Origin: Patescibacteria group bacterium
GTDB taxonomy: Bacteria > Patescibacteriota > Microgenomatia > UBA12405
Direction: 5' to 3'
Length of the DNA: 64,000 nucleotides
NCBI GenBank assembly: GCA_023380755.1
Contig: JAMCSD010000006.1
Coordinates: 120,385-184,384, forward strand
Both the position numbers and the translations under genes were made by a program. Below are positions 1 to 64,000 of the stretch, one piece after another (positions within the stretch are counted from its first letter, which is position 1; each line of letters begins with the position of its first letter). The notes under the pieces were generated by a model. The model did no database searches. It saw only the letters and a program-made list of their open reading frames with translations, and was not told where the DNA came from.

Positions 1-775
1 AATTGGCCTCTTGGCGCACCCGCACCCATACCCCCGGTTGGACCGTAAAATTAACTTTTTTTTCGGCTATTGTTTCTTCGTCCTGGGTGGACACTCCGGC
101 GACTGATCCGCTGGTCACCGTTGTCACCGGCGCCAAGGATATCTTATTACTCTCAAACAACCTTCCCTTTTCCGGCCGGATCGCCGAGTGTAGCAAGTAA
201 TCAGTCGTTACTCCGTATACTGCCATATCGGTAATTGAATTCTGATAACTGATCCGCCCCACCGCCGATACCATGGGTAGCACTAAGCTAACATGACCGA
301 TTTTGGTAAACTTTTCTAGGCTCGTATCGTTAATTCTATTTTTCACTGAATTTTGAGTCGTCACATCCGCCTGTTTCATCTCTTCCAGGCTCGCCACCCG
401 GGAAACCACTAATCTCTGCAAACCGTATCCCACCGACACCAAAAAAACAATGACACTAATCCCCACCGCCATTCCGGCAATAGTAATCACCGTTCGTGTC
501 TTTTTGGATTTCATGTTCCGCAAAGACAAATCAATTAAGTTTAACCGGCTGATTTCATTTTGATCCCGCTTGTCCAGCATCTCAAAGATTGGTTCAAACC
601 TTTGCCGAAAATCAGTTTTACTGCCCCGCTTAATAAAACGGGTCACATAATTCAATCCCACCGCCAGCGAATAGCTAAACAAAAGTAAGGTAAAACTAGC
701 CAACCGTCCGCTCCAGGCAGAGGCCTTTCGTATTCCATTTTTGGCTAAAATAATTGATTTACTTACTTTTGACAT
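1..775 (-). CDS. ABC transporter permease, FtsX/MacB-like. 5' partial in window: the C-terminus runs off the window start.
   Basis: Manual minus-strand translation gives MSKVSKSIILAKNGIRKASAWSGR... then LSLRNMKSKKTRTVITIAGMAVGISVIVFLVSVGYGLQ, the typical first transmembrane helix of FtsX/MacB permeases. The start overlaps the stop of the upstream ATPase gene. The ORF is absent from the supplied track because its stop lies outside the window. Confidence 0.55.
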   Translation of the reverse strand, partial: MSKVSKSIILAKNGIRKASAWSGRLASFTLLLFSYSLAVGLNYVTRFIKRGSKTDFRQRFEPIFEMLDKRDQNEISRLNLIDLSLRNMKSKKTRTVITIAGMAVGISVIVFLVSVGYGLQRLVVSRVASLEEMKQADVTTQNSVKNRINDTSLEKFTKIGHVSLVLPMVSAVGRISYQNSITDMAVYGVTTDYLLHSAIRPEKGRLFESNKISLAPVTTVTSGSVAGVSTQDEETIAEKKVNFTVQPGVWVRVRQEAN

Positions 776-1544
776 GTTTTTCTTTGCTGGGCATTTCTAA
801 CGTCCGCATTAATTTGTCTTTTTGGCTGCCGGTATATTCACCCACAATTTCTCCGCTAAACATTCTGATCGCCCTTTTGGCATATTTTAAATATTCTAGA
901 TCATGGGTCACCATAATGATTGTCTTTTTTTGGGTAGTATTTAGTTCCACCAAAAATTCCATTAACTCCACCCCATTTTTAAAGTCCAAATTTCCGGTTG
1001 GTTCATCGGCAATTAATAATTCCGGGTCGGTAATTAATGCCCGGGCGAGTGCCACTCTCTGTTGTTGGCCGCTTGATAATTCGGTGGGTATATAAAATGC
1101 CCAGTTTTCCATCCCTACTTCTTTTAGCTTAGTCTGGGCTTTCATTAATCCTTCCTCTCTTGTCTTTCCGGTTAACAATAAGGGGAATGCCACGTTTTCC
1201 CGGACATTTAGGGCTTTTATCCAGTTAGATTGTTGGTACACCACACCCATATATTTCTGCCGCCAGCTGGAGCGGTCGTCTTCAGTCGTGTTTTGATACA
1301 GGTTGTGTTGCCCTAAATAAGCCTCTCCGGCTGTCGGCTTTTCCAGCCCGAGCATGGTATGCAGCAAAGTTGATTTGCCGCAACCCGATGGCCCCACAAT
1401 AATGGCGAAGTCACCCCGGTTAATCGATAAGTTAACGTCTTTTAATACTGGGACTACCTGGGACCCCACCACAAAGGATTTCGCGACTTTTGATAGGCTG
1501 ATCAGTGATTCCATATTATTTCGAGAGAGGACCAATAAATCCAA
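759..1544 (-). CDS. ABC transporter ATP-binding protein (MacB/LolD/FtsE-type)
   Basis: Walker A GPSGCGKST, ABC signature LSGGQQQRVALARAL and Walker B LLIADEPTGNLD are all present. Confidence 0.85.
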   Translation of the reverse strand: MDLLVLSRNNMESLISLSKVAKSFVVGSQVVPVLKDVNLSINRGDFAIIVGPSGCGKSTLLHTMLGLEKPTAGEAYLGQHNLYQNTTEDDRSSWRQKYMGVVYQQSNWIKALNVRENVAFPLLLTGKTREEGLMKAQTKLKEVGMENWAFYIPTELSSGQQQRVALARALITDPELLIADEPTGNLDFKNGVELMEFLVELNTTQKKTIIMVTHDLEYLKYAKRAIRMFSGEIVGEYTGSQKDKLMRTLEMPSKEKHVKSK

Positions 1545-4500
1545 ATGCTTGTTGCAAATTACTAAAGACCAGGTTCAGCGCATTATCTGTTCCCTTAGCA
1601 GTTATCGTCACCATGTCTGATGAATGGCTTTCATTGCCGGCCTTATCTAGGGAAATCGCTCGCAAGTGATAGACCTTTGACGGTGTCAGGCTTGACACAA
1701 TTACCAAATGATTAAGTGTTAGGTTTAAATCCTTTTGTGACTTTTGCGAGTAGTTGTCCCCAGCTCCTTCAGAGAATTCAATTTGAGAGGTTGCCGGTTC
1801 GTCAGTTGTCCAGGACACTAACAGTTGGGAACTGATCTCTTCCGCCGCTCCCGATACTGGTGGCACTGCTTTACTTTCAATCGTTAAATCGGAAATCATT
1901 GGCGGTCGGGTGTCCGTCGCGGTGGTAAATACCTGGACATCACTATCGGCCTCATTCCCAACTTTATCCCGGCCCTTTACTACTAGCACATACCGGGTGT
2001 CATCGCTCAAACCCTTAATGATCATCTGGTGCAAACCCTTAATCATGGTTAGATTTACCTGGTCTTGGGCCGATCCCGCCATTCCGTCCGGATAATACGT
2101 TATAATTGACGACAACTCCGTGTTACTGTTCCATGACACCAAAATCGTCGGTTGGGCTGTATTGATGACTTGCTGGATTTTAATATCTGACACTGTTGGC
2201 CGGGGCAGGGTGGCAAACTGGTGGTCCTCAAAGTCATATTTATTACCGTCGGCATCCTCTAGCTCAATCATGTAATGATAAGTTGTCCCATCATCCAGCT
2301 TGGTCAGTTTGACTGAATACGTACTTTCACTGGTCGCGGTGTTCATGCTCGAAGCGCCGCCATAAGCACTCGTCTTACCATAAAAAATGGTAGCTTTCGA
2401 GGCATTATCTACTGTCATTGTGATTAAGGCACTGCTCAGCGAAATATCGCTTTCCTTTACCGACGATACCGACGGTGCTGCTTGGGTGGCAAATGATTTT
2501 TCATCACTGGTTCCTGTATTCCCATCCTCGTCGGTCCATTTTGCCCGGTAATAGTATGTTTTTCCCGGAGTTAAGTTTGTCAGGTTTATTGTGTGGTCGG
2601 TCACTTGGGAAGAATTTGATGGTTCTTCGTCCTGATAACTATTGCTGCTCGTACCGTATTCCACTTTGGAATCACTGCTCCGGTCGGTGCTCCAGGTAAT
2701 TTTTGCCTTTTTAGTGGTAATACTCGATGCTCCTGGCCCCGACGTTAGGCTGGCGGCACTGGTATAGCGGCCGGTGGGATATTTGCTGGCCGTGGTCGAA
2801 TACGCCGAACAATTATTCGCCGAATCGCAAGCGGTGACACAATAATAATAAGTTTTTTGGGTTAAACCGGTATCTGTATAAGTTGTTCCCGAAGTCGACC
2901 CCACCACTGAAAAGGCGCTGGGTGTGGTGGCACATACCGCATTGGCCGTAGCGCTCCGGTAGACCTTGTAAGTCGCGATACCCGATCCCACCGAAGTCGG
3001 GGCATCCCACGACACCGCCAGCTTCCAATTTGAAGTTGATTTAATCGAAATATCCGATACATCAGTATTCCGTGGTGCCCCGGGAGCCGAAGTGTTGGCC
3101 GTAAAAGTCGCTTCGGCATAAGTGCCATAGTTCACATTACCCGCCTCATCCTTGGCCACTACATCCAAAAAATTTGCCCCATACTGAGTGGCAAAGGCCG
3201 CTGCTGCCAAACTTGTTCCTGTCATCCAATTACCCGTACATAAAAGTGCCGATGGATGGGCATTCACTGTGTAGCAGTAAGTTAGTCCGCCCTCTAATCC
3301 AGAATAAGTTGTTGGTATTGTCCACGAGAAAGCAAAGGAATTATCGGTATTCGTCGCCGGCGTCGCCGTTAGGCTGTTTGGCTCCGATGGCGCGTTCCCG
3401 GAGTATTTCAGTACTGCCGTAATATAAGTGGTGGTCACATTACAGGTGTTGTCCCATGTCCTCAATCTGAAAGTATTTTCCCCATTATTATTAGTTGATA
3501 AAGTGTCGTAGTTACTGTCTAGGGTATAAGATCCGGTGCTGGGACTTAACACATCATTACAATCTTCGGCCCCACTATGGTTAGTGCCATACCATTTCCC
3601 GTCATTAATTTGGTATTGGTAACCCTTAATTCCCGAATCGTTATCTTTGGCGGCCGAAACTCCACTGGTGGCCCAATAAATCGTAAAATCACTCAACGAA
3701 TTTTTGTATGTTTGTGGCGCCGATAACCCCGAAGGATTGGTCGGCAATTGGTTGTCATATCTAAAGGCGGCCACATCTTGGTAAAGTGACGAATCTCCGC
3801 TCCAGACATTACCCGCCTGGTCAACTGCTTTAATCGACAGGTAATATTCTTTTCCCGATGTTAACGTTAATCCAGCAATATTACCCACATTTAAAGAATT
3901 ATAGGTGGTCATGAACGGGCAGTATGTTTGCACTATGCCATCATCTAATCCCGCCAAAGCCCCGCCGGTGGTGGCTGGGTCCAAATGGGTCGAGGTCCCG
4001 GTAGAGCCGCTCCCGATAGTCGTGGCCTCCAACGCCAAACAATAGCCAAAAATACCGCTGCCGCCGCCATTATCGGCGCCGGCTGTCCAGGTTATTGTCG
4101 GGGCGGCGTTCAGCCAATCACCGCTGCTGTGTCCACTCACCCCCACTCCGCTGGCATTGGTTGTCGGCCGGGTTAGGTCCACTACCAAGCTGGCTGTCTG
4201 ATAATTTCCCGCACTGGTTGTGTTCCCGTTACTATCTGTCGCTCGAAAATAAACTGTATATGACCCTTCGGTTAATGCCGGCGACACCGTACAACTAAAA
4301 CTCACCGGACTTGTATTAAAGGAGCCGCTACAATTCGCCCAGCCGCCGCTCGTTGTTGCTCCCACCTGGTAATCCACCATGCTCACCGTTCCATAATCAT
4401 CTGTTGCTGTCCCGGTAAATGTCGGGGTACTGTCGTTGGTCGGTGTAGTCTCGCCAATGGCGGAAATGGTTGGCGGCGTATTGTCATGGCTAATAAATAT

Positions 4501-6012
4501 TTCCGTACTATCAGTACTGATCGTTCCTAAGTATTGGAACAAAAGAATATCGGTGGTGATTCTTGATTCGATTGGGGTTGTCGAATAGGTTCCCGAAGTT
4601 AGCCGTCCCCGCACATAAAACAGAGTCCGGCCGCTATTGAGGCTCGTTGCCGTCCAACTAGTCGGATCACTGCTCCAATAAACCGTTCCCGAAGTTGTCA
4701 GATTACTCACCCCGGTTACCGTTTCCGATACTCCCAGTCCCGCCCAGGCAGCACCGTTCCAGTATTCCCAAGTTATTGTCGGACTCGAGCCGCTGCCGTT
4801 TCGGTTCAAGTTAATATTAATACCCCGGAATTTCGACGTTGATCCAAAAGCAATATAATCCTGATTACCGGCAAAACTAATCGTATAATTTTTCGTAGCG
4901 CTATTTAAATATTCGTTATCCGATCCGGTATACCCGGCATCTGCCAGCTGAGTATAAACACTGCCGGAGTTGGCATAAAACCACGCCTCCGAGAAGGGGA
5001 GAATGTCATCGTTATAATTAGTTCCTTTGGTTTGAGTTACCCCGCCCACCGTTACCTGGGCCGGATCATCTTGCGACCGCCAATTTCTAATCTTAAAAGC
5101 CGGATCCAGCCGGTTATAAGTTCCGCCGTTTATTGTCAAATCAATTTGGATGTTATCCGCATTTAGAACGTAAGCCCCCTCTTGTTCATTAAAAAAGTCA
5201 CTGGTTCCCACCGAATATTCATTAGCATCAAACCAGCCGCTTCCTTTGGATAGTGAACCGCTGAAATCTGCTGGATTGCGGTAGTCTTGCATGTTGCTGG
5301 TTACCGTGCTGGCGGTCGACCGGTAATGTGACAAATCAAACAACACTGTTCCCGAGGTTCCCGTATTTTTTACCCATCCGTACCCTGACGAATGAATGCC
5401 GTCATCACCCCACCCGCCGTTCCCAAAATCATTCGGAGTCCAAGCTTCAATGTTAATTCCGGCAAAGTTATTGTTAGTCGTATCGCTTAATAGCCAGGTC
5501 TGATTAGTTCCATCAAATGTTTGCACTTGTGGAGCATTACTTGTTACCCCCACTTCTTCAGCTAAGTTGTAGTAATAAGTCCCGTTCCACCACATATGGA
5601 CGTAGCTTTTGGCGTCTCCCCAGGTCACCCACGAAACGCCTTGATTGGCATTAGAATTCAGGATTTTGGCCCTTGTCGGAGTCGACTCCAGCAGTTGAAA
5701 AGCTGTTGGTGTCTGTTGGGCCCAAAACCCGGCCAGGTTATCATGGTTATCTCCGCATGATCCGCTATTGCCCACCAAAGGAGTTTGGCCGTTATTAATT
5801 GAGGTGTGATACAGCTGTTTTCCAAAAGCCACATCGCAGTTTTTGGTCACTAACTTAACCGTCCCATTATCGGTGGTAATTGAGGTCGCATCTCGCGTAA
5901 TTGTTAACGAGGCTGCCTCCACCCCCCTAGGTAATACTAGCAAAAATATCCCTATCCATAGGCATAAAAATTTCCCAATTCCGCGCTTAATACTCACATT
6001 TACATCATACAA
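1516..6012 (-). CDS. Giant secreted or surface protein (1498 aa) made of repeated FN3/Ig-like beta-sandwich modules
   Basis: N-terminal signal peptide (LCLWIGIFLLVLPRGVEAAS). The composition is rich in Thr, Ser, Asn and Gly with repeated about 100-aa units carrying FN3-like motifs (KTYYYRAKWTDEDGNTGTS, TYHYMIELEDADGN, RYVLVVKGRDKVGN). It sits directly upstream of the ABC exporter genes and overlaps them. Confidence 0.6.
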   Translation of the reverse strand: MYDVNVSIKRGIGKFLCLWIGIFLLVLPRGVEAASLTITRDATSITTDNGTVKLVTKNCDVAFGKQLYHTSINNGQTPLVGNSGSCGDNHDNLAGFWAQQTPTAFQLLESTPTRAKILNSNANQGVSWVTWGDAKSYVHMWWNGTYYYNLAEEVGVTSNAPQVQTFDGTNQTWLLSDTTNNNFAGINIEAWTPNDFGNGGWGDDGIHSSGYGWVKNTGTSGTVLFDLSHYRSTASTVTSNMQDYRNPADFSGSLSKGSGWFDANEYSVGTSDFFNEQEGAYVLNADNIQIDLTINGGTYNRLDPAFKIRNWRSQDDPAQVTVGGVTQTKGTNYNDDILPFSEAWFYANSGSVYTQLADAGYTGSDNEYLNSATKNYTISFAGNQDYIAFGSTSKFRGININLNRNGSGSSPTITWEYWNGAAWAGLGVSETVTGVSNLTTSGTVYWSSDPTSWTATSLNSGRTLFYVRGRLTSGTYSTTPIESRITTDILLFQYLGTISTDSTEIFISHDNTPPTISAIGETTPTNDSTPTFTGTATDDYGTVSMVDYQVGATTSGGWANCSGSFNTSPVSFSCTVSPALTEGSYTVYFRATDSNGNTTSAGNYQTASLVVDLTRPTTNASGVGVSGHSSGDWLNAAPTITWTAGADNGGGSGIFGYCLALEATTIGSGSTGTSTHLDPATTGGALAGLDDGIVQTYCPFMTTYNSLNVGNIAGLTLTSGKEYYLSIKAVDQAGNVWSGDSSLYQDVAAFRYDNQLPTNPSGLSAPQTYKNSLSDFTIYWATSGVSAAKDNDSGIKGYQYQINDGKWYGTNHSGAEDCNDVLSPSTGSYTLDSNYDTLSTNNNGENTFRLRTWDNTCNVTTTYITAVLKYSGNAPSEPNSLTATPATNTDNSFAFSWTIPTTYSGLEGGLTYCYTVNAHPSALLCTGNWMTGTSLAAAAFATQYGANFLDVVAKDEAGNVNYGTYAEATFTANTSAPGAPRNTDVSDISIKSTSNWKLAVSWDAPTSVGSGIATYKVYRSATANAVCATTPSAFSVVGSTSGTTYTDTGLTQKTYYYCVTACDSANNCSAYSTTASKYPTGRYTSAASLTSGPGASSITTKKAKITWSTDRSSDSKVEYGTSSNSYQDEEPSNSSQVTDHTINLTNLTPGKTYYYRAKWTDEDGNTGTSDEKSFATQAAPSVSSVKESDISLSSALITMTVDNASKATIFYGKTSAYGGASSMNTATSESTYSVKLTKLDDGTTYHYMIELEDADGNKYDFEDHQFATLPRPTVSDIKIQQVINTAQPTILVSWNSNTELSSIITYYPDGMAGSAQDQVNLTMIKGLHQMIIKGLSDDTRYVLVVKGRDKVGNEADSDVQVFTTATDTRPPMISDLTIESKAVPPVSGAAEEISSQLLVSWTTDEPATSQIEFSEGAGDNYSQKSQKDLNLTLNHLVIVSSLTPSKVYHLRAISLDKAGNESHSSDMVTITAKGTDNALNLVFSNLQQAFGFIGPLSK

Positions 6013-6055
6013 TATTCATCGTGTTAATTGTTAAGTAAAAGCCTAAAATCCCAGT

Positions 6056-7138
6056 TTACTTAATATTCCAAATTCCCGGGTCCTCGCCTCCCAGCCGCCA
6101 GATAATAAAATTAGTCAACCCATAACTTTTTGCAATCTTCACCTTCACCTCCATGCTCGTCGCATCCTCAAACCACACCGTATGTGGCGTTAGCTTATCC
6201 CAGTAACTGGCCACCAATTCGGCGGAGTCCGGATCCCGCTGGTTTGATACTTTTAAATTTTTAAGCCGTTGGATCATTTGGTCATATTGCAGCGCTTCTC
6301 CTTTACTGTTCACCCAATCATAGCCATAAGTGGGTAGTCCGACGATTATTTTTTCTTTCGGAATTTGCGCCGTGGCCATCTCTAAGGCCTTTTCGTATTC
6401 GGGGAGGGGGCTGATCGGCCCGGCGCTAGAGGTGTTGTCATGCCAATCGTAAGCCATTAACCTAATTTGGTCGGCTGACTGGCTTAAAGACGGCCAGTCC
6501 TCCGCTGCCGAGGTTGGGTTATCTGACGGCAGCCCCGTTTTGGCTTGGACGGTCACTGACAACTGCATATTTTGCTGGTGTAATTTATCTGCCAGCTCCT
6601 TTACGAAATCACTAAAGCCCTGCTGGTCTCCCGGGTACATTTCTTCCCAGTCAATATCCCAACCCTTATAACCTTGGGCTTGGGCAGTCGCTACCAAGTT
6701 ATCTGTCAACTGGCTCTGCCAATCCTGATTATCCAGCAGTTTCGATACTGCCTCCGGATCAAAGTTGTTGGTAATAGTCGGCATCAGGTCAATTCCTCGC
6801 CCCAACGCCGCCTCCTTAATTTGTTGTTTGTAAGAAGCATTCGGGATTTCGGTCATTTTCCCGCCAGCCGATAACTGGTACCACATCGGGCTTATCACCT
6901 TCATTTTTCCGTTGCTTTGGTTTAATGAGTTAATCGCTTTTTGGCCATCCCACCAGGCTATCCAGGCGGAAATTGTCACCGGCTGGTTGTCTGCCTTCTG
7001 GATAGCGGCGGCTTTTTCCTTCAGCACGTCCTGGTAAGTTTTCCCTGGATTATTCACTATTTCTCCCGGCTTTTTCCATAAGGTTATCCCGACTGCCACT
7101 AGTATCCCGACTAAAATTAAAAATCCGGTATATTTCAT
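6056..7138 (-). CDS. Glycoside hydrolase family 18-like protein, membrane-anchored
   Basis: N-terminal TM segment and a GH18 catalytic-region motif WDIDWEE (DxDWE). Overall length is as expected for a GH18 (beta/alpha)8 barrel. Confidence 0.5.
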   Translation of the reverse strand: MKYTGFLILVGILVAVGITLWKKPGEIVNNPGKTYQDVLKEKAAAIQKADNQPVTISAWIAWWDGQKAINSLNQSNGKMKVISPMWYQLSAGGKMTEIPNASYKQQIKEAALGRGIDLMPTITNNFDPEAVSKLLDNQDWQSQLTDNLVATAQAQGYKGWDIDWEEMYPGDQQGFSDFVKELADKLHQQNMQLSVTVQAKTGLPSDNPTSAAEDWPSLSQSADQIRLMAYDWHDNTSSAGPISPLPEYEKALEMATAQIPKEKIIVGLPTYGYDWVNSKGEALQYDQMIQRLKNLKVSNQRDPDSAELVASYWDKLTPHTVWFEDATSMEVKVKIAKSYGLTNFIIWRLGGEDPGIWNIK

Positions 7139-7236
7139 TTTTTTATAATTACTTTCTTAATTTTACTCAACCCCAAAATTACTAGGTGAACAAAAACCGT
7201 AAAACTATTTAATGGTGAAGTAATTGTGGCCATATT

Positions 7237-8298
7237 TTAATTTGGAGTATACCGGGTGGCTTTGTTCCATCCGGTTTTGTAATCAATTGAAAAAACAATT
7301 TTAAAAAAACTTTTTAAAAAAATTAAACAAGCCAAAAACCGCGCTACATAAAATAAAGGAATATATAAAAATATTTTTCCCGTCCGGTGCCGCCAGGCAG
7401 TCAACGCCATTGTCGGCAATAAAAATAAAAACAAATCAATTGCGGCGGGGATTATTAATAAATATGGATGTTTGTCCATCGCAAAAGGAATTACTAGCAA
7501 AAAAGCTAACATCAGCACCCCGTTATATAAACCCTCTAATGCTAACATCGCCACCTCCGCATCCAGCGCCTGGCCGCCCCAGGGAACGTTGTTTTTAATG
7601 ATGCACTGCCAAAAGCCGGTATACCAGCGGTCAATTTGTTTACAAAAATCTTTTAAGGTCTTCGGGTCTTGGGTCACTACTGTCGCCTTGCCTGTAAAAA
7701 CAATCCTCCCCAAGCACTTCCGGTGAATTTGGAAGGTCATATCCATATCCTCGGTTAGGGTACCGGTGGGAATTGGCAGTGTCTTAAAGATTTCTGACCG
7801 GTAAATCGTGGCGCACCCCGGGCAGACAATAATGGCATTTTCGACCGACTGGGCCGCTTTGTGGATGGTTTGGGCAATTTCATATTCCCACAAGCGGAAA
7901 GTAGTCACCCAGCTATGGCTTTTCCCAATCACTTTCCCCACGGCGCAGGCCACTTTTTTATTAGTATCTTTTTCAAAGATAGCCATTAAATTATTGACAA
8001 AATCTTTGGTGATTTTCGTATCGGCATCCATTGGCAATAGGTATTCATAGCGCTCTGTCAGCTTAAATTGTTCGATAGCAGCGTTCATGGCTTTCGCTTT
8101 TCCCCGATTCGGATGTAGGGGAAGTACATGTTGGGTAAAATTAGCCGCAATCGTTTCAGTCTTATCGGTTGACCCATCCGAAACCACGTAAACATCATCC
8201 GCCGCGAAAACTTCCAGCAGTGATTTTAGTGTCTCGGCAATCACTCCCTCCTCGTTGTGTGCCGGCACTAGAGCAGCTAATTTCTTTTTGGTTGTCAT
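7237..8298 (-). CDS. Processive family-2 glycosyltransferase (PgaC/IcaA or chitin/cellulose-synthase-like) with C-terminal TM segments
   Basis: GT2 N-terminus AALVPAHNEEGVI...VYVVSDGSTDKT, DxD-type motifs, a QxxRW-like motif (KQIDRWYTGFWQ) and hydrophobic C-terminal helices. Confidence 0.7.
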   Translation of the reverse strand: MTTKKKLAALVPAHNEEGVIAETLKSLLEVFAADDVYVVSDGSTDKTETIAANFTQHVLPLHPNRGKAKAMNAAIEQFKLTERYEYLLPMDADTKITKDFVNNLMAIFEKDTNKKVACAVGKVIGKSHSWVTTFRLWEYEIAQTIHKAAQSVENAIIVCPGCATIYRSEIFKTLPIPTGTLTEDMDMTFQIHRKCLGRIVFTGKATVVTQDPKTLKDFCKQIDRWYTGFWQCIIKNNVPWGGQALDAEVAMLALEGLYNGVLMLAFLLVIPFAMDKHPYLLIIPAAIDLFLFLLPTMALTAWRHRTGKIFLYIPLFYVARFLACLIFLKSFFKIVFSIDYKTGWNKATRYTPN

Positions 8299-9245
8299 AG
8301 GCCATTAAAATTTTGCGACGGAGTTGTTTCCGGAGTAATGGTTGGCGTTAATGTCTCGGTTGGCATTGGGGTGCCGGTCCCGACTGTCGGTGTCAATGGC
8401 GCGGCGACTTGTAACTCCAAGGCTTGGGTGGGCAAGACTACTTGCAATCCTGAATTGGCCACCTCATCCATCATCGTGGTAAATTTATCGATACTCGTCG
8501 CATATTTAGATTGGTCATTTTGGATTTGGTGGAATACTATAATCACCCATTGTTTCTTGTTCCTCGCTGTTGCCAACCACGAAGCCACATCTGCCGGCGT
8601 CGTATTCCATTCGACAGCTTGCACCTTTAGCCCATATGGATCCGTCACCGGCAGGTCATTATAACCATCACCCGATGTCCGCAGCGATAAGTAATCTTCC
8701 TTCGCTGTATTAATAATGTTGGGAGTGTTTACCCCGCAAGGGGAAACAAAATTGTTAGCAATAATACCGTGGTTCTTAAGATCCACCTTTGCCCCTCCGA
8801 GCTCCTCGCTGACATAAGCATCTGTCATATCTGTGGGGTTACAGGAATGGTTTCTGGTGTGAGAGGTGATTTCCCAGCCCTTGTGGGACAGCATTCTGAT
8901 TTGGCTCCAGCTCATATAATCGGGATCTCCCACTAATCCTGTCGGTACTGCCAAAGTGGCTTTCAGGTGTCTAGCCTCCAGAATTGGGTAGGCCACCCCG
9001 AACTGGGAATTCCAAGCATCATCAAATCCAATAGTCACCAACCCTTGGCCGTTCCATTTAATAGGTTGGATATTTTCATCAATTACGTCCGTTGCTGATT
9101 GTATTTGAGCCTGACTTTCTTTGGGATTATTTTCTGTCTGCCATTTTGTCTGCCGGTTTAGACCAATCAGATAATTAGTGCTCAACCACACCAGTACTAC
9201 CGGAATCACCAACCAGCTAATAAAAAAGATACGGTTATTATTCAT
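8295..9245 (-). CDS. Polysaccharide deacetylase (CE4, NodB-homology) with TM anchor and Pro/Thr-rich C-terminal tail
   Basis: NodB motifs GFDDAW and SHTRNH are present, with an N-terminal TM segment. The 4-nt overlap with the GT2 gene indicates translational coupling. Confidence 0.7.
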   Translation of the reverse strand: MNNNRIFFISWLVIPVVLVWLSTNYLIGLNRQTKWQTENNPKESQAQIQSATDVIDENIQPIKWNGQGLVTIGFDDAWNSQFGVAYPILEARHLKATLAVPTGLVGDPDYMSWSQIRMLSHKGWEITSHTRNHSCNPTDMTDAYVSEELGGAKVDLKNHGIIANNFVSPCGVNTPNIINTAKEDYLSLRTSGDGYNDLPVTDPYGLKVQAVEWNTTPADVASWLATARNKKQWVIIVFHQIQNDQSKYATSIDKFTTMMDEVANSGLQVVLPTQALELQVAAPLTPTVGTGTPMPTETLTPTITPETTPSQNFNGL

Positions 9246-9248
9246 AAT

Positions 9249-10721
9249 TTAATAGCTCCGTTTGTAAACTAAGTAACCATCCCGGTTGTAAATTGGAGTG
9301 TAATTTCCGGCCAGATTTTCCAAAACAACATTGTGCATCGTACTGTGGATTTGTTCCAGAGTTTCATCGCCGCCGTCCAGTTCGATCCAATCAAAATATC
9401 CGTCGTTTATGGCCGCTAAATAAGCCTTTTGGCCGGTCAGGTTACGGTATTGAAACCAATCAAACGTTACCGTATAGGTTGGGAAATTATTATCGTAAGT
9501 CGCCAGGATGGCCGAAGCTCCCACTTCCGATAACACCTTATCTCCCGGTCGGACATGGGTTGATAAAAAACTCAGCACCGAATTACTGTTCCGCCATAAA
9601 TTATTAAACCGGTAGATTTCCTCGTAGGAGACAAAAGTAAAAATCAACAAAATCGCTATCAAGTTAACCGCCAATAACCGGGACGCCAGTACTGCCCCTC
9701 TGAGGTCTAAAAGATGGGCCAAACCGCCTCCGATTAACGGTGACAAAAACAATACTGTTAAGTAGGTATGCTTGTCCAAAGTCGGTTCCCGTTGGGTCAC
9801 AAAATGGAAAATAATCACCACCAGCGATAAGAAGGAGTAAATAAACCATTTTTTCCAATTAATTTTTGTTAATAGTGGCACACTCGCTATCAACCATAAG
9901 GCCCAAACATAACGGGTATTTATCCAAAATACTTCCCAAATAACTTCCCAGCTATTTTTCCCTCTCACTGCCTGCGAAGCTTCGTACAGCAATAGGTTAT
10001 GTAAATTAATCCCAATGTAATAAAGCATTACCAGTACCAGTGGCACCGCAAAATAACGGACCCAAAACTTAAATTGCTGCTTCAGTTTTCGTGCCTGCCA
10101 AAAAGTATAAATAAATAAAAAGGGGATATATAAACCGATCACTATTTTAGTCAGCAACGCCATTGCCAAGAAAATAAATCCCAAAAAATACCACAAACCG
10201 TAATTAGTTTCCTTTTCCTCGGCCTTGTGAATAAAAAGCAAAGATAATACTAAGAAATAAAAACTTGGCATATCATAAGTCGCCAACCGGCTGACATACA
10301 ATCCAACTGTCGCCACCCCGGCCACCGTGGCTCCGATTAAGCCGGCGATATTGGCTTGACCTTCATCCCGGTAAGCCACCAATTCCTTTGTTAATGCAAA
10401 TATCACCTCAATTGTCAGTACCCCAAAAACGACATTGAGTAGCCGGCTGCCCACAATTCCTCCTGTCAAATAAGCAATCGCCGACATTGGCGGATAAATA
10501 TATGGCTGTCCCGCCATCCACGCCGCCGCATTATATGTCCACCAGTCGCCTTGAAATAAACCCAGTCTTCCGATCACGGTGTAAATGGCTTCGTCATTAA
10601 ATGGAGAATTGTAATTCAGATTTACCACCCGCAAGACCAAGGCGGCGGTTATTATTTCGACCAAAATAATTTGGGCCCAATTTTTTTCTATGAAGACTAC
10701 TGCTTTTTGAATCAACATCAA
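9249..10721 (-). CDS. GT-C fold membrane glycosyltransferase (ArnT/PMT-like, GT39/GT83-type)
   Basis: About 12 predicted TM helices, an acidic motif in the first loop (NDEAIYT) and a C-terminal soluble region. This is the typical architecture of lipid-linked-sugar-dependent glycosyltransferases. Confidence 0.5.
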   Translation of the reverse strand: MMLIQKAVVFIEKNWAQIILVEIITAALVLRVVNLNYNSPFNDEAIYTVIGRLGLFQGDWWTYNAAAWMAGQPYIYPPMSAIAYLTGGIVGSRLLNVVFGVLTIEVIFALTKELVAYRDEGQANIAGLIGATVAGVATVGLYVSRLATYDMPSFYFLVLSLLFIHKAEEKETNYGLWYFLGFIFLAMALLTKIVIGLYIPFLFIYTFWQARKLKQQFKFWVRYFAVPLVLVMLYYIGINLHNLLLYEASQAVRGKNSWEVIWEVFWINTRYVWALWLIASVPLLTKINWKKWFIYSFLSLVVIIFHFVTQREPTLDKHTYLTVLFLSPLIGGGLAHLLDLRGAVLASRLLAVNLIAILLIFTFVSYEEIYRFNNLWRNSNSVLSFLSTHVRPGDKVLSEVGASAILATYDNNFPTYTVTFDWFQYRNLTGQKAYLAAINDGYFDWIELDGGDETLEQIHSTMHNVVLENLAGNYTPIYNRDGYLVYKRSY

Positions 10722-10923
10722 TAAAAAATAAATAATATCCAGTTTCCAGGACTAAACTAATATAATTATAATATTAGTTTTCGTAACCAATAATACCTCT
10801 GGTTAAAATAGTGAATTTTCTATCTCAATACATATCAAACACGTACCGTTATCTTATTTTAATACATCACACACCTCTGTCCACCCTCAATTTCGAATTG
10901 CCTTTGTTCCTCCTCAAAATTAC

Positions 10924-11346
10924 TTATTTTAGTGGCAATTCCGACACCCCACCCCAAAGATCAATCAGAAAATACTTCACCGGTCTTTTATTATCTAGTT
11001 TTCTTATTTCTGCCAACAATATTCGGCTAAATTCCATATGCGCCTGGCGGTCCGCTTCGACCGGCAAATCATGGACTATCGTTTTATCCTGAGCGTAACC
11101 GCCGCAATCCTGATGGTCAAAGACCCATATTTCTTCTGGTTGGTGCAGTCTCAGTGATAATTTAATTTGTCTTATTATGGCTGCCCGATCTTCTTCTTGA
11201 ATTGGCTTAACCAAGTCCCTGGATGCTCCAGCCATGCTGATTAAATCATAATTGTGCTGATATCCCTGGCTGTTCAAATAATGGACTAAGGCTTCTTGAA
11301 TCCTAAAATCAATACAGCTGATGACGCATAGTTTGGCTCGGTGCAT
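10924..11346 (-). CDS. Small beta-carbonic-anhydrase-like zinc-site protein
   Basis: C-I-D-F-R motif (compare CxDSR) and HQDCGG (compare HxxCG). The protein is shorter than a canonical beta-CA, so the assignment is tentative. Confidence 0.3.
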   Translation of the reverse strand: MHRAKLCVISCIDFRIQEALVHYLNSQGYQHNYDLISMAGASRDLVKPIQEEDRAAIIRQIKLSLRLHQPEEIWVFDHQDCGGYAQDKTIVHDLPVEADRQAHMEFSRILLAEIRKLDNKRPVKYFLIDLWGGVSELPLK

Positions 11347-11405
11347 ATTCCTGATTATAGCCTTTCTATTTGGCTCGCCGACGTTGTGTTTTGTAAAATA
11401 AATCC

Positions 11406-12275
11406 ATGAACATATTATTACGCTTATTAGCCATCCTTTTCGCTATTTTGCCAATCCGTCAATCCCGCCCGGCTGCGGCCTCATCATCTTATAACCTGCT
11501 AATTGCCGATCGCGGTCATAATCGTTTGATTGAAGTCGCTCCTGATAAGCGGATTATTTGGGAATACGACTTTCATCTGCCCCGTCCTGGTTTGGGGCCG
11601 GATGACGCCTTTTTTGCTAATCAAGGTCAAACAGTGATTGCCAATTTAGAGGAATATCACCAAATTGTTTTAATTGATTACACCTCTAAAAAAATTCTTT
11701 GGTCCTATGGCCACCCCGGCCTCGCCGGATCGGCTCCCGGTTTCTTAAATACCCCCGATGACGCTTACCTGTTGCCTAATGGCCACATTATTGTGGCCGA
11801 TATTAAAAACAACCGGGTAATAGAAATTGATCAACAATCCCACCTGGTCCATGCCGATACTCATCTTCTCAGCCCCAATGGTGACACGCCACTGGCTAAT
11901 GGCCATCTTCTCATCAGCGAAATTCACCGCCGGGACCTAGTGGAATTAAATGCCCAGTGGCAGGAAGTTTTTCGCTTATCATTACCGGTCAACTACCCTT
12001 CCGACCCCCAACTCACCCTTTCGGGAAATTACCTGGTCTCTGACTATAGCAATCCCGGCAAAATTGTGGAAGTTGATCGGCAGGGGAGTCTTATTTGGGA
12101 ATACACCTCAGGCCTTAACCATCCTTCCATCGCCTTGGAGTTGCCCGATGGCCATATCGTCGCCACTGACGACCTCAACAATCGGGTCATTATCATTGAT
12201 AAAAAAACCAACAAAATAATATGGCAGTACACCGGTGTTAATCTTCCCGACGGCGTCGATTACCGTTTTTCTTAG
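11406..12275 (+). CDS. Secreted beta-propeller repeat protein (NHL/YncE-like)
   Basis: Signal peptide followed by about six repeats containing the recurring motif NNR[LV]IE[IV]D / DxxNNRVI. Confidence 0.5.
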   Translation: MNILLRLLAILFAILPIRQSRPAAASSSYNLLIADRGHNRLIEVAPDKRIIWEYDFHLPRPGLGPDDAFFANQGQTVIANLEEYHQIVLIDYTSKKILWSYGHPGLAGSAPGFLNTPDDAYLLPNGHIIVADIKNNRVIEIDQQSHLVHADTHLLSPNGDTPLANGHLLISEIHRRDLVELNAQWQEVFRLSLPVNYPSDPQLTLSGNYLVSDYSNPGKIVEVDRQGSLIWEYTSGLNHPSIALELPDGHIVATDDLNNRVIIIDKKTNKIIWQYTGVNLPDGVDYRFS

Positions 12276-13408
12276 TCTCGACTGGCTTGTTTCTTAATTT
12301 CATCAATTACTTCCCGGATGCCTTTTAGCAGTTTTCGGGAAAGGCTGTGGGCAATATACATCTTTCCTGAATATAGGTCAATTTTTAACATTATCTCATA
12401 GGCATTAACTTTGCCTTTGAAATTTTTATCCTCCTTTTTGCTCAACGCAATTTGCGAGATTTTTTCACTTTTGCTGATGTGCTCATATAGGCTGGCTATC
12501 CAAACTTCTGTAGTTCGCAATTCCGCTATTCTCACCTCCTCAAAACCCCGCAGTTGTAGCGGCAACGGCCCTGTTTTATCCCGGACCAAAACTGTCTCCA
12601 GCAAATCTCGTAACTCCAATATCCCCGTTGGGTAATTCTCCTCATTAAGTACTGCCACGTAATGTGCCCCACTATTGACGAGGCCAGTCACCAGCCTCTC
12701 CTTGTTTTCTCTTTCCGTGCCGCTGGTTTCGTAAATCTTTTGTTCCACAAATTGCTGCAGGGGGTAATCAGCCCGATCAATCTTTTCACCCACAAAACCT
12801 TTCCATCCGGGAATAGCCTCTAGTCGTAATCCGGCTTTCTGGTTAAAAGCCTTAAGTAAACTCTTTTTAGAAACCACTCCTCGAAAATGGCTTTCTTTAT
12901 CAATCAAAAAAGCATAATTATTTTTCTTGTCGGCTAAGGCCTGAAAAGCTTCCTTAATGCTTGCTTCATTCGGAACTAAAATCGCCTTTTTTATCGGTGT
13001 CCGCAGCATAATCAGATTATGGAAAGTTTCATTCGCCATTAAAACCTTCAAAATACCCGCTGCTGTCAATTGACCCACTATTTGCTTCTTTTGGTCAAAC
13101 ACTGGTATTCGGTACCAGCCATAATCCACCATTTCCTTCACCGCCTTCGTAATCCGATCCTGTCGGTAAATTGTCCCGGCACTCACCTGGTTAATTGCCT
13201 TACTCAAATAAGGCATTCGGCTATGATAAAAAGTATTTTGGATGGAAATTAAACCCTTAAAACCTTCATCTTGGTAAACCAGAATCGGCTCAAAACTGTT
13301 GTTCACTAAATCAATTAGGTTCCCCAAGGTCTCGTCATCGCTGCATTGCACGAAATGTGCCCCTCGCTCCATAAATTTTTCCACTTTCGGTAGGCCTTTA
13401 TTTTTCAT
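12272..13408 (-). CDS. CBS-domain protein (four CBS motifs)
   Basis: Four CBS-like segments, for example YRIPVFDQKKQIVGQLTAAGILKVL and HYVAVLNEENYPTGILELRDLLE. Confidence 0.6.
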   Translation of the reverse strand: MKNKGLPKVEKFMERGAHFVQCSDDETLGNLIDLVNNSFEPILVYQDEGFKGLISIQNTFYHSRMPYLSKAINQVSAGTIYRQDRITKAVKEMVDYGWYRIPVFDQKKQIVGQLTAAGILKVLMANETFHNLIMLRTPIKKAILVPNEASIKEAFQALADKKNNYAFLIDKESHFRGVVSKKSLLKAFNQKAGLRLEAIPGWKGFVGEKIDRADYPLQQFVEQKIYETSGTERENKERLVTGLVNSGAHYVAVLNEENYPTGILELRDLLETVLVRDKTGPLPLQLRGFEEVRIAELRTTEVWIASLYEHISKSEKISQIALSKKEDKNFKGKVNAYEIMLKIDLYSGKMYIAHSLSRKLLKGIREVIDEIKKQASRD

Positions 13409-13409
13409 A

Positions 13410-13793
13410 TTAATGTTCCTCCGTAAAACTAACTTCCACTAACGGGCTTCCCGCCACCCACGAATCCAGTTGCCGTTCTTCGCCTCTACTTTTAGTGATC
13501 TTGGCCAGTATTTCCCGGCGCTCAACCGGGTCGGTAATGGCTCTCGCTGTCGCCGGCAAATCAGCTTGAGTGCTTTCTTTCAGGTGAAAAATAAATTCTG
13601 GATTGGCCAAAAGATTGGCATACCAGTCCCGTTTGCCGGGGTTACCGGTCAGGTAAATTTTCCCCTCAACCACATGGAACCAGGTTTCGATCCGATGTGG
13701 CCGGCCGCTCTTTTTTCCCATGGTGGTGATCTCAATTGTCTGGTCTGTTTTCAGCGCCGTGCTCACCCTCGGTTCCATCATTTTATTAAACAC
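13410..13793 (-). CDS. Nitroreductase-family deazaflavin-dependent oxidoreductase-like protein (PNPOx split-barrel fold)
   Basis: The pattern TTMGKKSGRPHRIETWFHVVEGKIYLTGNPG...WYANLLANPEF matches that family signature. Confidence 0.55.
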   Translation of the reverse strand: MFNKMMEPRVSTALKTDQTIEITTMGKKSGRPHRIETWFHVVEGKIYLTGNPGKRDWYANLLANPEFIFHLKESTQADLPATARAITDPVERREILAKITKSRGEERQLDSWVAGSPLVEVSFTEEH

Positions 13794-13875
13794 TAACTTA
13801 TATAATTTTAGTACGAGTAATTATCGACTACAAATTACTATAGTGATGGTGTGAGTATTTGTTATAATCGAAACA

Positions 13876-15165
13876 ATGGGATTAAATCCTGAACTTCTTC
13901 AAGAAGCCGAATCAATTTGGGCGGAAAATAATAAAATCAACCGCTTCGGCACCCGGTTTGGCATTTACCCCATCGACAAATCCAAGCTCCTTCTCGATCG
14001 GTCCCTGGCTCTGCATCATCAGCTTCGGTCTACCTCCACGCCCACCACCGCTGATGAAGTTTTGGAAAACGAATTATCCCGTCATTTATCTTCCCGGGCT
14101 ATTTCCCTTGACAACTGGTTAAGTGGCCGCACGTGGACCCTTGAAAATTATCTTCACCATTATGGTCTCCAAGCCTCAAAAATTACCGCTCTAAAAGATT
14201 GGTTGGCTGCCAATCGGGCGGCCGCCCTTCAGGGCAGTGAAGATCTGTATCGTCGTTTCCGTGTCGACGCTTATGAATTAGCTTTACCCTTGGAAGTCCC
14301 CCGTCTTCGGGATCAGGCTGTCGGCATCGGTAGCAATCGGGTGGAAATTTATCACCAGGCCTTAGCCGATTTATATAGTTCGGTTAGCGATGCCGGTTCC
14401 TATCTTCGCCAGTTACGGGTTGATGTCACCACCAAAAACCGTTCTGAATTTAATTATCGCAGCCGGCGCTTAGGTCTTAGCCTCGGGTCCATTCTCTATG
14501 AAAACGAGGATGGCAGCCTTCAGGTCCGGGAGCGCGAACTTCTGCGGCTTTACGGCCACGAAGGCTTGGCTCATGCTCTGCAGTACATTATTACCCAAGC
14601 CTCGCCGCTCCCCGTCTTTTTAAAAGAAAACTCCGGAGCCTCGGCCGCCACCGAAGAGGCTCTGGCCCTTCACATGGAGAAAGTTGTCTTTGATGAAGTC
14701 GCTGATTCGCCCGAACTGCAAAAACAGCTCCAACTTACCGATCGTTACCCCGATATTTACGAAGAAGTCAAAGCCACTGCCCTTGTTAACACCTTTAAGC
14801 GCCGTTTTTACCATTATAGTATTTATGTTTTGGCCGATTTGAGTTTTGGCGATCCCGAAGATCCTCAAGTTGTTAACCGCAAAACTGAGCATCTTTCCGA
14901 ACTAGCCATAAATCCTATGGTAGCCCGCAATCTGATTGAAGACAACCGCCGCCATTATGATTCCCAAAAAAATCTTGACTCTGATCTCCTCTCGGAATTG
15001 CGTTATGCCTCCCCTGTGGTTGATGAAGCTTTCGCCGTCTTTGCCCAAAATGGTCTTGACTATACCTCCCGTGCCGGCCGCAGCCTAATTGACTTAACCC
15101 TGTTAACCGGATTTTTCACCCCGGCCGGCTTACTCGAAAATGCCGCTCTGCAACGCTCCCGGTGA
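13876..15165 (+). CDS. Hypothetical protein (429 aa)
   Basis: Long ORF with coding-like composition and no recognised motif. It contains HEGLAH, which has zincin-like residues but the wrong spacing. Confidence 0.5.
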   Translation: MGLNPELLQEAESIWAENNKINRFGTRFGIYPIDKSKLLLDRSLALHHQLRSTSTPTTADEVLENELSRHLSSRAISLDNWLSGRTWTLENYLHHYGLQASKITALKDWLAANRAAALQGSEDLYRRFRVDAYELALPLEVPRLRDQAVGIGSNRVEIYHQALADLYSSVSDAGSYLRQLRVDVTTKNRSEFNYRSRRLGLSLGSILYENEDGSLQVRERELLRLYGHEGLAHALQYIITQASPLPVFLKENSGASAATEEALALHMEKVVFDEVADSPELQKQLQLTDRYPDIYEEVKATALVNTFKRRFYHYSIYVLADLSFGDPEDPQVVNRKTEHLSELAINPMVARNLIEDNRRHYDSQKNLDSDLLSELRYASPVVDEAFAVFAQNGLDYTSRAGRSLIDLTLLTGFFTPAGLLENAALQRSR

Positions 15166-15410
15166 TTTGCCAAGAAAAGACTAAACTGTTACAATGTAAG
15201 TAATAGTTGCTTATCAAAATTCCCCGAAGAAAGTGTACCGCTGTTCTTTGACATCAATGAAGCGGATATTGTCTATTAAATATAGTAGACATTATCCGCT
15301 TCATGCGGGCACAACTTAATAGCAAGTTGCTGTCGGAAAGGAGGTGGTGCTTATTGGAGTCTAGCTTTACTGGATAAGAGATGCTGTATTTTGTTTTGGA
15401 GGTTACTGGA

Positions 15411-15821
15411 ATGTCTAAAAGAAACAAGAGTGGAAATAGTCGAGTTTTTCAGCCTCAATCATCCCAACGCCAATCTTCGAAATATCCCGTCAACAGCCAA
15501 GCTAAGTCTACCGGAGTCCGATTTGGTTATGCTCTCGTCAACGGTAACGAGAAACTCCTCGACGAAATGACCTATAATTCCGTCGCTGAAGGAGCTTCTG
15601 GAGCCGGTGCCAAATCGACCAATATCTCTCGTTTTAAGAACTCTGGTTCTACCAGGCTTGGCCCTGTAATGCCCATTAACGGGCTTCATAGCGGCAAAAA
15701 CGATGAGACTACTATCGCCGCGTTTTTCACTGACGATAACAATAACTTAACCGGCGTCGCGACCATCCAAGTCATGGGCCGCGATCGAATCCACAACTGG
15801 ACCTTCTGTTCCAGTAAGTAA
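15411..15821 (+). CDS. Hypothetical protein (about 136 aa)
   Basis: ATG at 15411 preceded by a GGAGG ribosome-binding site. The track ORF begins upstream at an alternative start. No recognised domain. Confidence 0.45.
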   Translation: MSKRNKSGNSRVFQPQSSQRQSSKYPVNSQAKSTGVRFGYALVNGNEKLLDEMTYNSVAEGASGAGAKSTNISRFKNSGSTRLGPVMPINGLHSGKNDETTIAAFFTDDNNNLTGVATIQVMGRDRIHNWTFCSSK

Positions 15822-15834
15822 CTCTATAAGCATT

Positions 15835-15891
15835 CTAGGGAGGACGTCTTCGCCAACGTCTTCAGACTCAAGTCCTCCCTAGAAATTTTTT
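15835..15891 (+). terminator. Rho-independent terminator (11-bp GC-rich stem followed by a T-run)
   Basis: ctagggaggac...gtcctccctag followed by aaatttttt. It lies between convergent genes. Confidence 0.6.
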
Positions 15892-16485
15892 AAATTCAAT
15901 AATTGCCACTGTCCGAAATCCCGCTTGAGCATAAACCTGACGCATCTTTTGGGATACCTCTGAATTATCGATGGCAATCGTATGGGATTCCCCACAACCT
16001 GATTGTTTCACTATAATCACCGCTGGTGCTTGCAGTTCGGCCGTGCTCAACTCATTAAAATCGTCAACCTTCACCTCTTCTGACTTTTCATTTTCGGGGC
16101 CTTCACCAATTATAGTTTGGCCATTTTTATTCATCGTAATTCTTTTAATTTGGATTCCCTTGGTTTCATACATTTCCCTCATCGCCTTTCCATAACTTCC
16201 GTGTTGGAGCATCAGACTTCCCTGGTGCAAAAAAGCCCCATATTCTCTTGTAATACCTTCCCAATAATCCTGATGGGCTGGCAGTGGTAATCCAAAATAA
16301 GCCATAATTGCCGCCATGGCCACAAAGGGGCAGCCTTCTCCGGTCCTTTCCTGGTCTAGATAAAGTTCCCTTAAATTTGCTTGGTTCCAGTCTAATATAG
16401 TACTCAGCGGTCTTATTTCTAGTGTCGGCAAGGCTATTACTCGGCTTGGATTCCTTTCGGATGTTAATACTTCTTGCCAAGACAT
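15868..16485 (-). CDS. Standalone C39-like (papain-fold) peptidase-domain protein
   Basis: EGCPFVAMAAIMAYFG matches the C39 active-site Cys region (CG.A...M..YYG pattern), and a His occurs later in GCGESHTIAI. Confidence 0.4.
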   Translation of the reverse strand: MSWQEVLTSERNPSRVIALPTLEIRPLSTILDWNQANLRELYLDQERTGEGCPFVAMAAIMAYFGLPLPAHQDYWEGITREYGAFLHQGSLMLQHGSYGKAMREMYETKGIQIKRITMNKNGQTIIGEGPENEKSEEVKVDDFNELSTAELQAPAVIIVKQSGCGESHTIAIDNSEVSQKMRQVYAQAGFRTVAIIEFKKFLGRT

Positions 16486-16678
16486 GGATCACCCCAATAA
16501 TAACAATTTATTAAGGCAAAGACAGATATGTCAAAAATTTGCTTTACAATAGAACATGGTCTATAGCGCTTCTGGAATTTAAATCACCCTCCCCTTTTTT
16601 CCCGCAATATTTACCTAGTAATAAAATTATAGAGATAAATCGTATGGTATATTTACGTTAGAGGGGATTTTTTCCAAA

Positions 16679-18337
16679 ATGCTTATTTCCGATCAACAAC
16701 TTAGCCAAATTATTGTTAACCAAGGTCTTGTTGATAATAAAAAGCTAGAAGATATTATCGCCTTTGCCCGGAACGCCGATCTGCCGCTCTCTGAAGCCTT
16801 GTTAGAGAAAGACATCCTTTCCGATCTGGAACTAGGTCAGCTTTTGGCTGCTCATCTTAAGCTTCCCTTTATTAATCTTTCTGAACTCTCCATCCCTCAT
16901 GAACTTTGCCGAATTATCCCCGAAAACATTGCTAAATCTCAAAAAGTTATCTTATTTGACCGTAGTCCTACTGAAATTAAATTGGCTCTAGCCGACCCTG
17001 CCAATACCGACATCCAACAATCTGTTGCCCAAAAGACTGGTACCAAAGTTACCCCTTATTTAGCCACCCACCGGGATATTGAAAATGCCCTAAAGGTTTA
17101 CCGTCAGGATGTCCAGCAGACCTTTAATTCCATGTTGCGCAATCCTGAATTTGTTCCGGTCGCCGAAATTGCTGACCTCCTTATTGAATATGCCTACCAG
17201 GACAAAGCCTCCGATATCCATATTGAACCCGATGAAAAATACTGTCTCATTCGCTTTCGTCTTGATGGTGTCCTCCACGATATTCTCCGACTTCCTAAGC
17301 CTCTTCACGACCGGATTGTCACCCGCATCAAAGTTTTAGCTCGGTTGCGCACCGATGAGCACCTGACTCCCCAAGATGGCCGCCTCCGTCTCCAGCTCAC
17401 TTCAGAAAATTTGGATATCCGGGTTTCCATTGTCCCTGTAGCCGAAGGTGAAAAAGTCGTTTTAAGATTATTGTCTGCCCGTTCCCGTCAATTTTCTTTG
17501 ATGGATTTAGGGATGCGGTCAACAGACCTCAAAAAAGTCATGAATGCTATCAGTAAATCTTATGGCCTAGTCTTAGCCACCGGCCCTACCGGTTCCGGCA
17601 AAACCACTTCCATTTATTCTCTCCTTAAAATACTCAATACCCGCGATAAAAACATCACCACTATTGAAGATCCGGTTGAATATCGACTCTCCGGTGTTAA
17701 CCAAATCCAGGTCAACCCCCGCTCCAATCTCAGTTTTGCCAATGGCTTACGTTCCATACTCCGTCAGGATCCTAACATAATATTTGTAGGAGAGATACGC
17801 GATAATGACACTGCCGCCATTGGGGTTAACGCCGCTCTGACCGGTCACCTGGTCCTTTCCACTCTCCACACCAATGATGCCGCCACCGCCTTACCGCGAT
17901 TTATTGATATGAAAGTTGAGCCTTTTTTGGTGGCCTCGACGGTCAACGTCGTCATTGCCCAGCGTTTAGTCCGCAAAGTTTGTAAACACTGTCGGCGACC
18001 CCAAGAAATTTCCCTAACCGATCTTCGCCAATTGCTCCCTCCAGATGTCCTTGCCCACAACTTTGGCCGCCGTCCCAAAATCACTGCTTTTACCGGTGAC
18101 GGTTGTGATTTATGCCACCATACTGGTTATTCCGGCCGCATCGGTATCTTTGAAGTCATGGAAGTCACCGCCGCCATCCGCAATTTAATTACCGACAAAA
18201 AGGACTCCACCCTGATTTCCGACTGCGCCCAAAAAGAGGGGATGACCACCATGCTCGATGACGGTTTGCAAAAAGTCCTGACCGGGGACACCACTCTCGA
18301 CGAAATCCTCCGCGTTACAAAAACAGAAACCATATGA
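16679..18337 (+). CDS. pilB: Type IV pilus assembly ATPase PilB (GspE family)
   Basis: N-terminal GspII_E_N-like domain, Walker A GPTGSGKTT, Asp and His boxes, and a tetracysteine motif CKHC...CDLC. Confidence 0.85.
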   Translation: MLISDQQLSQIIVNQGLVDNKKLEDIIAFARNADLPLSEALLEKDILSDLELGQLLAAHLKLPFINLSELSIPHELCRIIPENIAKSQKVILFDRSPTEIKLALADPANTDIQQSVAQKTGTKVTPYLATHRDIENALKVYRQDVQQTFNSMLRNPEFVPVAEIADLLIEYAYQDKASDIHIEPDEKYCLIRFRLDGVLHDILRLPKPLHDRIVTRIKVLARLRTDEHLTPQDGRLRLQLTSENLDIRVSIVPVAEGEKVVLRLLSARSRQFSLMDLGMRSTDLKKVMNAISKSYGLVLATGPTGSGKTTSIYSLLKILNTRDKNITTIEDPVEYRLSGVNQIQVNPRSNLSFANGLRSILRQDPNIIFVGEIRDNDTAAIGVNAALTGHLVLSTLHTNDAATALPRFIDMKVEPFLVASTVNVVIAQRLVRKVCKHCRRPQEISLTDLRQLLPPDVLAHNFGRRPKITAFTGDGCDLCHHTGYSGRIGIFEVMEVTAAIRNLITDKKDSTLISDCAQKEGMTTMLDDGLQKVLTGDTTLDEILRVTKTETI

Positions 18338-19386
18338 AAAAGAATAATCACCGAATCTCCAACAGTGAGAAACTGGCCCTCTACAGTAATTTAGCCACCA
18401 TGCTTCAGGCCGGCATTCCCATTCTGGAGGCTGTCCGTCTTTTAGCCGAGGAGTCCCATGGCAGCCTTAAAAAAATGTTGGAAGCCATCGCCGCTGACCT
18501 GGTCCAGGGAGAGGATTTAAGCACCTCTTTTTCCCGTTTTCCTGCGGCCTTCGATCGGATTACCATTAACATTCTTAAGGCTTCCGAACGTTCCGGCACC
18601 CTGGAGACTACCCTCAAAGATTTACGCAACAATTTACGCCGTGATATCGAATTTACTGACAAAGTTAAATCTTCGTTGCTTTACCCAGCCATCCTCTTGG
18701 TTGTTTTTAGTTTGGTATTTATTGTAATTCTTACTTTCGTTATCCCCCGGATTGCCATGGTCTTTAAGAACCTCAAAGTCGTTTTGCCGCTGCCTACTAA
18801 AATTTTAATTTTTGTTTCTCAAATCTTTACTACCTATACCTTGCCGATCGTTGCTCTGCTTATTGTTTTGGTTTTAGCCTTTGTCTATTTTTATGAAACC
18901 AGACGTAAATCGTTTTTTAAGGTCTTTTCCCATTTGCCGGTTGTTTCTCTTCTGGTCCGCGAGATTGACCTGACCCGTTTTTCCCGGAGTCTCGCCCTCC
19001 TTTTGGGCTCTAATGTCCCCATTGCTTCGGCCTTGGAATTAAGTCAGGATGTGGTGGTCGGCCGCGATTTAAATCAGGCCATTCTCCGCTCCCGGGACAT
19101 TATTCTTTCCGGCGGCCGGCTTTCCGAGGGCTTGCGGACCCCCCGCAAAACCATCCCGGCCGTCATTACCAAAATCATTGAATCCGGCGAAAAAAGCGGC
19201 TCCCTCGATAAATCTATGCAGGATGTTTCCGAGTATCTTGATTACAACGTCACCAATGATCTAAAGATGGTCACTACCCTGCTCGAGCCGCTTATCTTAG
19301 TTGTCGTCGGCCTTTTTGTCGGTGGTATGATGCTCTCCATCATTGCCCCCATTTACAATTTAATCGGACAAATCAGTGCCCATTAA
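18334..19386 (+). CDS. pilC: Type IV pilus platform protein PilC (GspF family)
   Basis: Two GspF-like repeats with three TM segments. The 4-nt overlap with pilB indicates translational coupling. Confidence 0.75.
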   Translation: MKKNNHRISNSEKLALYSNLATMLQAGIPILEAVRLLAEESHGSLKKMLEAIAADLVQGEDLSTSFSRFPAAFDRITINILKASERSGTLETTLKDLRNNLRRDIEFTDKVKSSLLYPAILLVVFSLVFIVILTFVIPRIAMVFKNLKVVLPLPTKILIFVSQIFTTYTLPIVALLIVLVLAFVYFYETRRKSFFKVFSHLPVVSLLVREIDLTRFSRSLALLLGSNVPIASALELSQDVVVGRDLNQAILRSRDIILSGGRLSEGLRTPRKTIPAVITKIIESGEKSGSLDKSMQDVSEYLDYNVTNDLKMVTTLLEPLILVVVGLFVGGMMLSIIAPIYNLIGQISAH

Positions 19387-19852
19387 TCGGGGGTTTGCCC
19401 CGCCGCGTCGGGGTTTTACCCTCATCGAAGTTATTATCACCATGGGGATCTTTGTGGTCCTGTTGTCTTTGGGCACCGTTTCCCTAATTAATGCCCAGCA
19501 CATTGCTTCCTTGGACACCGTCACCAATACCCTGATTACCGATCTTAAACAGCAGCAACTGAAAGCCATGGTCGGGGATACCGAAGGGCGTTTTTCCCGC
19601 AGTTCTTATGGCATTCATTTCGATACTGGTGATTATGTCCTGTTTCACGGCACTTATAATTCCAGTGACCCGACCAATTTTACCGTTCCCCTCGTGGGTT
19701 CCTTATCTTTTGCTTCCGCCGGTGAGGTCAGCTTTTCCCAGGGCAGCGGCCAGGTCACCGGCTTGTCCGTTATCACCTTGTCCGATTCTACCAACGGCCG
19801 GCAAAAAGTTATTAATTTAAATTCCTATGGCGTCGTTACCTCCCTCCACTAA
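19376..19852 (+). CDS. Prepilin-type minor pilin or pseudopilin
   Basis: Class III signal RRGFTLIEV (Gly-1, Phe+1, Glu+5) followed by a hydrophobic helix. Confidence 0.7.
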   Translation: MPINRGFAPPRRGFTLIEVIITMGIFVVLLSLGTVSLINAQHIASLDTVTNTLITDLKQQQLKAMVGDTEGRFSRSSYGIHFDTGDYVLFHGTYNSSDPTNFTVPLVGSLSFASAGEVSFSQGSGQVTGLSVITLSDSTNGRQKVINLNSYGVVTSLH

Positions 19853-21809
19853 CCGCGGCCAATCGATCGTCGATCTCGTTATCGCCATGGGTTTGTGTGC
19901 CGTTTTATTGCCGGCCCTGATTACCGGCCTGGTCGCTTCCCGTAACGGCAAAGCCCAGCAGCAGCAGCGCGACGAAGCCACCACTCTTCTTAAGGAAGCC
20001 GAGGAAGCCGTCCGCAGTATCAAAGAAAAAAGCTGGGACGATCTCGTCCCCATCGGCTCGACCTTGCACTTAGCCCGTGCCGGCACCGGCTGGAGCTTAG
20101 CGGCTTCGCCGGAAACTATTAACGGTTTTACCCGTTCGATTACCATTCATAATGTTTATCGGGACTCTAATTTCAATATCATTGGCACCGGCACCAGCGA
20201 CCAAATTGATCCCTCCACCAAAGAAGTCGCCATTACTGTTTCCTGGTCTCAGCCCATTCCCGCCACCTCTCATACTGATTTCTACCTTACCCGTTACTTA
20301 GGCAATAAATATTATGAAGATACATCTGTCGCCGATTTTAACGCCGTTGGCACCACTCAGACCAACGTCCAGGTCACAAATATATTAGGCGGCGAAGTTA
20401 TCTTAGGACCTGGTAATCTGAATGCTGATTGGTGTCAACCTAATTTAACCGTAACCACCGTCGATTTACCCAAAAACGGAGTAGCTAATGCTATCTCGGC
20501 TATTCCCGCCAACGGGTCCAATCCGGCCTATGCCTTTGCTGGCACCGGCGATAACGCTAGCGGCGTTTCCTTTGCGAAAGTTAATATTACTGATACTAAT
20601 CCTCCTCAAGCTTCCATTCCCAATCCGGGCACTTTTGATGGTTTTAAAACCAATGCTGTCTTTGGAGAAGCTAATTACGCCTACCTTGGGACTGATAACA
20701 ATTCCAAAGAAATTGAAATAATCAATTTACAGACAAATCCCTATTCTGAAGCCGGCTATTTTAACGCTCCCGGTAATGGCAATGGTAACGCTATTTATGT
20801 TGCTAATAATATCGGTTATATGGCCAGTGGAAATAAATTTTATACCTTCGATCTCAGTTCCCGGATAGGTAATCGGGGTAATCCGCTAAACAATGGTCAT
20901 GTCACTACTTTGGCCGGCACCGCCACTAAGATCAGAGTCATTAACTACCGAGCATATATTTCGGAAAATAGTACCTCACGACAAATGGAAATTATTGATG
21001 TTTCCAATCCTGCCAATCCTTCCGTTATCGGTCAAGCAGTCAGCTTAAACGATCAAGGAGCTACCGATATTTTTATCAACGATACCGAAACTCGCGCCTA
21101 TCTGGTAACTTCAGCCTCTTCCACCAAAAATGATCTTTTTGTCCTCGACATTTCCACCCATACCGGAAACCGGCCTGTTCTTACCAGTTACAACACCAAC
21201 GGTATGAGCCCAAAAGGTGTCATCGAAGTCATGAATGACCAACGATTAATTGCCGTTGGCATTGGCGGTACGGAGTATCAAGTTTATTCTTATAACGATT
21301 CCACCCACACCATTAGTCTATGTGGCCCCGGAGTTAATGTTGATAGTGGTATTAATGGGGTTGCCGCTGTCACCCAACCTTCAGGTAATGTGTACTCCTA
21401 CATCATTACCGGAGATGCCACAGCTGAATTGAAAATTATTGCTGGTGGTCCCGGCGGGAGTACTCTTTACGCCACCATAGGTTATTTTTATTCTCGACCC
21501 TTCGATTCTACTAACCCCGTAGTCTACAACCGTTTCTTTGCCAATACCGATACGCCTACTGGCACCACCATTACTTTTAAGCTTGCCGCTGCTCCGCCGG
21601 GAAGTAGTGGTTGTAGCAATGCCAATTATCAATTTGTTGGACCCGATCTTAGCATCAATACTACCTATCCCGGCAGTAGTTTTATTCCCTGGAGTAACGG
21701 CCCCAATTTCTACAATCCTGCCCGTTGTTTTAGATACGAAGCCATTCTTTCCGGTGATGGCACCCACACCCCCACCCTTTACGATTTTACGGTTAACTAC
21801 TCTCCATGA
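19827..21809 (+). CDS. Large modular pilin-like protein (660 aa): pilin-type N-terminus fused to an LVIVD-repeat beta-propeller
   Basis: N-terminus NRGQSIVDLVIAMGLCAVLL is a prepilin-like leader with Asp at +5. The C-terminal 400 aa contains repeats of the form AYLGTD...EIEIINL, AYISEN...MEIIDVSNPANP and AYLVTS...LFVLDIS, which resemble LVIVD beta-propeller blades. Confidence 0.55.
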   Translation: MASLPPSTNRGQSIVDLVIAMGLCAVLLPALITGLVASRNGKAQQQQRDEATTLLKEAEEAVRSIKEKSWDDLVPIGSTLHLARAGTGWSLAASPETINGFTRSITIHNVYRDSNFNIIGTGTSDQIDPSTKEVAITVSWSQPIPATSHTDFYLTRYLGNKYYEDTSVADFNAVGTTQTNVQVTNILGGEVILGPGNLNADWCQPNLTVTTVDLPKNGVANAISAIPANGSNPAYAFAGTGDNASGVSFAKVNITDTNPPQASIPNPGTFDGFKTNAVFGEANYAYLGTDNNSKEIEIINLQTNPYSEAGYFNAPGNGNGNAIYVANNIGYMASGNKFYTFDLSSRIGNRGNPLNNGHVTTLAGTATKIRVINYRAYISENSTSRQMEIIDVSNPANPSVIGQAVSLNDQGATDIFINDTETRAYLVTSASSTKNDLFVLDISTHTGNRPVLTSYNTNGMSPKGVIEVMNDQRLIAVGIGGTEYQVYSYNDSTHTISLCGPGVNVDSGINGVAAVTQPSGNVYSYIITGDATAELKIIAGGPGGSTLYATIGYFYSRPFDSTNPVVYNRFFANTDTPTGTTITFKLAAAPPGSSGCSNANYQFVGPDLSINTTYPGSSFIPWSNGPNFYNPARCFRYEAILSGDGTHTPTLYDFTVNYSP

Positions 21810-22309
21810 AAAAATTAACCCTCGGCTTTACTCTTACCGAAATGATGGTCTATATCGGCCTCTTTTCCATCTTTTTGCTGGTCTTAACTGAAATTTTTGT
21901 TTCCATTCTTGACGTCCAAAAGGAATCCGAAGCCCTATCCAGTGTTGAGCAGGACAGCCGTTTTATTGTTGCCCGGTTAATTTACGACATCCAGCGCGCC
22001 CATAGCATTGATTTACCTTCCACTTTGGGTAGCCAAGGTTCCACCCTCTCCTTAACCATCAACTCAACCACTAATACTTATGCCCTCAATGGAGACAATA
22101 TCGCCGTCACCATCGGCGGTACGGCCACTCAATTTAATAGTTTTGATACTACCGTTTCCAATCTGCTCTTTCAGCATCTTGGCAATCCCGGCGGCAAGCT
22201 TGATTCTGTTGAAGTGTCATTTACCGTTACCAGCCGCACCGTCCGCCCTTCCGGTCCGGAAATTAAAAATGTCGATACTGTCATTAATTTACGACCTAAC
22301 TCTTCATGA
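21806..22309 (+). CDS. Prepilin-type minor pilin or pseudopilin
   Basis: MKKLTLGFTLTEMMVYIGLFSIFLL is a class III signal with Glu+5. Confidence 0.7.
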   Translation: MKKLTLGFTLTEMMVYIGLFSIFLLVLTEIFVSILDVQKESEALSSVEQDSRFIVARLIYDIQRAHSIDLPSTLGSQGSTLSLTINSTTNTYALNGDNIAVTIGGTATQFNSFDTTVSNLLFQHLGNPGGKLDSVEVSFTVTSRTVRPSGPEIKNVDTVINLRPNSS

Positions 22310-22680
22310 AAAAATTAACCACCGGCTCTGCCACCGTCACCCTCATCATTTTTATTGCCATTGCCTCCATTATTACCACTGCCGCCATCACCACCATTGC
22401 CGTCAACTCCTTGGCCGCCTCCCGCTTCGAAGAGGGGAATGTCGCTTCCTTTGTGGCCGAATCGGGCATTGAAGAAGGTTTAATCCGCTTTTTGCGCGAC
22501 CCCCTAAATTACACCGGTGAAACCCTGACGACTTCCGATGGCCAAGCCCAAATCACCGTTTCCGCCGATAAAACCACCCTGACCTCCACCGGCACTGCCG
22601 GTAATTACGTCCGGACCATTCAAGTCCAGCTTAATTATTCCGATAATTTAACTCTCTCCTCATGGCACGAAATCTATTAA
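22306..22680 (+). CDS. PilX-like minor pilin
   Basis: A hydrophobic N-terminal helix followed by SRFEEGNVASFVAESGIEEGL, a PilX_N-like pattern. It shares its first five codons with the preceding gene. Confidence 0.45.
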   Translation: MKKLTTGSATVTLIIFIAIASIITTAAITTIAVNSLAASRFEEGNVASFVAESGIEEGLIRFLRDPLNYTGETLTTSDGQAQITVSADKTTLTSTGTAGNYVRTIQVQLNYSDNLTLSSWHEIY

Positions 22681-23717
22681 AGTTCTCCCCTAAAATAGCC
22701 GTTCTCGTGGTTCAAAAAAACGGTCTTGGCTATTACGATGACTCTCGCGAATTAAATTTTAAGTTTCCTGCGGGGGCTGTGGTTGACCAAGAAATTGTTG
22801 ACCCTCTCCAATTTACTGCCACGCTTCAACAATTTATTCACGACCATCATCTTGAGCCCCACACCCTCTTATTGGTTCTAGATAAATCCTATTGTTTTTC
22901 CAAAATCTTTACCGCCGCCCCCGCCGCCGAAGCGGTTAACGAATTCTTGGCTAACATTCCTTTTTCATCCCTATCCTCGCTTCTTGCCCCGGTCGACAAC
23001 CGCACCTATCTTTTGGCCGTCAATAAAGATCTTTATGAAACCATCAAAAACGTTTTTCATCAGTCGAAATTTAAAATCACCCTGGTTCTCCCGAGTCTGG
23101 CCCTCGAGACTGCCAATTTAACCATCAAAAAACAGCTGACCCCTCATGCTCTTAAAGAAATTTCCCAAAAACAAAAAATCCTTAAAACCTTTAATTTTCT
23201 GGGAAGCCGCTCCCCATCCTATTCCTTTAGTGCCGCCTTTAAGCGTCTCCAAAACCATTCTTCCCGCAACTTATTTATTTTGCTTCCCGTCTTTTTATTT
23301 TTAGTCATTATTTTAGGTGGCCTTTTATGGCTTCGCTCTCATCCGTCGGTTCGTTTAGTCCGCTCCGGCATTACTAATATTCACCCGATCCCGACTAAGG
23401 CAGTTACTCCCACTATCCGCCCTTATTCTTTAGAAAGTACCACCATCAAAATTATTACCGCCGCCAACCGGCCTTCTAAAAATGCCGACAAGCTCAAAGA
23501 TAATCTCGCCTCCCTGGGCTTTAAAAATGTTGTCCTTAGCTCTACTACTGCTCCCAATACTTCCGCCAAAACCATTCTTTCATTTTCTCTTCGCTATCCT
23601 GCTGATCTTAAAGATAAGATTACATCAAGTACCAATAAGTTATTTATAGATACAATTATTCAAGACGATAATAACCTGGCTGCAGATGTCGTAATCACGG
23701 TGGGACAGAGTAATTAA
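22662..23717 (+). CDS. Pilus-assembly-associated bitopic membrane protein: PilM-like N-terminal region, one TM segment, LytR_C-like C-terminal domain
   Basis: A single TM segment (LFILLPVFLFLVIILGGLLWL) occurs mid-protein. The C-terminus IKIITAANRPSKNADKLKDNLASLGFKNVVLSSTTAP...ADVVITVGQ resembles a LytR_C domain. Confidence 0.35.
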   Translation: MARNLLKFSPKIAVLVVQKNGLGYYDDSRELNFKFPAGAVVDQEIVDPLQFTATLQQFIHDHHLEPHTLLLVLDKSYCFSKIFTAAPAAEAVNEFLANIPFSSLSSLLAPVDNRTYLLAVNKDLYETIKNVFHQSKFKITLVLPSLALETANLTIKKQLTPHALKEISQKQKILKTFNFLGSRSPSYSFSAAFKRLQNHSSRNLFILLPVFLFLVIILGGLLWLRSHPSVRLVRSGITNIHPIPTKAVTPTIRPYSLESTTIKIITAANRPSKNADKLKDNLASLGFKNVVLSSTTAPNTSAKTILSFSLRYPADLKDKITSSTNKLFIDTIIQDDNNLAADVVITVGQSN

Positions 23718-23802
23718 AAGAATAAGCGGTAATTTAAATTGACAGAATAATTTATTGTATGTTATCGTGGACTTGGATTGTTAAATATTAATAAAAAAAA
23801 TT

Positions 23803-24258
23803 ATGAGCTTATCCAAGCTTCAGTCAAAATCCTCCCAGGGTTTCACCCTCATCGAATTAGTCGTTGTCATTGGTATTTTGGCCGTCCTTTTAACCATCGT
23901 CTTAGTCGCGGTTAACCCCAGCAAACAATTCCAAGCTGCTGATGACACTAAACGACGTAGTGATGTCAACGCTATTCTAAATGCTATTTCACAATATTCT
24001 GCCGATCATCACGGATTATTACCATCCGGTATTGGTGACTCTGCTGCTGAAATCGGCACCCTTACTAACCTTTGTTCTGATTTGATTACTTCTCCTGGCA
24101 ACTATATTCCCGCTCTACCAGTTGACCCCACTCTTTCCACCGGACCTATTACCACTTGCACCGGCTCTTTCACGACCGATTATAGTGCCATGCATGATTC
24201 AAGTGGACGTGTAACTGTGGCTTCAATCTTAAACTCAGATATTTCTGTAATGCGCTAA
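23803..24258 (+). CDS. pilA: Type IV major pilin (PilA-like)
   Basis: Canonical signal SQGFTLIELVVVIGILAVLL, a small 151-aa protein with a C-terminal Cys pair, and a strong terminator downstream. Confidence 0.8.
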   Translation: MSLSKLQSKSSQGFTLIELVVVIGILAVLLTIVLVAVNPSKQFQAADDTKRRSDVNAILNAISQYSADHHGLLPSGIGDSAAEIGTLTNLCSDLITSPGNYIPALPVDPTLSTGPITTCTGSFTTDYSAMHDSSGRVTVASILNSDISVMR

Positions 24259-24278
24259 TTTTTCTCGAACTTTTAACA

Positions 24279-24308
24279 TCCCCCGCCGCGGCGGGGGTGT
24301 TTTTTTTG
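24279..24308 (+). terminator. Rho-independent terminator
   Basis: atcccccgccgcggcgggggtg followed by tttttttt. Confidence 0.75.
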
Positions 24309-24340
24309 ACATCAACTCTACAATCTGTCATCATACCCCC

Positions 24341-24571
24341 ATGAATAAAACACTCCTTATCGTCCTCTCGGTTGTCGCTGGTTTACTTTGTCTCGTCCTC
24401 GCCTTTATTTATTTCACCACTCCCGCTGCCGCCTTGCCCCACTTTTTGCCTGGCTTTAACGCCGCCTTAACTAAAGTCCATCATTACAAACATGGGTTAG
24501 GTGCGCTTATTTTAGGCTTGGGTTGTTTTGTTTTTGCCTGGTTCCAAAGCGGCCAAAAATCAGCCAAGTAA
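24341..24571 (+). CDS. Small two-TM membrane protein (76 aa), hypothetical
   Basis: Two hydrophobic helices. No known motif. Confidence 0.4.
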   Translation: MNKTLLIVLSVVAGLLCLVLAFIYFTTPAAALPHFLPGFNAALTKVHHYKHGLGALILGLGCFVFAWFQSGQKSAK

Positions 24572-25411
24572 TAAAATTACACTGGTCACTATTCCCGCGG
24601 CCAAGCAGTAAATCGCGAAAGGTTTTAAGGTATCGTTTTTAAAGTATTTTTCCAAAAATCGCACCGAGAAAAAAGCCGCTACAGCTGCCGCTAATGCCCC
24701 GGCCACCGTCGGCCCTAATATCGCCTGGCCGTTGGGGGTAGCGAGCTCCGGAATTTTCAAGAGCGACGCTGCTCCGATTACCGGGGTTGCTAGCAGAAAA
24801 GAAAACCGTGCCGCATCTTCGTGCGACAGTCCGGTTAATAACCCCCCGGTGATCGTTGACCCCGTTCGGGAAAAACCGGGCAAAAGGGCCAAGCATTGTA
24901 AGCCCCCCACCTTTAATGATTGCCCCCAGCTTAGTTTGGCAATTCGCTTGTCGCTGTCACCCGTCGTCTGGGCTACCGCTCTCCGTCGCAAAATTTCCGC
25001 CCCATACAGCATCACTCCGTTAAGTACCAGGAATCCCGCCGCTAATTGGGCTGAGGCAAAAATTTTTTTAAAAGTTTCTTCAAACAGCAAACCCATAATT
25101 CCCGCCGGAATGGTCCCTACGACCAGCAGCCAGCCCAGTTTGGCATCACTGTCTTTTATTTCCCGCTCCTTTAAGGACCTTAAGAGTCCCTTAATAATCC
25201 GCCACCAGTCTTTCCAAAAAAATAAGAAGAGGACTAAGGCTGTCGCGGTGTGAGTAGCCACTAAGAATGTCAAAAACATCGGGTTGCTTTCCTTCATCTG
25301 CCAATTTAAAAACCGTTCCAAAATGACGCTGTGCCCCAGGCTCGAGATGGGAAACAATTCGGTAATACCCTGAAGTGCCCCAATAAGTATCGCTTGAGCG
25401 TATGAAAACAT
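24560..25411 (-). CDS. uppP: Undecaprenyl-diphosphatase UppP/BacA
   Basis: The N-terminus AILIGALQGITELFPISSLGHSVIL is diagnostic, and the protein is a multi-TM membrane protein. Confidence 0.85.
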   Translation of the reverse strand: MFSYAQAILIGALQGITELFPISSLGHSVILERFLNWQMKESNPMFLTFLVATHTATALVLFLFFWKDWWRIIKGLLRSLKEREIKDSDAKLGWLLVVGTIPAGIMGLLFEETFKKIFASAQLAAGFLVLNGVMLYGAEILRRRAVAQTTGDSDKRIAKLSWGQSLKVGGLQCLALLPGFSRTGSTITGGLLTGLSHEDAARFSFLLATPVIGAASLLKIPELATPNGQAILGPTVAGALAAAVAAFFSVRFLEKYFKNDTLKPFAIYCLAAGIVTSVILLLG

Positions 25412-25447
25412 CTAGTCTGAGTATAGGGCACGGCGGTAAAATAATAT

Positions 25448-25765
25448 ATGGCTGAATCTAGTTTCCGGGAGCAGGTTTACGCCCTGGCCCGTCAAATCCC
25501 CAAGGGTTTTGTCGCCACCTATGGCCAGCTGGCTGCCCTGGCCGGCCACCCCCGGGCTGCCCGGGCTGTCGGCTTTTTTATGAAAACCAATCCCGATGCT
25601 CCTCGGACTCCCTGCCACCGGGTCGTCGCCAGTGATGGCCGTTTAACCGGCTATTCTGGGGCTGGGGGAGTAGCCGCTAAACGCGCCATGCTGCAGTCTG
25701 AAGGAGTCGTGTTTAAGGGTAAAAAGGTTGATCTCTCCGTTTCTTCCTGGCTCAAAAAAACTTAA
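25448..25765 (+). CDS. ogt: Methylated-DNA-protein-cysteine methyltransferase, single DNA-binding/active-site domain
   Basis: PCHRVV active-site motif with the conserved Cys. Confidence 0.75.
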   Translation: MAESSFREQVYALARQIPKGFVATYGQLAALAGHPRAARAVGFFMKTNPDAPRTPCHRVVASDGRLTGYSGAGGVAAKRAMLQSEGVVFKGKKVDLSVSSWLKKT

Positions 25766-25771
25766 GCATCG

Positions 25772-26878
25772 TCACTTATACAAATAGAAAAAATCTTTAT
25801 TATAGCCATTTAAATATTGTCCTTTGCCATCATACAGCCGGGTCGACAGCGGCTCGCTTAAGTAATTATTACCACCCTGAGAATTAAAAATATTAAATTT
25901 TACCCAATAAGGATTAATGTCTAACTGGATGGCATTCACCGCCCCGGCCATTTTCAGTGCTTCCGCCAAACTGTCGGCATTCAAATTATTTCCCACCGCA
26001 AACAGCAGGTTGCCATCTTTGGTCAATCCTAATCCCGACCGCCAGGTAAAAATACTGGCCGTAATTGTCCGCCCCCACAGTTTCTTATTTTTTGGGTCGA
26101 GTACCGCTAATTGTCCATTCAACACCAGAATTGGGCAATTCTGCCGCACAAACGCTACCCCCGGCCCCAACTCTTGACCTTCATAATCGATAATCTTCAA
26201 GTCCCCGTTGTCATAGGCTACCAGCGTTCCTAAATCTTTTTTCAATGGTAAATAAGTAGTTTCGCCCACTATCATGCCGTAGGCTCCATCCCGGTACTGA
26301 AAGCCGCCGTCAAACGCCGCTATCAATCGCCCGTTATTCACAATTTCTGCTGGTACCACTCCGGGTCCCGGTTTCCCCACCGGCCCGCCTGGTTCCTTTT
26401 TGCCGGCTACCAATCCCAGTCTTAAGGCTTTGATATCAATTTGCGCCACGTTGACCAGGGCATAAGGCCGTTCCGGATCTGGCCGCACAAAAGTACTGGC
26501 CATTACTGTTTCTTCTGGGAAGAGCTTTAGCGGTCGGTTTTTCCATACTCCCTCTCCTGACAGGGGAGTCAATGCCGGGTTCACCGCCACCGGATTTAAG
26601 TTTAATCGATTCTTATATATGGTGGCTGTTCCTAAGCTATTATCTTGGGCAGCATTAGTCGCCACGGCATTTTTACTGTAAGCTAACTGTTGGGCCTTAT
26701 CCGAGGCATTGTAATAATATTTTTCCAAAGTGATGACATTATTCGCTCCCAGCAAAGGGCGGAGATAGGCATCGGTAAATTCGGCTGCCGCCGGAGTATC
26801 CAATTTTATAAAAGCCACCGCCCCCACTCCCAATACTGCCAGGACCGCGACTACCATAATGCTAAGGCGCTTGAGCAT
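25772..26878 (-). CDS. Secreted protein, phosphodiester-glycosidase-like (DUF2233-type)
   Basis: Signal peptide. AAFDGGFQY and AIQLDIN segments resemble the NAGPA/DUF2233 family. The match is weaker than for the paralog at 48784-49692. Confidence 0.35.
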   Translation of the reverse strand: MLKRLSIMVVAVLAVLGVGAVAFIKLDTPAAAEFTDAYLRPLLGANNVITLEKYYYNASDKAQQLAYSKNAVATNAAQDNSLGTATIYKNRLNLNPVAVNPALTPLSGEGVWKNRPLKLFPEETVMASTFVRPDPERPYALVNVAQIDIKALRLGLVAGKKEPGGPVGKPGPGVVPAEIVNNGRLIAAFDGGFQYRDGAYGMIVGETTYLPLKKDLGTLVAYDNGDLKIIDYEGQELGPGVAFVRQNCPILVLNGQLAVLDPKNKKLWGRTITASIFTWRSGLGLTKDGNLLFAVGNNLNADSLAEALKMAGAVNAIQLDINPYWVKFNIFNSQGGNNYLSEPLSTRLYDGKGQYLNGYNKDFFYLYK

Positions 26879-26911
26879 AAACTTTTCTCATTATAACAAT
26901 GCTAAACTATT

Positions 26912-28096
26912 TTGCCATACATGAAAAAACATGTCCCCGAAATTGATATCGCTCGGGGGATTTCCATTGCCTTTATTGTCTTTTATCATTACTTTTTAGA
27001 ACTTTCCCGCTTTCACCTTCGCCCTATTGTAGGCAGTTTATCCACCAATATTTCCCGCCTCTTCATTCTGCCCTGGTCAATTAAGCTGTCGCTGGTCGTC
27101 AACCCTTTAAGCGCCATTTTTAGTTTTGGCTGGGAGTTTGTCGGCGTCTTCCTTTTCTTAAGTGGCTTTACCCTTTATTACTCCAAAAAAACTTCTCCCC
27201 CCTCCACCAACTCTTTTCTAGTTAAACGGCTCCGGTCGCTAGTTCCGGCTTGGCAGATAGCTATCGCTTTCGCCTTTGTAATTAACCTTATCTTTTCTTG
27301 GGTTTTTCGGTCATATATTATCACTGTGCCCTCCACTAAGATCGTTGATTACCTCTATCTTCTGCTCTATCCTGTCGTCGTCGATTCTGCTTTCCAGCGT
27401 ATACCCGGAGTCAATCCTTCTTTGTGGTTTATGTCGCTCCTGTTTCAATTTTATTTAATTTTTGAAGTCGTATATCTTTTTTGCCAAAAATACGGTATTA
27501 AAAAGGTTTTTTGGTTTTCCTTGCTTATCGATATCTTTTCCCGGGTGATACTGGTTTTTGTTCTTAATGGCATTCCCTCATCGCTCAGTGCCGGAGTTCC
27601 CAAAAATTACCAAGCCTTTACGCTTTTCCCGGCTCGCCTTTTCGAATTTGTTGCCGGCATGTATCTTGCCCAAATCTTTATTGATACTGGCTCCTTTAAA
27701 ACTCTGACCAAAAAGTATGCCCTTCCCGTTGGGATTATTTTTTGGCTTCTGGGCAATATGTGCAACTATTTCGTTGCCGGCTGGGTTCTTTCCGACACCC
27801 TCTTAACCATTGGTCTCGTCATCATCGTTTTTAATGGTTTAGCCCTTTTTAAGGACTTTAAGCACAACACCCTTTTTTCAATCTTAGGAAAAAACTCCAT
27901 TTGGATTTATTTGCTTCACAACCAACCCATTACCCAAATTCTGGTTCCCTTAACTTTTCTTATCGGCCAAAGGTTGCCTTTGTCACTCTCCATCATCCTC
28001 AGCTTTTTAATTTTGGGCATCATTATCGCTTTCTCCACCAAACTTCCTTTTTCTCCCGCTCCATCTAAGACTCTGCTTGTATCACCAACTAAATAA
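26912..28096 (+). CDS. Acyltransferase family 3 membrane protein (OatA/OafA-like)
   Basis: N-terminal IDIARGISIAFIVFYHY motif and about 10 TM helices. Confidence 0.65.
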   Translation: MPYMKKHVPEIDIARGISIAFIVFYHYFLELSRFHLRPIVGSLSTNISRLFILPWSIKLSLVVNPLSAIFSFGWEFVGVFLFLSGFTLYYSKKTSPPSTNSFLVKRLRSLVPAWQIAIAFAFVINLIFSWVFRSYIITVPSTKIVDYLYLLLYPVVVDSAFQRIPGVNPSLWFMSLLFQFYLIFEVVYLFCQKYGIKKVFWFSLLIDIFSRVILVFVLNGIPSSLSAGVPKNYQAFTLFPARLFEFVAGMYLAQIFIDTGSFKTLTKKYALPVGIIFWLLGNMCNYFVAGWVLSDTLLTIGLVIIVFNGLALFKDFKHNTLFSILGKNSIWIYLLHNQPITQILVPLTFLIGQRLPLSLSIILSFLILGIIIAFSTKLPFSPAPSKTLLVSPTK

Positions 28097-28116
28097 GTAG
28101 TAGAATAAGTGTTATA

Positions 28117-29940
28117 ATGAGTATTTACCTTAAGCATACGCCAATTTTGCTATGTCTTATGGTTTTAGCCAGCGCCATTTTCTTGGCCCGGCCTTCCTTG
28201 GCGGCCGTTAGCTCCTGGCAAAAAAGCGCCAGTTTTACTCCCGCCTACCCCGACGATTTTAGCAGTACCAACTTTCAGCAGTCACTCAAAAATTACCAAA
28301 GTATCGGTGGCAATTATGTTACCTTAATCATCACTTTGCTCCAAGATAACGAAGGCTCGACCACTATTTATACCGGCAACAATACCCCTTCCGACCAGTC
28401 ATTAGCCAATGCTACTAAATACGCCCAATCTCTGGGGCTGAATGTTGCTTATAAAATCCATATTGATCTAGTCAATAACCACTGGCGGGCCAATATTAAC
28501 CCTTCAGACCGGGCTACCTGGTTTTCCAACTACAATAACTGGCTTTCCCATTATGCAACCTTGGCCGCCGCTAACGGTGTCAATGAATTATTTATCGGTG
28601 CTGAGTTATACGATATGACTAGTACCAAAGTTAATTCCGGCAATACGGGCTATTGGAATAATATGATAGCCGGCGTTCGAAAAATTTTTTCCGGCAAACT
28701 TTCCTATAGCGCCCAAAGAGGGGACGGTCCTTATTACAACGAATGGGGTGAAATCGGCTTTTGGAATAATCTTGATTACTTGGGTATTTCTGCGTATTAC
28801 CCCCTCGCCACCAATCTCAGCAATCCTACGGTCAATGATTATATGGATTCCTGGAAATCGATTGATAGCACTTGGTTTGCGCCGATGTATCAACAATACC
28901 AAAAACCGATTTTATTCAGTGAATTGGGTTACCGCTCCGAGACTGGCACCCACTATCACCCTTTTGACGGCAACACCAACGGCGCGCCCAACATGCAGGA
29001 GCAGGCCGATCTTTATCAGGCCATGCTGCAATACTGGAATAATCAAAACTATGTCCAAGGCCTCCATTTATGGGATTGGCAAACCGATCCTAATGCTGGC
29101 GGTCCCAATGATAACCGTTATACTCCCCAAAACAAACCCGCCCAGTCAGTCATCGCCTCCTGGTTTCAGGGTGGCAGCACTCCCAATCCGACCACTACTC
29201 CCGCTCCCACGGCTGCCCCTGCCCCAACTTCTGCTCCCGGCCAATTTACTTTGTCGGCAGCTATTAACCCCGCCAATCCCACACTTAACCAACCCCTGAC
29301 TGTTACTAGCAGCGTCGCTAATTCCGGCACGGTCAATGATGCCATTGTTGATATTGAAATTTATAATAGCCAAAACCAGCAAGTCTTTCAAAAGTACTTT
29401 GAACACCAAAATCTGTCAAGCACGGCCATTAGTTACCCCCTTTCCTGGCAAACCGGTCAAACCGGTGCCTATCGGGTAGCCATCGGCATCTTCAACAATA
29501 ACTGGTCGGTTAATTACCTCTGGAATAACCAGCTGACCACCTTCACCGTCGGTGCTGTAGCTACTCCGCCTTCGCCTACTCCTACCCCCACCACCACTCC
29601 TACATTACCCACTCCCACCTCCGCTCCTCCCGCTCCCGTCTCCGGCAGCCTAAATATCTGGTGGCCGACCAGCGGTGCCACCCTTTCCGGTGTCCAGCCA
29701 TTTAAGGCCATATTGACCAATAACGATATAAATAATTACCACTTGTATTGGCAGGTTGATGGCGGCGGTCTTAATGAAATGAACAATAGTACTCAAGATT
29801 ACCCTCACAAAGAAACCTCAGTTGATGTTAGCTCCTGGAACTGGCGGGGAAATGGCCCTTACACCATTAATTTTATTGCCAAAGACAATAGTGGCAACAT
29901 CCTCCAGCAACTCTCAGTTTCCATCAATGTCAGTCATTAG
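28117..29940 (+). CDS. Secreted modular glycoside hydrolase ((beta/alpha)8, clan GH-A-like) with Pro/Thr linkers and a conserved 95-aa C-terminal domain
   Basis: Signal peptide, candidate catalytic Glu in GAELYD and FSELGY, PTPTPTTTP linkers, and a C-terminal module also found in the GH5 enzyme at 56121-57701. Confidence 0.45.
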   Translation: MSIYLKHTPILLCLMVLASAIFLARPSLAAVSSWQKSASFTPAYPDDFSSTNFQQSLKNYQSIGGNYVTLIITLLQDNEGSTTIYTGNNTPSDQSLANATKYAQSLGLNVAYKIHIDLVNNHWRANINPSDRATWFSNYNNWLSHYATLAAANGVNELFIGAELYDMTSTKVNSGNTGYWNNMIAGVRKIFSGKLSYSAQRGDGPYYNEWGEIGFWNNLDYLGISAYYPLATNLSNPTVNDYMDSWKSIDSTWFAPMYQQYQKPILFSELGYRSETGTHYHPFDGNTNGAPNMQEQADLYQAMLQYWNNQNYVQGLHLWDWQTDPNAGGPNDNRYTPQNKPAQSVIASWFQGGSTPNPTTTPAPTAAPAPTSAPGQFTLSAAINPANPTLNQPLTVTSSVANSGTVNDAIVDIEIYNSQNQQVFQKYFEHQNLSSTAISYPLSWQTGQTGAYRVAIGIFNNNWSVNYLWNNQLTTFTVGAVATPPSPTPTPTTTPTLPTPTSAPPAPVSGSLNIWWPTSGATLSGVQPFKAILTNNDINNYHLYWQVDGGGLNEMNNSTQDYPHKETSVDVSSWNWRGNGPYTINFIAKDNSGNILQQLSVSINVSH

Positions 29941-30642
29941 TTAGCGGAGTTGTAATCCCAAGCCAGTTAACCCTCCAATCGTATAAGCTATGGCTAAGTA
30001 CAAAGTTAATGGAACTTGCCGCCAACTAACCTTCCGAAAAAGGAAAAAAATATCCGTAGTGATCATTGTCAATAGGGCATAAACCATGCTGATGGCCACC
30101 GTTCCTCGAGTGACGTTAATCGCAATAATGGCGGCTAATATCAAACTATTGATCGCTACCAGAATTAATTCCCGGCCGTTAATACTTACCGGCGCCATTC
30201 TCTCCAGGATTATCAAAGATAAGTTTACTAAGTACGCCCCTCCAAAAATAAACAGGTTGCTCAAATAAAAATCATTTACCGCCAGTCCTCGGCAAAATGT
30301 TCCCGGAACTAAGGTCAAATCACAATAACTATTCAGAAAAAAATTCGTCACCTCGTGAATCCCGTTGCCCACTGCGTAAAAATAGATGCCCAAGAAGAAA
30401 ATTACCCCCAACGCTATTCCTAAGCCATTCTGCAATTTTTGAAATCTGCCGGTGACCGTCCTTAGTATCATAAAAGCGATGACGATAGTTAAGGGCAATA
30501 TTACGGCTATCTGGATTAGTTCATGCAGCCTCAAAAAATCATCAGGTTCTAAATAAACGGCTCCGGTACCCAGCAGCCCTCCGGCTGTCATCGCCAACAA
30601 GCCTATCGATAAGAGTGATAACCAGACAGTTAACGCATTCAT
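29941..30642 (-). CDS. Hypothetical multi-TM membrane protein
   Basis: Six to seven hydrophobic helices. No recognised motif. Confidence 0.45.
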   Translation of the reverse strand: MNALTVWLSLLSIGLLAMTAGGLLGTGAVYLEPDDFLRLHELIQIAVILPLTIVIAFMILRTVTGRFQKLQNGLGIALGVIFFLGIYFYAVGNGIHEVTNFFLNSYCDLTLVPGTFCRGLAVNDFYLSNLFIFGGAYLVNLSLIILERMAPVSINGRELILVAINSLILAAIIAINVTRGTVAISMVYALLTMITTDIFFLFRKVSWRQVPLTLYLAIAYTIGGLTGLGLQLR

Positions 30643-30806
30643 AATGGTCTATATAATGATACCTTAGATCAGACTAGAACTACTATCATAATAGTTGCAG
30701 TATGATTACACCGATTACTATCCTTCGGGCTAAAACTTCTCCGATACCCTTTCCGGGTTCCTCACCCAGCCCCCCAGCTCCGACGAGCTCGCTGGCCAAG
30801 TCCGAA

Positions 30807-32021
30807 TCACTGAATCTGAATCTTATTAATTTCCCGGATGCTTTTTACGCTGTAGTGGTCAGTAAATGGGACATTGTGCCCATCCTTTAGGTAAGGGTCA
30901 TGCATTCGATAATTACCATTACTTCCCGAAATCAAGGTCACAAAATGATCGGGTAGGGGACCGCCGTCATAGCTGATACCCACAATTACCGGCCGGCCGG
31001 CATTTAACTCACCATCAACGTCGGCACTAATTCGGGTTAAGGTCGCTCCGTCCGCATAAACCGTTTTCGATAACCAAGCCGGTTCGTAAGACGCAAAATT
31101 GTCGGGATTGCTATTAATCGTAATCGGGTTAACACTGCGGTGTCCGAAGTGGGTAAAGACCATCGCCACGTCGGTCAACAAACACCCGTCGGAGGCGATA
31201 GTATAGTGGGTATTGTTCAAGGGAATTGGCCCCCACTGGCTATCCCGCTGGTTGTAGTAGCAACCCCAGTCATCGCAACTGGTCTGGTTTGACAGCAGCT
31301 GGTCGCCCCCCTGGCTGTTAACGAAAGCGCGGAAGTTTTGCAGCTGTGCTTGGGCTTGGGCCAATAGTTTGGCATAATTAGCTTCACTGCCTCTCGTTTG
31401 GGTTAAGAGGTCATTCTTTTGTGACTTTTGCTGGTTTAAATTGGCCGTATAACCAATTAATTGTTTCTGCAGATCATCTTGTTTCTTTTTTTGGGCTTCC
31501 AATAGTTGCTTTTGGTCTTGAAAACTATTTTGCGTCACTTGGGCGGTGTACATTAGTTGTTTATCGTGGGCTTGGATGGCCTTTAAATAGCTCATTTGGC
31601 GCACGTAATTTTCCATCGTGCCCGTATCGGCTAAAAATTGGAATACAGGCATTTTTTCCGCCTCGTACGTGGCTGCAATCCGTTTAATCAGCACTGTGGC
31701 CATACTGGTTAAAGTGACGTCCAATTCATCAATTTTTTGTTTTGTTTTATCGATGTCGACCGCCAGCTGGGCGATGGCTTCTTTGGTGGCCTCAATCTTC
31801 ACTTCCGTCAGCTTAATTTGGCTATCCATCACCGCAATCTGGTTAGTCAGGGTTTTTTCCTGCCCCTGTAAATCCGAAATCTTATTTTTTAAGTCATCAA
31901 TTTGTTTTTGTAAGGCATCTACCGCCGGTGTGGCTTCTTGCGCCCGGGCTGCTTTTGGCGCCCCCAACGTCCCGATTACCACCAACACCATCATTCCATA
32001 TAACAATTTAGGAAAAGGCAT
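30807..32021 (-). CDS. Secreted coiled-coil protein with C-terminal C39-like/papain-fold peptidase domain (PcsB-like architecture)
   Basis: Signal peptide and about 200 aa of Gln/Lys-rich coiled coil. The C-terminal DGCLLTDVAMVFTHFG matches the C39-like Cys motif. Confidence 0.4.
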   Translation of the reverse strand: MPFPKLLYGMMVLVVIGTLGAPKAARAQEATPAVDALQKQIDDLKNKISDLQGQEKTLTNQIAVMDSQIKLTEVKIEATKEAIAQLAVDIDKTKQKIDELDVTLTSMATVLIKRIAATYEAEKMPVFQFLADTGTMENYVRQMSYLKAIQAHDKQLMYTAQVTQNSFQDQKQLLEAQKKKQDDLQKQLIGYTANLNQQKSQKNDLLTQTRGSEANYAKLLAQAQAQLQNFRAFVNSQGGDQLLSNQTSCDDWGCYYNQRDSQWGPIPLNNTHYTIASDGCLLTDVAMVFTHFGHRSVNPITINSNPDNFASYEPAWLSKTVYADGATLTRISADVDGELNAGRPVIVGISYDGGPLPDHFVTLISGSNGNYRMHDPYLKDGHNVPFTDHYSVKSIREINKIQIQ

Positions 32022-32067
32022 ACCTTATCCATTTTACCGTAAAGCGCTTTCGCCATCCGCCTCAATT

Positions 32068-32096
32068 TTGACTTTCGCCACCTTCCGATTTATACT
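32068..32096 (+). promoter_or_regulatory. Sigma70-like promoter (TTGACT, 17-nt spacer, TATACT)
   Basis: Near-consensus hexamers with optimal spacing, about 120 nt upstream of the 32215 gene. Confidence 0.4.
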
Positions 32097-32214
32097 TCTC
32101 CACTCATAAAATACACCCTATTTTAGGCAGACATAAGCGTCTACTCTTAAATAGCTTAAGTCCTTTAACATTCCGACGTTTACCCACACTCGTACCCTAC
32201 TTTCGGAGGTTTTT

Positions 32215-32601
32215 ATGTCCTTACCCATCCAGGAACCTAGTGTTCCTCTGGACATCACTTACCGTCATCCGCCTATAGTTGACGACATAGTCTGGATCAC
32301 TGCCAAAGAAGCCAACTACCTTAGTTTTGATGTCCATGCCCCCCGGGTGATTTTGGAAGATCTTCAAAACTGGCTGGAAACCGAACCGGAGACGGTAATT
32401 TATCACTATTATGTCACCCGGGGAACGGTTCGCATTGTGGTTCACCGTTGTGCCGATGCCACAGCTTTCCGCCAAATTGTTCAAAAGTATCTTCATGACC
32501 TCTGGCAGACGCTAATAGTTCCCAGTTTGCCGCCTCAGTCAGCGAAACCACCATTCCTTGCTCGTGTTTGTCGGTCCCTATTAGGAGGAAACCATGTCTA
32601 A
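32215..32601 (+). CDS. Hypothetical protein, tandem paralog A (128 aa)
   Basis: GGAGG ribosome-binding site. It shares motifs with the next gene (FDVHAPRVILEDL versus FDLVAPREVVNHL, and VRIVVHRCADA versus VRVLHCTSAEA). Confidence 0.5.
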   Translation: MSLPIQEPSVPLDITYRHPPIVDDIVWITAKEANYLSFDVHAPRVILEDLQNWLETEPETVIYHYYVTRGTVRIVVHRCADATAFRQIVQKYLHDLWQTLIVPSLPPQSAKPPFLARVCRSLLGGNHV

Positions 32602-33031
32602 CTTTCCTGCGTTCCTGGTCCCTAACGATATTGTCCACCATGACACCCCTCACGTGGATGATTTGCGCAACCAAGGCAAAGAATTTGACCTCGTGGCTCC
32701 ACGTGAAGTGGTTAACCACTTGCTGATCGAACTTAGAGATTCTCCTGCCGTTGAAAGAGCCGATGCTATGGGGCACTTTAGCATTCATGTTGAGCTTGGC
32801 CCCCTGGTCCGTGCCGAATTGTTCCGACTTTATGTCATGGCCTATGTCTATCAGTGTTGCGTCAATCTCGACCTCTACGTCCGCCACCCGCCGCTTAATC
32901 CTTCTGCGGATGTTGTCCGGGTTCTCCATTGCACTTCAGCTGAGGCGGCGGATATCGTTTTAATTCTTAACTCCTGGGCCAACCCCCAGCCTCCTGCTAC
33001 TCTCCATACGTTAAAAATCCTTGTCAACTAA
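32594..33031 (+). CDS. Hypothetical protein, tandem paralog B (145 aa)
   Basis: AGGAGG ribosome-binding site and an 8-nt overlap with paralog A. Confidence 0.5.
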   Translation: MSNFPAFLVPNDIVHHDTPHVDDLRNQGKEFDLVAPREVVNHLLIELRDSPAVERADAMGHFSIHVELGPLVRAELFRLYVMAYVYQCCVNLDLYVRHPPLNPSADVVRVLHCTSAEAADIVLILNSWANPQPPATLHTLKILVN

Positions 33032-33365
33032 ACGTCGGAACCCCGGAACGCCTGTTTTGGCTCATACCAACTAGGCGTTCCGGTCTAAATTCTTATGATC
33101 GAACAATATTCTTCTTCCCCCGGCCCCGCTAAGAGTGAGCTCCTGACTCGAGCCGCCAATGTCATTAGGAATGGCAGCGGACTCACGAAGCCTGGATTTC
33201 GGTGGCCAAGGTGGTAGCTCAACAGGATATTTACCGTCAACTTCTAGGTCAACCTAAATGTTATAATTTCCTTGTAATCAAAATTACGGTAATAGCGCCG
33301 TTTATTGTGGTTCTTTAACAATCTACGGTAAAGGAGTTTTTCTATCATCTTCTGTCGGTTCCGGT

Positions 33366-34085
33366 TTGTCGTTCTTCAACCATGAGTTTCTCAAAGGCAG
33401 GTTTTTTGCTATGAATGTCGATTCCATTTGGGCCCGTCGTGGTGAGAGTACGTTGTCCAAAGCCACTTATATCCGTCTGACCTCTCTTTTTACGGTCCTG
33501 GAAGGCTTCTTGGTTTACATCGGCGCCTTCGTTTCCCGCAGCTGGCCGAGTTCCGGTTGGTTGGCTTTGTTAATGTTTCTCGTATCCCTGGTCGGCGTCT
33601 TTATGATCAAGACCAATGGCAATGTCTATCGCAGTGCCCTGGGTGTCACCATCATGAGTCTTTCCCTGGGGTTGATGTGCGGTCCTTTCTTTGCCCTTAA
33701 CTCGTCCGCCGTCTTGGTTGAGAGTATCCTTCTCACCGTGTCCGTTATGGTGGTTATGTCCCTGGTCGGCATTACTTTTCCCGCTGTCTTTGAAGGCTGG
33801 GGAATTTGGCTTTTGCTAGCCTTAGTCCTGTTGTTGGTGGTTCAGATTGCCCAGTCGGTGTTAATGAGTCTGGGATACATGTCGAGTGACATGACCCTCC
33901 TCGCTTGGTTGGGGATTCTCATTTTTACCGCTGTCGTCGCCCATGATTGGTCCCGCGCTCTGCGGATTCCCTACACTGTCAACAACGCTATCGATGCCTC
34001 CGGCGGCCTCATCTTGAGTGCCATCAACTTGGCCCTTCGCTTTGTGATTTTGCTGCGTGGTGGCAGTGTTAGTCGCTCTGGTTAA
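33366..34085 (+). CDS. Seven-TM membrane protein (possibly BI-1/YccA-like)
   Basis: Seven hydrophobic helices and a length typical of the BI-1/YccA family. No diagnostic motif seen. Confidence 0.4.
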   Translation: MSFFNHEFLKGRFFAMNVDSIWARRGESTLSKATYIRLTSLFTVLEGFLVYIGAFVSRSWPSSGWLALLMFLVSLVGVFMIKTNGNVYRSALGVTIMSLSLGLMCGPFFALNSSAVLVESILLTVSVMVVMSLVGITFPAVFEGWGIWLLLALVLLLVVQIAQSVLMSLGYMSSDMTLLAWLGILIFTAVVAHDWSRALRIPYTVNNAIDASGGLILSAINLALRFVILLRGGSVSRSG

Positions 34086-34107
34086 TACCGTAGGTTGTTC
34101 GTTTAGT

Positions 34108-34146
34108 AAAGCCGTTATGGCCTCTTCGCCTTAGCGGCTTTTTTGT
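34108..34146 (+). terminator. Probable rho-independent terminator
   Basis: Imperfect stem aaagccgttatggcc/gccttagcggcttt followed by ttttgtggg. Confidence 0.4.
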
Positions 34147-34273
34147 GGGAAAAAATTAACACGGAGATTTCCAAAAAATAAAAAATTGACGAAGCTCTTT
34201 CATCATTATCTTTTTTGGGTTGTTTGCCTCAGGGCAGGGGATTAGCAGTCTCCATCCTGCCCCGGCTTTCAGC

Positions 34274-34570
34274 TTAATATAAAATAGCTACTTCATCTTC
34301 ATCGAAAATGTCTTGGTCGCTGGTGACCTTCGCCGCCTTTTTTATTTCCACATCCACCGCTCTTGTCTCCCGCGCCTCTCGGATTGCCTGTTGGACGAAC
34401 CGCCACGCCTTGCCGTCGACCGGTCCAAACTCCAAAATGTGATGGGCGAGCCCCAGTGCCTCCTCCCTTTGACTATCGGTCAGGCCTCTGTCTGTAACCA
34501 TCAACAGGTCATCAATTACTTGCACAATATTTCCCAGGTCGGTATTTCGGGTTCCCATAAAGTCCTCCAA
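34274..34570 (-). CDS. Hypothetical acidic protein (98 aa)
   Basis: Clean ORF with no recognised motif. Confidence 0.4.
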   Translation of the reverse strand: MEDFMGTRNTDLGNIVQVIDDLLMVTDRGLTDSQREEALGLAHHILEFGPVDGKAWRFVQQAIREARETRAVDVEIKKAAKVTSDQDIFDEDEVAILY

Positions 34571-34711
34571 AAGTGTATCTTAAGCTGCTCCGTGTTAATT
34601 TAAAGTGCCAAAAAATCGGCAAAAGTAATTATATACCCCCCGGCCTTTTAGTCAAATAGGGACTAAACTATGATAAAATTAGTAATAGTTAATTTAACCC
34701 CGGAGGTGCTT

Positions 34712-34843
34712 ATGATTGATGCCCAAAGGTTAAAACTCCAAGCTCAATTGGATCGTCTTAAAGCCGAGTTGGAAAACGCCGCTGCTGATACTCGGATATC
34801 TATCCAGCGCGAAATTGAGGCTATTGAGGCCCGTCTGCGTTAA
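34712..34843 (+). CDS. Small coiled-coil peptide (43 aa), hypothetical
   Basis: GGAGGTG ribosome-binding site 7 nt upstream. The peptide is helical (MIDAQRLKLQAQLDRLKAELENAAAD...). It is not in the supplied track because it is shorter than 60 aa. Confidence 0.35.
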   Translation: MIDAQRLKLQAQLDRLKAELENAAADTRISIQREIEAIEARLR

Positions 34844-34867
34844 TCCTTTAATCATTAATCTGCTTTT

Positions 34868-35089
34868 ATGCCTTACCAAAACAATAATGACCTTCCCGAC
34901 CGTGTCAAAAATTTCCTGCCGTCCCACGCCCAAGATATTTATCGCGAGGCTTTCAATCATGCTTGGGATGAATACCGGGAAGGCGGCCAAGGCAGCCGCA
35001 GCCGTGAAGAAACCGCCCACGCTGTCGCTTGGAGCGCCGTCGAAAATAAGTTTCACAAAGACTCCCATGGTAACTGGGTGGAAAAATAA
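34868..35089 (+). CDS. chaB: ChaB-family protein
   Basis: LPDRVKNFLPSHAQDIYREAFNHAWDEY matches the ChaB domain signature. Confidence 0.6.
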   Translation: MPYQNNNDLPDRVKNFLPSHAQDIYREAFNHAWDEYREGGQGSRSREETAHAVAWSAVENKFHKDSHGNWVEK

Positions 35090-35389
35090 TTAAGGCGTAT
35101 TGTCTAAGTCATTCTCCACGTCGGTCAATCGCCGTTGCCCTTCATTGACCGTCTTATTAGTGGTCTTTTTAACTTCTTCTCCCTTACCTTTCATCTTTTC
35201 CATTACTTCTTTACCTTTTTGTTTTACCTTACCCATCGCCTCGTTCATTTTTTGGCGGTTTTCTTCTTTCGATAAAATGGCCGCTGTCGCTGCCCCGGCT
35301 ATGGCGGCTGTGCCCAGCATCGCTGCCTTCATCGCGGCACTGGTTTTGCCCTGACTCATTTTTTTCTTATCTTCTTGATTATTGTCCAT
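35090..35389 (-). CDS. Lys/Glu-rich hydrophilic protein (YtxH/DUF948-like stress protein)
   Basis: Ala-rich N-terminal helix followed by KGKEVMEKMKGKGEEVKK repeats. Confidence 0.4.
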   Translation of the reverse strand: MDNNQEDKKKMSQGKTSAAMKAAMLGTAAIAGAATAAILSKEENRQKMNEAMGKVKQKGKEVMEKMKGKGEEVKKTTNKTVNEGQRRLTDVENDLDNTP

Positions 35390-35483
35390 AACTTCCTCCT
35401 GGTTAATGTTAATTTTTTATAAAGTCCGGTCGCGATCTCGGTCGCGGATTGGCTCCCAATCACTAACTCTTACTACTAGTATA

Positions 35484-37631
35484 CTAGTACGAGTTAACCA
35501 CTTCAACCGTTTCTGTCTTAGTTGCTACCAGTATCTTCGCATCCACCCCCCAAATTTCCTCCGGGGTCACTATCACCGGGTTGATCTCTAAATCGCTCAC
35601 CAATTCTTCCGCTTCCACCAGCTGACCCATTTCCACCATCAATTTAACCAATTTTTCTACCGGGTAAGTTGGGCCGCCGCGATATCCGGCCAAAATTTTA
35701 TAAACCTTTGACTGCTTAATTAACCCCAATGCTTTCGTAGGGTTTAGCGGTAGGGAACACAAATTTTTATCCGCAATCAACTCTACCAGTTTCCCACCCA
35801 TGCCAAACAACATAATCGGCCCGAAAGTTGGATCTCTTTTAATCCCCACAATTACTTCCACCGCGGCCCTGAGCGGGATCTCTTCTTGTAACTCGATTCC
35901 GATTTCCCTCGGAATAGTATTTTTTAACGATTTAATTGTTTCTTGCATTTTATTCCAGGCGGCTTCTAAGGCAACCTCGTCCTTAATTTGTCCGATTACT
36001 CCTCCCACCTCACTTTTGTGCAAGATAAAAGGGCTGGCCAGTTTTATGACCACCCCGCCCGGTTTTGTTTGCCAAAAATTCTTGGCTTCAGTGAACGTAG
36101 TGACTACCCGGCTTTCGGGTGTTTTGATTGACAGATTCCTTAGTAGTTCCTCGGCTTCCAGCGGGTCGCAGGCTGCCCGTTTCTCTTGGGACACCTTTTC
36201 GATTATCGGAGTCACTGCCGAGAAATCAGGCATATTTTCTGCCGTTTTCTCCTCGTTAACTTGTATCTGCCGCCATTGCTCCCATTTATAAAGTACCGAA
36301 AGTGTTTTAATCGCCCTCTCGGGGAACCTAAAAGTGGGAATCGATAGTTTATTTAGTATGGCTTCTCCGGCCATCGTGTAGCCACCGCCGATAAAGGAGG
36401 CCACCACTGGTTTCTCGTATCTTTTTGACAAATTACCAATTAGTTCTGCTGTTTCGGCAATTTGTGTCATTAGTTGCGGCGTTAATATTACCACCACCGC
36501 ATCCACCGTATTTTCTTGCAAAACAATTTCCGCTGCTTTCACAAACCGGTCTGCCAGGGCATCCCCTAAAATATCCACCGGGTTAAACAGGCTGGCTGTT
36601 CGCGGCAAATACTCGGCTAACCTTTTTTCTGTTTCTTCCGAAAAGGAGGCTAACTTTAGGCCCTCATTTTCAATCGAATCCGTGGTCAGTACTGCTGGCC
36701 CCCCGGCATTCGAGACAATGGCCACGTTAGGGCCTTTAGGCATTTTTGACCAGGCAAAAGCCCGCGAATAATCAAAAAAATCTTCTAATTCCGAGCACCT
36801 AATAATTCCTGCTTCGGCCGCCACCGCTTCCAAAACACTGTCTTCTCCGGCGATTGATCCGGTATGTGATTTCATCGCGTGGGCTGCCGCTTTTGATTTC
36901 CCTGGTTTCAACAAAAACACCGGTTGCTTCAGGGATAACTGTCGACAGTCTTGTAAAAATTTTTTTCCTTCGGCAATTGACTCCAAGTAAATTCCTATCG
37001 GCCCCGGGTTTTCCTGTGTTAGCCAATACTCCAAAAAATCATTTTCCGTTAAACCGCCCTTATTCCCCAAGGAAACAAAATCACTAAAACCTAAACCAAT
37101 GGCCTGAAACCAGTCAAACAAACTGGTTGCCAATGCCCCCGATTGGCTAATGAAACGCAGAGTCCCCGGCAGCATTTTAATCTTGCCAAAAGTGGCGTTT
37201 AATGGGGTTCGCGTGCTGGCCAGCCCTAAACAATTTGGCCCCACAATGTTCACCTGATACTTAATGGCGATGCTTTTTAACTCTTCTTCCAACCTGACGC
37301 CTTCGCCGCCCACTTCCTTAAAACCGGCGCTATAAATCACCACATTTTTTACTCCCTTTTTTCCGGCCGCCTCCGCTTCTGGCAGCACCCCGGCCGCTGG
37401 TATAGCAATTAACACTACATCCACTGCTTCCGGCAATTCTTCAATATGGGGATAACATTTCAAGCCGTTTATATCCGAATACTTAGGATTAATGGGGTAA
37501 ATATTGCCCTTAAAACCGCCTTCTAAAAGATTGTTAAGAACAATTGCTCCCACTTTGGTTTTTTCGGGTGAAGCTCCAATAACCGCCACGGAGTGGGGGA
37601 GAAATAAAGATTCCAGATTACTCAACGTCAC
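35484..37631 (-). CDS. Acetyl-CoA synthetase (ADP-forming), fused alpha/beta subunits
   Basis: CoA-binding N-terminus SVAVIGASPEKTKVGAIVLNNLLEGGFKGNIYPINPKY, a succinyl-CoA-synthetase-like flavodoxin domain and a C-terminal ATP-grasp domain, 715 aa in total. Confidence 0.8.
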   Translation of the reverse strand: MTLSNLESLFLPHSVAVIGASPEKTKVGAIVLNNLLEGGFKGNIYPINPKYSDINGLKCYPHIEELPEAVDVVLIAIPAAGVLPEAEAAGKKGVKNVVIYSAGFKEVGGEGVRLEEELKSIAIKYQVNIVGPNCLGLASTRTPLNATFGKIKMLPGTLRFISQSGALATSLFDWFQAIGLGFSDFVSLGNKGGLTENDFLEYWLTQENPGPIGIYLESIAEGKKFLQDCRQLSLKQPVFLLKPGKSKAAAHAMKSHTGSIAGEDSVLEAVAAEAGIIRCSELEDFFDYSRAFAWSKMPKGPNVAIVSNAGGPAVLTTDSIENEGLKLASFSEETEKRLAEYLPRTASLFNPVDILGDALADRFVKAAEIVLQENTVDAVVVILTPQLMTQIAETAELIGNLSKRYEKPVVASFIGGGYTMAGEAILNKLSIPTFRFPERAIKTLSVLYKWEQWRQIQVNEEKTAENMPDFSAVTPIIEKVSQEKRAACDPLEAEELLRNLSIKTPESRVVTTFTEAKNFWQTKPGGVVIKLASPFILHKSEVGGVIGQIKDEVALEAAWNKMQETIKSLKNTIPREIGIELQEEIPLRAAVEVIVGIKRDPTFGPIMLFGMGGKLVELIADKNLCSLPLNPTKALGLIKQSKVYKILAGYRGGPTYPVEKLVKLMVEMGQLVEAEELVSDLEINPVIVTPEEIWGVDAKILVATKTETVEVVNSY

Positions 37632-37668
37632 TTACGTAGTATGCCACAGAACTTTGTTCCCCACTCAA

Positions 37669-38499
37669 CTAAATGCTTTGGGTCGATAAAAAGCCTTTAA
37701 TTACATTGACCGGAATGGCAAAACCGATATTTTGCCCGTTTGGCGCGATGGCAGTATTTATGCCGATTACCTGGCCGCTGGAATTAATCAATGGCCCTCC
37801 GGAATTTCCCGGATTAATCGCCGCATTCGTTTGAATCACATTATCCAGCCGCTCGACATACCCTTGTAAATCCGACCCGGCCGTAATTCCTCGGCCCAAC
37901 CCGGAAACTATGCCGTTGGTAACCGTATTGGTAAATTGGCCCAACGGTGTCCCAACGGCATAAACCGTCTGCCCCAGTTTCAAATTACTCGAATCTCCCA
38001 AAGATATTGCTTTTAAGTTTTGGGCGTTGATCCGCAGCAGAGCCAAATCATTGTTCGGGTCAGTGGTAATTTTATCGACACTATATTCTTTGCCGTCGTT
38101 GGTAATTACCGAGTATGTCGCCCCTTGTTGGGAGACCACATGTTTGTTGGTCACAATCAATCCATTACTGTCGACCACGAAACCGCTGCCAATGTTTTGG
38201 GAAACATTGGTTGGTTGTCCGGGTACCCGTTGGATGGGGTTGAAAAAATTAAATGGGTCAAAACGGTAATAATCATTTTGGGTAATGGTCGAAATCTTGA
38301 CGGTGACCACCGAGGCCACGGCATTACTGATTAAGTTTTCCGTATTGTTCTCGATGGCCGGAGTCGGCTGGACGGCGGTTTGCAGGGTTTGGGGGTTAAT
38401 TGTCACCCCGGTTTTCTCTAGAGCCGGAATAATCGTGTAAAGTTTGGCCAGAGTCGCCAAATTCAAAAATACCAATAATCCCAAAATAATATTTTTCAT
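37669..38499 (-). CDS. Secreted trypsin-like serine protease (S1C/HtrA-like, no PDZ domain)
   Basis: His region TNKHVV, Asp region, and catalytic Ser in GNSGGPLINSSGQVIGINTA. Signal peptide or anchor present. Confidence 0.75.
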   Translation of the reverse strand: MKNIILGLLVFLNLATLAKLYTIIPALEKTGVTINPQTLQTAVQPTPAIENNTENLISNAVASVVTVKISTITQNDYYRFDPFNFFNPIQRVPGQPTNVSQNIGSGFVVDSNGLIVTNKHVVSQQGATYSVITNDGKEYSVDKITTDPNNDLALLRINAQNLKAISLGDSSNLKLGQTVYAVGTPLGQFTNTVTNGIVSGLGRGITAGSDLQGYVERLDNVIQTNAAINPGNSGGPLINSSGQVIGINTAIAPNGQNIGFAIPVNVIKGFLSTQSI

Positions 38500-38564
38500 A
38501 TGTCCTACTCTAGTCTACGAAACTTAAATTACCCTGAAAAAATTCTGTATTTCGTTTTTAAAAA

Positions 38565-39071
38565 CTATACCTCGGAAACTACTGACCGCATCAGTGTTCC
38601 CGCCAGCATCGTCAGCCCATCCGCTGTCACCATTTCTTCTCCTAAACTTTGTTCTAAAATCTTAGCCTCTTCCTCGGCTCCCAACAATTTACACCAATTA
38701 ATTAATCCTTGGTACATGGCCATTTCGCTATGTTCCACCTTCAATGCCGCCTCAATTACCGCCATATCTTTTAAGTAGGCATCATCAATTTTCTTCAAGC
38801 CTCCGCCCCCTTCGCTGACCAGTGACAGGAAGGTTGGATCCTTTTGTTTTTTGGTATTTAATCCTAAGCTTTGAAAAATACTTTCCAACCGCGTTGTTTG
38901 ATTTTTTGTTTGCTCGAGATGGTATCCCAGCGCTCGGATTAATTTATCCTCATGGGATTCCTTCATCATCTTGGGCAATTCTTCCGTGATGGTGTTTTCG
39001 ATAAAGTACATTTTTTGTAGTCCCATTTCTAACAAATCTTTCTTTGATACGGCCATACCCACCTCCTCCAA
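38565..39071 (-). CDS. Ferritin-like YciE/YciF (DUF892) family protein
   Basis: All-helical protein of DUF892 length with a matching residue pattern. Confidence 0.5.
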   Translation of the reverse strand: MEEVGMAVSKKDLLEMGLQKMYFIENTITEELPKMMKESHEDKLIRALGYHLEQTKNQTTRLESIFQSLGLNTKKQKDPTFLSLVSEGGGGLKKIDDAYLKDMAVIEAALKVEHSEMAMYQGLINWCKLLGAEEEAKILEQSLGEEMVTADGLTMLAGTLMRSVVSEV

Positions 39072-39189
39072 ATAACTAATTGTAAATTAATAGTAGATGA
39101 TTCTCTGGATGGATGCAACCATTATGACGATCCGGAAAAACTTCACCCTCTTTTAAGCTTACTCTCAGAAGCCGCCATTATCATTCAAT

Positions 39190-39660
39190 ATGAAAAAAAC
39201 ATTTATTGCTGGATTCGTCGTCGTTTCCTTTGTGGCCTATGCCTTTTTGGAGCAAGTCAAATCATGGGGTTTTGGTGATGATTCCACCCTCCCTCCTTCC
39301 CGTTCTAATTCGGCTCCTAATCCCAATCTTACCACGCTCAATTCTGGCTCCTCTCCCAAGCCCCAAACTGCCGCTGGCCACTTTAAGAACGGCCAATATA
39401 CCGGCGATTCCACCGATGCCTTTTATGGCAATGTCCAGGTAAGGGTCACCATTAGCAGTGGCAAAATTACTAACGTTCAGTTTCTGGATTACCCTCAAGA
39501 CCGCGACCGTTCCCTTGCCATCAATACTGTTGCCATGCCCCAACTTACCAGTGAAGCCATCCAAGCCCAATCTGCCAACGTCGATGTCGTCTCTGGAGCT
39601 ACTGCCACCAGCCAAGCTTTTGTTCAATCATTACAATCCGCCCTTAACCAGGCCCAATAA
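39190..39660 (+). CDS. Membrane-anchored FMN-binding domain protein with ApbE flavinylation motif
   Basis: N-terminal anchor, Ser/Pro linker, then an FMN_bind domain ending in VDVVSGATATS, the Dxx[ST]GA[ST] covalent-FMN acceptor motif. Confidence 0.7.
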   Translation: MKKTFIAGFVVVSFVAYAFLEQVKSWGFGDDSTLPPSRSNSAPNPNLTTLNSGSSPKPQTAAGHFKNGQYTGDSTDAFYGNVQVRVTISSGKITNVQFLDYPQDRDRSLAINTVAMPQLTSEAIQAQSANVDVVSGATATSQAFVQSLQSALNQAQ

Positions 39661-39665
39661 CTAAT

Positions 39666-40421
39666 ATGAAAGACACCCGCCTCCTCATGGGCATGCCCAT
39701 CACCGTGGAGATTGCCGATCCTGAATCTACTTTAGATTCCCTTAGCGAAGTCTTTGCTTATTTCCATTATGTTGACGAAAAATTTAGCCTTTACAAAAAC
39801 ACCAGCGAAATTGCCCAAATAAACCACCGGAAACTTCCGGAATCTCAATATAGTCCGGACATGAAAACTGTCTTTGCGCTCTGTGAGGAGACAAAAAAAT
39901 TAACTGATGGCTTTTTTGATATCAAGCATTCCGGCCGCCTTGATCCTTCCGGCTTGGTCAAGGGCTGGGCAATTCATAACGCCGCCCAAAAACTGCGCCA
40001 CCACGGATATCGGCATTTCTATGTCGAAGCCGGCGGCGACATCGAGGTTGCCGGGCTTAGCTCACGGCACCAGCCCTGGCAAATCGGTATCCGTAACCCT
40101 TTTAATATCCGCCAAATCGTTAAAGTCGTTGCACTCACTAATGGCGGCATCGCCACTTCTGGTACCTATTTTCGCGGCCAACACGTCTATAATCCCAAAA
40201 AATTCCATCGGCCGATTACTGACATTTTAAGCCTCACCGTTATCGGCCCCGATATTTATGAAGCCGACCGTTTTGCCACCGCCGCTTTTGCCATGGGACG
40301 TCCCGGCATCGAATTTATTGAATCTCTGCCCGGTTTTGAAGGTTATCAAATTGATAACCAGGGTGTCGCCACTTTCACCACTGCTTTTAATCGTTATCTT
40401 TCCGATGCTAAAGATTATTGA
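39666..40421 (+). CDS. apbE: FAD:protein FMN transferase ApbE
   Basis: ApbE-family motifs (DPSGLVKGWA, GGIATSGTY) in a 251-aa protein immediately downstream of its likely substrate. Confidence 0.7.
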   Translation: MKDTRLLMGMPITVEIADPESTLDSLSEVFAYFHYVDEKFSLYKNTSEIAQINHRKLPESQYSPDMKTVFALCEETKKLTDGFFDIKHSGRLDPSGLVKGWAIHNAAQKLRHHGYRHFYVEAGGDIEVAGLSSRHQPWQIGIRNPFNIRQIVKVVALTNGGIATSGTYFRGQHVYNPKKFHRPITDILSLTVIGPDIYEADRFATAAFAMGRPGIEFIESLPGFEGYQIDNQGVATFTTAFNRYLSDAKDY

Positions 40422-40443
40422 CCGCTATCTAAATATCATCACT

Positions 40444-41922
40444 ATGTACCGGCTCATTTTGTATTATCTTTTAGTCCTCTTACTTGGGGCTGCCTTTTTA
40501 AGTTACTTGGGTATTCTCCACTATAGTGTTTTTTCCATCCTGGCCTCGGCTTTGTTTCTGATTGTCTTAAGTTGGAGCACCAACACCCTTTTTGCCGCCG
40601 CTTACCAGGCTCCGACTAATGTCGAATCGGTTTACATTTCCGCCTTAATCCTGGCCTTAATTCTGACTCCGGCCCAAACTCCCCATGATTATCTTTTTTT
40701 AGGTTGGGCCGCCATTTTCACTATGGCTTCCAAATATTTACTTAATATTGGCAAAAAACACCTTTTTAATCCGGTCGCTATTGCCGTGGTTATCACCGCC
40801 CTGATGATCAAACAATCCGCCAGCTGGTGGGTGGGCACTCTATATATGTTGCCCTTTGTAGTGATCGGTGGCTTTCTTATTGTCCGTAAAATCCGCCGCT
40901 TTAATTTAGTCCTCAGTTTCTTTATCGTCGCTTTGTTTACCATTGTCGGGATCGGCCTAATTCAAGGCCAATCAGTTATCAGCCTGTTGCGGATTGCCCT
41001 GCTCGATTCCCCCTTTTTCTTTTTTGCCTTTGTCATGCTTACCGAGCCGCTCACTACTCCCCCCACCCGAACTTGGCAAATTCTTTACGGGGCCCTCGTC
41101 GGTTTTCTTTTTGCTCCCCAAATCCACGTTGGCCATCTGTATACCACCCCCGAAATTGCCTTAAGTTTAGGTAACTTATTTTCTTACGGTGTCAGTCCGA
41201 AAGCTAAGCTTTTATTAAGTCTGGAGCAAAAAATCCGGCTTACCCCCGATACTTACGATTTTGTCTTCTCCAAACCTCCCCGTTTCAGTTATCGTCCGGG
41301 TCAGTATATGGAATGGACCTTAGCCCACCCCCGCACCGATGATCGTGGTAACCGTCGTTATTTCACCTTGGCCTCATCTCCCACTGAAGATACTCTTCGC
41401 TTAGGCATTAAATTTAACGACCACAGCAGCAGCTTTAAAAATAACCTTTTATCTCTAAGTTCCGAGACTCCGATTATGGCCGGGCAGTTAGCCGGTGACT
41501 TCGTTCTCCCCCGTAATCGTCAGCAAAAAATTGTTTTTATGGCTGGCGGTATCGGTATTACCCCTTTTCGCAGCATGGTTAAATACTTAATCGATCGGGG
41601 CGAAAAACGGGACATCGTTCTTTTTTATGCCAACAAAGAAGCCTCGGAAATTGTTTACCGGGATATCTTTGACCGTGGCCGTTCCGTCGGCCTGCGGCCG
41701 GTTTATGTTTTGACCGACCAGGCGAAAATTCCTCCCCAATGGCCTGGCTTAAGCGGCCGGATTACCGCCGCGGTCATCACCCAGGAAGTTCCCGATTACC
41801 GGGAGCGCACCTTTTATCTTTCTGGTCCTAATGCCATGGTCACTGCCTATCGGGAAATGCTGAGGCATTTAGGTTTACCTTCGTCCCAAGTTAAAACCGA
41901 CTTTTTCCCTGGCTTTGCCTAA
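40444..41922 (+). CDS. Membrane-anchored FNR-like FAD/NAD(P)H oxidoreductase (polytopic N-terminal domain plus FAD_binding_6/NAD_binding_1)
   Basis: About eight TM helices N-terminally. RYFTLASSP (the RxY[ST] FAD site) and GGIGITP (NAD(P) site) follow. The ATG at 40444 is preferred over the track start, which overlaps apbE out of frame. Confidence 0.65.
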   Translation: MYRLILYYLLVLLLGAAFLSYLGILHYSVFSILASALFLIVLSWSTNTLFAAAYQAPTNVESVYISALILALILTPAQTPHDYLFLGWAAIFTMASKYLLNIGKKHLFNPVAIAVVITALMIKQSASWWVGTLYMLPFVVIGGFLIVRKIRRFNLVLSFFIVALFTIVGIGLIQGQSVISLLRIALLDSPFFFFAFVMLTEPLTTPPTRTWQILYGALVGFLFAPQIHVGHLYTTPEIALSLGNLFSYGVSPKAKLLLSLEQKIRLTPDTYDFVFSKPPRFSYRPGQYMEWTLAHPRTDDRGNRRYFTLASSPTEDTLRLGIKFNDHSSSFKNNLLSLSSETPIMAGQLAGDFVLPRNRQQKIVFMAGGIGITPFRSMVKYLIDRGEKRDIVLFYANKEASEIVYRDIFDRGRSVGLRPVYVLTDQAKIPPQWPGLSGRITAAVITQEVPDYRERTFYLSGPNAMVTAYREMLRHLGLPSSQVKTDFFPGFA

Positions 41923-41943
41923 TTTGGTAAAATGTAACTTTAT

Positions 41944-42393
41944 ATGATCACTAAATTTGGCCGGCAAAAACTGGAAGAACATCTCCACCAGCTCCAGGGC
42001 GAACTTGAGCGGACTCTCGAGGAACGCTCCCGGGCGGCTGCAGAAGGGGATTTACGGGAAAACTCAGCCTACCTCTTTTTGGGGGAGCGGGCCGATGTCT
42101 TGCGCTCCCAAATTGCCGAAGTTACCCAAGATCTTCAGGCATCAGTCGTCCAGGCCGCTCCCGAGCAGAACGTAACCATTGCTTTTGGCCACCAGGTCAG
42201 TTTACGGTATCTTGCCGATAACCGGGAAATTACCTTAGTATTAGTGGGAAAAAATGATGCCCGCCTTCAACCTAATTGGATTTCCCTGGAAAGTCCCCTG
42301 GGTCAAGCCTTACTCGGACATCATTTGGGGGACAAGGTCGAGGTTAACGGTCAAAAAATTTTGATTTTAAGTATCGAAAAAGGCGCTATCTAG
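41944..42393 (+). CDS. greA: Transcription elongation factor GreA family
   Basis: N-terminal coiled coil with GDLRENSAY and a C-terminal FKBP-like segment ISLESPLGQALLGHHLGDKVEV. Confidence 0.7.
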   Translation: MITKFGRQKLEEHLHQLQGELERTLEERSRAAAEGDLRENSAYLFLGERADVLRSQIAEVTQDLQASVVQAAPEQNVTIAFGHQVSLRYLADNREITLVLVGKNDARLQPNWISLESPLGQALLGHHLGDKVEVNGQKILILSIEKGAI

Positions 42394-42416
42394 CTAATTT
42401 TTGCTACAATGTTTAT

Positions 42417-43139
42417 GTGCCCCGATTTGTTTTTCCTAAATATCTTTCTCCGCTTAAAAAACATCTTTTTCAATCTCCCGTCGGTCTCTTGATTGGCCTG
42501 GAAATGATTATTGGGGTTTTTTCTAGTTTTACCTTGGCCTATTTCTTTCTCAAGATCGCCGATGAAGTCGTTGACAAAAATACCCAATTTCTGGATATCA
42601 CCCTCTCCACTCTGATCTATCACCTGCGCACTCCCACACTGACTCACATTATGATTCTCATTAGCAATTTTGGAGCGGCCTATACCCTTGTTGGTCTAAT
42701 GTTCATCCTCATTGCCCTGTTGCTCCGCCGTCACCGCAAGGAGGCTCTCCTTTTTTCCTTGGTCAGTGCCCTCGGCCTGGGCATCAATCTCTTGCTTAAG
42801 AACGTTTTTGCCCGTCCCCGGCCCCTGATCTCTCCCCTCATTCCTGCCAGTTCTTATAGCTTCCCTTCCGGCCACGCCATGAATTCTCTGGTTTTTTATT
42901 TTATGATCTCCGCTTACATGTATCACTTCACTCACAATAAACTTCTGAGTATTTTTGCTGTCCTGATTTCGATCTTAATGGTTATTTTAATCGGATTCAG
43001 CCGTATCTATTTGGGTGTTCATTATCCTTCCGATATCCTTGGCGGTTATTTTATTGGCCTCTGGTGGCTGGTGACGGCCTTTTTTATTGACAAAACCATT
43101 ATCTTTTTCGAACTCTTTAAAGAGCCCAAAACGCGTTAA
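42417..43139 (+). CDS. PAP2-family lipid phosphatase (PgpB/undecaprenyl-PP phosphatase-like)
   Basis: PAP2 motifs KNVFARPRP, PSGHA and SRIYLGVHYPSD. Confidence 0.8.
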   Translation: MPRFVFPKYLSPLKKHLFQSPVGLLIGLEMIIGVFSSFTLAYFFLKIADEVVDKNTQFLDITLSTLIYHLRTPTLTHIMILISNFGAAYTLVGLMFILIALLLRRHRKEALLFSLVSALGLGINLLLKNVFARPRPLISPLIPASSYSFPSGHAMNSLVFYFMISAYMYHFTHNKLLSIFAVLISILMVILIGFSRIYLGVHYPSDILGGYFIGLWWLVTAFFIDKTIIFFELFKEPKTR

Positions 43140-43147
43140 ACTGAAAT

Positions 43148-43534
43148 ATGGCTCCATCTTTAACCAAATTCTTTCACAGTTTCACTTGTGCTTTCAATGG
43201 TATCCGCGTGGCTTATCGCGGCCGGAACATGCGCATTCATGGCTTAGTTACTTTACTAGTTGTCGTTGCTGGTTTATGGTGGCGGCTTTCCCCTTTGGAA
43301 TGGATCATTATTTTAATCTTGATCGGATTAGTCTGGTCAGCAGAACTGGTTAATACTAGTCTCGAGGAACTTGCTGACCTCATCCGCGACCACCAACATC
43401 TGCCTTATCAGGCCACTCGTGATACTCGGGACATTGCCGCCGGTGCCGTTTTAATCTTAGCCATCATCTCGGCTCTGGTCGGATTTATTATTTTTTGGCC
43501 TCACCTTAGTTCGACTGCTCTTTTTATTCCTTAG
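43148..43534 (+). CDS. dgkA: Diacylglycerol/undecaprenol kinase DgkA family
   Basis: Three TM segments and the SAELVNTSLEE motif in a 128-aa protein. Confidence 0.7.
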   Translation: MAPSLTKFFHSFTCAFNGIRVAYRGRNMRIHGLVTLLVVVAGLWWRLSPLEWIIILILIGLVWSAELVNTSLEELADLIRDHQHLPYQATRDTRDIAAGAVLILAIISALVGFIIFWPHLSSTALFIP

Positions 43535-43552
43535 TGTTCTATAATGTAGTTA

Positions 43553-44149
43553 ATGCTTCGCCGTTCTTCTTTGGTGACTGCCTTTTTCTTTTGGCTGCCG
43601 GTTGGCGTGATTACTACTCTCCTTTGTGGTTTAATTTACTTTCTTGAATTTCAACATTTTCGTCTTCCGGCTTACGATCCCCAGGTCCAATTAGCCGAGG
43701 ACATTGCTGCTTCCTTATCGGCGAATCGTCCTCTGGAATCGGTCGTTTCCTTAACAGTACACGTTGACTTAACTAAAAGCTTGGCTCCCTTTGCTAACTT
43801 TTATGATAGCCAGGGTCGGCCGGAAGCGGGTACCGGCTTCATCGATAATGCTGTTCCTTCTATTCCGGCTGGTGTTTTCAAATACACCACCGCTCACGGC
43901 GAAGACCGTATCACCTGGCAGCCCCGGCCGGGCATCCGCCAAGCTATCGTGGTCAAGCCCTATAAAAGTAAAACCAGCAGTGGTTTTGTGGTTGTCGGCC
44001 GTTCCCTGCGGGAAGTTGAACAACGCGAACGAATTCTTTTTGAGGAAGTCGCTGTTGGCCTCTTGTTCCTTTTAGTTATCTCCTTTCTTTTGGTCTGGCT
44101 TGCCGTTCTTCAGCTTCCGCATTTGGCATCTTCTGGTAGATCACGGTAA
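43553..44149 (+). CDS. Hypothetical protein with N- and C-terminal TM segments
   Basis: Clean ORF with no recognised motif. Confidence 0.4.
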   Translation: MLRRSSLVTAFFFWLPVGVITTLLCGLIYFLEFQHFRLPAYDPQVQLAEDIAASLSANRPLESVVSLTVHVDLTKSLAPFANFYDSQGRPEAGTGFIDNAVPSIPAGVFKYTTAHGEDRITWQPRPGIRQAIVVKPYKSKTSSGFVVVGRSLREVEQRERILFEEVAVGLLFLLVISFLLVWLAVLQLPHLASSGRSR

Positions 44150-44158
44150 AATTATTAT

Positions 44159-44812
44159 ATGTGTGGTCGTTATACTCTTTATACCCCCGAGGCCTTGGCC
44201 GATCATTATCACTTAGGTAATGATCTTAAGTTAGCTCCTGCCTACAACGTGGCGCCGGGAGCTGCCCATCCGGTGGTCTTCCGTGAATCTGGTACCAATC
44301 TGATTCAGGAAATGCATTGGGGTCTGATTCCCTTTTGGGCCAAGGACCCGAGCATCGGCACCCGGCTCATCAATGCCCGGGCTGATTCTGCCGCCACCAA
44401 ACCCGCCTTCCGCTCCTCCTTTAAGAGCTGCCGCTGTTTAATTCCGGCCAATGGCTTTTATGAATGGTCCCCGGCGCGCCAACCTTATTATTACCATTTA
44501 CCTCACAGCCCCCTTTTTTCTTTAGCCGGTCTTTACGATATTTGGACCGATACCTTTGGTCGCGAAATGTACTCTTTTACCATTATTACCACCGACCCCA
44601 ACTCTTTAGTCAAAACCGTCCATGACCGGATGCCGGTTATCCTCTCTGCCGACAACGAGGACCTTTGGCTGCAGCCCCACACTTCCCCCGAAACCCTCGT
44701 CTCCTTATTTGCGCCCTTTCCGGAACATCAAATGAAGGCTTATCCCGTCGCCCCTTTAGTCAATAATCCCTCCAGCAACACCCCCGATCTTATCAAAGAA
44801 ATTCCCCATTAA
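44159..44812 (+). CDS. SOS-response-associated peptidase (SRAP/YedK) abasic-site processing protein
   Basis: N-terminal MCGRY with the catalytic Cys2 and family-typical length. Confidence 0.8.
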   Translation: MCGRYTLYTPEALADHYHLGNDLKLAPAYNVAPGAAHPVVFRESGTNLIQEMHWGLIPFWAKDPSIGTRLINARADSAATKPAFRSSFKSCRCLIPANGFYEWSPARQPYYYHLPHSPLFSLAGLYDIWTDTFGREMYSFTIITTDPNSLVKTVHDRMPVILSADNEDLWLQPHTSPETLVSLFAPFPEHQMKAYPVAPLVNNPSSNTPDLIKEIPH

Positions 44813-45216
44813 TCAAACCGTCCTTTTAGGGTAGCCAAATATTTTTGCGCCATTCCTACCGTCCCCACTATCACCCCCGCCTTCATCACAAAATCGACTG
44901 ACCATCGCGGCTGCCGGGTTTCGTGCCAAATAATAATGAGTTTCAAGCATTTGTCTCCCGGCGCCTTAGTGTGGAATGCCAAAAAATAGCCGATTTCAAT
45001 CCAGGTTCCCTCCGATGGCGCCACCCCGGGATTAGCCAGCATTATATCCGCCCGTTTCACTGCCAATAAATCTTGAGGAAAAAAGGTGTCCGGGGAGCTT
45101 TGGTCCGCATCAATTTCCGGGTCAAAAAAATCAAACCCTGGCGTTTTTTTGATTTCATCCTTCCAGTGTTCGTGGTAGGCATTCCATTGCCCCGCCAAAT
45201 AAACCATCGGTGCCAT
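44809..45216 (-). CDS. Nucleoside 2-deoxyribosyltransferase-like protein
   Basis: VYLAGQW (compare YLAGPF) and GTWIEIGYF (compare GTAFEIGYA). Confidence 0.45.
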   Translation of the reverse strand: MAPMVYLAGQWNAYHEHWKDEIKKTPGFDFFDPEIDADQSSPDTFFPQDLLAVKRADIMLANPGVAPSEGTWIEIGYFLAFHTKAPGDKCLKLIIIWHETRQPRWSVDFVMKAGVIVGTVGMAQKYLATLKGRFD

Positions 45217-45258
45217 AATTAATTTTACCCCAAACCAAGCGTAAATTACCGAAAATAA

Positions 45259-45501
45259 TTAGATAAGAGGGGACACAAAGCCTTCTTTAGCAAACACCCA
45301 TCCCTCGTTCATTAAGCTAGAAATCCGTCTACAAATTGTTTCTGTGGCAAATTCTTCTCCTAACCTAGCTGCAATTCTTTCATAAACCGCGCCAACCGTC
45401 ACCGGGTCATGGTTGCGCAACCCAATATTAAGGAGCCGCATTGTATCGGCATTCCACTGAATTAGTTCATCCATCGGAGATTTCATTAATATTTCATTCA
45501 T
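45259..45501 (-). CDS. Hypothetical small protein (80 aa), possibly HTH-like
   Basis: Clean ORF with no confident motif. Confidence 0.35.
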   Translation of the reverse strand: MNEILMKSPMDELIQWNADTMRLLNIGLRNHDPVTVGAVYERIAARLGEEFATETICRRISSLMNEGWVFAKEGFVSPLI

Positions 45502-45628
45502 GCTCTAGTATATCAGTTCACCGACTTTGATATTTTCCCTATCTTTCTGTATAATAAACCTCTAAGAACCAAAAGCACTGGCGCTTTCAGGGTTTAGGAG
45601 AGTTTTTGCACCTTAAAAGGAGATTAAT

Positions 45629-46624
45629 ATGTCAAAATTAGTGGCCGAAATTAACAAACGGAAGGTTTACTCAGATAAGGAAGTTCGAGCCATCGTCGAC
45701 ACCAAAGTCTACTTTGTCGATGGTAGTTGGTGCGATGTCGCCACCGGTGAAACCGTCAACAACGGCCCTGGTTCTATAAGCTTCGATAATCCAGGTGCTA
45801 CCGCTGAAAAGATCACTGTCGGCCCAACCCCCTTCATGGCTAGTTCTTTAGAAGTTCGTGGCGTAATAGCCGATGTCGAAATCAATGTCAAATCTAGTCC
45901 CACCATCGAGGTCGAAATTACGGGTCCGAAAAAGGAAGTCGAGGCCATCAAGGTCGCCAAAGTTGGGGATACGGTCGTCGTCGAAAGCGAGGATCGCGAC
46001 ACCGGCTTTTCCAGAAGCCAGGGGACGACAGTCATTGCTGGCAGTGGTAACGTGGTGACTCGTATTGGTAGGGCCCGTGGTATGGTTATTTCCGGTGATC
46101 TGGTCATGGGTCGTCGGCGGACGGTCATTTCCACCGGAGATATGTATGTCTCGGGCGATAATGTCATTCTCTCCGGAGGCGGCGAGGCCAGCACCAAGGT
46201 CATCATCGGTGTGCCTCAAAAGACGGGTGTCACCGTTACCAAGGTTACCGGTAATACCGTTATCGGCGATACCCAAGGTCGGGTGTCCGTCAGTGGTAAC
46301 AATGGTGAAATGAGGATTGGTCGTGTTGGCCCTGCCAAACTTGGAGTTTCCGGTAGTAGTGACATTAGCGTCAAAGAAGTCACTGGCTCCATGCTCGACA
46401 TCCGTATCATGGGTTCTGGCGATATCCGGATCGAAGCTGGTCAAGTGGATCAGTTGTCGGTCGAAGTCATGGGCTCCGGTGATGCCCGCTTTCATGGCCG
46501 CGCCACTGACAGCAACCTAAGCATCATGGGTTCCGGCGACATTTGGGTGGCCCATTCGGTCAACAAGCCAGTCGAAGATGTCATGGGCTCAGGGGATATT
46601 CACGTTAGTCGAGTTGGCAATTAA
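45629..46624 (+). CDS. DUF2807/DUF4097 (GIN-domain) beta-helical repeat protein
   Basis: Periodic V/I-x-G-SGD-I/A repeats (MGSGDIRI, VMGSGDARF, IMGSGDIWV, VMGSGDIHV). The gene lies in the GC-elevated block. Confidence 0.5.
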   Translation: MSKLVAEINKRKVYSDKEVRAIVDTKVYFVDGSWCDVATGETVNNGPGSISFDNPGATAEKITVGPTPFMASSLEVRGVIADVEINVKSSPTIEVEITGPKKEVEAIKVAKVGDTVVVESEDRDTGFSRSQGTTVIAGSGNVVTRIGRARGMVISGDLVMGRRRTVISTGDMYVSGDNVILSGGGEASTKVIIGVPQKTGVTVTKVTGNTVIGDTQGRVSVSGNNGEMRIGRVGPAKLGVSGSSDISVKEVTGSMLDIRIMGSGDIRIEAGQVDQLSVEVMGSGDARFHGRATDSNLSIMGSGDIWVAHSVNKPVEDVMGSGDIHVSRVGN

Positions 46625-46795
46625 TCTCGTTAGTTCCTAAACCGCTTGGGTTTTTGATTATCATAATCACTGACCCCGGCGGTTTTTTTTGTTTAAAAAT
46701 TACCTGCACCCATACGGCAAAAACTAAGATATTGTTTACCAGCATTTGGTACCCTTTTTCTTAATCTTTGCCCGTATGGGTGTAACTGTCGTCTT

Positions 46796-47143
46796 TTACC
46801 ACTTCGGGATTTCGACGACGACTTCGCCATCTGGATCCTGGAGCACTATCCTGACAGCGTTTTTTTGGCTGTCCCTTTGGGTCAGATTAGTAAAATTCTT
46901 TCCGATCCACAACAGGCGGCACCAGATATTCCCGACCACTCTCACTTCGGAATCCTCTGGGAAAAACACTGTCCTAACTGCGTGCTCATCTTCGACTACC
47001 AGCATATAGCCTTCGGCCACACTGACGCTGGTGACTAGTCCCTGATAAGCGAAATTTAGAATTGGGGTCTCCGGGGCACAAAGCTTGGCCAGTCTTTCGC
47101 GCTCCAACCGCAGCTCTTCAGCTGTCCACTTTCTCGGGTTCAT
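46796..47143 (-). CDS. Hypothetical protein (about 115 aa); start re-assigned to the ATG at 47143
   Basis: An AAGGGAGGA ribosome-binding site sits 7 nt upstream of the ATG at 47143-47141. The track start (47206) would place the N-terminus inside a structured RNA motif. The gene lies in the GC-elevated block. Confidence 0.45.
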   Translation of the reverse strand: MNPRKWTAEELRLERERLAKLCAPETPILNFAYQGLVTSVSVAEGYMLVVEDEHAVRTVFFPEDSEVRVVGNIWCRLLWIGKNFTNLTQRDSQKNAVRIVLQDPDGEVVVEIPKW

Positions 47144-47169
47144 GAAAATCCTCCCTTTTAAACGAACTT

Positions 47170-47222
47170 GAGTATTTCGTCCTTTCGGACTCATCGGGTC
47201 TGACACTCATCAGACGATACTC
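47170..47222 (-). ncRNA. Hammerhead-ribozyme-like motif (type III topology) in the intercistronic leader
   Basis: The minus-strand RNA reads GAGUAUC / GUCUGA-UGAGUG-UCAGAC / CCGAUGA / GUCC-GAAA-GGAC / GAAA / UACUC. It has stem III from its two ends, a stem I hairpin, a stem II hairpin GUCC-GAAA-GGAC, the GAAA core and an NUH site (AUC). It deviates from the core only at position 4 (C instead of U). A perfect CUGAUGAG copy also occurs in loop I. Confidence 0.4.
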
Positions 47223-47310
47223 ACCCCACACCTCGACCCCGAGACCAAAAAACTTGAAACCGCACGAGGGCTTCTTGTCTTTTGGTCTCTGTAGGCCGGG
47301 TGTTTAGAGC

Positions 47311-48585
47311 TTAGCTAGTGCGCGGATCGAAGTCCAACTTGACCCACTTACCGTTAACGAACATTTCAAACCACTTGTCCGCGACGAAGTCGTCATGGAC
47401 GTAATGACTCGAATCATGGCGGGGATCAGGGTCCCACACACGGCGAAGGTCACGATCCTCCAAGTTCGTCCCGCCCCATTCGAGGTGAGCCGGAAAAGGA
47501 TTCTTGCCTTCACGGTCCGAATGCTGCAGGAAGACCCGCATTTCCACGTCACCACTTCGGGCCATTTCCGTGAGCATTCGACGGAAGAGGGTGTAGCGGG
47601 TCCAGTAAATCGTGTGCTCTGCGGGAGACTCAACAAACACAATCCGTTCATCGCGAACCGGAGGTCGTAAGCCTTTGCCGGCAGGGAGTAGCTTCCAGAC
47701 CAGACGATTGTTCTCGAAGGCCATGGTCAAACCATTGGCCATCCACACCATTATCGAAACGGTCGCTTCACCATTCCAGTACTCCGCCTCCCCAGCCGTC
47801 AGGTTCCACTTGGCGACCCGAGCCGTATGCAGCTCTGCAAAGTCAACCTCTCTCGATGGCGAAGTGGCGGCTTTTGTCTTCGGTTCCTCGGTCTGAGCCT
47901 GTTGGCTTGCTCGCTTGGCGGCGATTTGGGCATCGCTCCATTCGGTCTCCAAGCACCAAGGCTTAGCCCGCAACACCGGATTGCCATTTCGGTCCGTGGT
48001 GTCGATGACGATGAACTTGACACCAGTGCCGACTCGGGGCGCATAATCCAACAAGCTAGGTGTCCAGGTTACTGACCCGTCGGCGCCCAAGGTGGGTAAG
48101 CCATGGTCATTCTGGTCGAAGAACACCTCATCGTTGGCGCTATTTACGTTGAAGAAACCCTGGGACATCCAGTGGAACGGGTACTTGAGTACCTTACCAT
48201 CGATTATGCCCCGAGGCGTTGTCGTCGCCGAGAGCGGCTGCTCCTTGGCCCAATCATAGTTTTTCTCAAAAGCCCAGAGTATTGCCGGCCGTCGATTGCC
48301 TTCTTCGGGCTTTTCGTCGCTGGCGATAAAGACTATCTGGTCACCAACTCTTGGCTCTGGTAGTACGTCATCAGGAAAGCTCGAGGGAACCCATTCCAGG
48401 TGATCGGCGACGGGGCGGATAAAGTAGCCCGCATTCCGGTGAATGAAGAATTCCTCCGGCATGCCGTCAGGTCCTTTGCTAATAGCATACCCAAAGTGTC
48501 GTCCGATGTTGTTCCAGCGGACAATACGTCCCACCTTCAAACCGTCGGTGCTGAACCACAAACTCTGCGGTTGATTCCTGCTCAT
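47311..48585 (-). CDS. Protein with N-terminal cold-shock domain followed by further OB-like segments and a long unknown C-terminal region (424 aa)
   Basis: Residues 18-55 (GRIVRWNNIGRHFGYAISKGPDGMPEEFFIHRNAG) match the CSD signature (GxVKWFNxxKGFGFI...DxFVH). AAAAGGAGA ribosome-binding site. GC-rich codon usage that is atypical for the window. Confidence 0.5.
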   Translation of the reverse strand: MSRNQPQSLWFSTDGLKVGRIVRWNNIGRHFGYAISKGPDGMPEEFFIHRNAGYFIRPVADHLEWVPSSFPDDVLPEPRVGDQIVFIASDEKPEEGNRRPAILWAFEKNYDWAKEQPLSATTTPRGIIDGKVLKYPFHWMSQGFFNVNSANDEVFFDQNDHGLPTLGADGSVTWTPSLLDYAPRVGTGVKFIVIDTTDRNGNPVLRAKPWCLETEWSDAQIAAKRASQQAQTEEPKTKAATSPSREVDFAELHTARVAKWNLTAGEAEYWNGEATVSIMVWMANGLTMAFENNRLVWKLLPAGKGLRPPVRDERIVFVESPAEHTIYWTRYTLFRRMLTEMARSGDVEMRVFLQHSDREGKNPFPAHLEWGGTNLEDRDLRRVWDPDPRHDSSHYVHDDFVADKWFEMFVNGKWVKLDFDPRTS

Positions 48586-48783
48586 CGGAAAGTCTCCTTT
48601 TTACGAACAAAGTTTACGAACATTTTGGTCACAATGACCTATCTGTCCCGACGTGACGTCGGGATACATAGGCCACTGCGACCTTAACTTAAGCTCTATA
48701 GGGTGTTAAAGAACTATTTGGAATATCCAAATATGTTATTATTATCTCACATTATAGGATAAAAATCAAACCCTGTTATATAA

Positions 48784-49692
48784 TTAACCATCAAAGTTTT
48801 ACTGTTAACCGCTGCCACTCTGATTGCCCTTTTTTATCTTAAGTTGTTTATTCCCGCCTCGGTCACTGCCCCGACCCAACCCCGGCCGTCACCCACTCTC
48901 ACTCCGACTCCCATCCCTAGCCCTACCTCTACTCCCACCCCGCTACCTACGTCCACCCCCCGTCCGACTCCTCGCCCTTCGCCCTCCGTAGTTTCAACAA
49001 AGGAGGGTCCCAAAACCGGCCAATCCGTCACCATCGATAGCGGCACCTTCACTGTCAACGTTATTTCAGCTAATTTAAATGACACCAAGGTAGTGGTGGA
49101 TACCGCCTCCGACTCCGATTGTGCCAACAACTGCCCGGTCAAATCTTTGGCTGAATTTGCCCAAAGGCGTGGCGCTATTGCTGCCATCAATGGGCCTTAT
49201 TTTTGCCCCGGAAGTTATCCCGCCTGTGCCGGCAAAACTAACTCCTTCGATACCCTCCTGATGAATCTCAACAAAACCTACTTTAATTCCAATAATAATG
49301 TTTACAGCCAAAACCCGGTCGCCATCTTTTCGGCTACTTCCCGTTTTGTCGCCGCTGGCCAGGAGTGGGGGAGAGATACTTCGGTAGATTCCGTCATTAT
49401 GAGCCGGCCCCTTTTAGTCTTTAATAACGAAGTCAAATTTTTTGGTAATGGTGACTCCAAGGAAACGGAAAAAGTCAGCCGGGCTTTTATTGGCGCCACC
49501 GGCTCGACAGTTTATATCGGCGTGGTTTACACTGCTTCGGTCGCCGACATGGCCAAAGTTTTACAAAAAATGGGTATCCAAAATGCCCTTAATTTAGACA
49601 GCTCTGGCTCCCTGGCTTTCTGGGCCAATGGCCGCTATCTCGCCGGTCCCGGCCGCAATACTCCTTTTGGCATTCTTTTAGTCAAGCGCTAA
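48784..49692 (+). CDS. Secreted phosphodiester-glycosidase-family (DUF2233/NAGPA-like) protein with Pro/Thr-rich linker
   Basis: The hallmark ALNLDSSGS (compare NLDGGGS) and AINGPYF (compare INGGFF) motifs are present. The track start (TTG at 48844) is probably too far downstream, because the in-frame upstream extension from 48784 encodes a signal/TM segment LLLTAATLIALFYL. Confidence 0.5.
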   Translation, partial: LTIKVLLLTAATLIALFYLKLFIPASVTAPTQPRPSPTLTPTPIPSPTSTPTPLPTSTPRPTPRPSPSVVSTKEGPKTGQSVTIDSGTFTVNVISANLNDTKVVVDTASDSDCANNCPVKSLAEFAQRRGAIAAINGPYFCPGSYPACAGKTNSFDTLLMNLNKTYFNSNNNVYSQNPVAIFSATSRFVAAGQEWGRDTSVDSVIMSRPLLVFNNEVKFFGNGDSKETEKVSRAFIGATGSTVYIGVVYTASVADMAKVLQKMGIQNALNLDSSGSLAFWANGRYLAGPGRNTPFGILLVKR

Positions 49693-49700
49693 TTGATCTC

Positions 49701-49994
49701 TTGTCCTTTCGGGTTTTATTCGGGTATACTTATCTTATGAATCTCAAGGTCGATGTCCCGGTTGCCGTTACCTTATTATACGAGCCCAAAGGGGCCAAAA
49801 TCTGCCCTTTGGCCGTTCGCTGGGATGGCCGGGTTTACCGGATTAGCAAATTAGGCTTGCACCACACCTTCCGTGAGGGCCGCACCCTTTACCATGTTTT
49901 TTCCGTGGCTTCGGAAACCGCCTTTTTTCGTTTAGTTTTAAACACCGACAACTTATTTTGGCGCCTAACGGAGGTCTCTGATGGTGAATCCTAA
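49701..49994 (+). CDS. Small hypothetical protein translationally coupled to the Y-family polymerase (possible accessory factor)
   Basis: It overlaps the downstream polymerase gene by 14 nt. An ATG at 49737 is an alternative start. No recognised motif. Confidence 0.4.
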   Translation: MSFRVLFGYTYLMNLKVDVPVAVTLLYEPKGAKICPLAVRWDGRVYRISKLGLHHTFREGRTLYHVFSVASETAFFRLVLNTDNLFWRLTEVSDGES

Positions 49995-51249
49995 GCCGGT
50001 CATTGGACTGCCCTTCAACCAAAAGCCTTCCACCCTGCTCCATATCGACCTTAATTCCTGCTTTGCCACCATTGAGCAGCAGGCCAATCCCTTGCTCCGC
50101 GGCCGGCCCATTGCCGTGGCGGCCTACACTACTCCTTCCGGCTGTATCTTGGCCCCATCGGTGGAGGCCAAACGCCTCGGCGTTAAGGTCGGCATGCGGG
50201 TCAAAGAGGGGAAACTCTTGTGTCCGGACCTCCAAATCCTTGGCCCCGACCCCTGGAAATACCGCAATATTCATCTCCAGCTGAAGACCCTCCTTTCCCA
50301 ATACAGTGCCTCTGTAGTCCCTAAATCCATTGATGAATTTGTCGTCGACCTGGAGGGTTACCCCAGTTTTCAGTGGGGGGTTCAGACCGCCGCCCAAACT
50401 ATCAAAAATCGCATTAAACAGGAAATTGGCGACTGGCTGACGGTTTCCGTCGGCATCGGCCCCAACCGTTTTTTGGCCAAACTCGCCGCTGGCCTCAAAA
50501 AACCCGATGGCCTGGAAGAAATTAACTGCCAAAATTATTCTGATGTTTATCGCCACTTAACTTTAATGGATATTACCGGCATTAAAAAGGCCAATACTGC
50601 CCGCCTTAATTCTGTCGGCGTCTATACCGTCCTCGATTTTTACCGCGCCCCGGTTTCCGCTCTGCGCTCGGCTTTTCATTCTATTAACGGCTATTACTGG
50701 TACTTGCGCCTCCGTGGCTGGGAGATTGATGACGTAGATTTCGGCCGTAAAAGCTTTGGCAACATGTATTCTTTGCCGGAAACCAAAACTACTCCCGAGG
50801 AGCTTTCTCCCATTCTTCACAAACTGGTGGAAAAGTCGTCTGAGCGCATGCGGAGTGCTGGCTACTTTGCCCGCGGCGTCCATGTGGCCCTCCTTTATCG
50901 TGACCATTCTTTTTGGCATCATGGCCATGTCAGCCACGATCTCCTTTACGACCCCCGCGACGTTTACAAATCTGCCTTTCGCATTTTAACCGCCGCTCCC
51001 TACCGCAAACCGGTGGCCAACCTCGCCATTTCTTGTTTTGATTTACAAAAGACTGCCACCTGCCAACTCGATCTTTTCCGTGACCTTAATCGGCAAACCC
51101 GGTTGGTTGATGCTATTGATGATGTCAACCAGCGTTGGGGTAGCTTTGTCATTACTCCGGCGGCCATGTTGGCTGCCCGCGACCTGGTTCCCGACCGGAT
51201 TGCCTTTGGTGGCGTCAAAGAATTAGAGCAGTATATTTTGGCAAAATAA
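49981..51249 (+). CDS. Y-family DNA polymerase (DinB/UmuC-like)
   Basis: LLHIDLNSCFATIEQ (compare HVDMDCFFAAVE) and the catalytic SIDEFVVDLEG motif are present, with a C-terminal little-finger region. Confidence 0.75.
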   Translation: MVNPKPVIGLPFNQKPSTLLHIDLNSCFATIEQQANPLLRGRPIAVAAYTTPSGCILAPSVEAKRLGVKVGMRVKEGKLLCPDLQILGPDPWKYRNIHLQLKTLLSQYSASVVPKSIDEFVVDLEGYPSFQWGVQTAAQTIKNRIKQEIGDWLTVSVGIGPNRFLAKLAAGLKKPDGLEEINCQNYSDVYRHLTLMDITGIKKANTARLNSVGVYTVLDFYRAPVSALRSAFHSINGYYWYLRLRGWEIDDVDFGRKSFGNMYSLPETKTTPEELSPILHKLVEKSSERMRSAGYFARGVHVALLYRDHSFWHHGHVSHDLLYDPRDVYKSAFRILTAAPYRKPVANLAISCFDLQKTATCQLDLFRDLNRQTRLVDAIDDVNQRWGSFVITPAAMLAARDLVPDRIAFGGVKELEQYILAK

Positions 51250-51317
51250 CCCGATTTTGTGAGATAATACTCCGTCTTTTGATTTCGCACTTTCACATAC
51301 TAAGGAAGGTTATTTGT

Positions 51318-51731
51318 ATGTTGCAACAACTACTGTTCGCCACCCCCGATCGTCGCCAAACCGGTCAACTTTATTACTTAGCTTACAATTTGCCGGGAAA
51401 TCATATCTTTTTCACCGTTACAAAAAATGAGATAGTTGGAGTTGATTTTCGTGCTTTTGCCGTTGCTCAAATTAAAAGTGATCTAAAAATTCCTGAGTAC
51501 GCTCTCAACTACTTCTACTTTGAAATCTGTACTCACCGACTCTACCCAGAACTTCAATCAGGCGAATATCGGGTCAATATTTGTGTCCCCAGTCAACGAC
51601 ATGGTCGAAACATGGTCGACGTCTATCCGTTTACGAGTACTCTTACTCAAGGTCCGCTCACTTTCAACACCCACACCTTGTGGACGCTACCATTCGAAGT
51701 GACAAAAGAGTTTGCTGAGTTTATTGCCTAA
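51318..51731 (+). CDS. Hypothetical protein, paralog 1 of an unknown family
   Basis: AAGGAAGG ribosome-binding site. It shares motifs with the next gene (LWTLPFEVTKEFAEFI versus LWQLPKAVLHEFRTYI, and SGEYRVNICVPSQRH versus PGEYEAYYVFCQRRN). Confidence 0.45.
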   Translation: MLQQLLFATPDRRQTGQLYYLAYNLPGNHIFFTVTKNEIVGVDFRAFAVAQIKSDLKIPEYALNYFYFEICTHRLYPELQSGEYRVNICVPSQRHGRNMVDVYPFTSTLTQGPLTFNTHTLWTLPFEVTKEFAEFIA

Positions 51732-51739
51732 GGAGTCAC

Positions 51740-52369
51740 ATGAGAATCATTAAATCGGAGCTTCTGCCGGCTAATGCCAGCCTTGTGGTTTACAGCCGCT
51801 ACCTCGATCAAATTTTCTTTACTGGCTTGTCCCCCTTTGGCCGGGCCATGTCCACGGTCAATCAAGCCGAAGAAATTATCATTGCTCTTTGCCAGCAGGA
51901 AAGGCTTGATCTTCACGGCACGATGTTTTTTGACCTCCGGACCCATCTTCAATATGACTATTTGCGCCCCGGAGAGTATGAAGCTTATTATGTTTTTTGC
52001 CAGCGCCGCAATCTCCACGTTAGCCTCCACTGGCAGCTTATGTCAGCTAACACCGACCGCTTTAAAACCCGTGACCTTTGGCAACTTCCTAAGGCCGTTC
52101 TCCATGAATTTCGTACCTACATCTTTGCTCCCCGCTGGGGTGAGGAAGTGACCCTCAACCTCGTCGATTGGATTGCCGGACTGACTCCCGATGAAGTTGA
52201 AAAGGAAATAAATACTCTCGTCCAGTCTGCCAATCTGCAACTCCAACCATCGGATAAAGAAACCACTGCTATCCAGTTGCGGCTCGCCCTGCGCCATTTT
52301 TTCGAAAATCCCTCACGTTACTCTCATTTACCTACCGTTTCGGCAGCCTTAGCCCCGATCCCTCTTTAG
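51740..52369 (+). CDS. Hypothetical protein, paralog 2 of the same unknown family
   Basis: See paralog 1. Tandem arrangement with an 8-nt intergenic gap. Confidence 0.45.
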   Translation: MRIIKSELLPANASLVVYSRYLDQIFFTGLSPFGRAMSTVNQAEEIIIALCQQERLDLHGTMFFDLRTHLQYDYLRPGEYEAYYVFCQRRNLHVSLHWQLMSANTDRFKTRDLWQLPKAVLHEFRTYIFAPRWGEEVTLNLVDWIAGLTPDEVEKEINTLVQSANLQLQPSDKETTAIQLRLALRHFFENPSRYSHLPTVSAALAPIPL

Positions 52370-52578
52370 TGGCCGCCGCGACTCAACCATCACCTTCCTT
52401 GTTGTAAAAATGCCCCGCCGCCTTCGGTCATACTGGTTCGTTTCTACCACAGAAACAACAACCCTAAAACCGAAGCAGCGGGGCAAAAACAAATCCGATT
52501 TTCCCGTAATACTAACCATCCTATAATATTGATTTTTCCCTTAATTTCTGATATTATCCACACTCGATAGTAAGAAAT

Positions 52579-52600
52579 GCCTCTCTGCGAGGCTTTTTTC
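52579..52600 (+). terminator. Rho-independent terminator
   Basis: Stem gcctc-tctgc-gaggc followed by tttttt. Confidence 0.5.
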
Positions 52601-52723
52601 TTGCTTTATTTTTGTACTTTAACAACCCGAGAGTATTTACACCTAACTTTGGAATGATGCGTTCGCTGTGCCCCGCTACCGCGGGATAGAGTGAACGTAT
52701 CAATCTACAAAGGAAGGTTAATC

Positions 52724-54445
52724 ATGTTTACCCGCCAGTTTCGTTTTTTACCGTTAGCCGTATACATTATCATTCTGTCTGCCTGCGCTACGTCCGTTGC
52801 GGTTACCGGTAGCGGTACTCCCATGGAGTATCTTTACGATCAGGTCTCGCAAGGGACACTCGCTGCCTGGGGTTTTGCCCACCTCGTGGTGCCTATACTC
52901 TGGGCTTGTGTGGTCGGTGTCGTTCTTGGCGCCTTCACCAATAAAGGCGTTGGTTTTATTGCCGGTATTGTTGTCGCGGTTGGTATCTTTATTTTCATGT
53001 CTGGTGATATCAACAATCGTGCTGATGCCCAGGGCATTCATGCCATGACTGCTGGTTTCGACCAAGCCAAGACTAATAAAGCCAATGTCTACATCGAAGT
53101 TTTGCATGTTCCGATAGTGGCTGCCACGGTTCAAACCCGCTCTTGCCGCTCCTCCATCAATTCCTCGACAGGTTGCGGTCCCTATGAATGGAGCCACGAA
53201 GTTAATCCTCATAAGTGCAACTGCACCTGCACCAGCAAGACCAAAAGTGGAACTTGTCTTAGTGAATCCTGTAACACCTGTTGGGATACAGAATACGTTC
53301 CGTACTTTAACCAGCTCGATCAGTATGCCATACGTGTTCGGATGATGGACTCGCTAGCTAATTCCGAAACGGGACTCACCAAAGATCCCAACACCAAGGA
53401 TTGCCCGACGCGTATCCTCTCCGATCATTGGATGGTACCGCCTGACTATAACAGTCACTGGTATGGAGGCAGCCGCTATCAGGTTAAAGCATCCGACTAC
53501 ACCCCACCCGCTGATTGGACTTTGTACTCCAACGCCTTGAAAAACAACACCATTCCTTTGGCGAATGTCTATCACCAGTATACTAATTGGACCTTCGCCT
53601 CCGACGCTACGGTCTACCGACAGACGCAAAACAATGTCGCTACCTACCAAAAAGCCGGACTCTTGCCGACTATGAATACCATATATAGTCGCCTTGGTCA
53701 GGGCTGGCCGGCGGCTTACGACTTTGTCCAATTCGTTGGTGGCCTCCATGTACCCCAGGATCAATACCAAGCTTGGCAAGATCTCGCGAGCACCTTCAGT
53801 ACCTTCTTTGGCAATGACCGCCAAGGTTCACTTGAGTTGGTCTTTGCGCCGAAGACTGCTGTTGATTCGCTGGGTACGGTCGATCTTTGGGCCGATACCA
53901 TCAGGGCTGCTTATTCTGCCAAGGGTGCTTGGGACTTTAGCCTCAACGGCCAAAAACTCCAGCGGCTAATGCCCAAGAACATGTTCATCATCGCCTGCGA
54001 AGTGGACGGCAACACCATCCCCGCCGCTGGCTGTCGTTTCCGCACCGGAATGCCTCAAGGCAACGAGCAAGTCATTGATGACTTTGCTACCGGTCGGCCG
54101 ACCCAACTTCTGAACATGACCTTCGCGCCAGTAAGCTTCTTTGGTGATCTTAAAGCCGTCCCGGCTCCCGGTAAAGACGGTTTCCCGGTGGTCAAATTAC
54201 AGCGAGACGGCAATCATCCGATTGATCTTCTCTTGCGCGATGACCCCGCCGGTGTTCGTCGTATCAGTATGAAAGGGTACGATTATCTGAAAGCGGATAT
54301 CACCTTGGACCAGTCAGAAATGACGGCCTTGGTTAACGCCGAGATTAAGGTCCAATCCGATGCCGCCCTCGTCTCAATAATCATCCCGATCGTGGCTTTA
54401 GTCATTGTCGGATTTGGTTTGGTTGCTATCAAGAGTCAGAGTTAA
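52724..54445 (+). CDS. Large Cys-rich membrane/surface protein (N-terminal lipobox-like signal, TM segments, Cys-rich extracytoplasmic domain, C-terminal TM anchor)
   Basis: AAGGAAGG ribosome-binding site before the ATG at 52724. Lipobox-like IILSAC, two further TM helices, a cysteine cluster (CRSSINSSTGCGPYEW...CNCTCTSKTKSGTCLSESCNTCW) and a C-terminal TM helix. Confidence 0.5.
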   Translation: MFTRQFRFLPLAVYIIILSACATSVAVTGSGTPMEYLYDQVSQGTLAAWGFAHLVVPILWACVVGVVLGAFTNKGVGFIAGIVVAVGIFIFMSGDINNRADAQGIHAMTAGFDQAKTNKANVYIEVLHVPIVAATVQTRSCRSSINSSTGCGPYEWSHEVNPHKCNCTCTSKTKSGTCLSESCNTCWDTEYVPYFNQLDQYAIRVRMMDSLANSETGLTKDPNTKDCPTRILSDHWMVPPDYNSHWYGGSRYQVKASDYTPPADWTLYSNALKNNTIPLANVYHQYTNWTFASDATVYRQTQNNVATYQKAGLLPTMNTIYSRLGQGWPAAYDFVQFVGGLHVPQDQYQAWQDLASTFSTFFGNDRQGSLELVFAPKTAVDSLGTVDLWADTIRAAYSAKGAWDFSLNGQKLQRLMPKNMFIIACEVDGNTIPAAGCRFRTGMPQGNEQVIDDFATGRPTQLLNMTFAPVSFFGDLKAVPAPGKDGFPVVKLQRDGNHPIDLLLRDDPAGVRRISMKGYDYLKADITLDQSEMTALVNAEIKVQSDAALVSIIIPIVALVIVGFGLVAIKSQS

Positions 54446-54465
54446 GTAATCGGAGGTAAAAACAC

Positions 54466-55446
54466 ATGAACCGCAAGAATAGTTTGACCCTGTTTGCCCT
54501 TTCGCTCGTCATCGCTTTGCTCGCTGCCTGTGGCTCTCCGGCTCAAACCGCCCTCGGTTTGTCCGCTGGTTTGAAAACCGCTTATATAGAAGCGGATACG
54601 GTCTACAGTCAGCTAGTCACCCAAGAAACCACCATCGACGCCGATTACCAAGTCTGGATGGAATCGTACAGTACGATGTTGGCTGGTGCCGGGGATCAGC
54701 TCACGCTGGTCAACCAGTGCTTCAGCAACACCGCCACAGTGATTGCCCAGGCAGCTAATAGCGTTTTCTCCAAGGATGCCAACGGTAACCCCGTTTCGGC
54801 AGCCGATGAAAACAAGGCCTTCATCAATGCCTTAGGTACGGGTGGCTCACTTTATGCCGGGAACGTTGACAAATGCCAGCAAGCCGCCTTGGATCTTATG
54901 TCCTATGTCCGCGTCAAGCGTGACAGCTTGCTTGGTGCTCGGACCAAGATCATTGACGAACTTCGTGCCTACGACTTGAGCCAGGTACGCAATCTCAAAA
55001 TTGCCACGGTGATGCACTTCTACAACCAGTACGGGCCTGAACTGGCACAACTGGAACAGAAGGGCGAAACCGCCCTCCTCGATGCGGTCGCTTCCGGTGC
55101 CGGCCTCCAGCCGATGCCGATTACCTTCATTGGTTTTCCGACTTCGGCGTTGAAGGTTGAGTCCCGCAGTCAGGATATCTGTTCGTATTATTACGGCCTG
55201 TATACCGGCGAAACCAAGACGCCCCAGAATCGGAATAAGGAGTTGTACTTAACGGATGACTGGAATCCGGCTTTAAAGAGCTGTCAGCTCTATCGTTACT
55301 CGGCTTATGAGTACATGAGCCGGGCGTTCCTGACTCAGCAAGCCTCAGTCCGCATTGATTGTGGACAAGATGCCGGAATTCAGGACAAAATGAATCCCGA
55401 TTGCACCGTCTCTTCACCGACCGCCGAACCCACCAAGACCAAGTAA
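54466..55446 (+). CDS. Lipoprotein, hypothetical (326 aa)
   Basis: Signal peptide with lipobox LLAACGSP, immediately downstream of the Cys-rich protein. Confidence 0.5.
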   Translation: MNRKNSLTLFALSLVIALLAACGSPAQTALGLSAGLKTAYIEADTVYSQLVTQETTIDADYQVWMESYSTMLAGAGDQLTLVNQCFSNTATVIAQAANSVFSKDANGNPVSAADENKAFINALGTGGSLYAGNVDKCQQAALDLMSYVRVKRDSLLGARTKIIDELRAYDLSQVRNLKIATVMHFYNQYGPELAQLEQKGETALLDAVASGAGLQPMPITFIGFPTSALKVESRSQDICSYYYGLYTGETKTPQNRNKELYLTDDWNPALKSCQLYRYSAYEYMSRAFLTQQASVRIDCGQDAGIQDKMNPDCTVSSPTAEPTKTK

Positions 55447-55457
55447 ATACTCTCGCT

Positions 55458-55520
55458 CACTAGCGCTCGACCTGAAGGGGTTTTCCTTTCGAGAACCCCT
55501 TCTCTTTGACCGCGCTAGTG
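55458..55520 (+). terminator. Nested double-hairpin terminator-like element
   Basis: An outer 9-bp stem cactagcgc/gcgctagtg encloses an inner hairpin gaaggggtt/aaccccttc. Confidence 0.4.
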
Positions 55521-55655
55521 TGTCTGTCCTTCTACAAATGTGCGTTTGTACTGATGAGACCAAAAGGTCGAAAAGGATACACAGTAGATATATAATAAGT
55601 TGTTCCTTAAAAGTCTTGTTGGAATGCATTGATATATACACACCCAAAGGAGTTC

Positions 55656-55940
55656 ATGACGATGGAACTAAAGAAAGGTACCGTCCTCTGGTGCCGCAAT
55701 GGTAACGGATCAGTCAAGGTTGATGGCCGGTGTACCGCTTTTAGCCTTACCAACTATCAAATTTTACGCGCTGAAAATGACCACCTTGTCTGGCAAGCTT
55801 CGCAACGACCACCGGTCGCACCCGACGCATATGAAACCATTTGTCTTGAGCAGGATGACGTAACCGGCAAGGTCCTCCATTGGACCTCGAAGTATGTCTA
55901 CGACATTGCGGTTGCGCCATTGCTATCACAAAATAAATAA
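55656..55940 (+). CDS. Hypothetical small protein (94 aa)
   Basis: AAAGGAG ribosome-binding site. No recognised motif. Confidence 0.4.
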   Translation: MTMELKKGTVLWCRNGNGSVKVDGRCTAFSLTNYQILRAENDHLVWQASQRPPVAPDAYETICLEQDDVTGKVLHWTSKYVYDIAVAPLLSQNK

Positions 55941-56071
55941 GTCGCCTACACTCGTTCTCCTCCCCAACAAGCCACGGCTAACAGACCTCAAATAAAATCA
56001 CTGGACCCCCAAGCGGATCCACAATCTTTTATTTTTGCTGTTAGCCGTGTTTAATCAATTTTAATTACTCA

Positions 56072-56107
56072 AAATCCCCCCGCTGCGGCGGGGGGATTTC
56101 TTTTTGG
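56072..56107. terminator. Bidirectional rho-independent terminator
   Basis: tccccccgctgcggcgggggga flanked by an A-run and a T-run, between convergent genes. Confidence 0.7.
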
Positions 56108-56120
56108 TTCCCATCTTTTA

Positions 56121-57716
<1,596 letters not shown>

Positions 57717-57749
57717 CTAACACGCCCCGGTTGACCGATGCAAATCCGT

Positions 57750-59201
57750 TTAGTCGTACCGTAATTTATAGACCCGAATATCAATAGATGCCGGAAATTC
57801 CATACTTTTTAATCGCTGATAATGGTGGTCCATGTAATCCACTATCTTTCCTTGGTAACCCTGATCATAAGACAATACCAAATAGATATTATCGTAAACT
57901 TTAGCGTAATCTTTAAGTTGGGAAACTAGCTCATTGGTCGTGAAAGGAGGAATCGGCCCTTGCACATAACGGTTCCAATGGGGAATAGTATCTATTCTGG
58001 CCAAACCTCCATAATAATATTCAATCGGGTAAACCGTGAAAGGTGCACTCACTGCGATAATATCGTGAGGGGTAGCATGGGTTACCAGGTATTTATCCAC
58101 CTCTCGATAACTCTCCTTTACTGGTGTCATGGCCGAGGTGTCTTGGAAGTTTAATGAGAGCAGCATCAAGGCAATTATCACTACCGACACGATGGAAATT
58201 ACCTGCCGTCCAAAATTAATTAGAATCCATGCCAGCAGCGTAAACAAAGACGGGGTCACAAAGATCAGATAACGGGGTAAAAATATTGGTTTAAAAAAAG
58301 AAAATAAATAAATTAACAACACGGGCAGAATGCTGATCACCACAAAATAATCCGTCCGCTGAAGTTTCACTGTTACCTGTCGCGTGAAAATAAAAAAGAT
58401 AATCATTAAGAATAATGGCCATAAAGAAATCACTATCGATTGGATTAACTGATTTTGAAAACCGATAAAGAAATTGAAATATATTTGCAGCAAGTTAAAA
58501 GAATTCGGCTGTGGGATTATTGGTTGGGTGTTGGCCGCCAATCCCAAAGTGTACACATAATATGCCCATGGTAAAAACAGGTTTACCATACAAGCCCCCA
58601 GCAATATAAAGGTTATTGTTAATTGGCGGCTGCTCTCAAACTTTTTGATTAACAGGTATATTGCCTGGGACAGCAACATGAAGGCGAAAAAATAGTGACT
58701 ATATATTCCCAAGAGACCGGTAATAAAATAACCCCATCGCCCTTTTTCTCCTTTACTGTCCACTATCTGTAAAAAATAATAATGGTTGACTGTGGCCAAC
58801 AAAGTGAGGAGGGTATAGGTCCGTGCTTCTTGGCTATACCATAAGACAAAAGGGGAGAGGGCAAATAAAGCCGTTCCCAAAATTGCTGTTGCTCGGTTTG
58901 TTACTCGTTTAATCAGAAAATACAAAAACGGTAACGTCAGGATAAAAAATATCAACGAAAGCAATCGGGAAATAACTATATCCGTCCCCAAAATTTGCAT
59001 CCAGAAATGCAAAATAAGCGTATATAACGGCGTTTGAACGTCTTGTCCGTTAATCTTTAATAATGTTGGTACCGACTTCGTGGCCACCCAGATTGATTGA
59101 GCCTCATCAAGACGTATGGACTGGGAATAAAGATAAAATAAATTAATTAATAAAGAGGCAATGACTACGGCATAAATGATAAAAACTTCTAGTCTTTTCA
59201 T
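57750..59201 (-). CDS. GT-C fold membrane glycosyltransferase (ArnT/PMT_2-like)
   Basis: About 12 TM helices and an RLDEAQS motif in the first extracytoplasmic loop. Confidence 0.5.
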   Translation of the reverse strand: MKRLEVFIIYAVVIASLLINLFYLYSQSIRLDEAQSIWVATKSVPTLLKINGQDVQTPLYTLILHFWMQILGTDIVISRLLSLIFFILTLPFLYFLIKRVTNRATAILGTALFALSPFVLWYSQEARTYTLLTLLATVNHYYFLQIVDSKGEKGRWGYFITGLLGIYSHYFFAFMLLSQAIYLLIKKFESSRQLTITFILLGACMVNLFLPWAYYVYTLGLAANTQPIIPQPNSFNLLQIYFNFFIGFQNQLIQSIVISLWPLFLMIIFFIFTRQVTVKLQRTDYFVVISILPVLLIYLFSFFKPIFLPRYLIFVTPSLFTLLAWILINFGRQVISIVSVVIIALMLLSLNFQDTSAMTPVKESYREVDKYLVTHATPHDIIAVSAPFTVYPIEYYYGGLARIDTIPHWNRYVQGPIPPFTTNELVSQLKDYAKVYDNIYLVLSYDQGYQGKIVDYMDHHYQRLKSMEFPASIDIRVYKLRYD

Positions 59202-60715
59202 ACATTTGCTTGCGTCGCCACGGCCATCTTGTTGGCTTTATGAAATGGTAATAAATTTGCTGCTACCAGCACGTAAGGCATAAACATGGCGACATTAAAT
59301 AGTGCCCAAGCCATATTGGTGGCTACTGATGGATTAATCTCTTCCCGGTGGATGGCTAACACTGAGCCAGCCGCCACCAAAATAATATAAATAATATGGG
59401 GAAAACTTAGTTTCAGATAATTGCCACTTTGGGCTTGTTTTGGCGTGACTGAAAACGACACTGTCCTACGCATCAATACCGAAAAAATCGCCATCAGTTG
59501 TAAGTACCATGAGGAATAGGAAAAAGAAAAAGTTTTAAAACTAATATCCGCCCCCGCTGCCAGGTTAAGAGTATAAAGATTGATAAATATAAACGGTAAA
59601 AAATAAACTGCAAAACTGGTGGTTGATACCCCTACCGGCTGCACCGCAAAGAATAAATATAAAAGAGGCATCAGCAGGTCGATTAGGATCACAAAACCAT
59701 TAAAATAATACAGTGCTGAAGCCAGGTACTGCACCTTTTGACCTAATGTGAGCCCCTTTTTAAAAAATGGATTTTGATTAAATAACACCTCTAATGACCC
59801 CCGGGCCCAGCGAAATTGCTGTTTGTGATATGACAGTAAATCTTGGGGAGCTAACCCCTTAGCTAAAACTTCGGGAAGGTATCTCGAGCGCCAGCCGGCT
59901 TGGTGGATGTACAGTGAAGTTAAAAAATCTTCCGCAATATTTCTTTCTTCCATCCCCCCCACCTTTTCCAACGCTTTTCTTCTTATCACTACATTGGTGC
60001 CGCAGATAAACGAAGCATTACTTTTTTCCTTGCCTCGCATAATCGGTCCGAAAAACAATTTTTGTTGATCCCAAGCCGCGGCCGTCACTAAATTTTCTCC
60101 AGAGTTTACGTAAAATTGAGGTGTTTGCACAAAGCCCATCATCTGGTCTTTAAAAAAGGGAACTGTTCGTACTAGAAATTCCGGTTCCGGAACCATATCC
60201 GCGTCAAAAATGGCGACCAAATCACTTTTGGTCTCCCGGAGGGCATTATTAATATTGCCTGCTTTGGCCCCCCCAGCTACTTTCCGGGTGATGCAGTGAA
60301 TACCTAATTTTTTGGCCATCGCCTCAATCTGCTGCCAATTGTCTTTTTTGGCTACATAGCCGTCATTTAAGATATATATTTCCTTATTGCGGTAATCCAT
60401 CTCTTTGGCTGCTTGGGCTGTTTTTTCCACAACTTCAACCGGTTCTCCGGCTACTGTAATAAACACCGCGACACTCGGTTGGTAAATTTTATCGATGACT
60501 ATGACCGTAATTTTGTTGGCTGGCCAGACAGTAAACCAAAAAGTAAGAGCCATGATTACATGGTATATTTCCCCGATAAATAGGAGCGTGTATAACCACA
60601 GGTTACTGATGTGTGCCGGGGTCACCCACCAACTGAAATAAAAAATCGCTACCAAAACATCAACTAATATCAGTAGTCGGCTGACTCGATGGTAAGAAAT
60701 TGTTTCTAAATGCAT
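59198..60715 (-). CDS. Processive GT2 beta-glycan synthase (cellulose-synthase-like catalytic subunit)
   Basis: Motifs DAD and QTPQ, QxxRW (KQQFRWARG), with N- and C-terminal TM helices. The 4-nt overlap with the downstream GT-C gene indicates coupling. Confidence 0.7.
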   Translation of the reverse strand: MHLETISYHRVSRLLILVDVLVAIFYFSWWVTPAHISNLWLYTLLFIGEIYHVIMALTFWFTVWPANKITVIVIDKIYQPSVAVFITVAGEPVEVVEKTAQAAKEMDYRNKEIYILNDGYVAKKDNWQQIEAMAKKLGIHCITRKVAGGAKAGNINNALRETKSDLVAIFDADMVPEPEFLVRTVPFFKDQMMGFVQTPQFYVNSGENLVTAAAWDQQKLFFGPIMRGKEKSNASFICGTNVVIRRKALEKVGGMEERNIAEDFLTSLYIHQAGWRSRYLPEVLAKGLAPQDLLSYHKQQFRWARGSLEVLFNQNPFFKKGLTLGQKVQYLASALYYFNGFVILIDLLMPLLYLFFAVQPVGVSTTSFAVYFLPFIFINLYTLNLAAGADISFKTFSFSYSSWYLQLMAIFSVLMRRTVSFSVTPKQAQSGNYLKLSFPHIIYIILVAAGSVLAIHREEINPSVATNMAWALFNVAMFMPYVLVAANLLPFHKANKMAVATQANV

Positions 60716-60717
60716 AA

Positions 60718-61893
60718 TTAAAAAGTCACTAAATAATTAAGGTACAGGGCTGTCCCAAACCATAACCAATTTGTTTCGTAATACGGCAGATCATTACGGA
60801 ACGAGTTAGTGTCGTTAGAGTATAAATTAATAATTTTGGTGTTATAAATTACCTGCGCCTCATTCTGGTTTACTAGCCGAAAAAAATATAAAGCCGTGGC
60901 ATACATCACTGGATCTTCGTTGGGATTTAAAGAATTTCCCGCATGGTCAAAACCAGTTGGCAGCTTTTTATTCTGTTGATAAAATCCCTCTAAATACTTT
61001 AATGACTGAAGATAAGTTTGGGCTGAGGTATCTTTATTCCAGACATAATCGACTGCCACCCGCCACGGCACTCTCATCGCGTCAAAGGAATAGTTTGTCG
61101 TTAACCCCGGCGTATTGCTGGCAGTAATACTCCCATTCGGTTTACTTACGGCCACCCAATCTGGTGGCAACCCCACTGCCTTGTTTTTATCCAATGGAAT
61201 GTTCGACGAAACTGTTAATAATTCGTAAGCTGGGTTTATTAAACTGCTCCAGTCATTTTGAGTGTCAATCTTGGCAAAAATTCGCCAAGCATAAGGAGCT
61301 AAATACGAAGGATTAACAATATCTTTATCCGACCCTATCGCCCAATTTCCGGCTACTAAATACCTTTTTCCATTCACCACATCAGTCTCCGTTTTCCAAA
61401 TATCCGCCATCATTGGTTTGGCCTGGTCAGTATATGAAGAATTCCGCCACCGTTCTCCGGCCAAAACTAATGCCAGCGCCGTATCCGTGTCCGCATCCGC
61501 AGCACTATTATTACCGCCATTAGGTAAGAACCCATAACTGTTTTTATTTGGGTCCAATTTTCCCCACCGCCACCCGAGCAAATTATCCCCTGGGCGTTTC
61601 ATATTATCTTTTGTCCAGCTCCAAACTTTGTCAAAAGTAGCTTTATCGTCCATCCACACGGATTGCAACAAGGCGTAACTTTGACCTTCGGAAGTAGTGA
61701 TGTCGCCCTGGCTGTAGTCGATTACCCGGCCATCATTATTAATAAAGCGCGTCTTATAATTTTCCCACGATGAGGTCAGCAGGGTATAAGGAGAAAAAGT
61801 TCTCGTTTGTTGGCTAAATTTCCGCACATACAATACACTGACTAACAATCCCAAGCCAATAATAATGAAGATCAACCCTAAATACTTTTTCAT
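60718..61893 (-). CDS. Glycoside hydrolase family 8 endoglucanase (BcsZ-like), membrane-anchored
   Basis: The GH8 catalytic motif TSEGQSYAL is present, with an N-terminal anchor. Confidence 0.65.
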   Translation of the reverse strand: MKKYLGLIFIIIGLGLLVSVLYVRKFSQQTRTFSPYTLLTSSWENYKTRFINNDGRVIDYSQGDITTSEGQSYALLQSVWMDDKATFDKVWSWTKDNMKRPGDNLLGWRWGKLDPNKNSYGFLPNGGNNSAADADTDTALALVLAGERWRNSSYTDQAKPMMADIWKTETDVVNGKRYLVAGNWAIGSDKDIVNPSYLAPYAWRIFAKIDTQNDWSSLINPAYELLTVSSNIPLDKNKAVGLPPDWVAVSKPNGSITASNTPGLTTNYSFDAMRVPWRVAVDYVWNKDTSAQTYLQSLKYLEGFYQQNKKLPTGFDHAGNSLNPNEDPVMYATALYFFRLVNQNEAQVIYNTKIINLYSNDTNSFRNDLPYYETNWLWFGTALYLNYLVTF

Positions 61894-62687
61894 CGGTATA
61901 CCCTCAATAAAATTAAACCGGTAAGAATGAATAACATGGAGATAGTAATTAACACTGAATAACTATGCGATGACATTAATTGTGTGGGATAATAGGATCG
62001 CGGATTTTCTCGGAAAAGATAATTTAATGGCGGCTCAATAATTTTTAACGTTTGCGGAATCACATTGCTTACCGGCGGTAATGGGGCACTAGTCGGCCTT
62101 ATCACCGGCACCGGTGTATTCGTCGGTCCGGGTGTCGTGCTGGTGCTGGGAGTGGTTTGCGCTCCGGCGACACTTCCCGTGGGCGTCGGCATTGGTGTTT
62201 CAATAGTTGCCGCTGGAGTCCCGGTAATGGTTTTAGTAGGCTGTGCCGTTACGGCCGCCGTCGGTGTTAGTGCCGGAGTGCCGCTCACTGGCCCTGAAGT
62301 CACCGTTGGTTGGGGAGTGGTTCCGGCAGTTGGCACCGGACTACCCGGAGTCGGTGTATTGTTTATGGTTCCGCTGGGAATTGCCGACGGGTTGGGTGGT
62401 ACTGGTGTCGGTGGTGGTGGGTCAATACTTGGTGGTGGATCGAGAGTTATTGGGGGTGGATCTAAAGTGGGACTAGCAGCTATAGTGAGGCTGGGCAGGG
62501 GGCTCGCCACTGGGCTGGGATTAAGTAACAGCGATGGTGTATCGTTGACGGTGGGCGCAGCACTTTGAGAAACGATCGGGGTCACGTTGGCGTTGGTTGG
62601 CGGCACAGCCGTCGGAGAGGCTCCGGTTGCTTGCGCTAACAAATTCCTGCCAATTTGCTCGGCCAACAAAAGCATAAGCGGACCCAA
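61890..62687 (-). CDS. Pro/Thr-rich low-complexity protein with C-terminal TM anchor
   Basis: PPP/TPT-rich sequence, a C-terminal hydrophobic helix (VLITISMLFILTGLILL) and a 4-nt overlap with the GH8 gene. Confidence 0.4.
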   Translation of the reverse strand: MGPLMLLLAEQIGRNLLAQATGASPTAVPPTNANVTPIVSQSAAPTVNDTPSLLLNPSPVASPLPSLTIAASPTLDPPPITLDPPPSIDPPPPTPVPPNPSAIPSGTINNTPTPGSPVPTAGTTPQPTVTSGPVSGTPALTPTAAVTAQPTKTITGTPAATIETPMPTPTGSVAGAQTTPSTSTTPGPTNTPVPVIRPTSAPLPPVSNVIPQTLKIIEPPLNYLFRENPRSYYPTQLMSSHSYSVLITISMLFILTGLILLRVYR

Positions 62688-62748
62688 ATAGTAACATAAG
62701 GTATATTCAATATAACATAAACTATTACTATAGAACTAGGAGTAAATC

Positions 62749-63285
62749 TTACTCTCGCATCCAGGCGCGGTACTTTTCAAAAACATGCTGTAATTTCGGT
62801 GCAATAATCAAGCTGCAATATGGCTGGTTACGGTTGTTCTGATAGTAGTTTTGATGATATTTTTCCGCGGGAAAAAAGTTAGTCAAGGGCTCAACCTCGG
62901 TGACTATCGTCCGCCCAAAAGCTCCGGATTCGTTTAACACCCGCTTTGACCTTTCGGCTTTAATTCTTTGTTCGTCGTTACTATAAAAAATGATGGACCG
63001 ATACTGGCTGCCCACATCGTTTCCTTGTCGATTCAAACTGGTGGGATCATGTGATTCCCAAAACACGCTTAAGAGCTGGTCATAAGTAATAATTTTAGGA
63101 TTATAAGTTACTTCAATTACCTCTGCATGCCCGGTCATTCCTGATGATACTGACTCATATGACGGATTTGGTGTCGCTCCCCCGGCATACCCCGGTTCCA
63201 CTTTAATCACTCCTTTTAGCCGCTCAAAAACCGCCTCGGTACACCAAAAGCAGCCGCCGCCAAAATAGGCTTTATCATCGGTCAT
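62749..63285 (-). CDS. msrA: Peptide-methionine (S)-S-oxide reductase MsrA
   Basis: [18 protein letters not shown] matches the MsrA active-site region. Confidence 0.85.
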
Positions 63286-63643
63286 CTTTGGGAATAAACT
63301 TTAACGATAATGAGTTCACGCAGTGTCGGGTATCTTTGGGAGTCAAATGCTCACCCTCAAAAACGTGTCCTAAATGAGCTCCGCATGCCCGGCAAATGAT
63401 TTCCGTCCTGACTCCATCCGCATCCCGAACCCTGGTGATTGCCCCTTCAATTTCTTGATCGAAACTGGGCCAGCCGCAGCGGGCTTCGAATTTGTCTTCT
63501 GAGCGGTAAAGTGGGGTTTCGCATCTCCGGCAAACATATACTCCCTTATCCCATTTATCAACATATACACCACTAAAAGGAGGTTCCGTATGCTTCTTGA
63601 CGATGACCGCTTCTTCTTCGGGTGTCAGTTTATTATGTTTCAT
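63275..63643 (-). CDS. msrB: Peptide-methionine (R)-S-oxide reductase MsrB
   Basis: Two CxxC zinc motifs, the CGWPSF motif and the catalytic [17 protein letters not shown] region. An 11-nt overlap with msrA. Confidence 0.85.
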
Positions 63644-63692
63644 ATATTATGCTATCAAAACTAGTATAAAAATAATAGGAGTTAAATGGTCT

Positions 63693-63722
63693 AAAAAAGC
63701 TGGTTGTTCGCCAGCTTTTTTA
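63693..63722. terminator. Bidirectional rho-independent terminator
   Basis: aaaaaagctgg-ttgttcg-ccagctttttt. Confidence 0.65.
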
Positions 63723-63738
63723 AATTCTGAAGAAATTG

Positions 63739-64000
63739 CTATTGGTTTAAATTCGGAGTTCCTGTCGGCCTTATTCGTTGTTCTGGATTAAGCTGGATTA
63801 ATTGCGCCGTCACGCTCCCGTCAGAGTTGTTTGTTCCGATGACCTGCACTGTTTGCCCCACGGTTAAATCCTGTTGGCTGGCCTTAGTGTTTTTGCCGAT
63901 GGTTGTGTTTCCGGCCAACAAGACTATTTTACTGCTCCCATCCGACATTTTTACGGTAATCGAGTTGTTGTCAGCCGAAATAATACTCCCTAAAACTGGC
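63739..64000 (-). CDS. Hypothetical protein, 3' end (the gene continues beyond the window end)
   Basis: The ORF is open to the window edge. Thr/Gln-rich. No motif. Confidence 0.3.
   Translation of the reverse strand, partial: PVLGSIISADNNSITVKMSDGSSKIVLLAGNTTIGKNTKASQQDLTVGQTVQVIGTNNSDGSVTAQLIQLNPEQRIRPTGTPNLNQ

Follow-up and report, generated by a model that had tools for sequence, protein, structure and literature searches.

A predicted type III hammerhead ribozyme with a cytosine at core position 4 between two co-directional genes of a Patescibacteria contig

The HH1 locus and a second hammerhead in the window

The window, by which we mean the whole 64-kb stretch of DNA that was analysed, carries on its minus strand a hammerhead-like element designated HH1. 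The element lies inside a 167-nt spacer that separates the gene of a 424-aa protein from that of a 115-aa protein, and its placement between two co-directional genes by the initial annotation was upheld, both reading frames (47311..48585 and 46796..47143) being located on the minus strand. The features of this locus, from 5' to 3' on that strand, are as follows.

48751..48779, minus strand: promoter-like ATAACA-17-TATAAT upstream of the 424-aa gene (consensus match only)
47311..48585, minus strand: upstream gene, 424 aa, without close homologues
47224..47309, minus strand: long imperfect hairpin of 86 nt filling the gap between the stop codon and HH1 (MFE -46.0 kcal/mol, z -6.4 versus shuffles)
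47169..47223, minus strand: HH1, type III hammerhead with a C4 core variant, whole element (RF00008, leave-out model R2, MFE fold)
47217..47223, minus strand: stem III 5' strand UGAGUAU, with U16.1 at 47217; pairs with AUACUCA at 47175..47169
47216, minus strand: C17 of HH1, a C
47215..47210, minus strand: stem I 5' strand GUCUGA, 6 bp
47209..47204, minus strand: loop I, UGAGUG
47203..47198, minus strand: stem I 3' strand UCAGAC (the whole of stem I and its loop spans 47198..47215)
47191..47197, minus strand: core strand CCGAUGA, with C3 at 47197 and the variant C4 at 47196, where the consensus is U (sequence, RF00008 alignment)
47179..47190, minus strand: stem II GUCC/GGAC with a GAAA tetraloop (sequence, fold)
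47178..47176, minus strand: core G12 A13 A14 (GAA)
47175..47169, minus strand: stem III 3' strand AUACUCA, with A15.1 at 47175 (RF00008 alignment)
47156..47168, minus strand: conserved post-ribozyme motif AGUUCGUUUAAAA, of the YTCKTT family motif
47141..47155, minus strand: RBS GGGAGG (47155..47150) and AUG (47143..47141) of the downstream gene (sequence)
46796..47143, minus strand: downstream gene, whose 115-aa product has no homologue among 5.8 billion proteins

The 424-aa and 115-aa proteins match only themselves in this protein set, and the only other contig found to carry the locus (L001) is 100% identical and of the same source. Because both flanking genes are without close homologues, there is no orthologous locus that could show conservation of the HH1 copy itself. 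A stretch of ~135 residues at the C-terminus of the 424-aa protein is shared with ~172-aa proteins bearing an N-terminal cold-shock domain (PF00313, identified with HMMER); the first module of the 424-aa protein resembles CspA (z of about 7), and the second is in turn similar to the first. A low-confidence structure model of the protein (pLDDT 59.6) matches mostly OB and cold-shock folds, none of them at E ≤ 0.001. The 424-aa protein is probably nucleic-acid-binding, as suggested by these domain resemblances and by the model. The structure prediction obtained for the 115-aa protein was unusable (pLDDT 44).

Consensus matching revealed no promoter-like site between the 424-aa and 115-aa genes. 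Neighbouring genes encode SRAP, DinB, NAGPA, DUF2807, GH5 cellulase and PMT_2 proteins. A prophage or mobile-element context was considered and rejected, no PHROG matches being found and the local genes being devoid of phage signature. The GC-rich island in which the element had been reported to sit was recovered, with a GC content of 0.55 at 47-48 kb, but it is a modest one (about 0.50 over 46-56 kb versus about 0.46 elsewhere). Of 49 family members taken from genomes, 15 have YTCKTT within 14 nt on the 3' side of stem III, versus 0.8 expected, and a sequence near-identical to AGUUCGUUUAAAA is found in loci L063 (four copies) and L041.

The minus strand from 47222 to 47170 reads GAGUAUCGUCUGAUGAGUGUCAGACCCGAUGAGUCCGAAAGGACGAAAUACUC, letter for letter as first described. 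The MFE structure of this isolated 53-mer (-17.1 kcal/mol; z = -2.98; 2 of 200 shuffles equally stable) is a three-way junction in which stems I and II are loop-closed and stem III is open, and this junction, together with full-length alignments to two covariance models (see below), sustains the type III order claimed for the element. Sequence and fold also bear out its reported 6-bp stem I, 4-bp stem II (GUCC-GAAA-GGAC), A15.1-U16.1 pair and C17. Stem III amounts to 7 bp if the outermost U47223-A47169 pair is counted, with a duplex energy of -6.2 kcal/mol; the predicted MFE structure of a 209-nt context of HH1 is without stem III. All hammerhead consensus positions of the core are present, including A15.1-U16.1 and an H17 that is not G, except for U4, so that the C at 47196 is, as proposed, the sole departure from the catalytic core. 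The predicted cut site lies 3' of C47216, between positions 47216 and 47215 of the minus strand.

Loop I of HH1 (UGAGUG) is identical in the phage hammerheads L004, L005, L010 and L016, and also in L228. The perfect CUGAUGAG that had been pointed out in this loop is present but without separate meaning, as it consists of the 3' end of a stem I strand (..CUGA) followed by the family loop I consensus UGAGUG/UGUGUA. A second hammerhead register running through this heptamer was tried and rejected, the sequence being unusable as a second core because the resulting stem I would be only 2 nt long and stem II mispairs after 2 bp.

A further member of the HH1 subfamily, HH2, was found on the plus strand of the window. 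This element is absent from the initial annotation. Its features are the following.

55455..55523, plus strand: long hairpin lying 3' of the stop codon of gene 54466..55446 and 5' of HH2 (MFE -39.5 kcal/mol, z -7.6)
55525..55579, plus strand: HH2, of the HH1 subfamily; the core is canonical (CUGAUGA) and stem II is GACC/GGUC (R2 63.9 bits)

The predicted cut site of HH2 is 3' of C55532. HH1 and HH2 each follow a gene stop codon and a very stable long hairpin; on the 3' side of HH2 come a 76-nt leader, a possible 94-aa ORF and then a convergent GH5 cellulase gene. The possibility that the HH1 and HH2 gene pairs are duplicates was discarded, as the 115-aa and 94-aa proteins on the one hand, and the 424-aa and 326-aa proteins on the other, are without similarity. 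The two hairpin-ribozyme modules have nothing in common beyond the ribozyme, and no further module of this kind was found in the 64-kb window.

Covariance-model matches and distribution of the subfamily

Among 4227 Rfam families searched against both strands of the 64-kb window, RF00008 (Hammerhead_3) was the sole family with E ≤ 1. It aligned over its full length with HH1, at 37.0 bits (E = 2.4e-4 for the 64-kb window), a score that nevertheless lies below the RF00008 gathering score of 48.5 bits, and no match to Rfam was obtained anywhere in the window at gathering thresholds. A second covariance model, R2, was built from 53 related hammerheads found elsewhere, with the window sequence excluded, and was scanned with filters off. 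R2 gave 68.7 bits for HH1 (rough E of 4.6e-18) and 63.9 bits for HH2, the next-best match in the window reaching 11.9 bits. The claim that the element is a hammerhead is thus backed by covariance-model matches to RF00008 and R2 alike; the HH1 match is beyond chance and the element is real.

The Rfam shortfall is not caused by C4, because HH2, whose core is canonical, is also below the RF00008 cut-off at 38.2 bits. Fifteen family loci holding 29 R2 matches of at least 40 bits likewise gave no hammerhead at the Rfam gathering threshold and, given that all tested subfamily members fall below the cut-off, the sub-threshold score of HH1 says little. In the RF00008 alignments of HH1 and HH2, loop I is longer than in the model, appearing there as an insertion, and loop II is shorter, two differences that may explain the shortfall of both window copies. 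We note that what the same 15 loci did yield at the gathering threshold were tRNAs and one DUF805b motif.

Relatives of HH1 were sought in viral and cellular sequences. A scan of IMG/VR for the 21-mer GATGAGTCCGAAAGGACGAAA returned 17 contigs. Every match in them is a hammerhead of type III whose core is the canonical CUGAUGA, and a 6-bp stem I and the loop I UGAGUG are seen in several. Three IMG/VR entries (L008, L009 and L018) are only 322-457 nt in length and have the same stem II as HH1, L008 also sharing a similar loop I. The C4 form was searched with the pattern CCGATGAGTCCN{3,8}GGACGAAA in GTDB, one genome per species, which gave at least 82 matches. A structural filter asking for U16.1, an H17 other than G, a perfect stem I no shorter than 4 bp and a stem III no shorter than 3 bp was passed by 38 of the 82 listed matches, versus 0.59 expected with shuffled flanks, and in 33 of those 38 stem I reaches 6 bp or more and stem III 4 bp or more, versus 0.03 expected. 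The stems of the 38 copies are perfect and average 6.7 and 5.8 bp, and the failures of the filter are scattered coding-sequence matches in unrelated phyla. Among the matches listed, 28 of the 38 C4 hammerheads belong to Patescibacteria MAGs, the groups represented including Saccharibacteria, Paceibacterota, Shapiro-, Kaiser-, Yonath-, Doudna-, Moranii- and Staskawiczbacteria. Judging from these pattern and model matches, the HH1 subfamily is common to phage contigs, to small RNAs the size of plant satellites and, very commonly, to Patescibacteria (CPR) genomes. Its members occur in clusters, with two copies in the window and as many as four in each of L063 and L035. When metagenomes were scanned for the stem I of HH1 itself, no match was obtained, and a looser scan retrieved a single unrelated sibling, L228. 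Our literature search, of incomplete coverage, found no paper linking hammerheads with Patescibacteria, CPR or Saccharibacteria, which given that coverage is weak evidence of novelty.

Two seeming associations of the subfamily were followed up and set aside. The sequence directly upstream of phage hammerheads (GGGGTTCAAACCCC) was suspected to be a tRNA, but ARAGORN recognized no tRNA in what is merely a hairpin. A common gene family beside the Saccharibacteria copies that have 'CTTGTCAT' upstream was dismissed likewise, the upstream ORFs being unrelated.

The initial annotation had made compensatory changes in the stems a test of its claim, and such changes are present, at the level of the family only. 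In an alignment of 54 distinct family sequences preselected for paired stems, 92% of the cells of stems I and III are paired, versus 66% in shuffles and 32-41% in slid registers, a percentage that is inflated because the set was filtered for pairing, whereas its excess over chance is not. Given this filtering, the 38 of 82 matches versus 0.59 expected is the cleaner statistic. Cells changed on both sides number 283, versus 84 in shuffles (none of 500 shuffles reaching the observed value), and 12 of the 14 pairs of stems I and III show both-side changes; the covariation score of these stems is 0.715, versus 0.187 in shuffles and 0.08-0.09 in slid registers. As stem II was fixed by the search pattern, it was judged only in members found by the model, where it covaries (GUUC/GAAC, GCUC/GAGC and GACC/GGUC). 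The loops are conserved as well, loop I having an invariant U15 and a G16 in at least 90% of the subfamily alignment and loop II being NAAA. Loops I and II carry tertiary contacts in type III hammerheads (PMC9901934), and their conservation in the subfamily is as expected for interacting loops, the contact itself being a predicted one.

Cytosine at core position 4

The CCGAUGA core of HH1 is found in at least 38 other complete hammerheads of species genomes, and this recurrence in otherwise intact elements indicates that C4 is no isolated case of decay. The variant is in the minority, at roughly 5-10% of the family: hammerheads that were not themselves selected by pattern but lie near pattern-selected ones show a U4:C4 ratio of 10:1 at genome loci and 6:0 at viral loci, and the C4 pattern matched 16 loci in IMG/VR (by eye, about 7 of type III and about 6 whose stem III is closed), where the U4 pattern gave at least 120 matches. 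Copies from a single genome are informative in this respect. In L019 and L081 (one MAG), in L039 and L072 (one contig) and between the two copies of L078, C4 has been kept while stem III differs at several pairs yet is fully complementary, which argues for continued selection on the fold after the U4C change. C4 and U4 copies also occur together within single gene clusters (L063, L027, L030 and L035), among them the near-identical copies L063:1147 and L063:5097. No feature co-varying with C4 was found in the alignments.

According to Perreault et al. 2011 (PMC3088659), who cite Ambros and Flores 1998, U4C 'considerably decreases activity in vitro', and a viroid with this substitution retains self-cleavage in vivo sufficient for infectivity. 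All single mutants in the CUGA turn of a type III hammerhead were found to have low activity (PMC9901934), and reduced activity would be predicted for U4C from the mutagenesis published in these two studies. C4 is therefore best read as a natural variant, tolerated on a tertiary-stabilised scaffold and probably slower to cleave.

A putative hairpin-hammerhead module and its alternatives

The stop codon-hairpin-hammerhead layout of both window ribozymes recurs in the family. The 70 nt upstream of 66 family members have a mean z of -2.18, with 44% of them below -2, versus a mean z of -0.46 and 6% below -2 for the 70 nt downstream. Crude ORF calls place a same-strand gene upstream of 36 of 42 genome-derived members, and, of these 42, 26 have a same-strand gene downstream and about 10 a convergent one; the genes found downstream of family hammerheads are of many unrelated kinds, and most of the upstream hairpins of other members are without a U-tract. 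The family hammerhead thus appears to go with the 3' end of the gene before it and with the hairpin immediately 5' of it, and less with the leader of the gene that follows. HH1 had been described as such a leader, and it does precede the 115-aa gene. The layout of the two window ribozymes suggests a part in mRNA end-processing.

On these grounds, we consider it likely that HH1 is a genuine type III self-cleaving ribozyme, predicted to split a two-gene mRNA, and that its C4 is a tolerated variant. The mRNA in question would start upstream of the 424-aa gene and carry HH1, on the proposal that the two genes are co-transcribed. Upon formation of stems I to III, the 2'-OH of C47216 would attack the adjacent phosphate and cut the RNA between C47216 and G47215, as expected from membership in the family. 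Hammerhead cleavage leaves 2',3'-cyclic phosphate and 5'-OH ends (PMC6765202). On the upstream product, the very stable hairpin of 86 nt would accordingly be followed by a tail of 8 nt ending in a 2',3'-cyclic phosphate. The downstream product would carry a 5'-OH and have the compact ribozyme body at its front, 25 nt ahead of the AUG of the 115-aa gene. With a 7-bp stem III of the duplex energy given above, the two halves should be separable, and the two cistrons would likely gain independent ends and hence independent stability. The alternative that cleavage acts as an access switch for the ribosome-binding site was rejected: the unpaired probability of the SD is about equal before and after cleavage (0.73 versus 0.81 for HH1 and 0.43 versus 0.46 for HH2). 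Since this access is unchanged, an effect on RNA ends and stability is more likely than one on translation initiation. Such an effect is a proposal, as yet unproven, for bacterial hammerheads (PMC3088659, PMC6765202); the association with the upstream gene's 3' end, and the hairpin that accompanies the ribozyme, sharpen this idea.

Whether C4 has instead made HH1 a dead or near-dead relic, which lost its activity through U4C and persists as a structured spacer (a folding insulator or stability element), is a question raised directly by the strong in vitro effect of U4C reported in PMC3088659 and by the low activity of CUGA-turn single mutants (PMC9901934). The rarity of the variant points the same way, with C4 in 1 of 11 unselected genome-locus hammerheads and in none of 6 viral ones, and with 16 C4 versus at least 120 U4 pattern matches in viral contigs. 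We hold this to be unlikely, given that all other core positions of HH1, its H17, its A15.1-U16.1 pair and its three stems are intact, that 38 C4 copies elsewhere have retained perfect stems, that C4 copies within one genome have had their stem III remodelled in a complementary manner, and that the U4C viroid self-cleaves in vivo to an extent sufficient for infectivity (PMC3088659). At the opposite end, C4 might have been selected to render HH1 a slow or condition-gated ribozyme, tuned in its rate or dependent on pH, Mg2+ or a protein partner; in the pH variant, a protonated C could restore the hydrogen bond donated by U4 in the U-turn. The recurrence of C4 in many lineages, in type III and closed-stem-III hammerheads alike, and the coexistence of C4 and U4 copies in the clusters L063, L027, L030 and L035 are consistent with this proposal, as is the suggestion by Perreault et al. 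(PMC3088659) that slower phage variants may act under particular conditions. It nevertheless strikes us as distinctly improbable, as no feature of the alignments co-varies with C4 and a frequency of about 5-10% fits mild tolerance equally well.

The upstream hairpin could also be thought to function on its own as a terminator or attenuator between the two genes, with an incidental hammerhead-like sequence behind it. Inside the -46 kcal/mol hairpin, at 47274..47256, there is indeed a terminator-like stem followed by UUUUUU; this stem is weak (6 pairs, 3 of them G-C), and together with its U6 it could end many transcripts before HH1 is made. Terminator-like matches in the region are, however, no more numerous than in shuffles (2 versus 2.5), the hairpins of other family members mostly lack the U-tract, and the downstream 115-aa gene has no promoter-like site of its own. 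The hammerhead match being in addition far beyond chance with both RF00008 and R2, this explanation is highly improbable.

The reading of HH1 as a genuine, probably slower ribozyme is further framed by its likeness to known systems, the closest being the classical hammerheads of satellite type and the prophage clusters described by Perreault et al. 2011. With the satellite and virusoid form of RF00008 type III (stem II GUCC-GNRA-GGAC), HH1 shares an open stem III, C17, a GUCC/GGAC stem with a tetraloop, the G5 A6 N7 G8 A9 / G12 A13 A14 core, the A15.1-U16.1 pair and a 6-bp stem I with a 6-nt loop. It differs from that form in having C rather than U at core position 4, and in being DNA-encoded in a bacterial chromosome between protein genes, with no circular RNA replicon. 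HH1 is in this sense an ordinary ribozyme class that leaves our knowledge of RNA catalysis unchanged. Synthetic insulators of the RiboJ type provide another comparison, in which a satellite-type hammerhead stands beside a hairpin and cleavage gives a defined end whatever the upstream sequence; the extra hairpin of RiboJ comes after the ribozyme and exposes the ribosome-binding site. In HH1, by contrast, the hairpin precedes the ribozyme and would sit at the 3' end of the upstream mRNA, and SD accessibility is unchanged by cleavage.

The clusters of Perreault et al. 2011 (PMC3088659) resemble HH1 in being intergenic and co-directional, with several copies per few kb, in the variable identity of the neighbouring genes and in the role proposed for them, polycistronic mRNA processing. 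In that study, clustered hammerheads flanking single genes were shown to cleave in vitro in polycistronic transcripts of about 2 kb, and a triple arrangement taken from A. tumefaciens also cut itself after cloning and transcription in E. coli (PMC3088659). HH1 departs from the clusters described there in its host, a member of the Patescibacteria, and in local genes that are without phage signature; moreover, the stable 5' hairpin and the 3' YTCKTT motif that recur here are not mentioned in the sections of that paper that were consulted (PMC3088659). The viroid U4C variant of Ambros and Flores 1998, as cited in PMC3088659, has the same substitution in a type III hammerhead that otherwise follows the consensus; it concerns the sequence of a single viroid, in contrast to the at least 38 chromosomal copies from different species, and those of phage contigs, reported here.

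The main interest of HH1 lies in the recurrent C4 core and in the hairpin-hammerhead module of Patescibacteria. A whole type III subfamily, abundant in this group and present in phage contigs too, goes unannotated at Rfam's curated threshold. U4, which is treated as invariant, is a C in a sizeable minority of intact natural copies, at odds with laboratory mutagenesis. We think it quite unlikely that the C4 hammerheads of Patescibacteria and their phages constitute a selected subclass in which a slow or condition-gated cut and the upstream hairpin together set the splitting of operon mRNAs; if true, this would mean that ribozymes widely form the 3' ends of mRNAs in a superphylum about whose RNA metabolism next to nothing is known. 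The placement of the hairpin-hammerhead module after a stop codon, often facing a convergent gene, offers in any event a concrete idea of the purpose of bacterial hammerheads, which may supply mRNAs with protected 3' ends and render adjacent cistrons independent of one another.

A second hammerhead and the intervening gene block

In addition to HH1, the type III hammerhead with the C4 core variant (C at core position 4; CCGAUGA) on the minus strand at 47169..47223, the window carries one more member of this hammerhead subfamily, HH2, with the canonical CUGAUGA core, a GACC/GGUC stem II and a predicted cleavage position 3' of C55532. Its surroundings follow the order stop codon (of gene 54466..55446), hairpin, ribozyme. 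HH2 scored 38.2 bits in an Rfam search of a small region and was not reported by the Rfam E-value scan over the whole window. The initial annotation did not mention it.

Features of the block and its flanks
46707..46782: inverted repeat, long and imperfect, CACCCATACGGGCAAA ... TTTGCCGTATGGGTG, with about 45 nt between its arms
47156..47168, minus strand: YTCKTT motif, here AGTTCGTTTAAAA, just past stem III of HH1
47311..48585, minus strand: gene for a 424-aa protein without close homologues
55455..55523, plus strand: hairpin before HH2, -39.5 kcal/mol
55525..55579, plus strand: HH2

The two ribozymes point outward from a block of divergent genes of about 8.4 kb (47169..55579), in which the 424-aa gene is transcribed leftward and the NAGPA, DinB and other genes rightward, and whose GC content (about 0.50) is slightly higher than that of the window (~0.46). 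The 115-aa gene (ending at 46796) and the DUF2807 gene (ending at 46624) converge on the inverted repeat, which lies between them and may form a terminator hairpin common to both.

The C-terminal ~135 residues of the 424-aa protein match proteins of ~172 aa that begin with the Pfam CSD domain; its module 1 is similar to CspA and its module 2 to module 1. Fold matches were weak and mostly to CSD, S1 and IF1 proteins. The protein thus appears to be built of cold-shock-domain-like (OB-fold) modules, making it likely that an RNA-binding protein is encoded directly 5' of HH1.

Hammerhead arrays and the motif after stem III

Arrays of three or four hammerheads span about 2-4 kb, every copy being intergenic.

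Hammerhead arrays
L063, 1147-5151: four hammerheads
L035, 2599-6336: four hammerheads
L078, 5609-7252: three hammerheads
L014, 868-3146: three hammerheads
L016, 655-2540: three hammerheads

A single array can mix C4 and U4 cores, and copies from one genome have similar upstream hairpins, suggesting that hairpin and ribozyme spread as one unit. In L063, the hammerhead at 5097-5151 is followed 114 nt downstream by a DUF805b RNA motif (RF02914; 5265-5299, plus strand), whose score of 50.8 bits exceeds its cut-off.

The YTCKTT motif recurs in L063 (1202-1215, 2433-2446, 3714-3727, 5152-5165) and L041 (874-887). Of the 49 family hammerheads that come from genomes, 15 have it starting within 14 nt past stem III, where 0.8 would be expected; none of the 18 viral ones does. 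Since the UUCGUU version is complementary to the GACGAA of the ribozyme, the two could form a competing pairing; such pairing is impossible for the TTCTTT versions.

Extent of the subfamily and of the C4 variant

Fifteen loci (L027, L030, L035, L037, L041, L057, L063, L064, L066, L068, L082, L095, L014, L016 and L004) with 29 covariance-model matches of 40-76 bits, canonical-core copies among them, yielded no hammerhead from Rfam at gathering thresholds. The RF00008 cut-off systematically misses this phage and Patescibacteria hammerhead subfamily.

C4 cores also occur in IMG/VR phage hammerheads whose stem III, as judged by eye, is closed by a hairpin (e.g. GAAA-CCCC-GAGA-GGGG-UC).

C4-core hammerheads with closed stem III
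L102, 6400-6423
L106, 4230-4253
L110, 4593-4616
L103, 4518-4541
L112, 3073-3096

The U4C variant therefore extends past the type III topology.

Follow-up and report, generated by a model that had tools for sequence, protein, structure and literature searches.

A Y-family DNA polymerase gene within the window, a 64,000-nt stretch of a Patescibacteria genome, is preceded by a small overlapping ORF and followed by two tandem paralogous genes, which raises the question of which of these neighbors belong with the polymerase. The original prediction read the whole arrangement as an accessory-subunit cassette within a damage-tolerance module. Our analysis makes it likely that positions 49701-51249 constitute a two-gene translesion-synthesis operon, probably SOS-regulated and conserved across Microgenomates-type CPR, with a small protein that is likely a divergent ImuB-C domain, and that both paralogs lie outside this system.

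The polymerase and its overlapping small ORF

The polymerase gene (49981-51249, + strand, 422 aa) encodes a Y-family enzyme of the DinB/Pol IV type that matches Pfam IMS (7e-35) and IMS_C (2.5e-12). Its best NCBIfam matches are the Pol IV models PRK03103 and PRK01810, not UmuC, and its best PDB matches are also Pol IV; all of its NCBIfam scores fall below the equivalog cut-offs, suggesting that it represents a divergent subgroup. The polymerase has the catalytic residues D23, D118 and E119, which 74 of 77 orthologues share, in keeping with the predicted catalytically intact DinB/UmuC-like polymerase, except that the first motif is D23-L-N25 (‘HIDLNSCF’) and not the DxD that had been read there. 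Residues 362-366 form a β-clamp motif, QLDLF; of the 77 orthologues, 74 retain the Q, 65 the L and 69 the F. This motif is followed by a second one conserved in orthologues, LVDAIDDVNQRWGSFVITPAAM (residues 375-396), which resembles, by eye only, the RecA N-terminus ALEDAIKNIEKAHGKGSIMKFG of a RecA encoded on a metagenome contig (L102), and the polymerase additionally carries a conserved tail, VPDRIAFGGVKELE. A 237-aa minus-strand ORF at 49843-50556 was rejected as a gene because it overlaps the conserved polymerase gene.

The upstream ORF, predicted at 86-97 aa, is real: it encodes an 85-aa all-beta protein from the ATG at 49737 (49737-49994, + strand; a longer form would start at 49701) and overlaps the start of the polymerase gene by 14 nt. 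Embedded in the 3′ end of the small ORF are a GGAGG Shine-Dalgarno sequence (49970-49974) and the polymerase ATG (the junction spanning 49970-49983 on the + strand), an arrangement that suggests both proteins are made together by translational coupling. The overlap is kept in 54 of the 77 loci measured, where it is mostly 17 nt, while more than 150 nt separates the two genes in eight of the 77, with other genes intervening in three of those, so that coupling is not obligatory.

The pairing itself is nearly invariant. Small-protein relatives occur in at least 195 GTDB species-level genomes, and the more than 283 homologues are nearly all 86 aa long, with 55-84% identity among the 120 listed. 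Across the 85 loci examined, which all belong to the Microgenomates part of CPR, the polymerase lies downstream of the small ORF on the same strand in 84, and the sole exception is a contig that ends after 17 nt. The level of conservation is about the same for the small protein and the polymerase, which together with this pairing argues that the small protein is a subunit functionally required for translesion synthesis in these bacteria; very small CPR genomes nevertheless keep the two genes together. The window also holds, as predicted, an SRAP gene (44159-44812) and an Ogt/MGMT-domain ORF (25457-25765), which had been proposed to join the polymerase in one module, but unrelated genes separate them from the cassette, over distances of 5 kb and 24 kb respectively, so that they do not form one operon with it.

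A candidate SOS operator within the promoter

A promoter-like site lies immediately upstream of the small ORF (49701-49730, + strand), with a −35 element TTGTCC (49701-49706), an 18-nt spacer and a −10 element TATACT (49725-49730); most of the 85 related loci share a TTGAC...TATAAT arrangement. The start codon of the small ORF follows the −10 element by only 6 nt and has no Shine-Dalgarno sequence, from which we infer that the mRNA is probably leaderless. The original prediction suggested searching upstream for an SOS operator, and an SOS-like direct repeat does occur there, between the −35 and −10 elements: the box TTCGGGTTTTATTCGGG (49708-49724, + strand), which reads TTCGGG-TTTTA-TTCGGG with an 11-bp period and fills the promoter spacer, would belong, as a candidate LexA/SOS box, to the GTTC-N7-GTTC class. 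A search allowing up to three mismatches found no other copy in the window. Of the 85 related CPR loci, 74 have a degenerate version, which in nearly every case lies no more than about 300 nt ahead of the small ORF.

On metagenome contigs, exact copies of the 17-mer are found upstream of recA, eight imuA-like genes, Y-polymerases, a radical-SAM/HhH repair gene and polA, and this shared position ahead of repair genes suggests that the box is probably a LexA/SOS operator. The same 17-mer also precedes thiD-like, PIN, RhuM/Fic and Dcm genes, which have no obvious SOS role. We saw no lexA gene in the window or in any locus fetched, and the identity of the repressor is therefore inferred. The SOS network of Patescibacteria is reportedly the subject of Sanchez-Osuna et al. 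2017.

The repeat might instead be the site of another regulator, or an element of promoter architecture that several phyla happen to share. Such a reading would accommodate the lack of lexA in the window and the fetched loci, as well as the metagenome 17-mers that precede genes without an SOS role, including one conserved group located ~550-580 nt upstream of a thiD-like kinase. We nevertheless regard it as improbable, because the genes directly downstream of the box are strongly enriched for classic SOS members and because a location between the −35 and −10 elements is typical of a repressor. The 11-bp period and TTC core of the box moreover fit the direct-repeat LexA motif GTTC-N7-GTTC published for Alphaproteobacteria (PMC8565304). 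As a candidate LexA/SOS operator, the conserved box would give an entry point to the SOS regulon in an uncultured lineage.

The downstream paralogs B and C

Downstream of the polymerase, on the same strand, are paralog B (51318-51731, 137 aa; longer form from 51279) and paralog C (51740-52369, 209 aa), separated from each other by 8 nt. The distance from the polymerase stop codon to the likely ATG of B at 51318 is 68 nt, where 65 nt had been given. The two proteins are homologous to each other, as predicted (BLASTP E = 2e-5, 32% identity over 71 aa), and C consists of an alpha/beta core of ~130 aa with a C-terminal extension. The prediction that they match no known family also held: Pfam, NCBIfam, PHROGs and PADLOC were blank for B, C, P0123 and P0124, an AF2 model of the family (pLDDT 68.8) had no PDB match, no PDB sequence matched a family profile at E below 0.1, and no family member was found in viral contigs. 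A word-indexed search of 5.8 billion proteins with B and with C returned only the query itself, and an exhaustive search of 1.84 billion cluster representatives recovered only two other relatives (tblastn of C, 1.4e-15 for L007 and 1.2e-10 for L006), which sit on contigs of 2.0 kb and 6.8 kb with no polymerase neighbor there.

B and C had been proposed as novel polymerase accessory proteins, co-transcribed in a four-gene damage-tolerance module, and the shared strand, the short gaps and the lack of a predicted terminator between the polymerase and B are all compatible with this. We consider the idea highly improbable, however, since relatives of B or C are present at none of the 85 orthologous loci, including those with 84% and 72% polymerase identity, and since neither of the two outside family members adjoins a polymerase on the available contigs. 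B and C lie in a hypervariable island, bounded by the polymerase and a conserved cellulase gene, that holds other, unrelated genes in L001, the relative with 84% identity, and B has its own Shine-Dalgarno sequence, AAGGAAGG, with a −10-like GATAAT upstream. The paralogs therefore do not co-occur with polymerases, which is the outcome that the original prediction had itself named as speaking against it. B and C, both strain-specific, belong to a very rare orphan family and not to the polymerase system; they could be read through from the polymerase operon, but nothing connects them with translesion synthesis. The accessory-subunit cassette that had been envisaged thus stands for the upstream small ORF, given its pairing, overlap and SOS-like operator, and fails for B and C; tandem paralogs beside a repair gene are here the cargo of a variable island and not an accessory module.

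The small protein and its relation to known polymerase partners

The AF2 model of the small protein is a confidently predicted all-beta fold of seven strands (pLDDT 94.5). Within the family, W75 never varies and W29, K38, R46 and R65 hardly do, and the protein fits the description of the ImuB-C domain (PMC3765255, PMC12926913) as ~80-100 aa of mostly beta strands, with conserved Trp and basic residues and with neither a catalytic pattern nor a close PDB fold. Neither sequence profiles nor Foldseek identified a PDB relative, and Foldseek against the viral BFVD also gave no significant match; the first of these results agrees with the statement that ImuB-C is a β-barrel with a novel fold and without PDB relatives (PMC12926913). 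A UmuD or YolD identity was rejected for want of a profile signal, as the 18 families listed at E ≤ 10 in a Pfam comparison of 106 members included neither Peptidase_S24 (UmuD) nor YolD (PF08863). With no ImuA in the locus either, the cassette indeed contains no recognizable UmuD, YolD or ImuA, as had been noted.

Among Pfam families, PF20114 (DUF6504) was matched by 12 of the 106 members (best E 4e-4, all below the gathering score), and every other family by four members at most. The small protein of the window, the family consensus and 10 hand-picked members had no Pfam match, and the window protein likewise had no NCBIfam or PHROG match. The C-terminus of Sinorhizobium meliloti ImuB (residues 429-499) itself matches DUF6504 (E 0.007), and a Komagataeibacter rhaeticus match to residues 29-503 of the same ImuB (H90, at the edge of a 3,007-bp record) is annotated ‘DUF6504 family protein’. 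When the small-protein family was compared with 12 ImuB C-termini, hhalign gave P = 0.006 with a probability of only 6%, in an alignment that is co-linear across the whole domain and anchored by P-x-x-[VF]-x-W-x-G-[RK]; HMM-versus-sequence scores between the two were not significant. A tblastn search of plasmids with the family consensus returned chance matches only, and no standalone ImuB-C neighbor was found at two plasmid polymerase loci (Paracoccus and Subdoligranulum).

From these comparisons, the statistics of which are weak, the likeliest reading of the small protein is as a divergent standalone ImuB-C (DUF6504) domain. It is less probable that it is unrelated to ImuB-C and represents a CPR-specific, structurally new DinB accessory subunit that arrived at a UmuD′/YolD-like regulatory role by convergence. 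The blank Pfam results for the window protein, consensus and selected members, the marginal profile comparisons with ImuB C-termini and the lack of a PDB or viral fold match would all be expected of such a protein, but an absence of PDB relatives is reported equally for ImuB-C (PMC12926913). The recurrence of DUF6504 among the weak matches, its match to an ImuB C-terminus, the co-linearity of the hhalign alignment and a gene context exactly as published for standalone ImuB-C (PMC3765255, PMC6511836) further argue against it, and we hold it to be unlikely. We would assign the same modest chance to the 86-aa protein being a new CPR-wide class of polymerase accessory with an unseen beta fold, kept in fixed ratio with a DinB-type polymerase and expressed from a leaderless SOS transcript; if true, Microgenomates, with their reduced genomes, would have evolved a minimal ‘mutasome’ of their own.

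Taking the small protein as a probable ImuB-C domain, we propose that a repressor, most likely LexA, binds TTCGGG-N5-TTCGGG in the −35/−10 spacer, and that DNA damage would derepress the operon to yield a probably leaderless mRNA. The first cistron would give the 85-aa beta-domain protein and the second, by translational coupling, the catalytically intact DinB-type polymerase. The small protein may then act as a non-catalytic partner or adaptor, presumably in a complex with the polymerase, which would dock on the β clamp through QLDLF and on RecA through the motif resembling the RecA N-terminus. So configured, the pair would correspond to the published ‘PolY + standalone ImuB-C (+RecA)’ module, and at 85 aa plus 422 aa it offers a compact system for working out the role of ImuB-C-type domains.

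Several known systems share parts of this design. Like the GTTC-N7-GTTC boxes of Alphaproteobacteria (PMC8565304), the candidate CPR operator is a direct repeat of 11-bp period with a TTC core that overlaps a repair-gene promoter, but its repeat unit is TTCGGG and its spacer is T-rich. UmuD′2C (Pol V) and the YolD/YqjX-UvrX/YqjW systems similarly have a small accessory gene upstream of, and co-expressed with, a Y-family polymerase whose C-terminal tail is conserved and which bears a RecA-NT motif, under SOS control (in CPR, a candidate RecA-NT motif and a candidate operator); the CPR pair differs from them in having no Peptidase_S24 or YolD (PF08863) match and a polymerase that scores as DinB and not as UmuC. 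With the ImuA-ImuB-DnaE2 mutasome it has in common a probable ImuB-C domain and a candidate SOS box, identical in its 17-mer to the one that precedes imuA-like genes in metagenome contigs, whereas its Y-family protein is intact, its beta domain is a separate polypeptide and its locus contains no ImuA or DnaE2.

The closest parallel is with standalone ImuB-C, which is ‘most frequently combined with DinB’, often with LexA or SRAP nearby (Aravind 2013, PMC3765255), and which couples with active PolYs bearing RecA-NT motifs (Timinskas & Venclovas 2019, PMC6511836); examples include lexA-imuB-C-polY of Geobacter sulfurreducens and ImuB-C with YqjH-type polymerases in Clostridia (PMC3765255, PMC6511836, PMC12926913). 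Here too the gene directly before that of an intact DinB/YqjH-like polymerase with a RecA-NT-like motif encodes a small all-beta protein, and the pair is under apparent SOS-type control, with no need for DnaE2 or ImuA and with a weak but recurrent DUF6504 signal. The CPR version differs in that its small protein, at 85-86 aa, is shorter and scores under the Pfam DUF6504 threshold, the operon does not include lexA, the transcript is apparently leaderless and the ORFs overlap by 14-17 nt. Published ImuB-C surveys took complete genomes of cultured species, a sampling that apparently leaves out Microgenomates/CPR. Standalone ImuB-C with an active PolY is thus an already published type of module, and the CPR pair resembles this known partnership.

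The small ORF and polymerase as a conserved operon

The four ORFs of the predicted layout were all found on the + strand, comprising the small ORF (likely start ATG 49737, longest start TTG 49701, end 49994), a 422-aa Y-family polymerase (49981-51249; Pfam IMS 7e-35, IMS_C 2.5e-12), ORF B (likely ATG 51318, with a TTG at 51279, end 51731) and ORF C (51740-52369). The closest NCBIfam and PDB matches of the polymerase are DinB/Pol IV rather than UmuC, and its catalytic residues D23, D118 and E119 are kept in 74/77 orthologues. The SIDE motif anticipated from the sequence is thus in place with D118 and E119, while the supposed DxD motif in fact reads D23-L-N25. Alignment of the orthologues showed conservation of a canonical C-terminal clamp-binding motif (QLDLF, residues 362-366), of the tail VPDRIAFGGVKELE, and of a segment, LVDAIDDVNQRWGSFVITPAAM, that by eye resembles the RecA N-terminus and to which we apply the term ‘RecA-NT-like’ motif (PMC6511836).

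The 85-aa product of the small ORF has more than 283 homologues, nearly all of 86 aa and none carrying a Pfam annotation, and the 120 listed are 55-84% identical to it; those that are named belong to Woesebacteria, Shapirobacteria and related groups. When one genome per GTDB species was scanned, 195 proved to hold a relative; 80 loci were kept from these and, with five metagenome loci, gave 85 for inspection. Where record titles of the GTDB loci are informative, they name Woese-, Shapiro-, Ames-, Collier-, Curtiss- and Daviesbacteria; the records of many cassette-bearing MAGs (L008-L087) instead read ‘uncultured Gammaproteobacteria bacterium’ or ‘uncultured Pseudomonadales bacterium’, which looks like placeholder mislabelling and is not to be taken as taxonomy. 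The polymerase lies downstream of the small ORF on the same strand in 84 of the 85 loci, and in the sole unpaired locus the DNA ends 17 nt past the small ORF. The small-ORF stop overlaps the polymerase start in 54/77 loci, mostly by 17 nt, and by 14 nt in the window, where a GGAGG lies within the small ORF 6 nt ahead of the polymerase ATG. The small protein has a median identity of 58% to its counterpart in the window and the polymerase one of 61%, indicating that the former is as strongly constrained as the latter. We conclude that the two genes are a real, strongly conserved translesion operon.

In three loci, one from Amesbacteria and two from Woesebacteria (L037:4272-8125, L045:2332-5805 and L054:4289-5607), extra genes separate the 86-aa ORF from the polymerase. 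In every insert the gene directly upstream of the polymerase belongs to DUF3800, and the inserts of L037 and L045 also hold a 900-1019-aa Eco57I/Type ISP-like restriction-modification fusion. Either the operon contains a site of repeated insertion, or there is an unexplained association with DUF3800.

A direct repeat within the promoter

The 44 nt between the stop of the NAGPA-domain gene (49692) and ATG 49737 contain a -35 element (TTGTCC) and a -10 element (TATACT), and a direct repeat, TTCGGGTTTTATTCGGG (49708-49724), takes up the 18-nt spacer between them; the window has no other copy of it. The ATG, 6 nt past the -10 element, has no Shine-Dalgarno sequence ahead of it, an arrangement suggestive of a leaderless mRNA. 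A small-ORF start codon 5-8 nt past the -10 element without a Shine-Dalgarno sequence recurs in many genomes, the second cistron in the window having its strong GGAGG, and this suggests that leaderless translation of the first cistron is conserved across loci.

A TTGAC-TTCGGGTTTTATTCGGG-TATAAT architecture precedes the small ORF in most loci, some with two tandem boxes. The upstream search for an SOS operator proposed in the original prediction yielded an SOS-like direct repeat in the promoter itself, kept as a degenerate pattern in 74/85 CPR loci and nearly always no more than about 300 nt upstream of the small ORF. The repeat agrees in its 11-bp period and TTC core with the direct-repeat class of LexA boxes, GTTC-N7-GTTC (PMC8565304). 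No lexA gene was found in the window or the fetched loci. The repeat is most likely a LexA/SOS operator, and the two-gene operon is probably under LexA control. In L016 (3000-3824, - strand), a second complete TTGACA-box-TATAT promoter stands ahead of a YkuD-like L,D-transpeptidase gene converging on the polymerase, which could be an extra regulon member in that genome.

A search of metagenome contigs for exact copies of the 17-mer gave 120 loci (L100-L219), with the small ORF downstream in 17. Elsewhere it stands directly ahead of recA, of eight imuA-like genes (with ImuB next in two cases), of Y-family polymerases that lack a small-ORF partner, and of a radical-SAM/HhH repair gene, polA, a Dcm methylase, RhuM/Fic genes and XRE regulators, among others. 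About ten contigs have it some 550-580 nt ahead of a thiD-like kinase gene, in a context that is conserved. The contigs with the identical sequence differ widely in composition, so that a single operator is apparently common to distant lineages.

The paralogs B and C and the surrounding genes

The predicted homology of B and C was borne out by BLASTP (E = 2e-5, 32% identity over 71 aa), making them true paralogs. Word-indexed searches of 5.8 billion proteins returned only B and C themselves. When 1.84 billion cluster representatives were searched exhaustively in HMMER with a profile of B and C, two relatives were added, P0123 (E 2.8e-4) and P0124 (E 5.7e-4). The alignment of each with C is convincing, with ‘VVY.RYG.QI.F.GL...ST[IV]N.AE.[VI]I.A’ and ‘FFDL.T..GY...PG.YE’ in common, and tblastn of C against them gave 1.4e-15 and 1.2e-10 in a small database of fetched loci, so the family is real but extremely rare. 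An AF2 model of its core (pLDDT 68.8, pTM 0.69) has an alpha/beta arrangement; neither this fold nor a profile search matched the PDB, and PADLOC returned nothing. In B, 13 residues are missing from the ‘FTGL...ST[IV]N’ block that C, P0123 and P0124 all keep. Its GC content is 0.43 versus 0.50 and its GC3 is lower too; B may be a copy that is degenerating or diverging fast.

B and C had been proposed as novel accessory proteins of the polymerase. Read-through from the polymerase into B is possible, as no terminator is predicted between the two; B also has its own upstream Shine-Dalgarno sequence, AAGGAAGG, and a -10-like GATAAT. The expected co-occurrence with Y-family polymerases did not materialize: none of the 85 orthologous cassettes contains a B/C relative, and no polymerase neighbours either outside relative on the contigs available, P0124 following a PHA-granule regulator gene (2.0-kb contig) and P0123 following an MFS transporter and a membrane protein (6.8-kb contig). 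The window and the 84%-identical L001 share upstream PAP2-DAGK-x-SRAP synteny as well as the polymerase and the downstream cellulase and PMT_2 genes, and the window shares with L003 the NAGPA gene directly upstream of the cassette. Between polymerase and cellulase, the window carries B and C together with genes for a 584-aa membrane protein and a 326-aa lipoprotein, whereas in L001 this interval is occupied by four unrelated genes (DUF4342 and ORFs of 129, 150 and 409 aa), and this difference in gene content accounts for the absence of B and C from the other cassettes. A role as polymerase accessory factors is accordingly very improbable, and B and C are best read as strain-specific cargo of a variable island, unrelated to translesion synthesis.

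The other two island proteins (52691-55446), the 584-aa one with N-terminal membrane segments and many cysteines and the 326-aa one a predicted lipoprotein, have no significant family match. A second variable segment (45629-48585) is flanked by the conserved Nuc_deoxyrib_tr and NAGPA genes; it encodes an adhesin-like ‘toastrack’ protein of 331 aa (DUF2807/DUF4097), besides ORFs of 136 and 424 aa without family match. At 19376-24258, three ORFs with the prokaryotic N-terminal methylation motif typical of type IV pilin-like proteins suggest a pilus or competence-type cluster.

SRAP and Ogt, previously grouped with the cassette as a possible damage-tolerance module, are both present: SRAP at 44159-44812 (Pfam 6e-69), with L001 having one at a similar distance, and an MGMT/Ogt-domain ORF with a PCHR motif at 25457-25765. 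They lie 5 kb and 24 kb away with unrelated genes between, and so do not form a single operon or module with it.

The small protein and ImuB-C

The AlphaFold2 model of the small protein, built with 106 homologues, is confident (pLDDT 94.5, pTM 0.83) and has seven beta strands; no relative was found in the PDB by sequence profile or fold, nor any fold relative among viral structure models. At a permissive threshold, a Pfam scan of the 106 members gave one recurrent family, PF20114 (DUF6504; 12 members, best E 4e-4), any other family matching at most four, and UmuD and YolD signatures were absent, as had been suspected. No Pfam match came from the protein of the window, from the consensus of the family or from ten selected members. 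In S. meliloti, whose imuB-dnaE2 genes are located on pSymA, the ImuB C-terminus (residues 429-499) matches DUF6504 at E 0.007, and a Komagataeibacter rhaeticus match to residues 29-503 of this ImuB (H90), located on the edge of a 3,007-bp record, bears the annotation ‘DUF6504 family protein’. The C-terminal domain of ImuB thus falls within DUF6504 as well, and we take the family to correspond to the ImuB-C domain of Aravind et al. (PMC3765255).

ImuB-C is described as mainly beta-strand with a conserved Trp and basic residues (PMC3765255), and by a 2026 survey as a beta-barrel without close PDB relative (PMC12926913). The small protein fits throughout, being all-beta with an invariant W75 and nearly invariant W29, K38, R46 and R65. 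HMM-versus-sequence comparison of the family with ImuB C-termini gave no significant scores; hhalign against 12 of them gave a weak P = 0.006, the alignment nevertheless being co-linear, with P-x-x-[VF]-x-W-x-G-[RK] as its anchor. Homology to ImuB-C is probable, and the small protein is very likely a dedicated polymerase partner. Standalone ImuB-C also occurs, ‘most frequently’ with a DinB gene and often with LexA and SRAP (PMC3765255), an association that makes the proximity of SRAP to the cassette worth noting. Active PolYs coupled to standalone ImuB-C include that of the SOS-induced Geobacter lexA-imuB-C-polY operon (Timinskas & Venclovas, PMC6511836), and the small ORF/polymerase pair is best described as a CPR member of this known ‘standalone ImuB-C + active PolY (+RecA, clamp)’ module.
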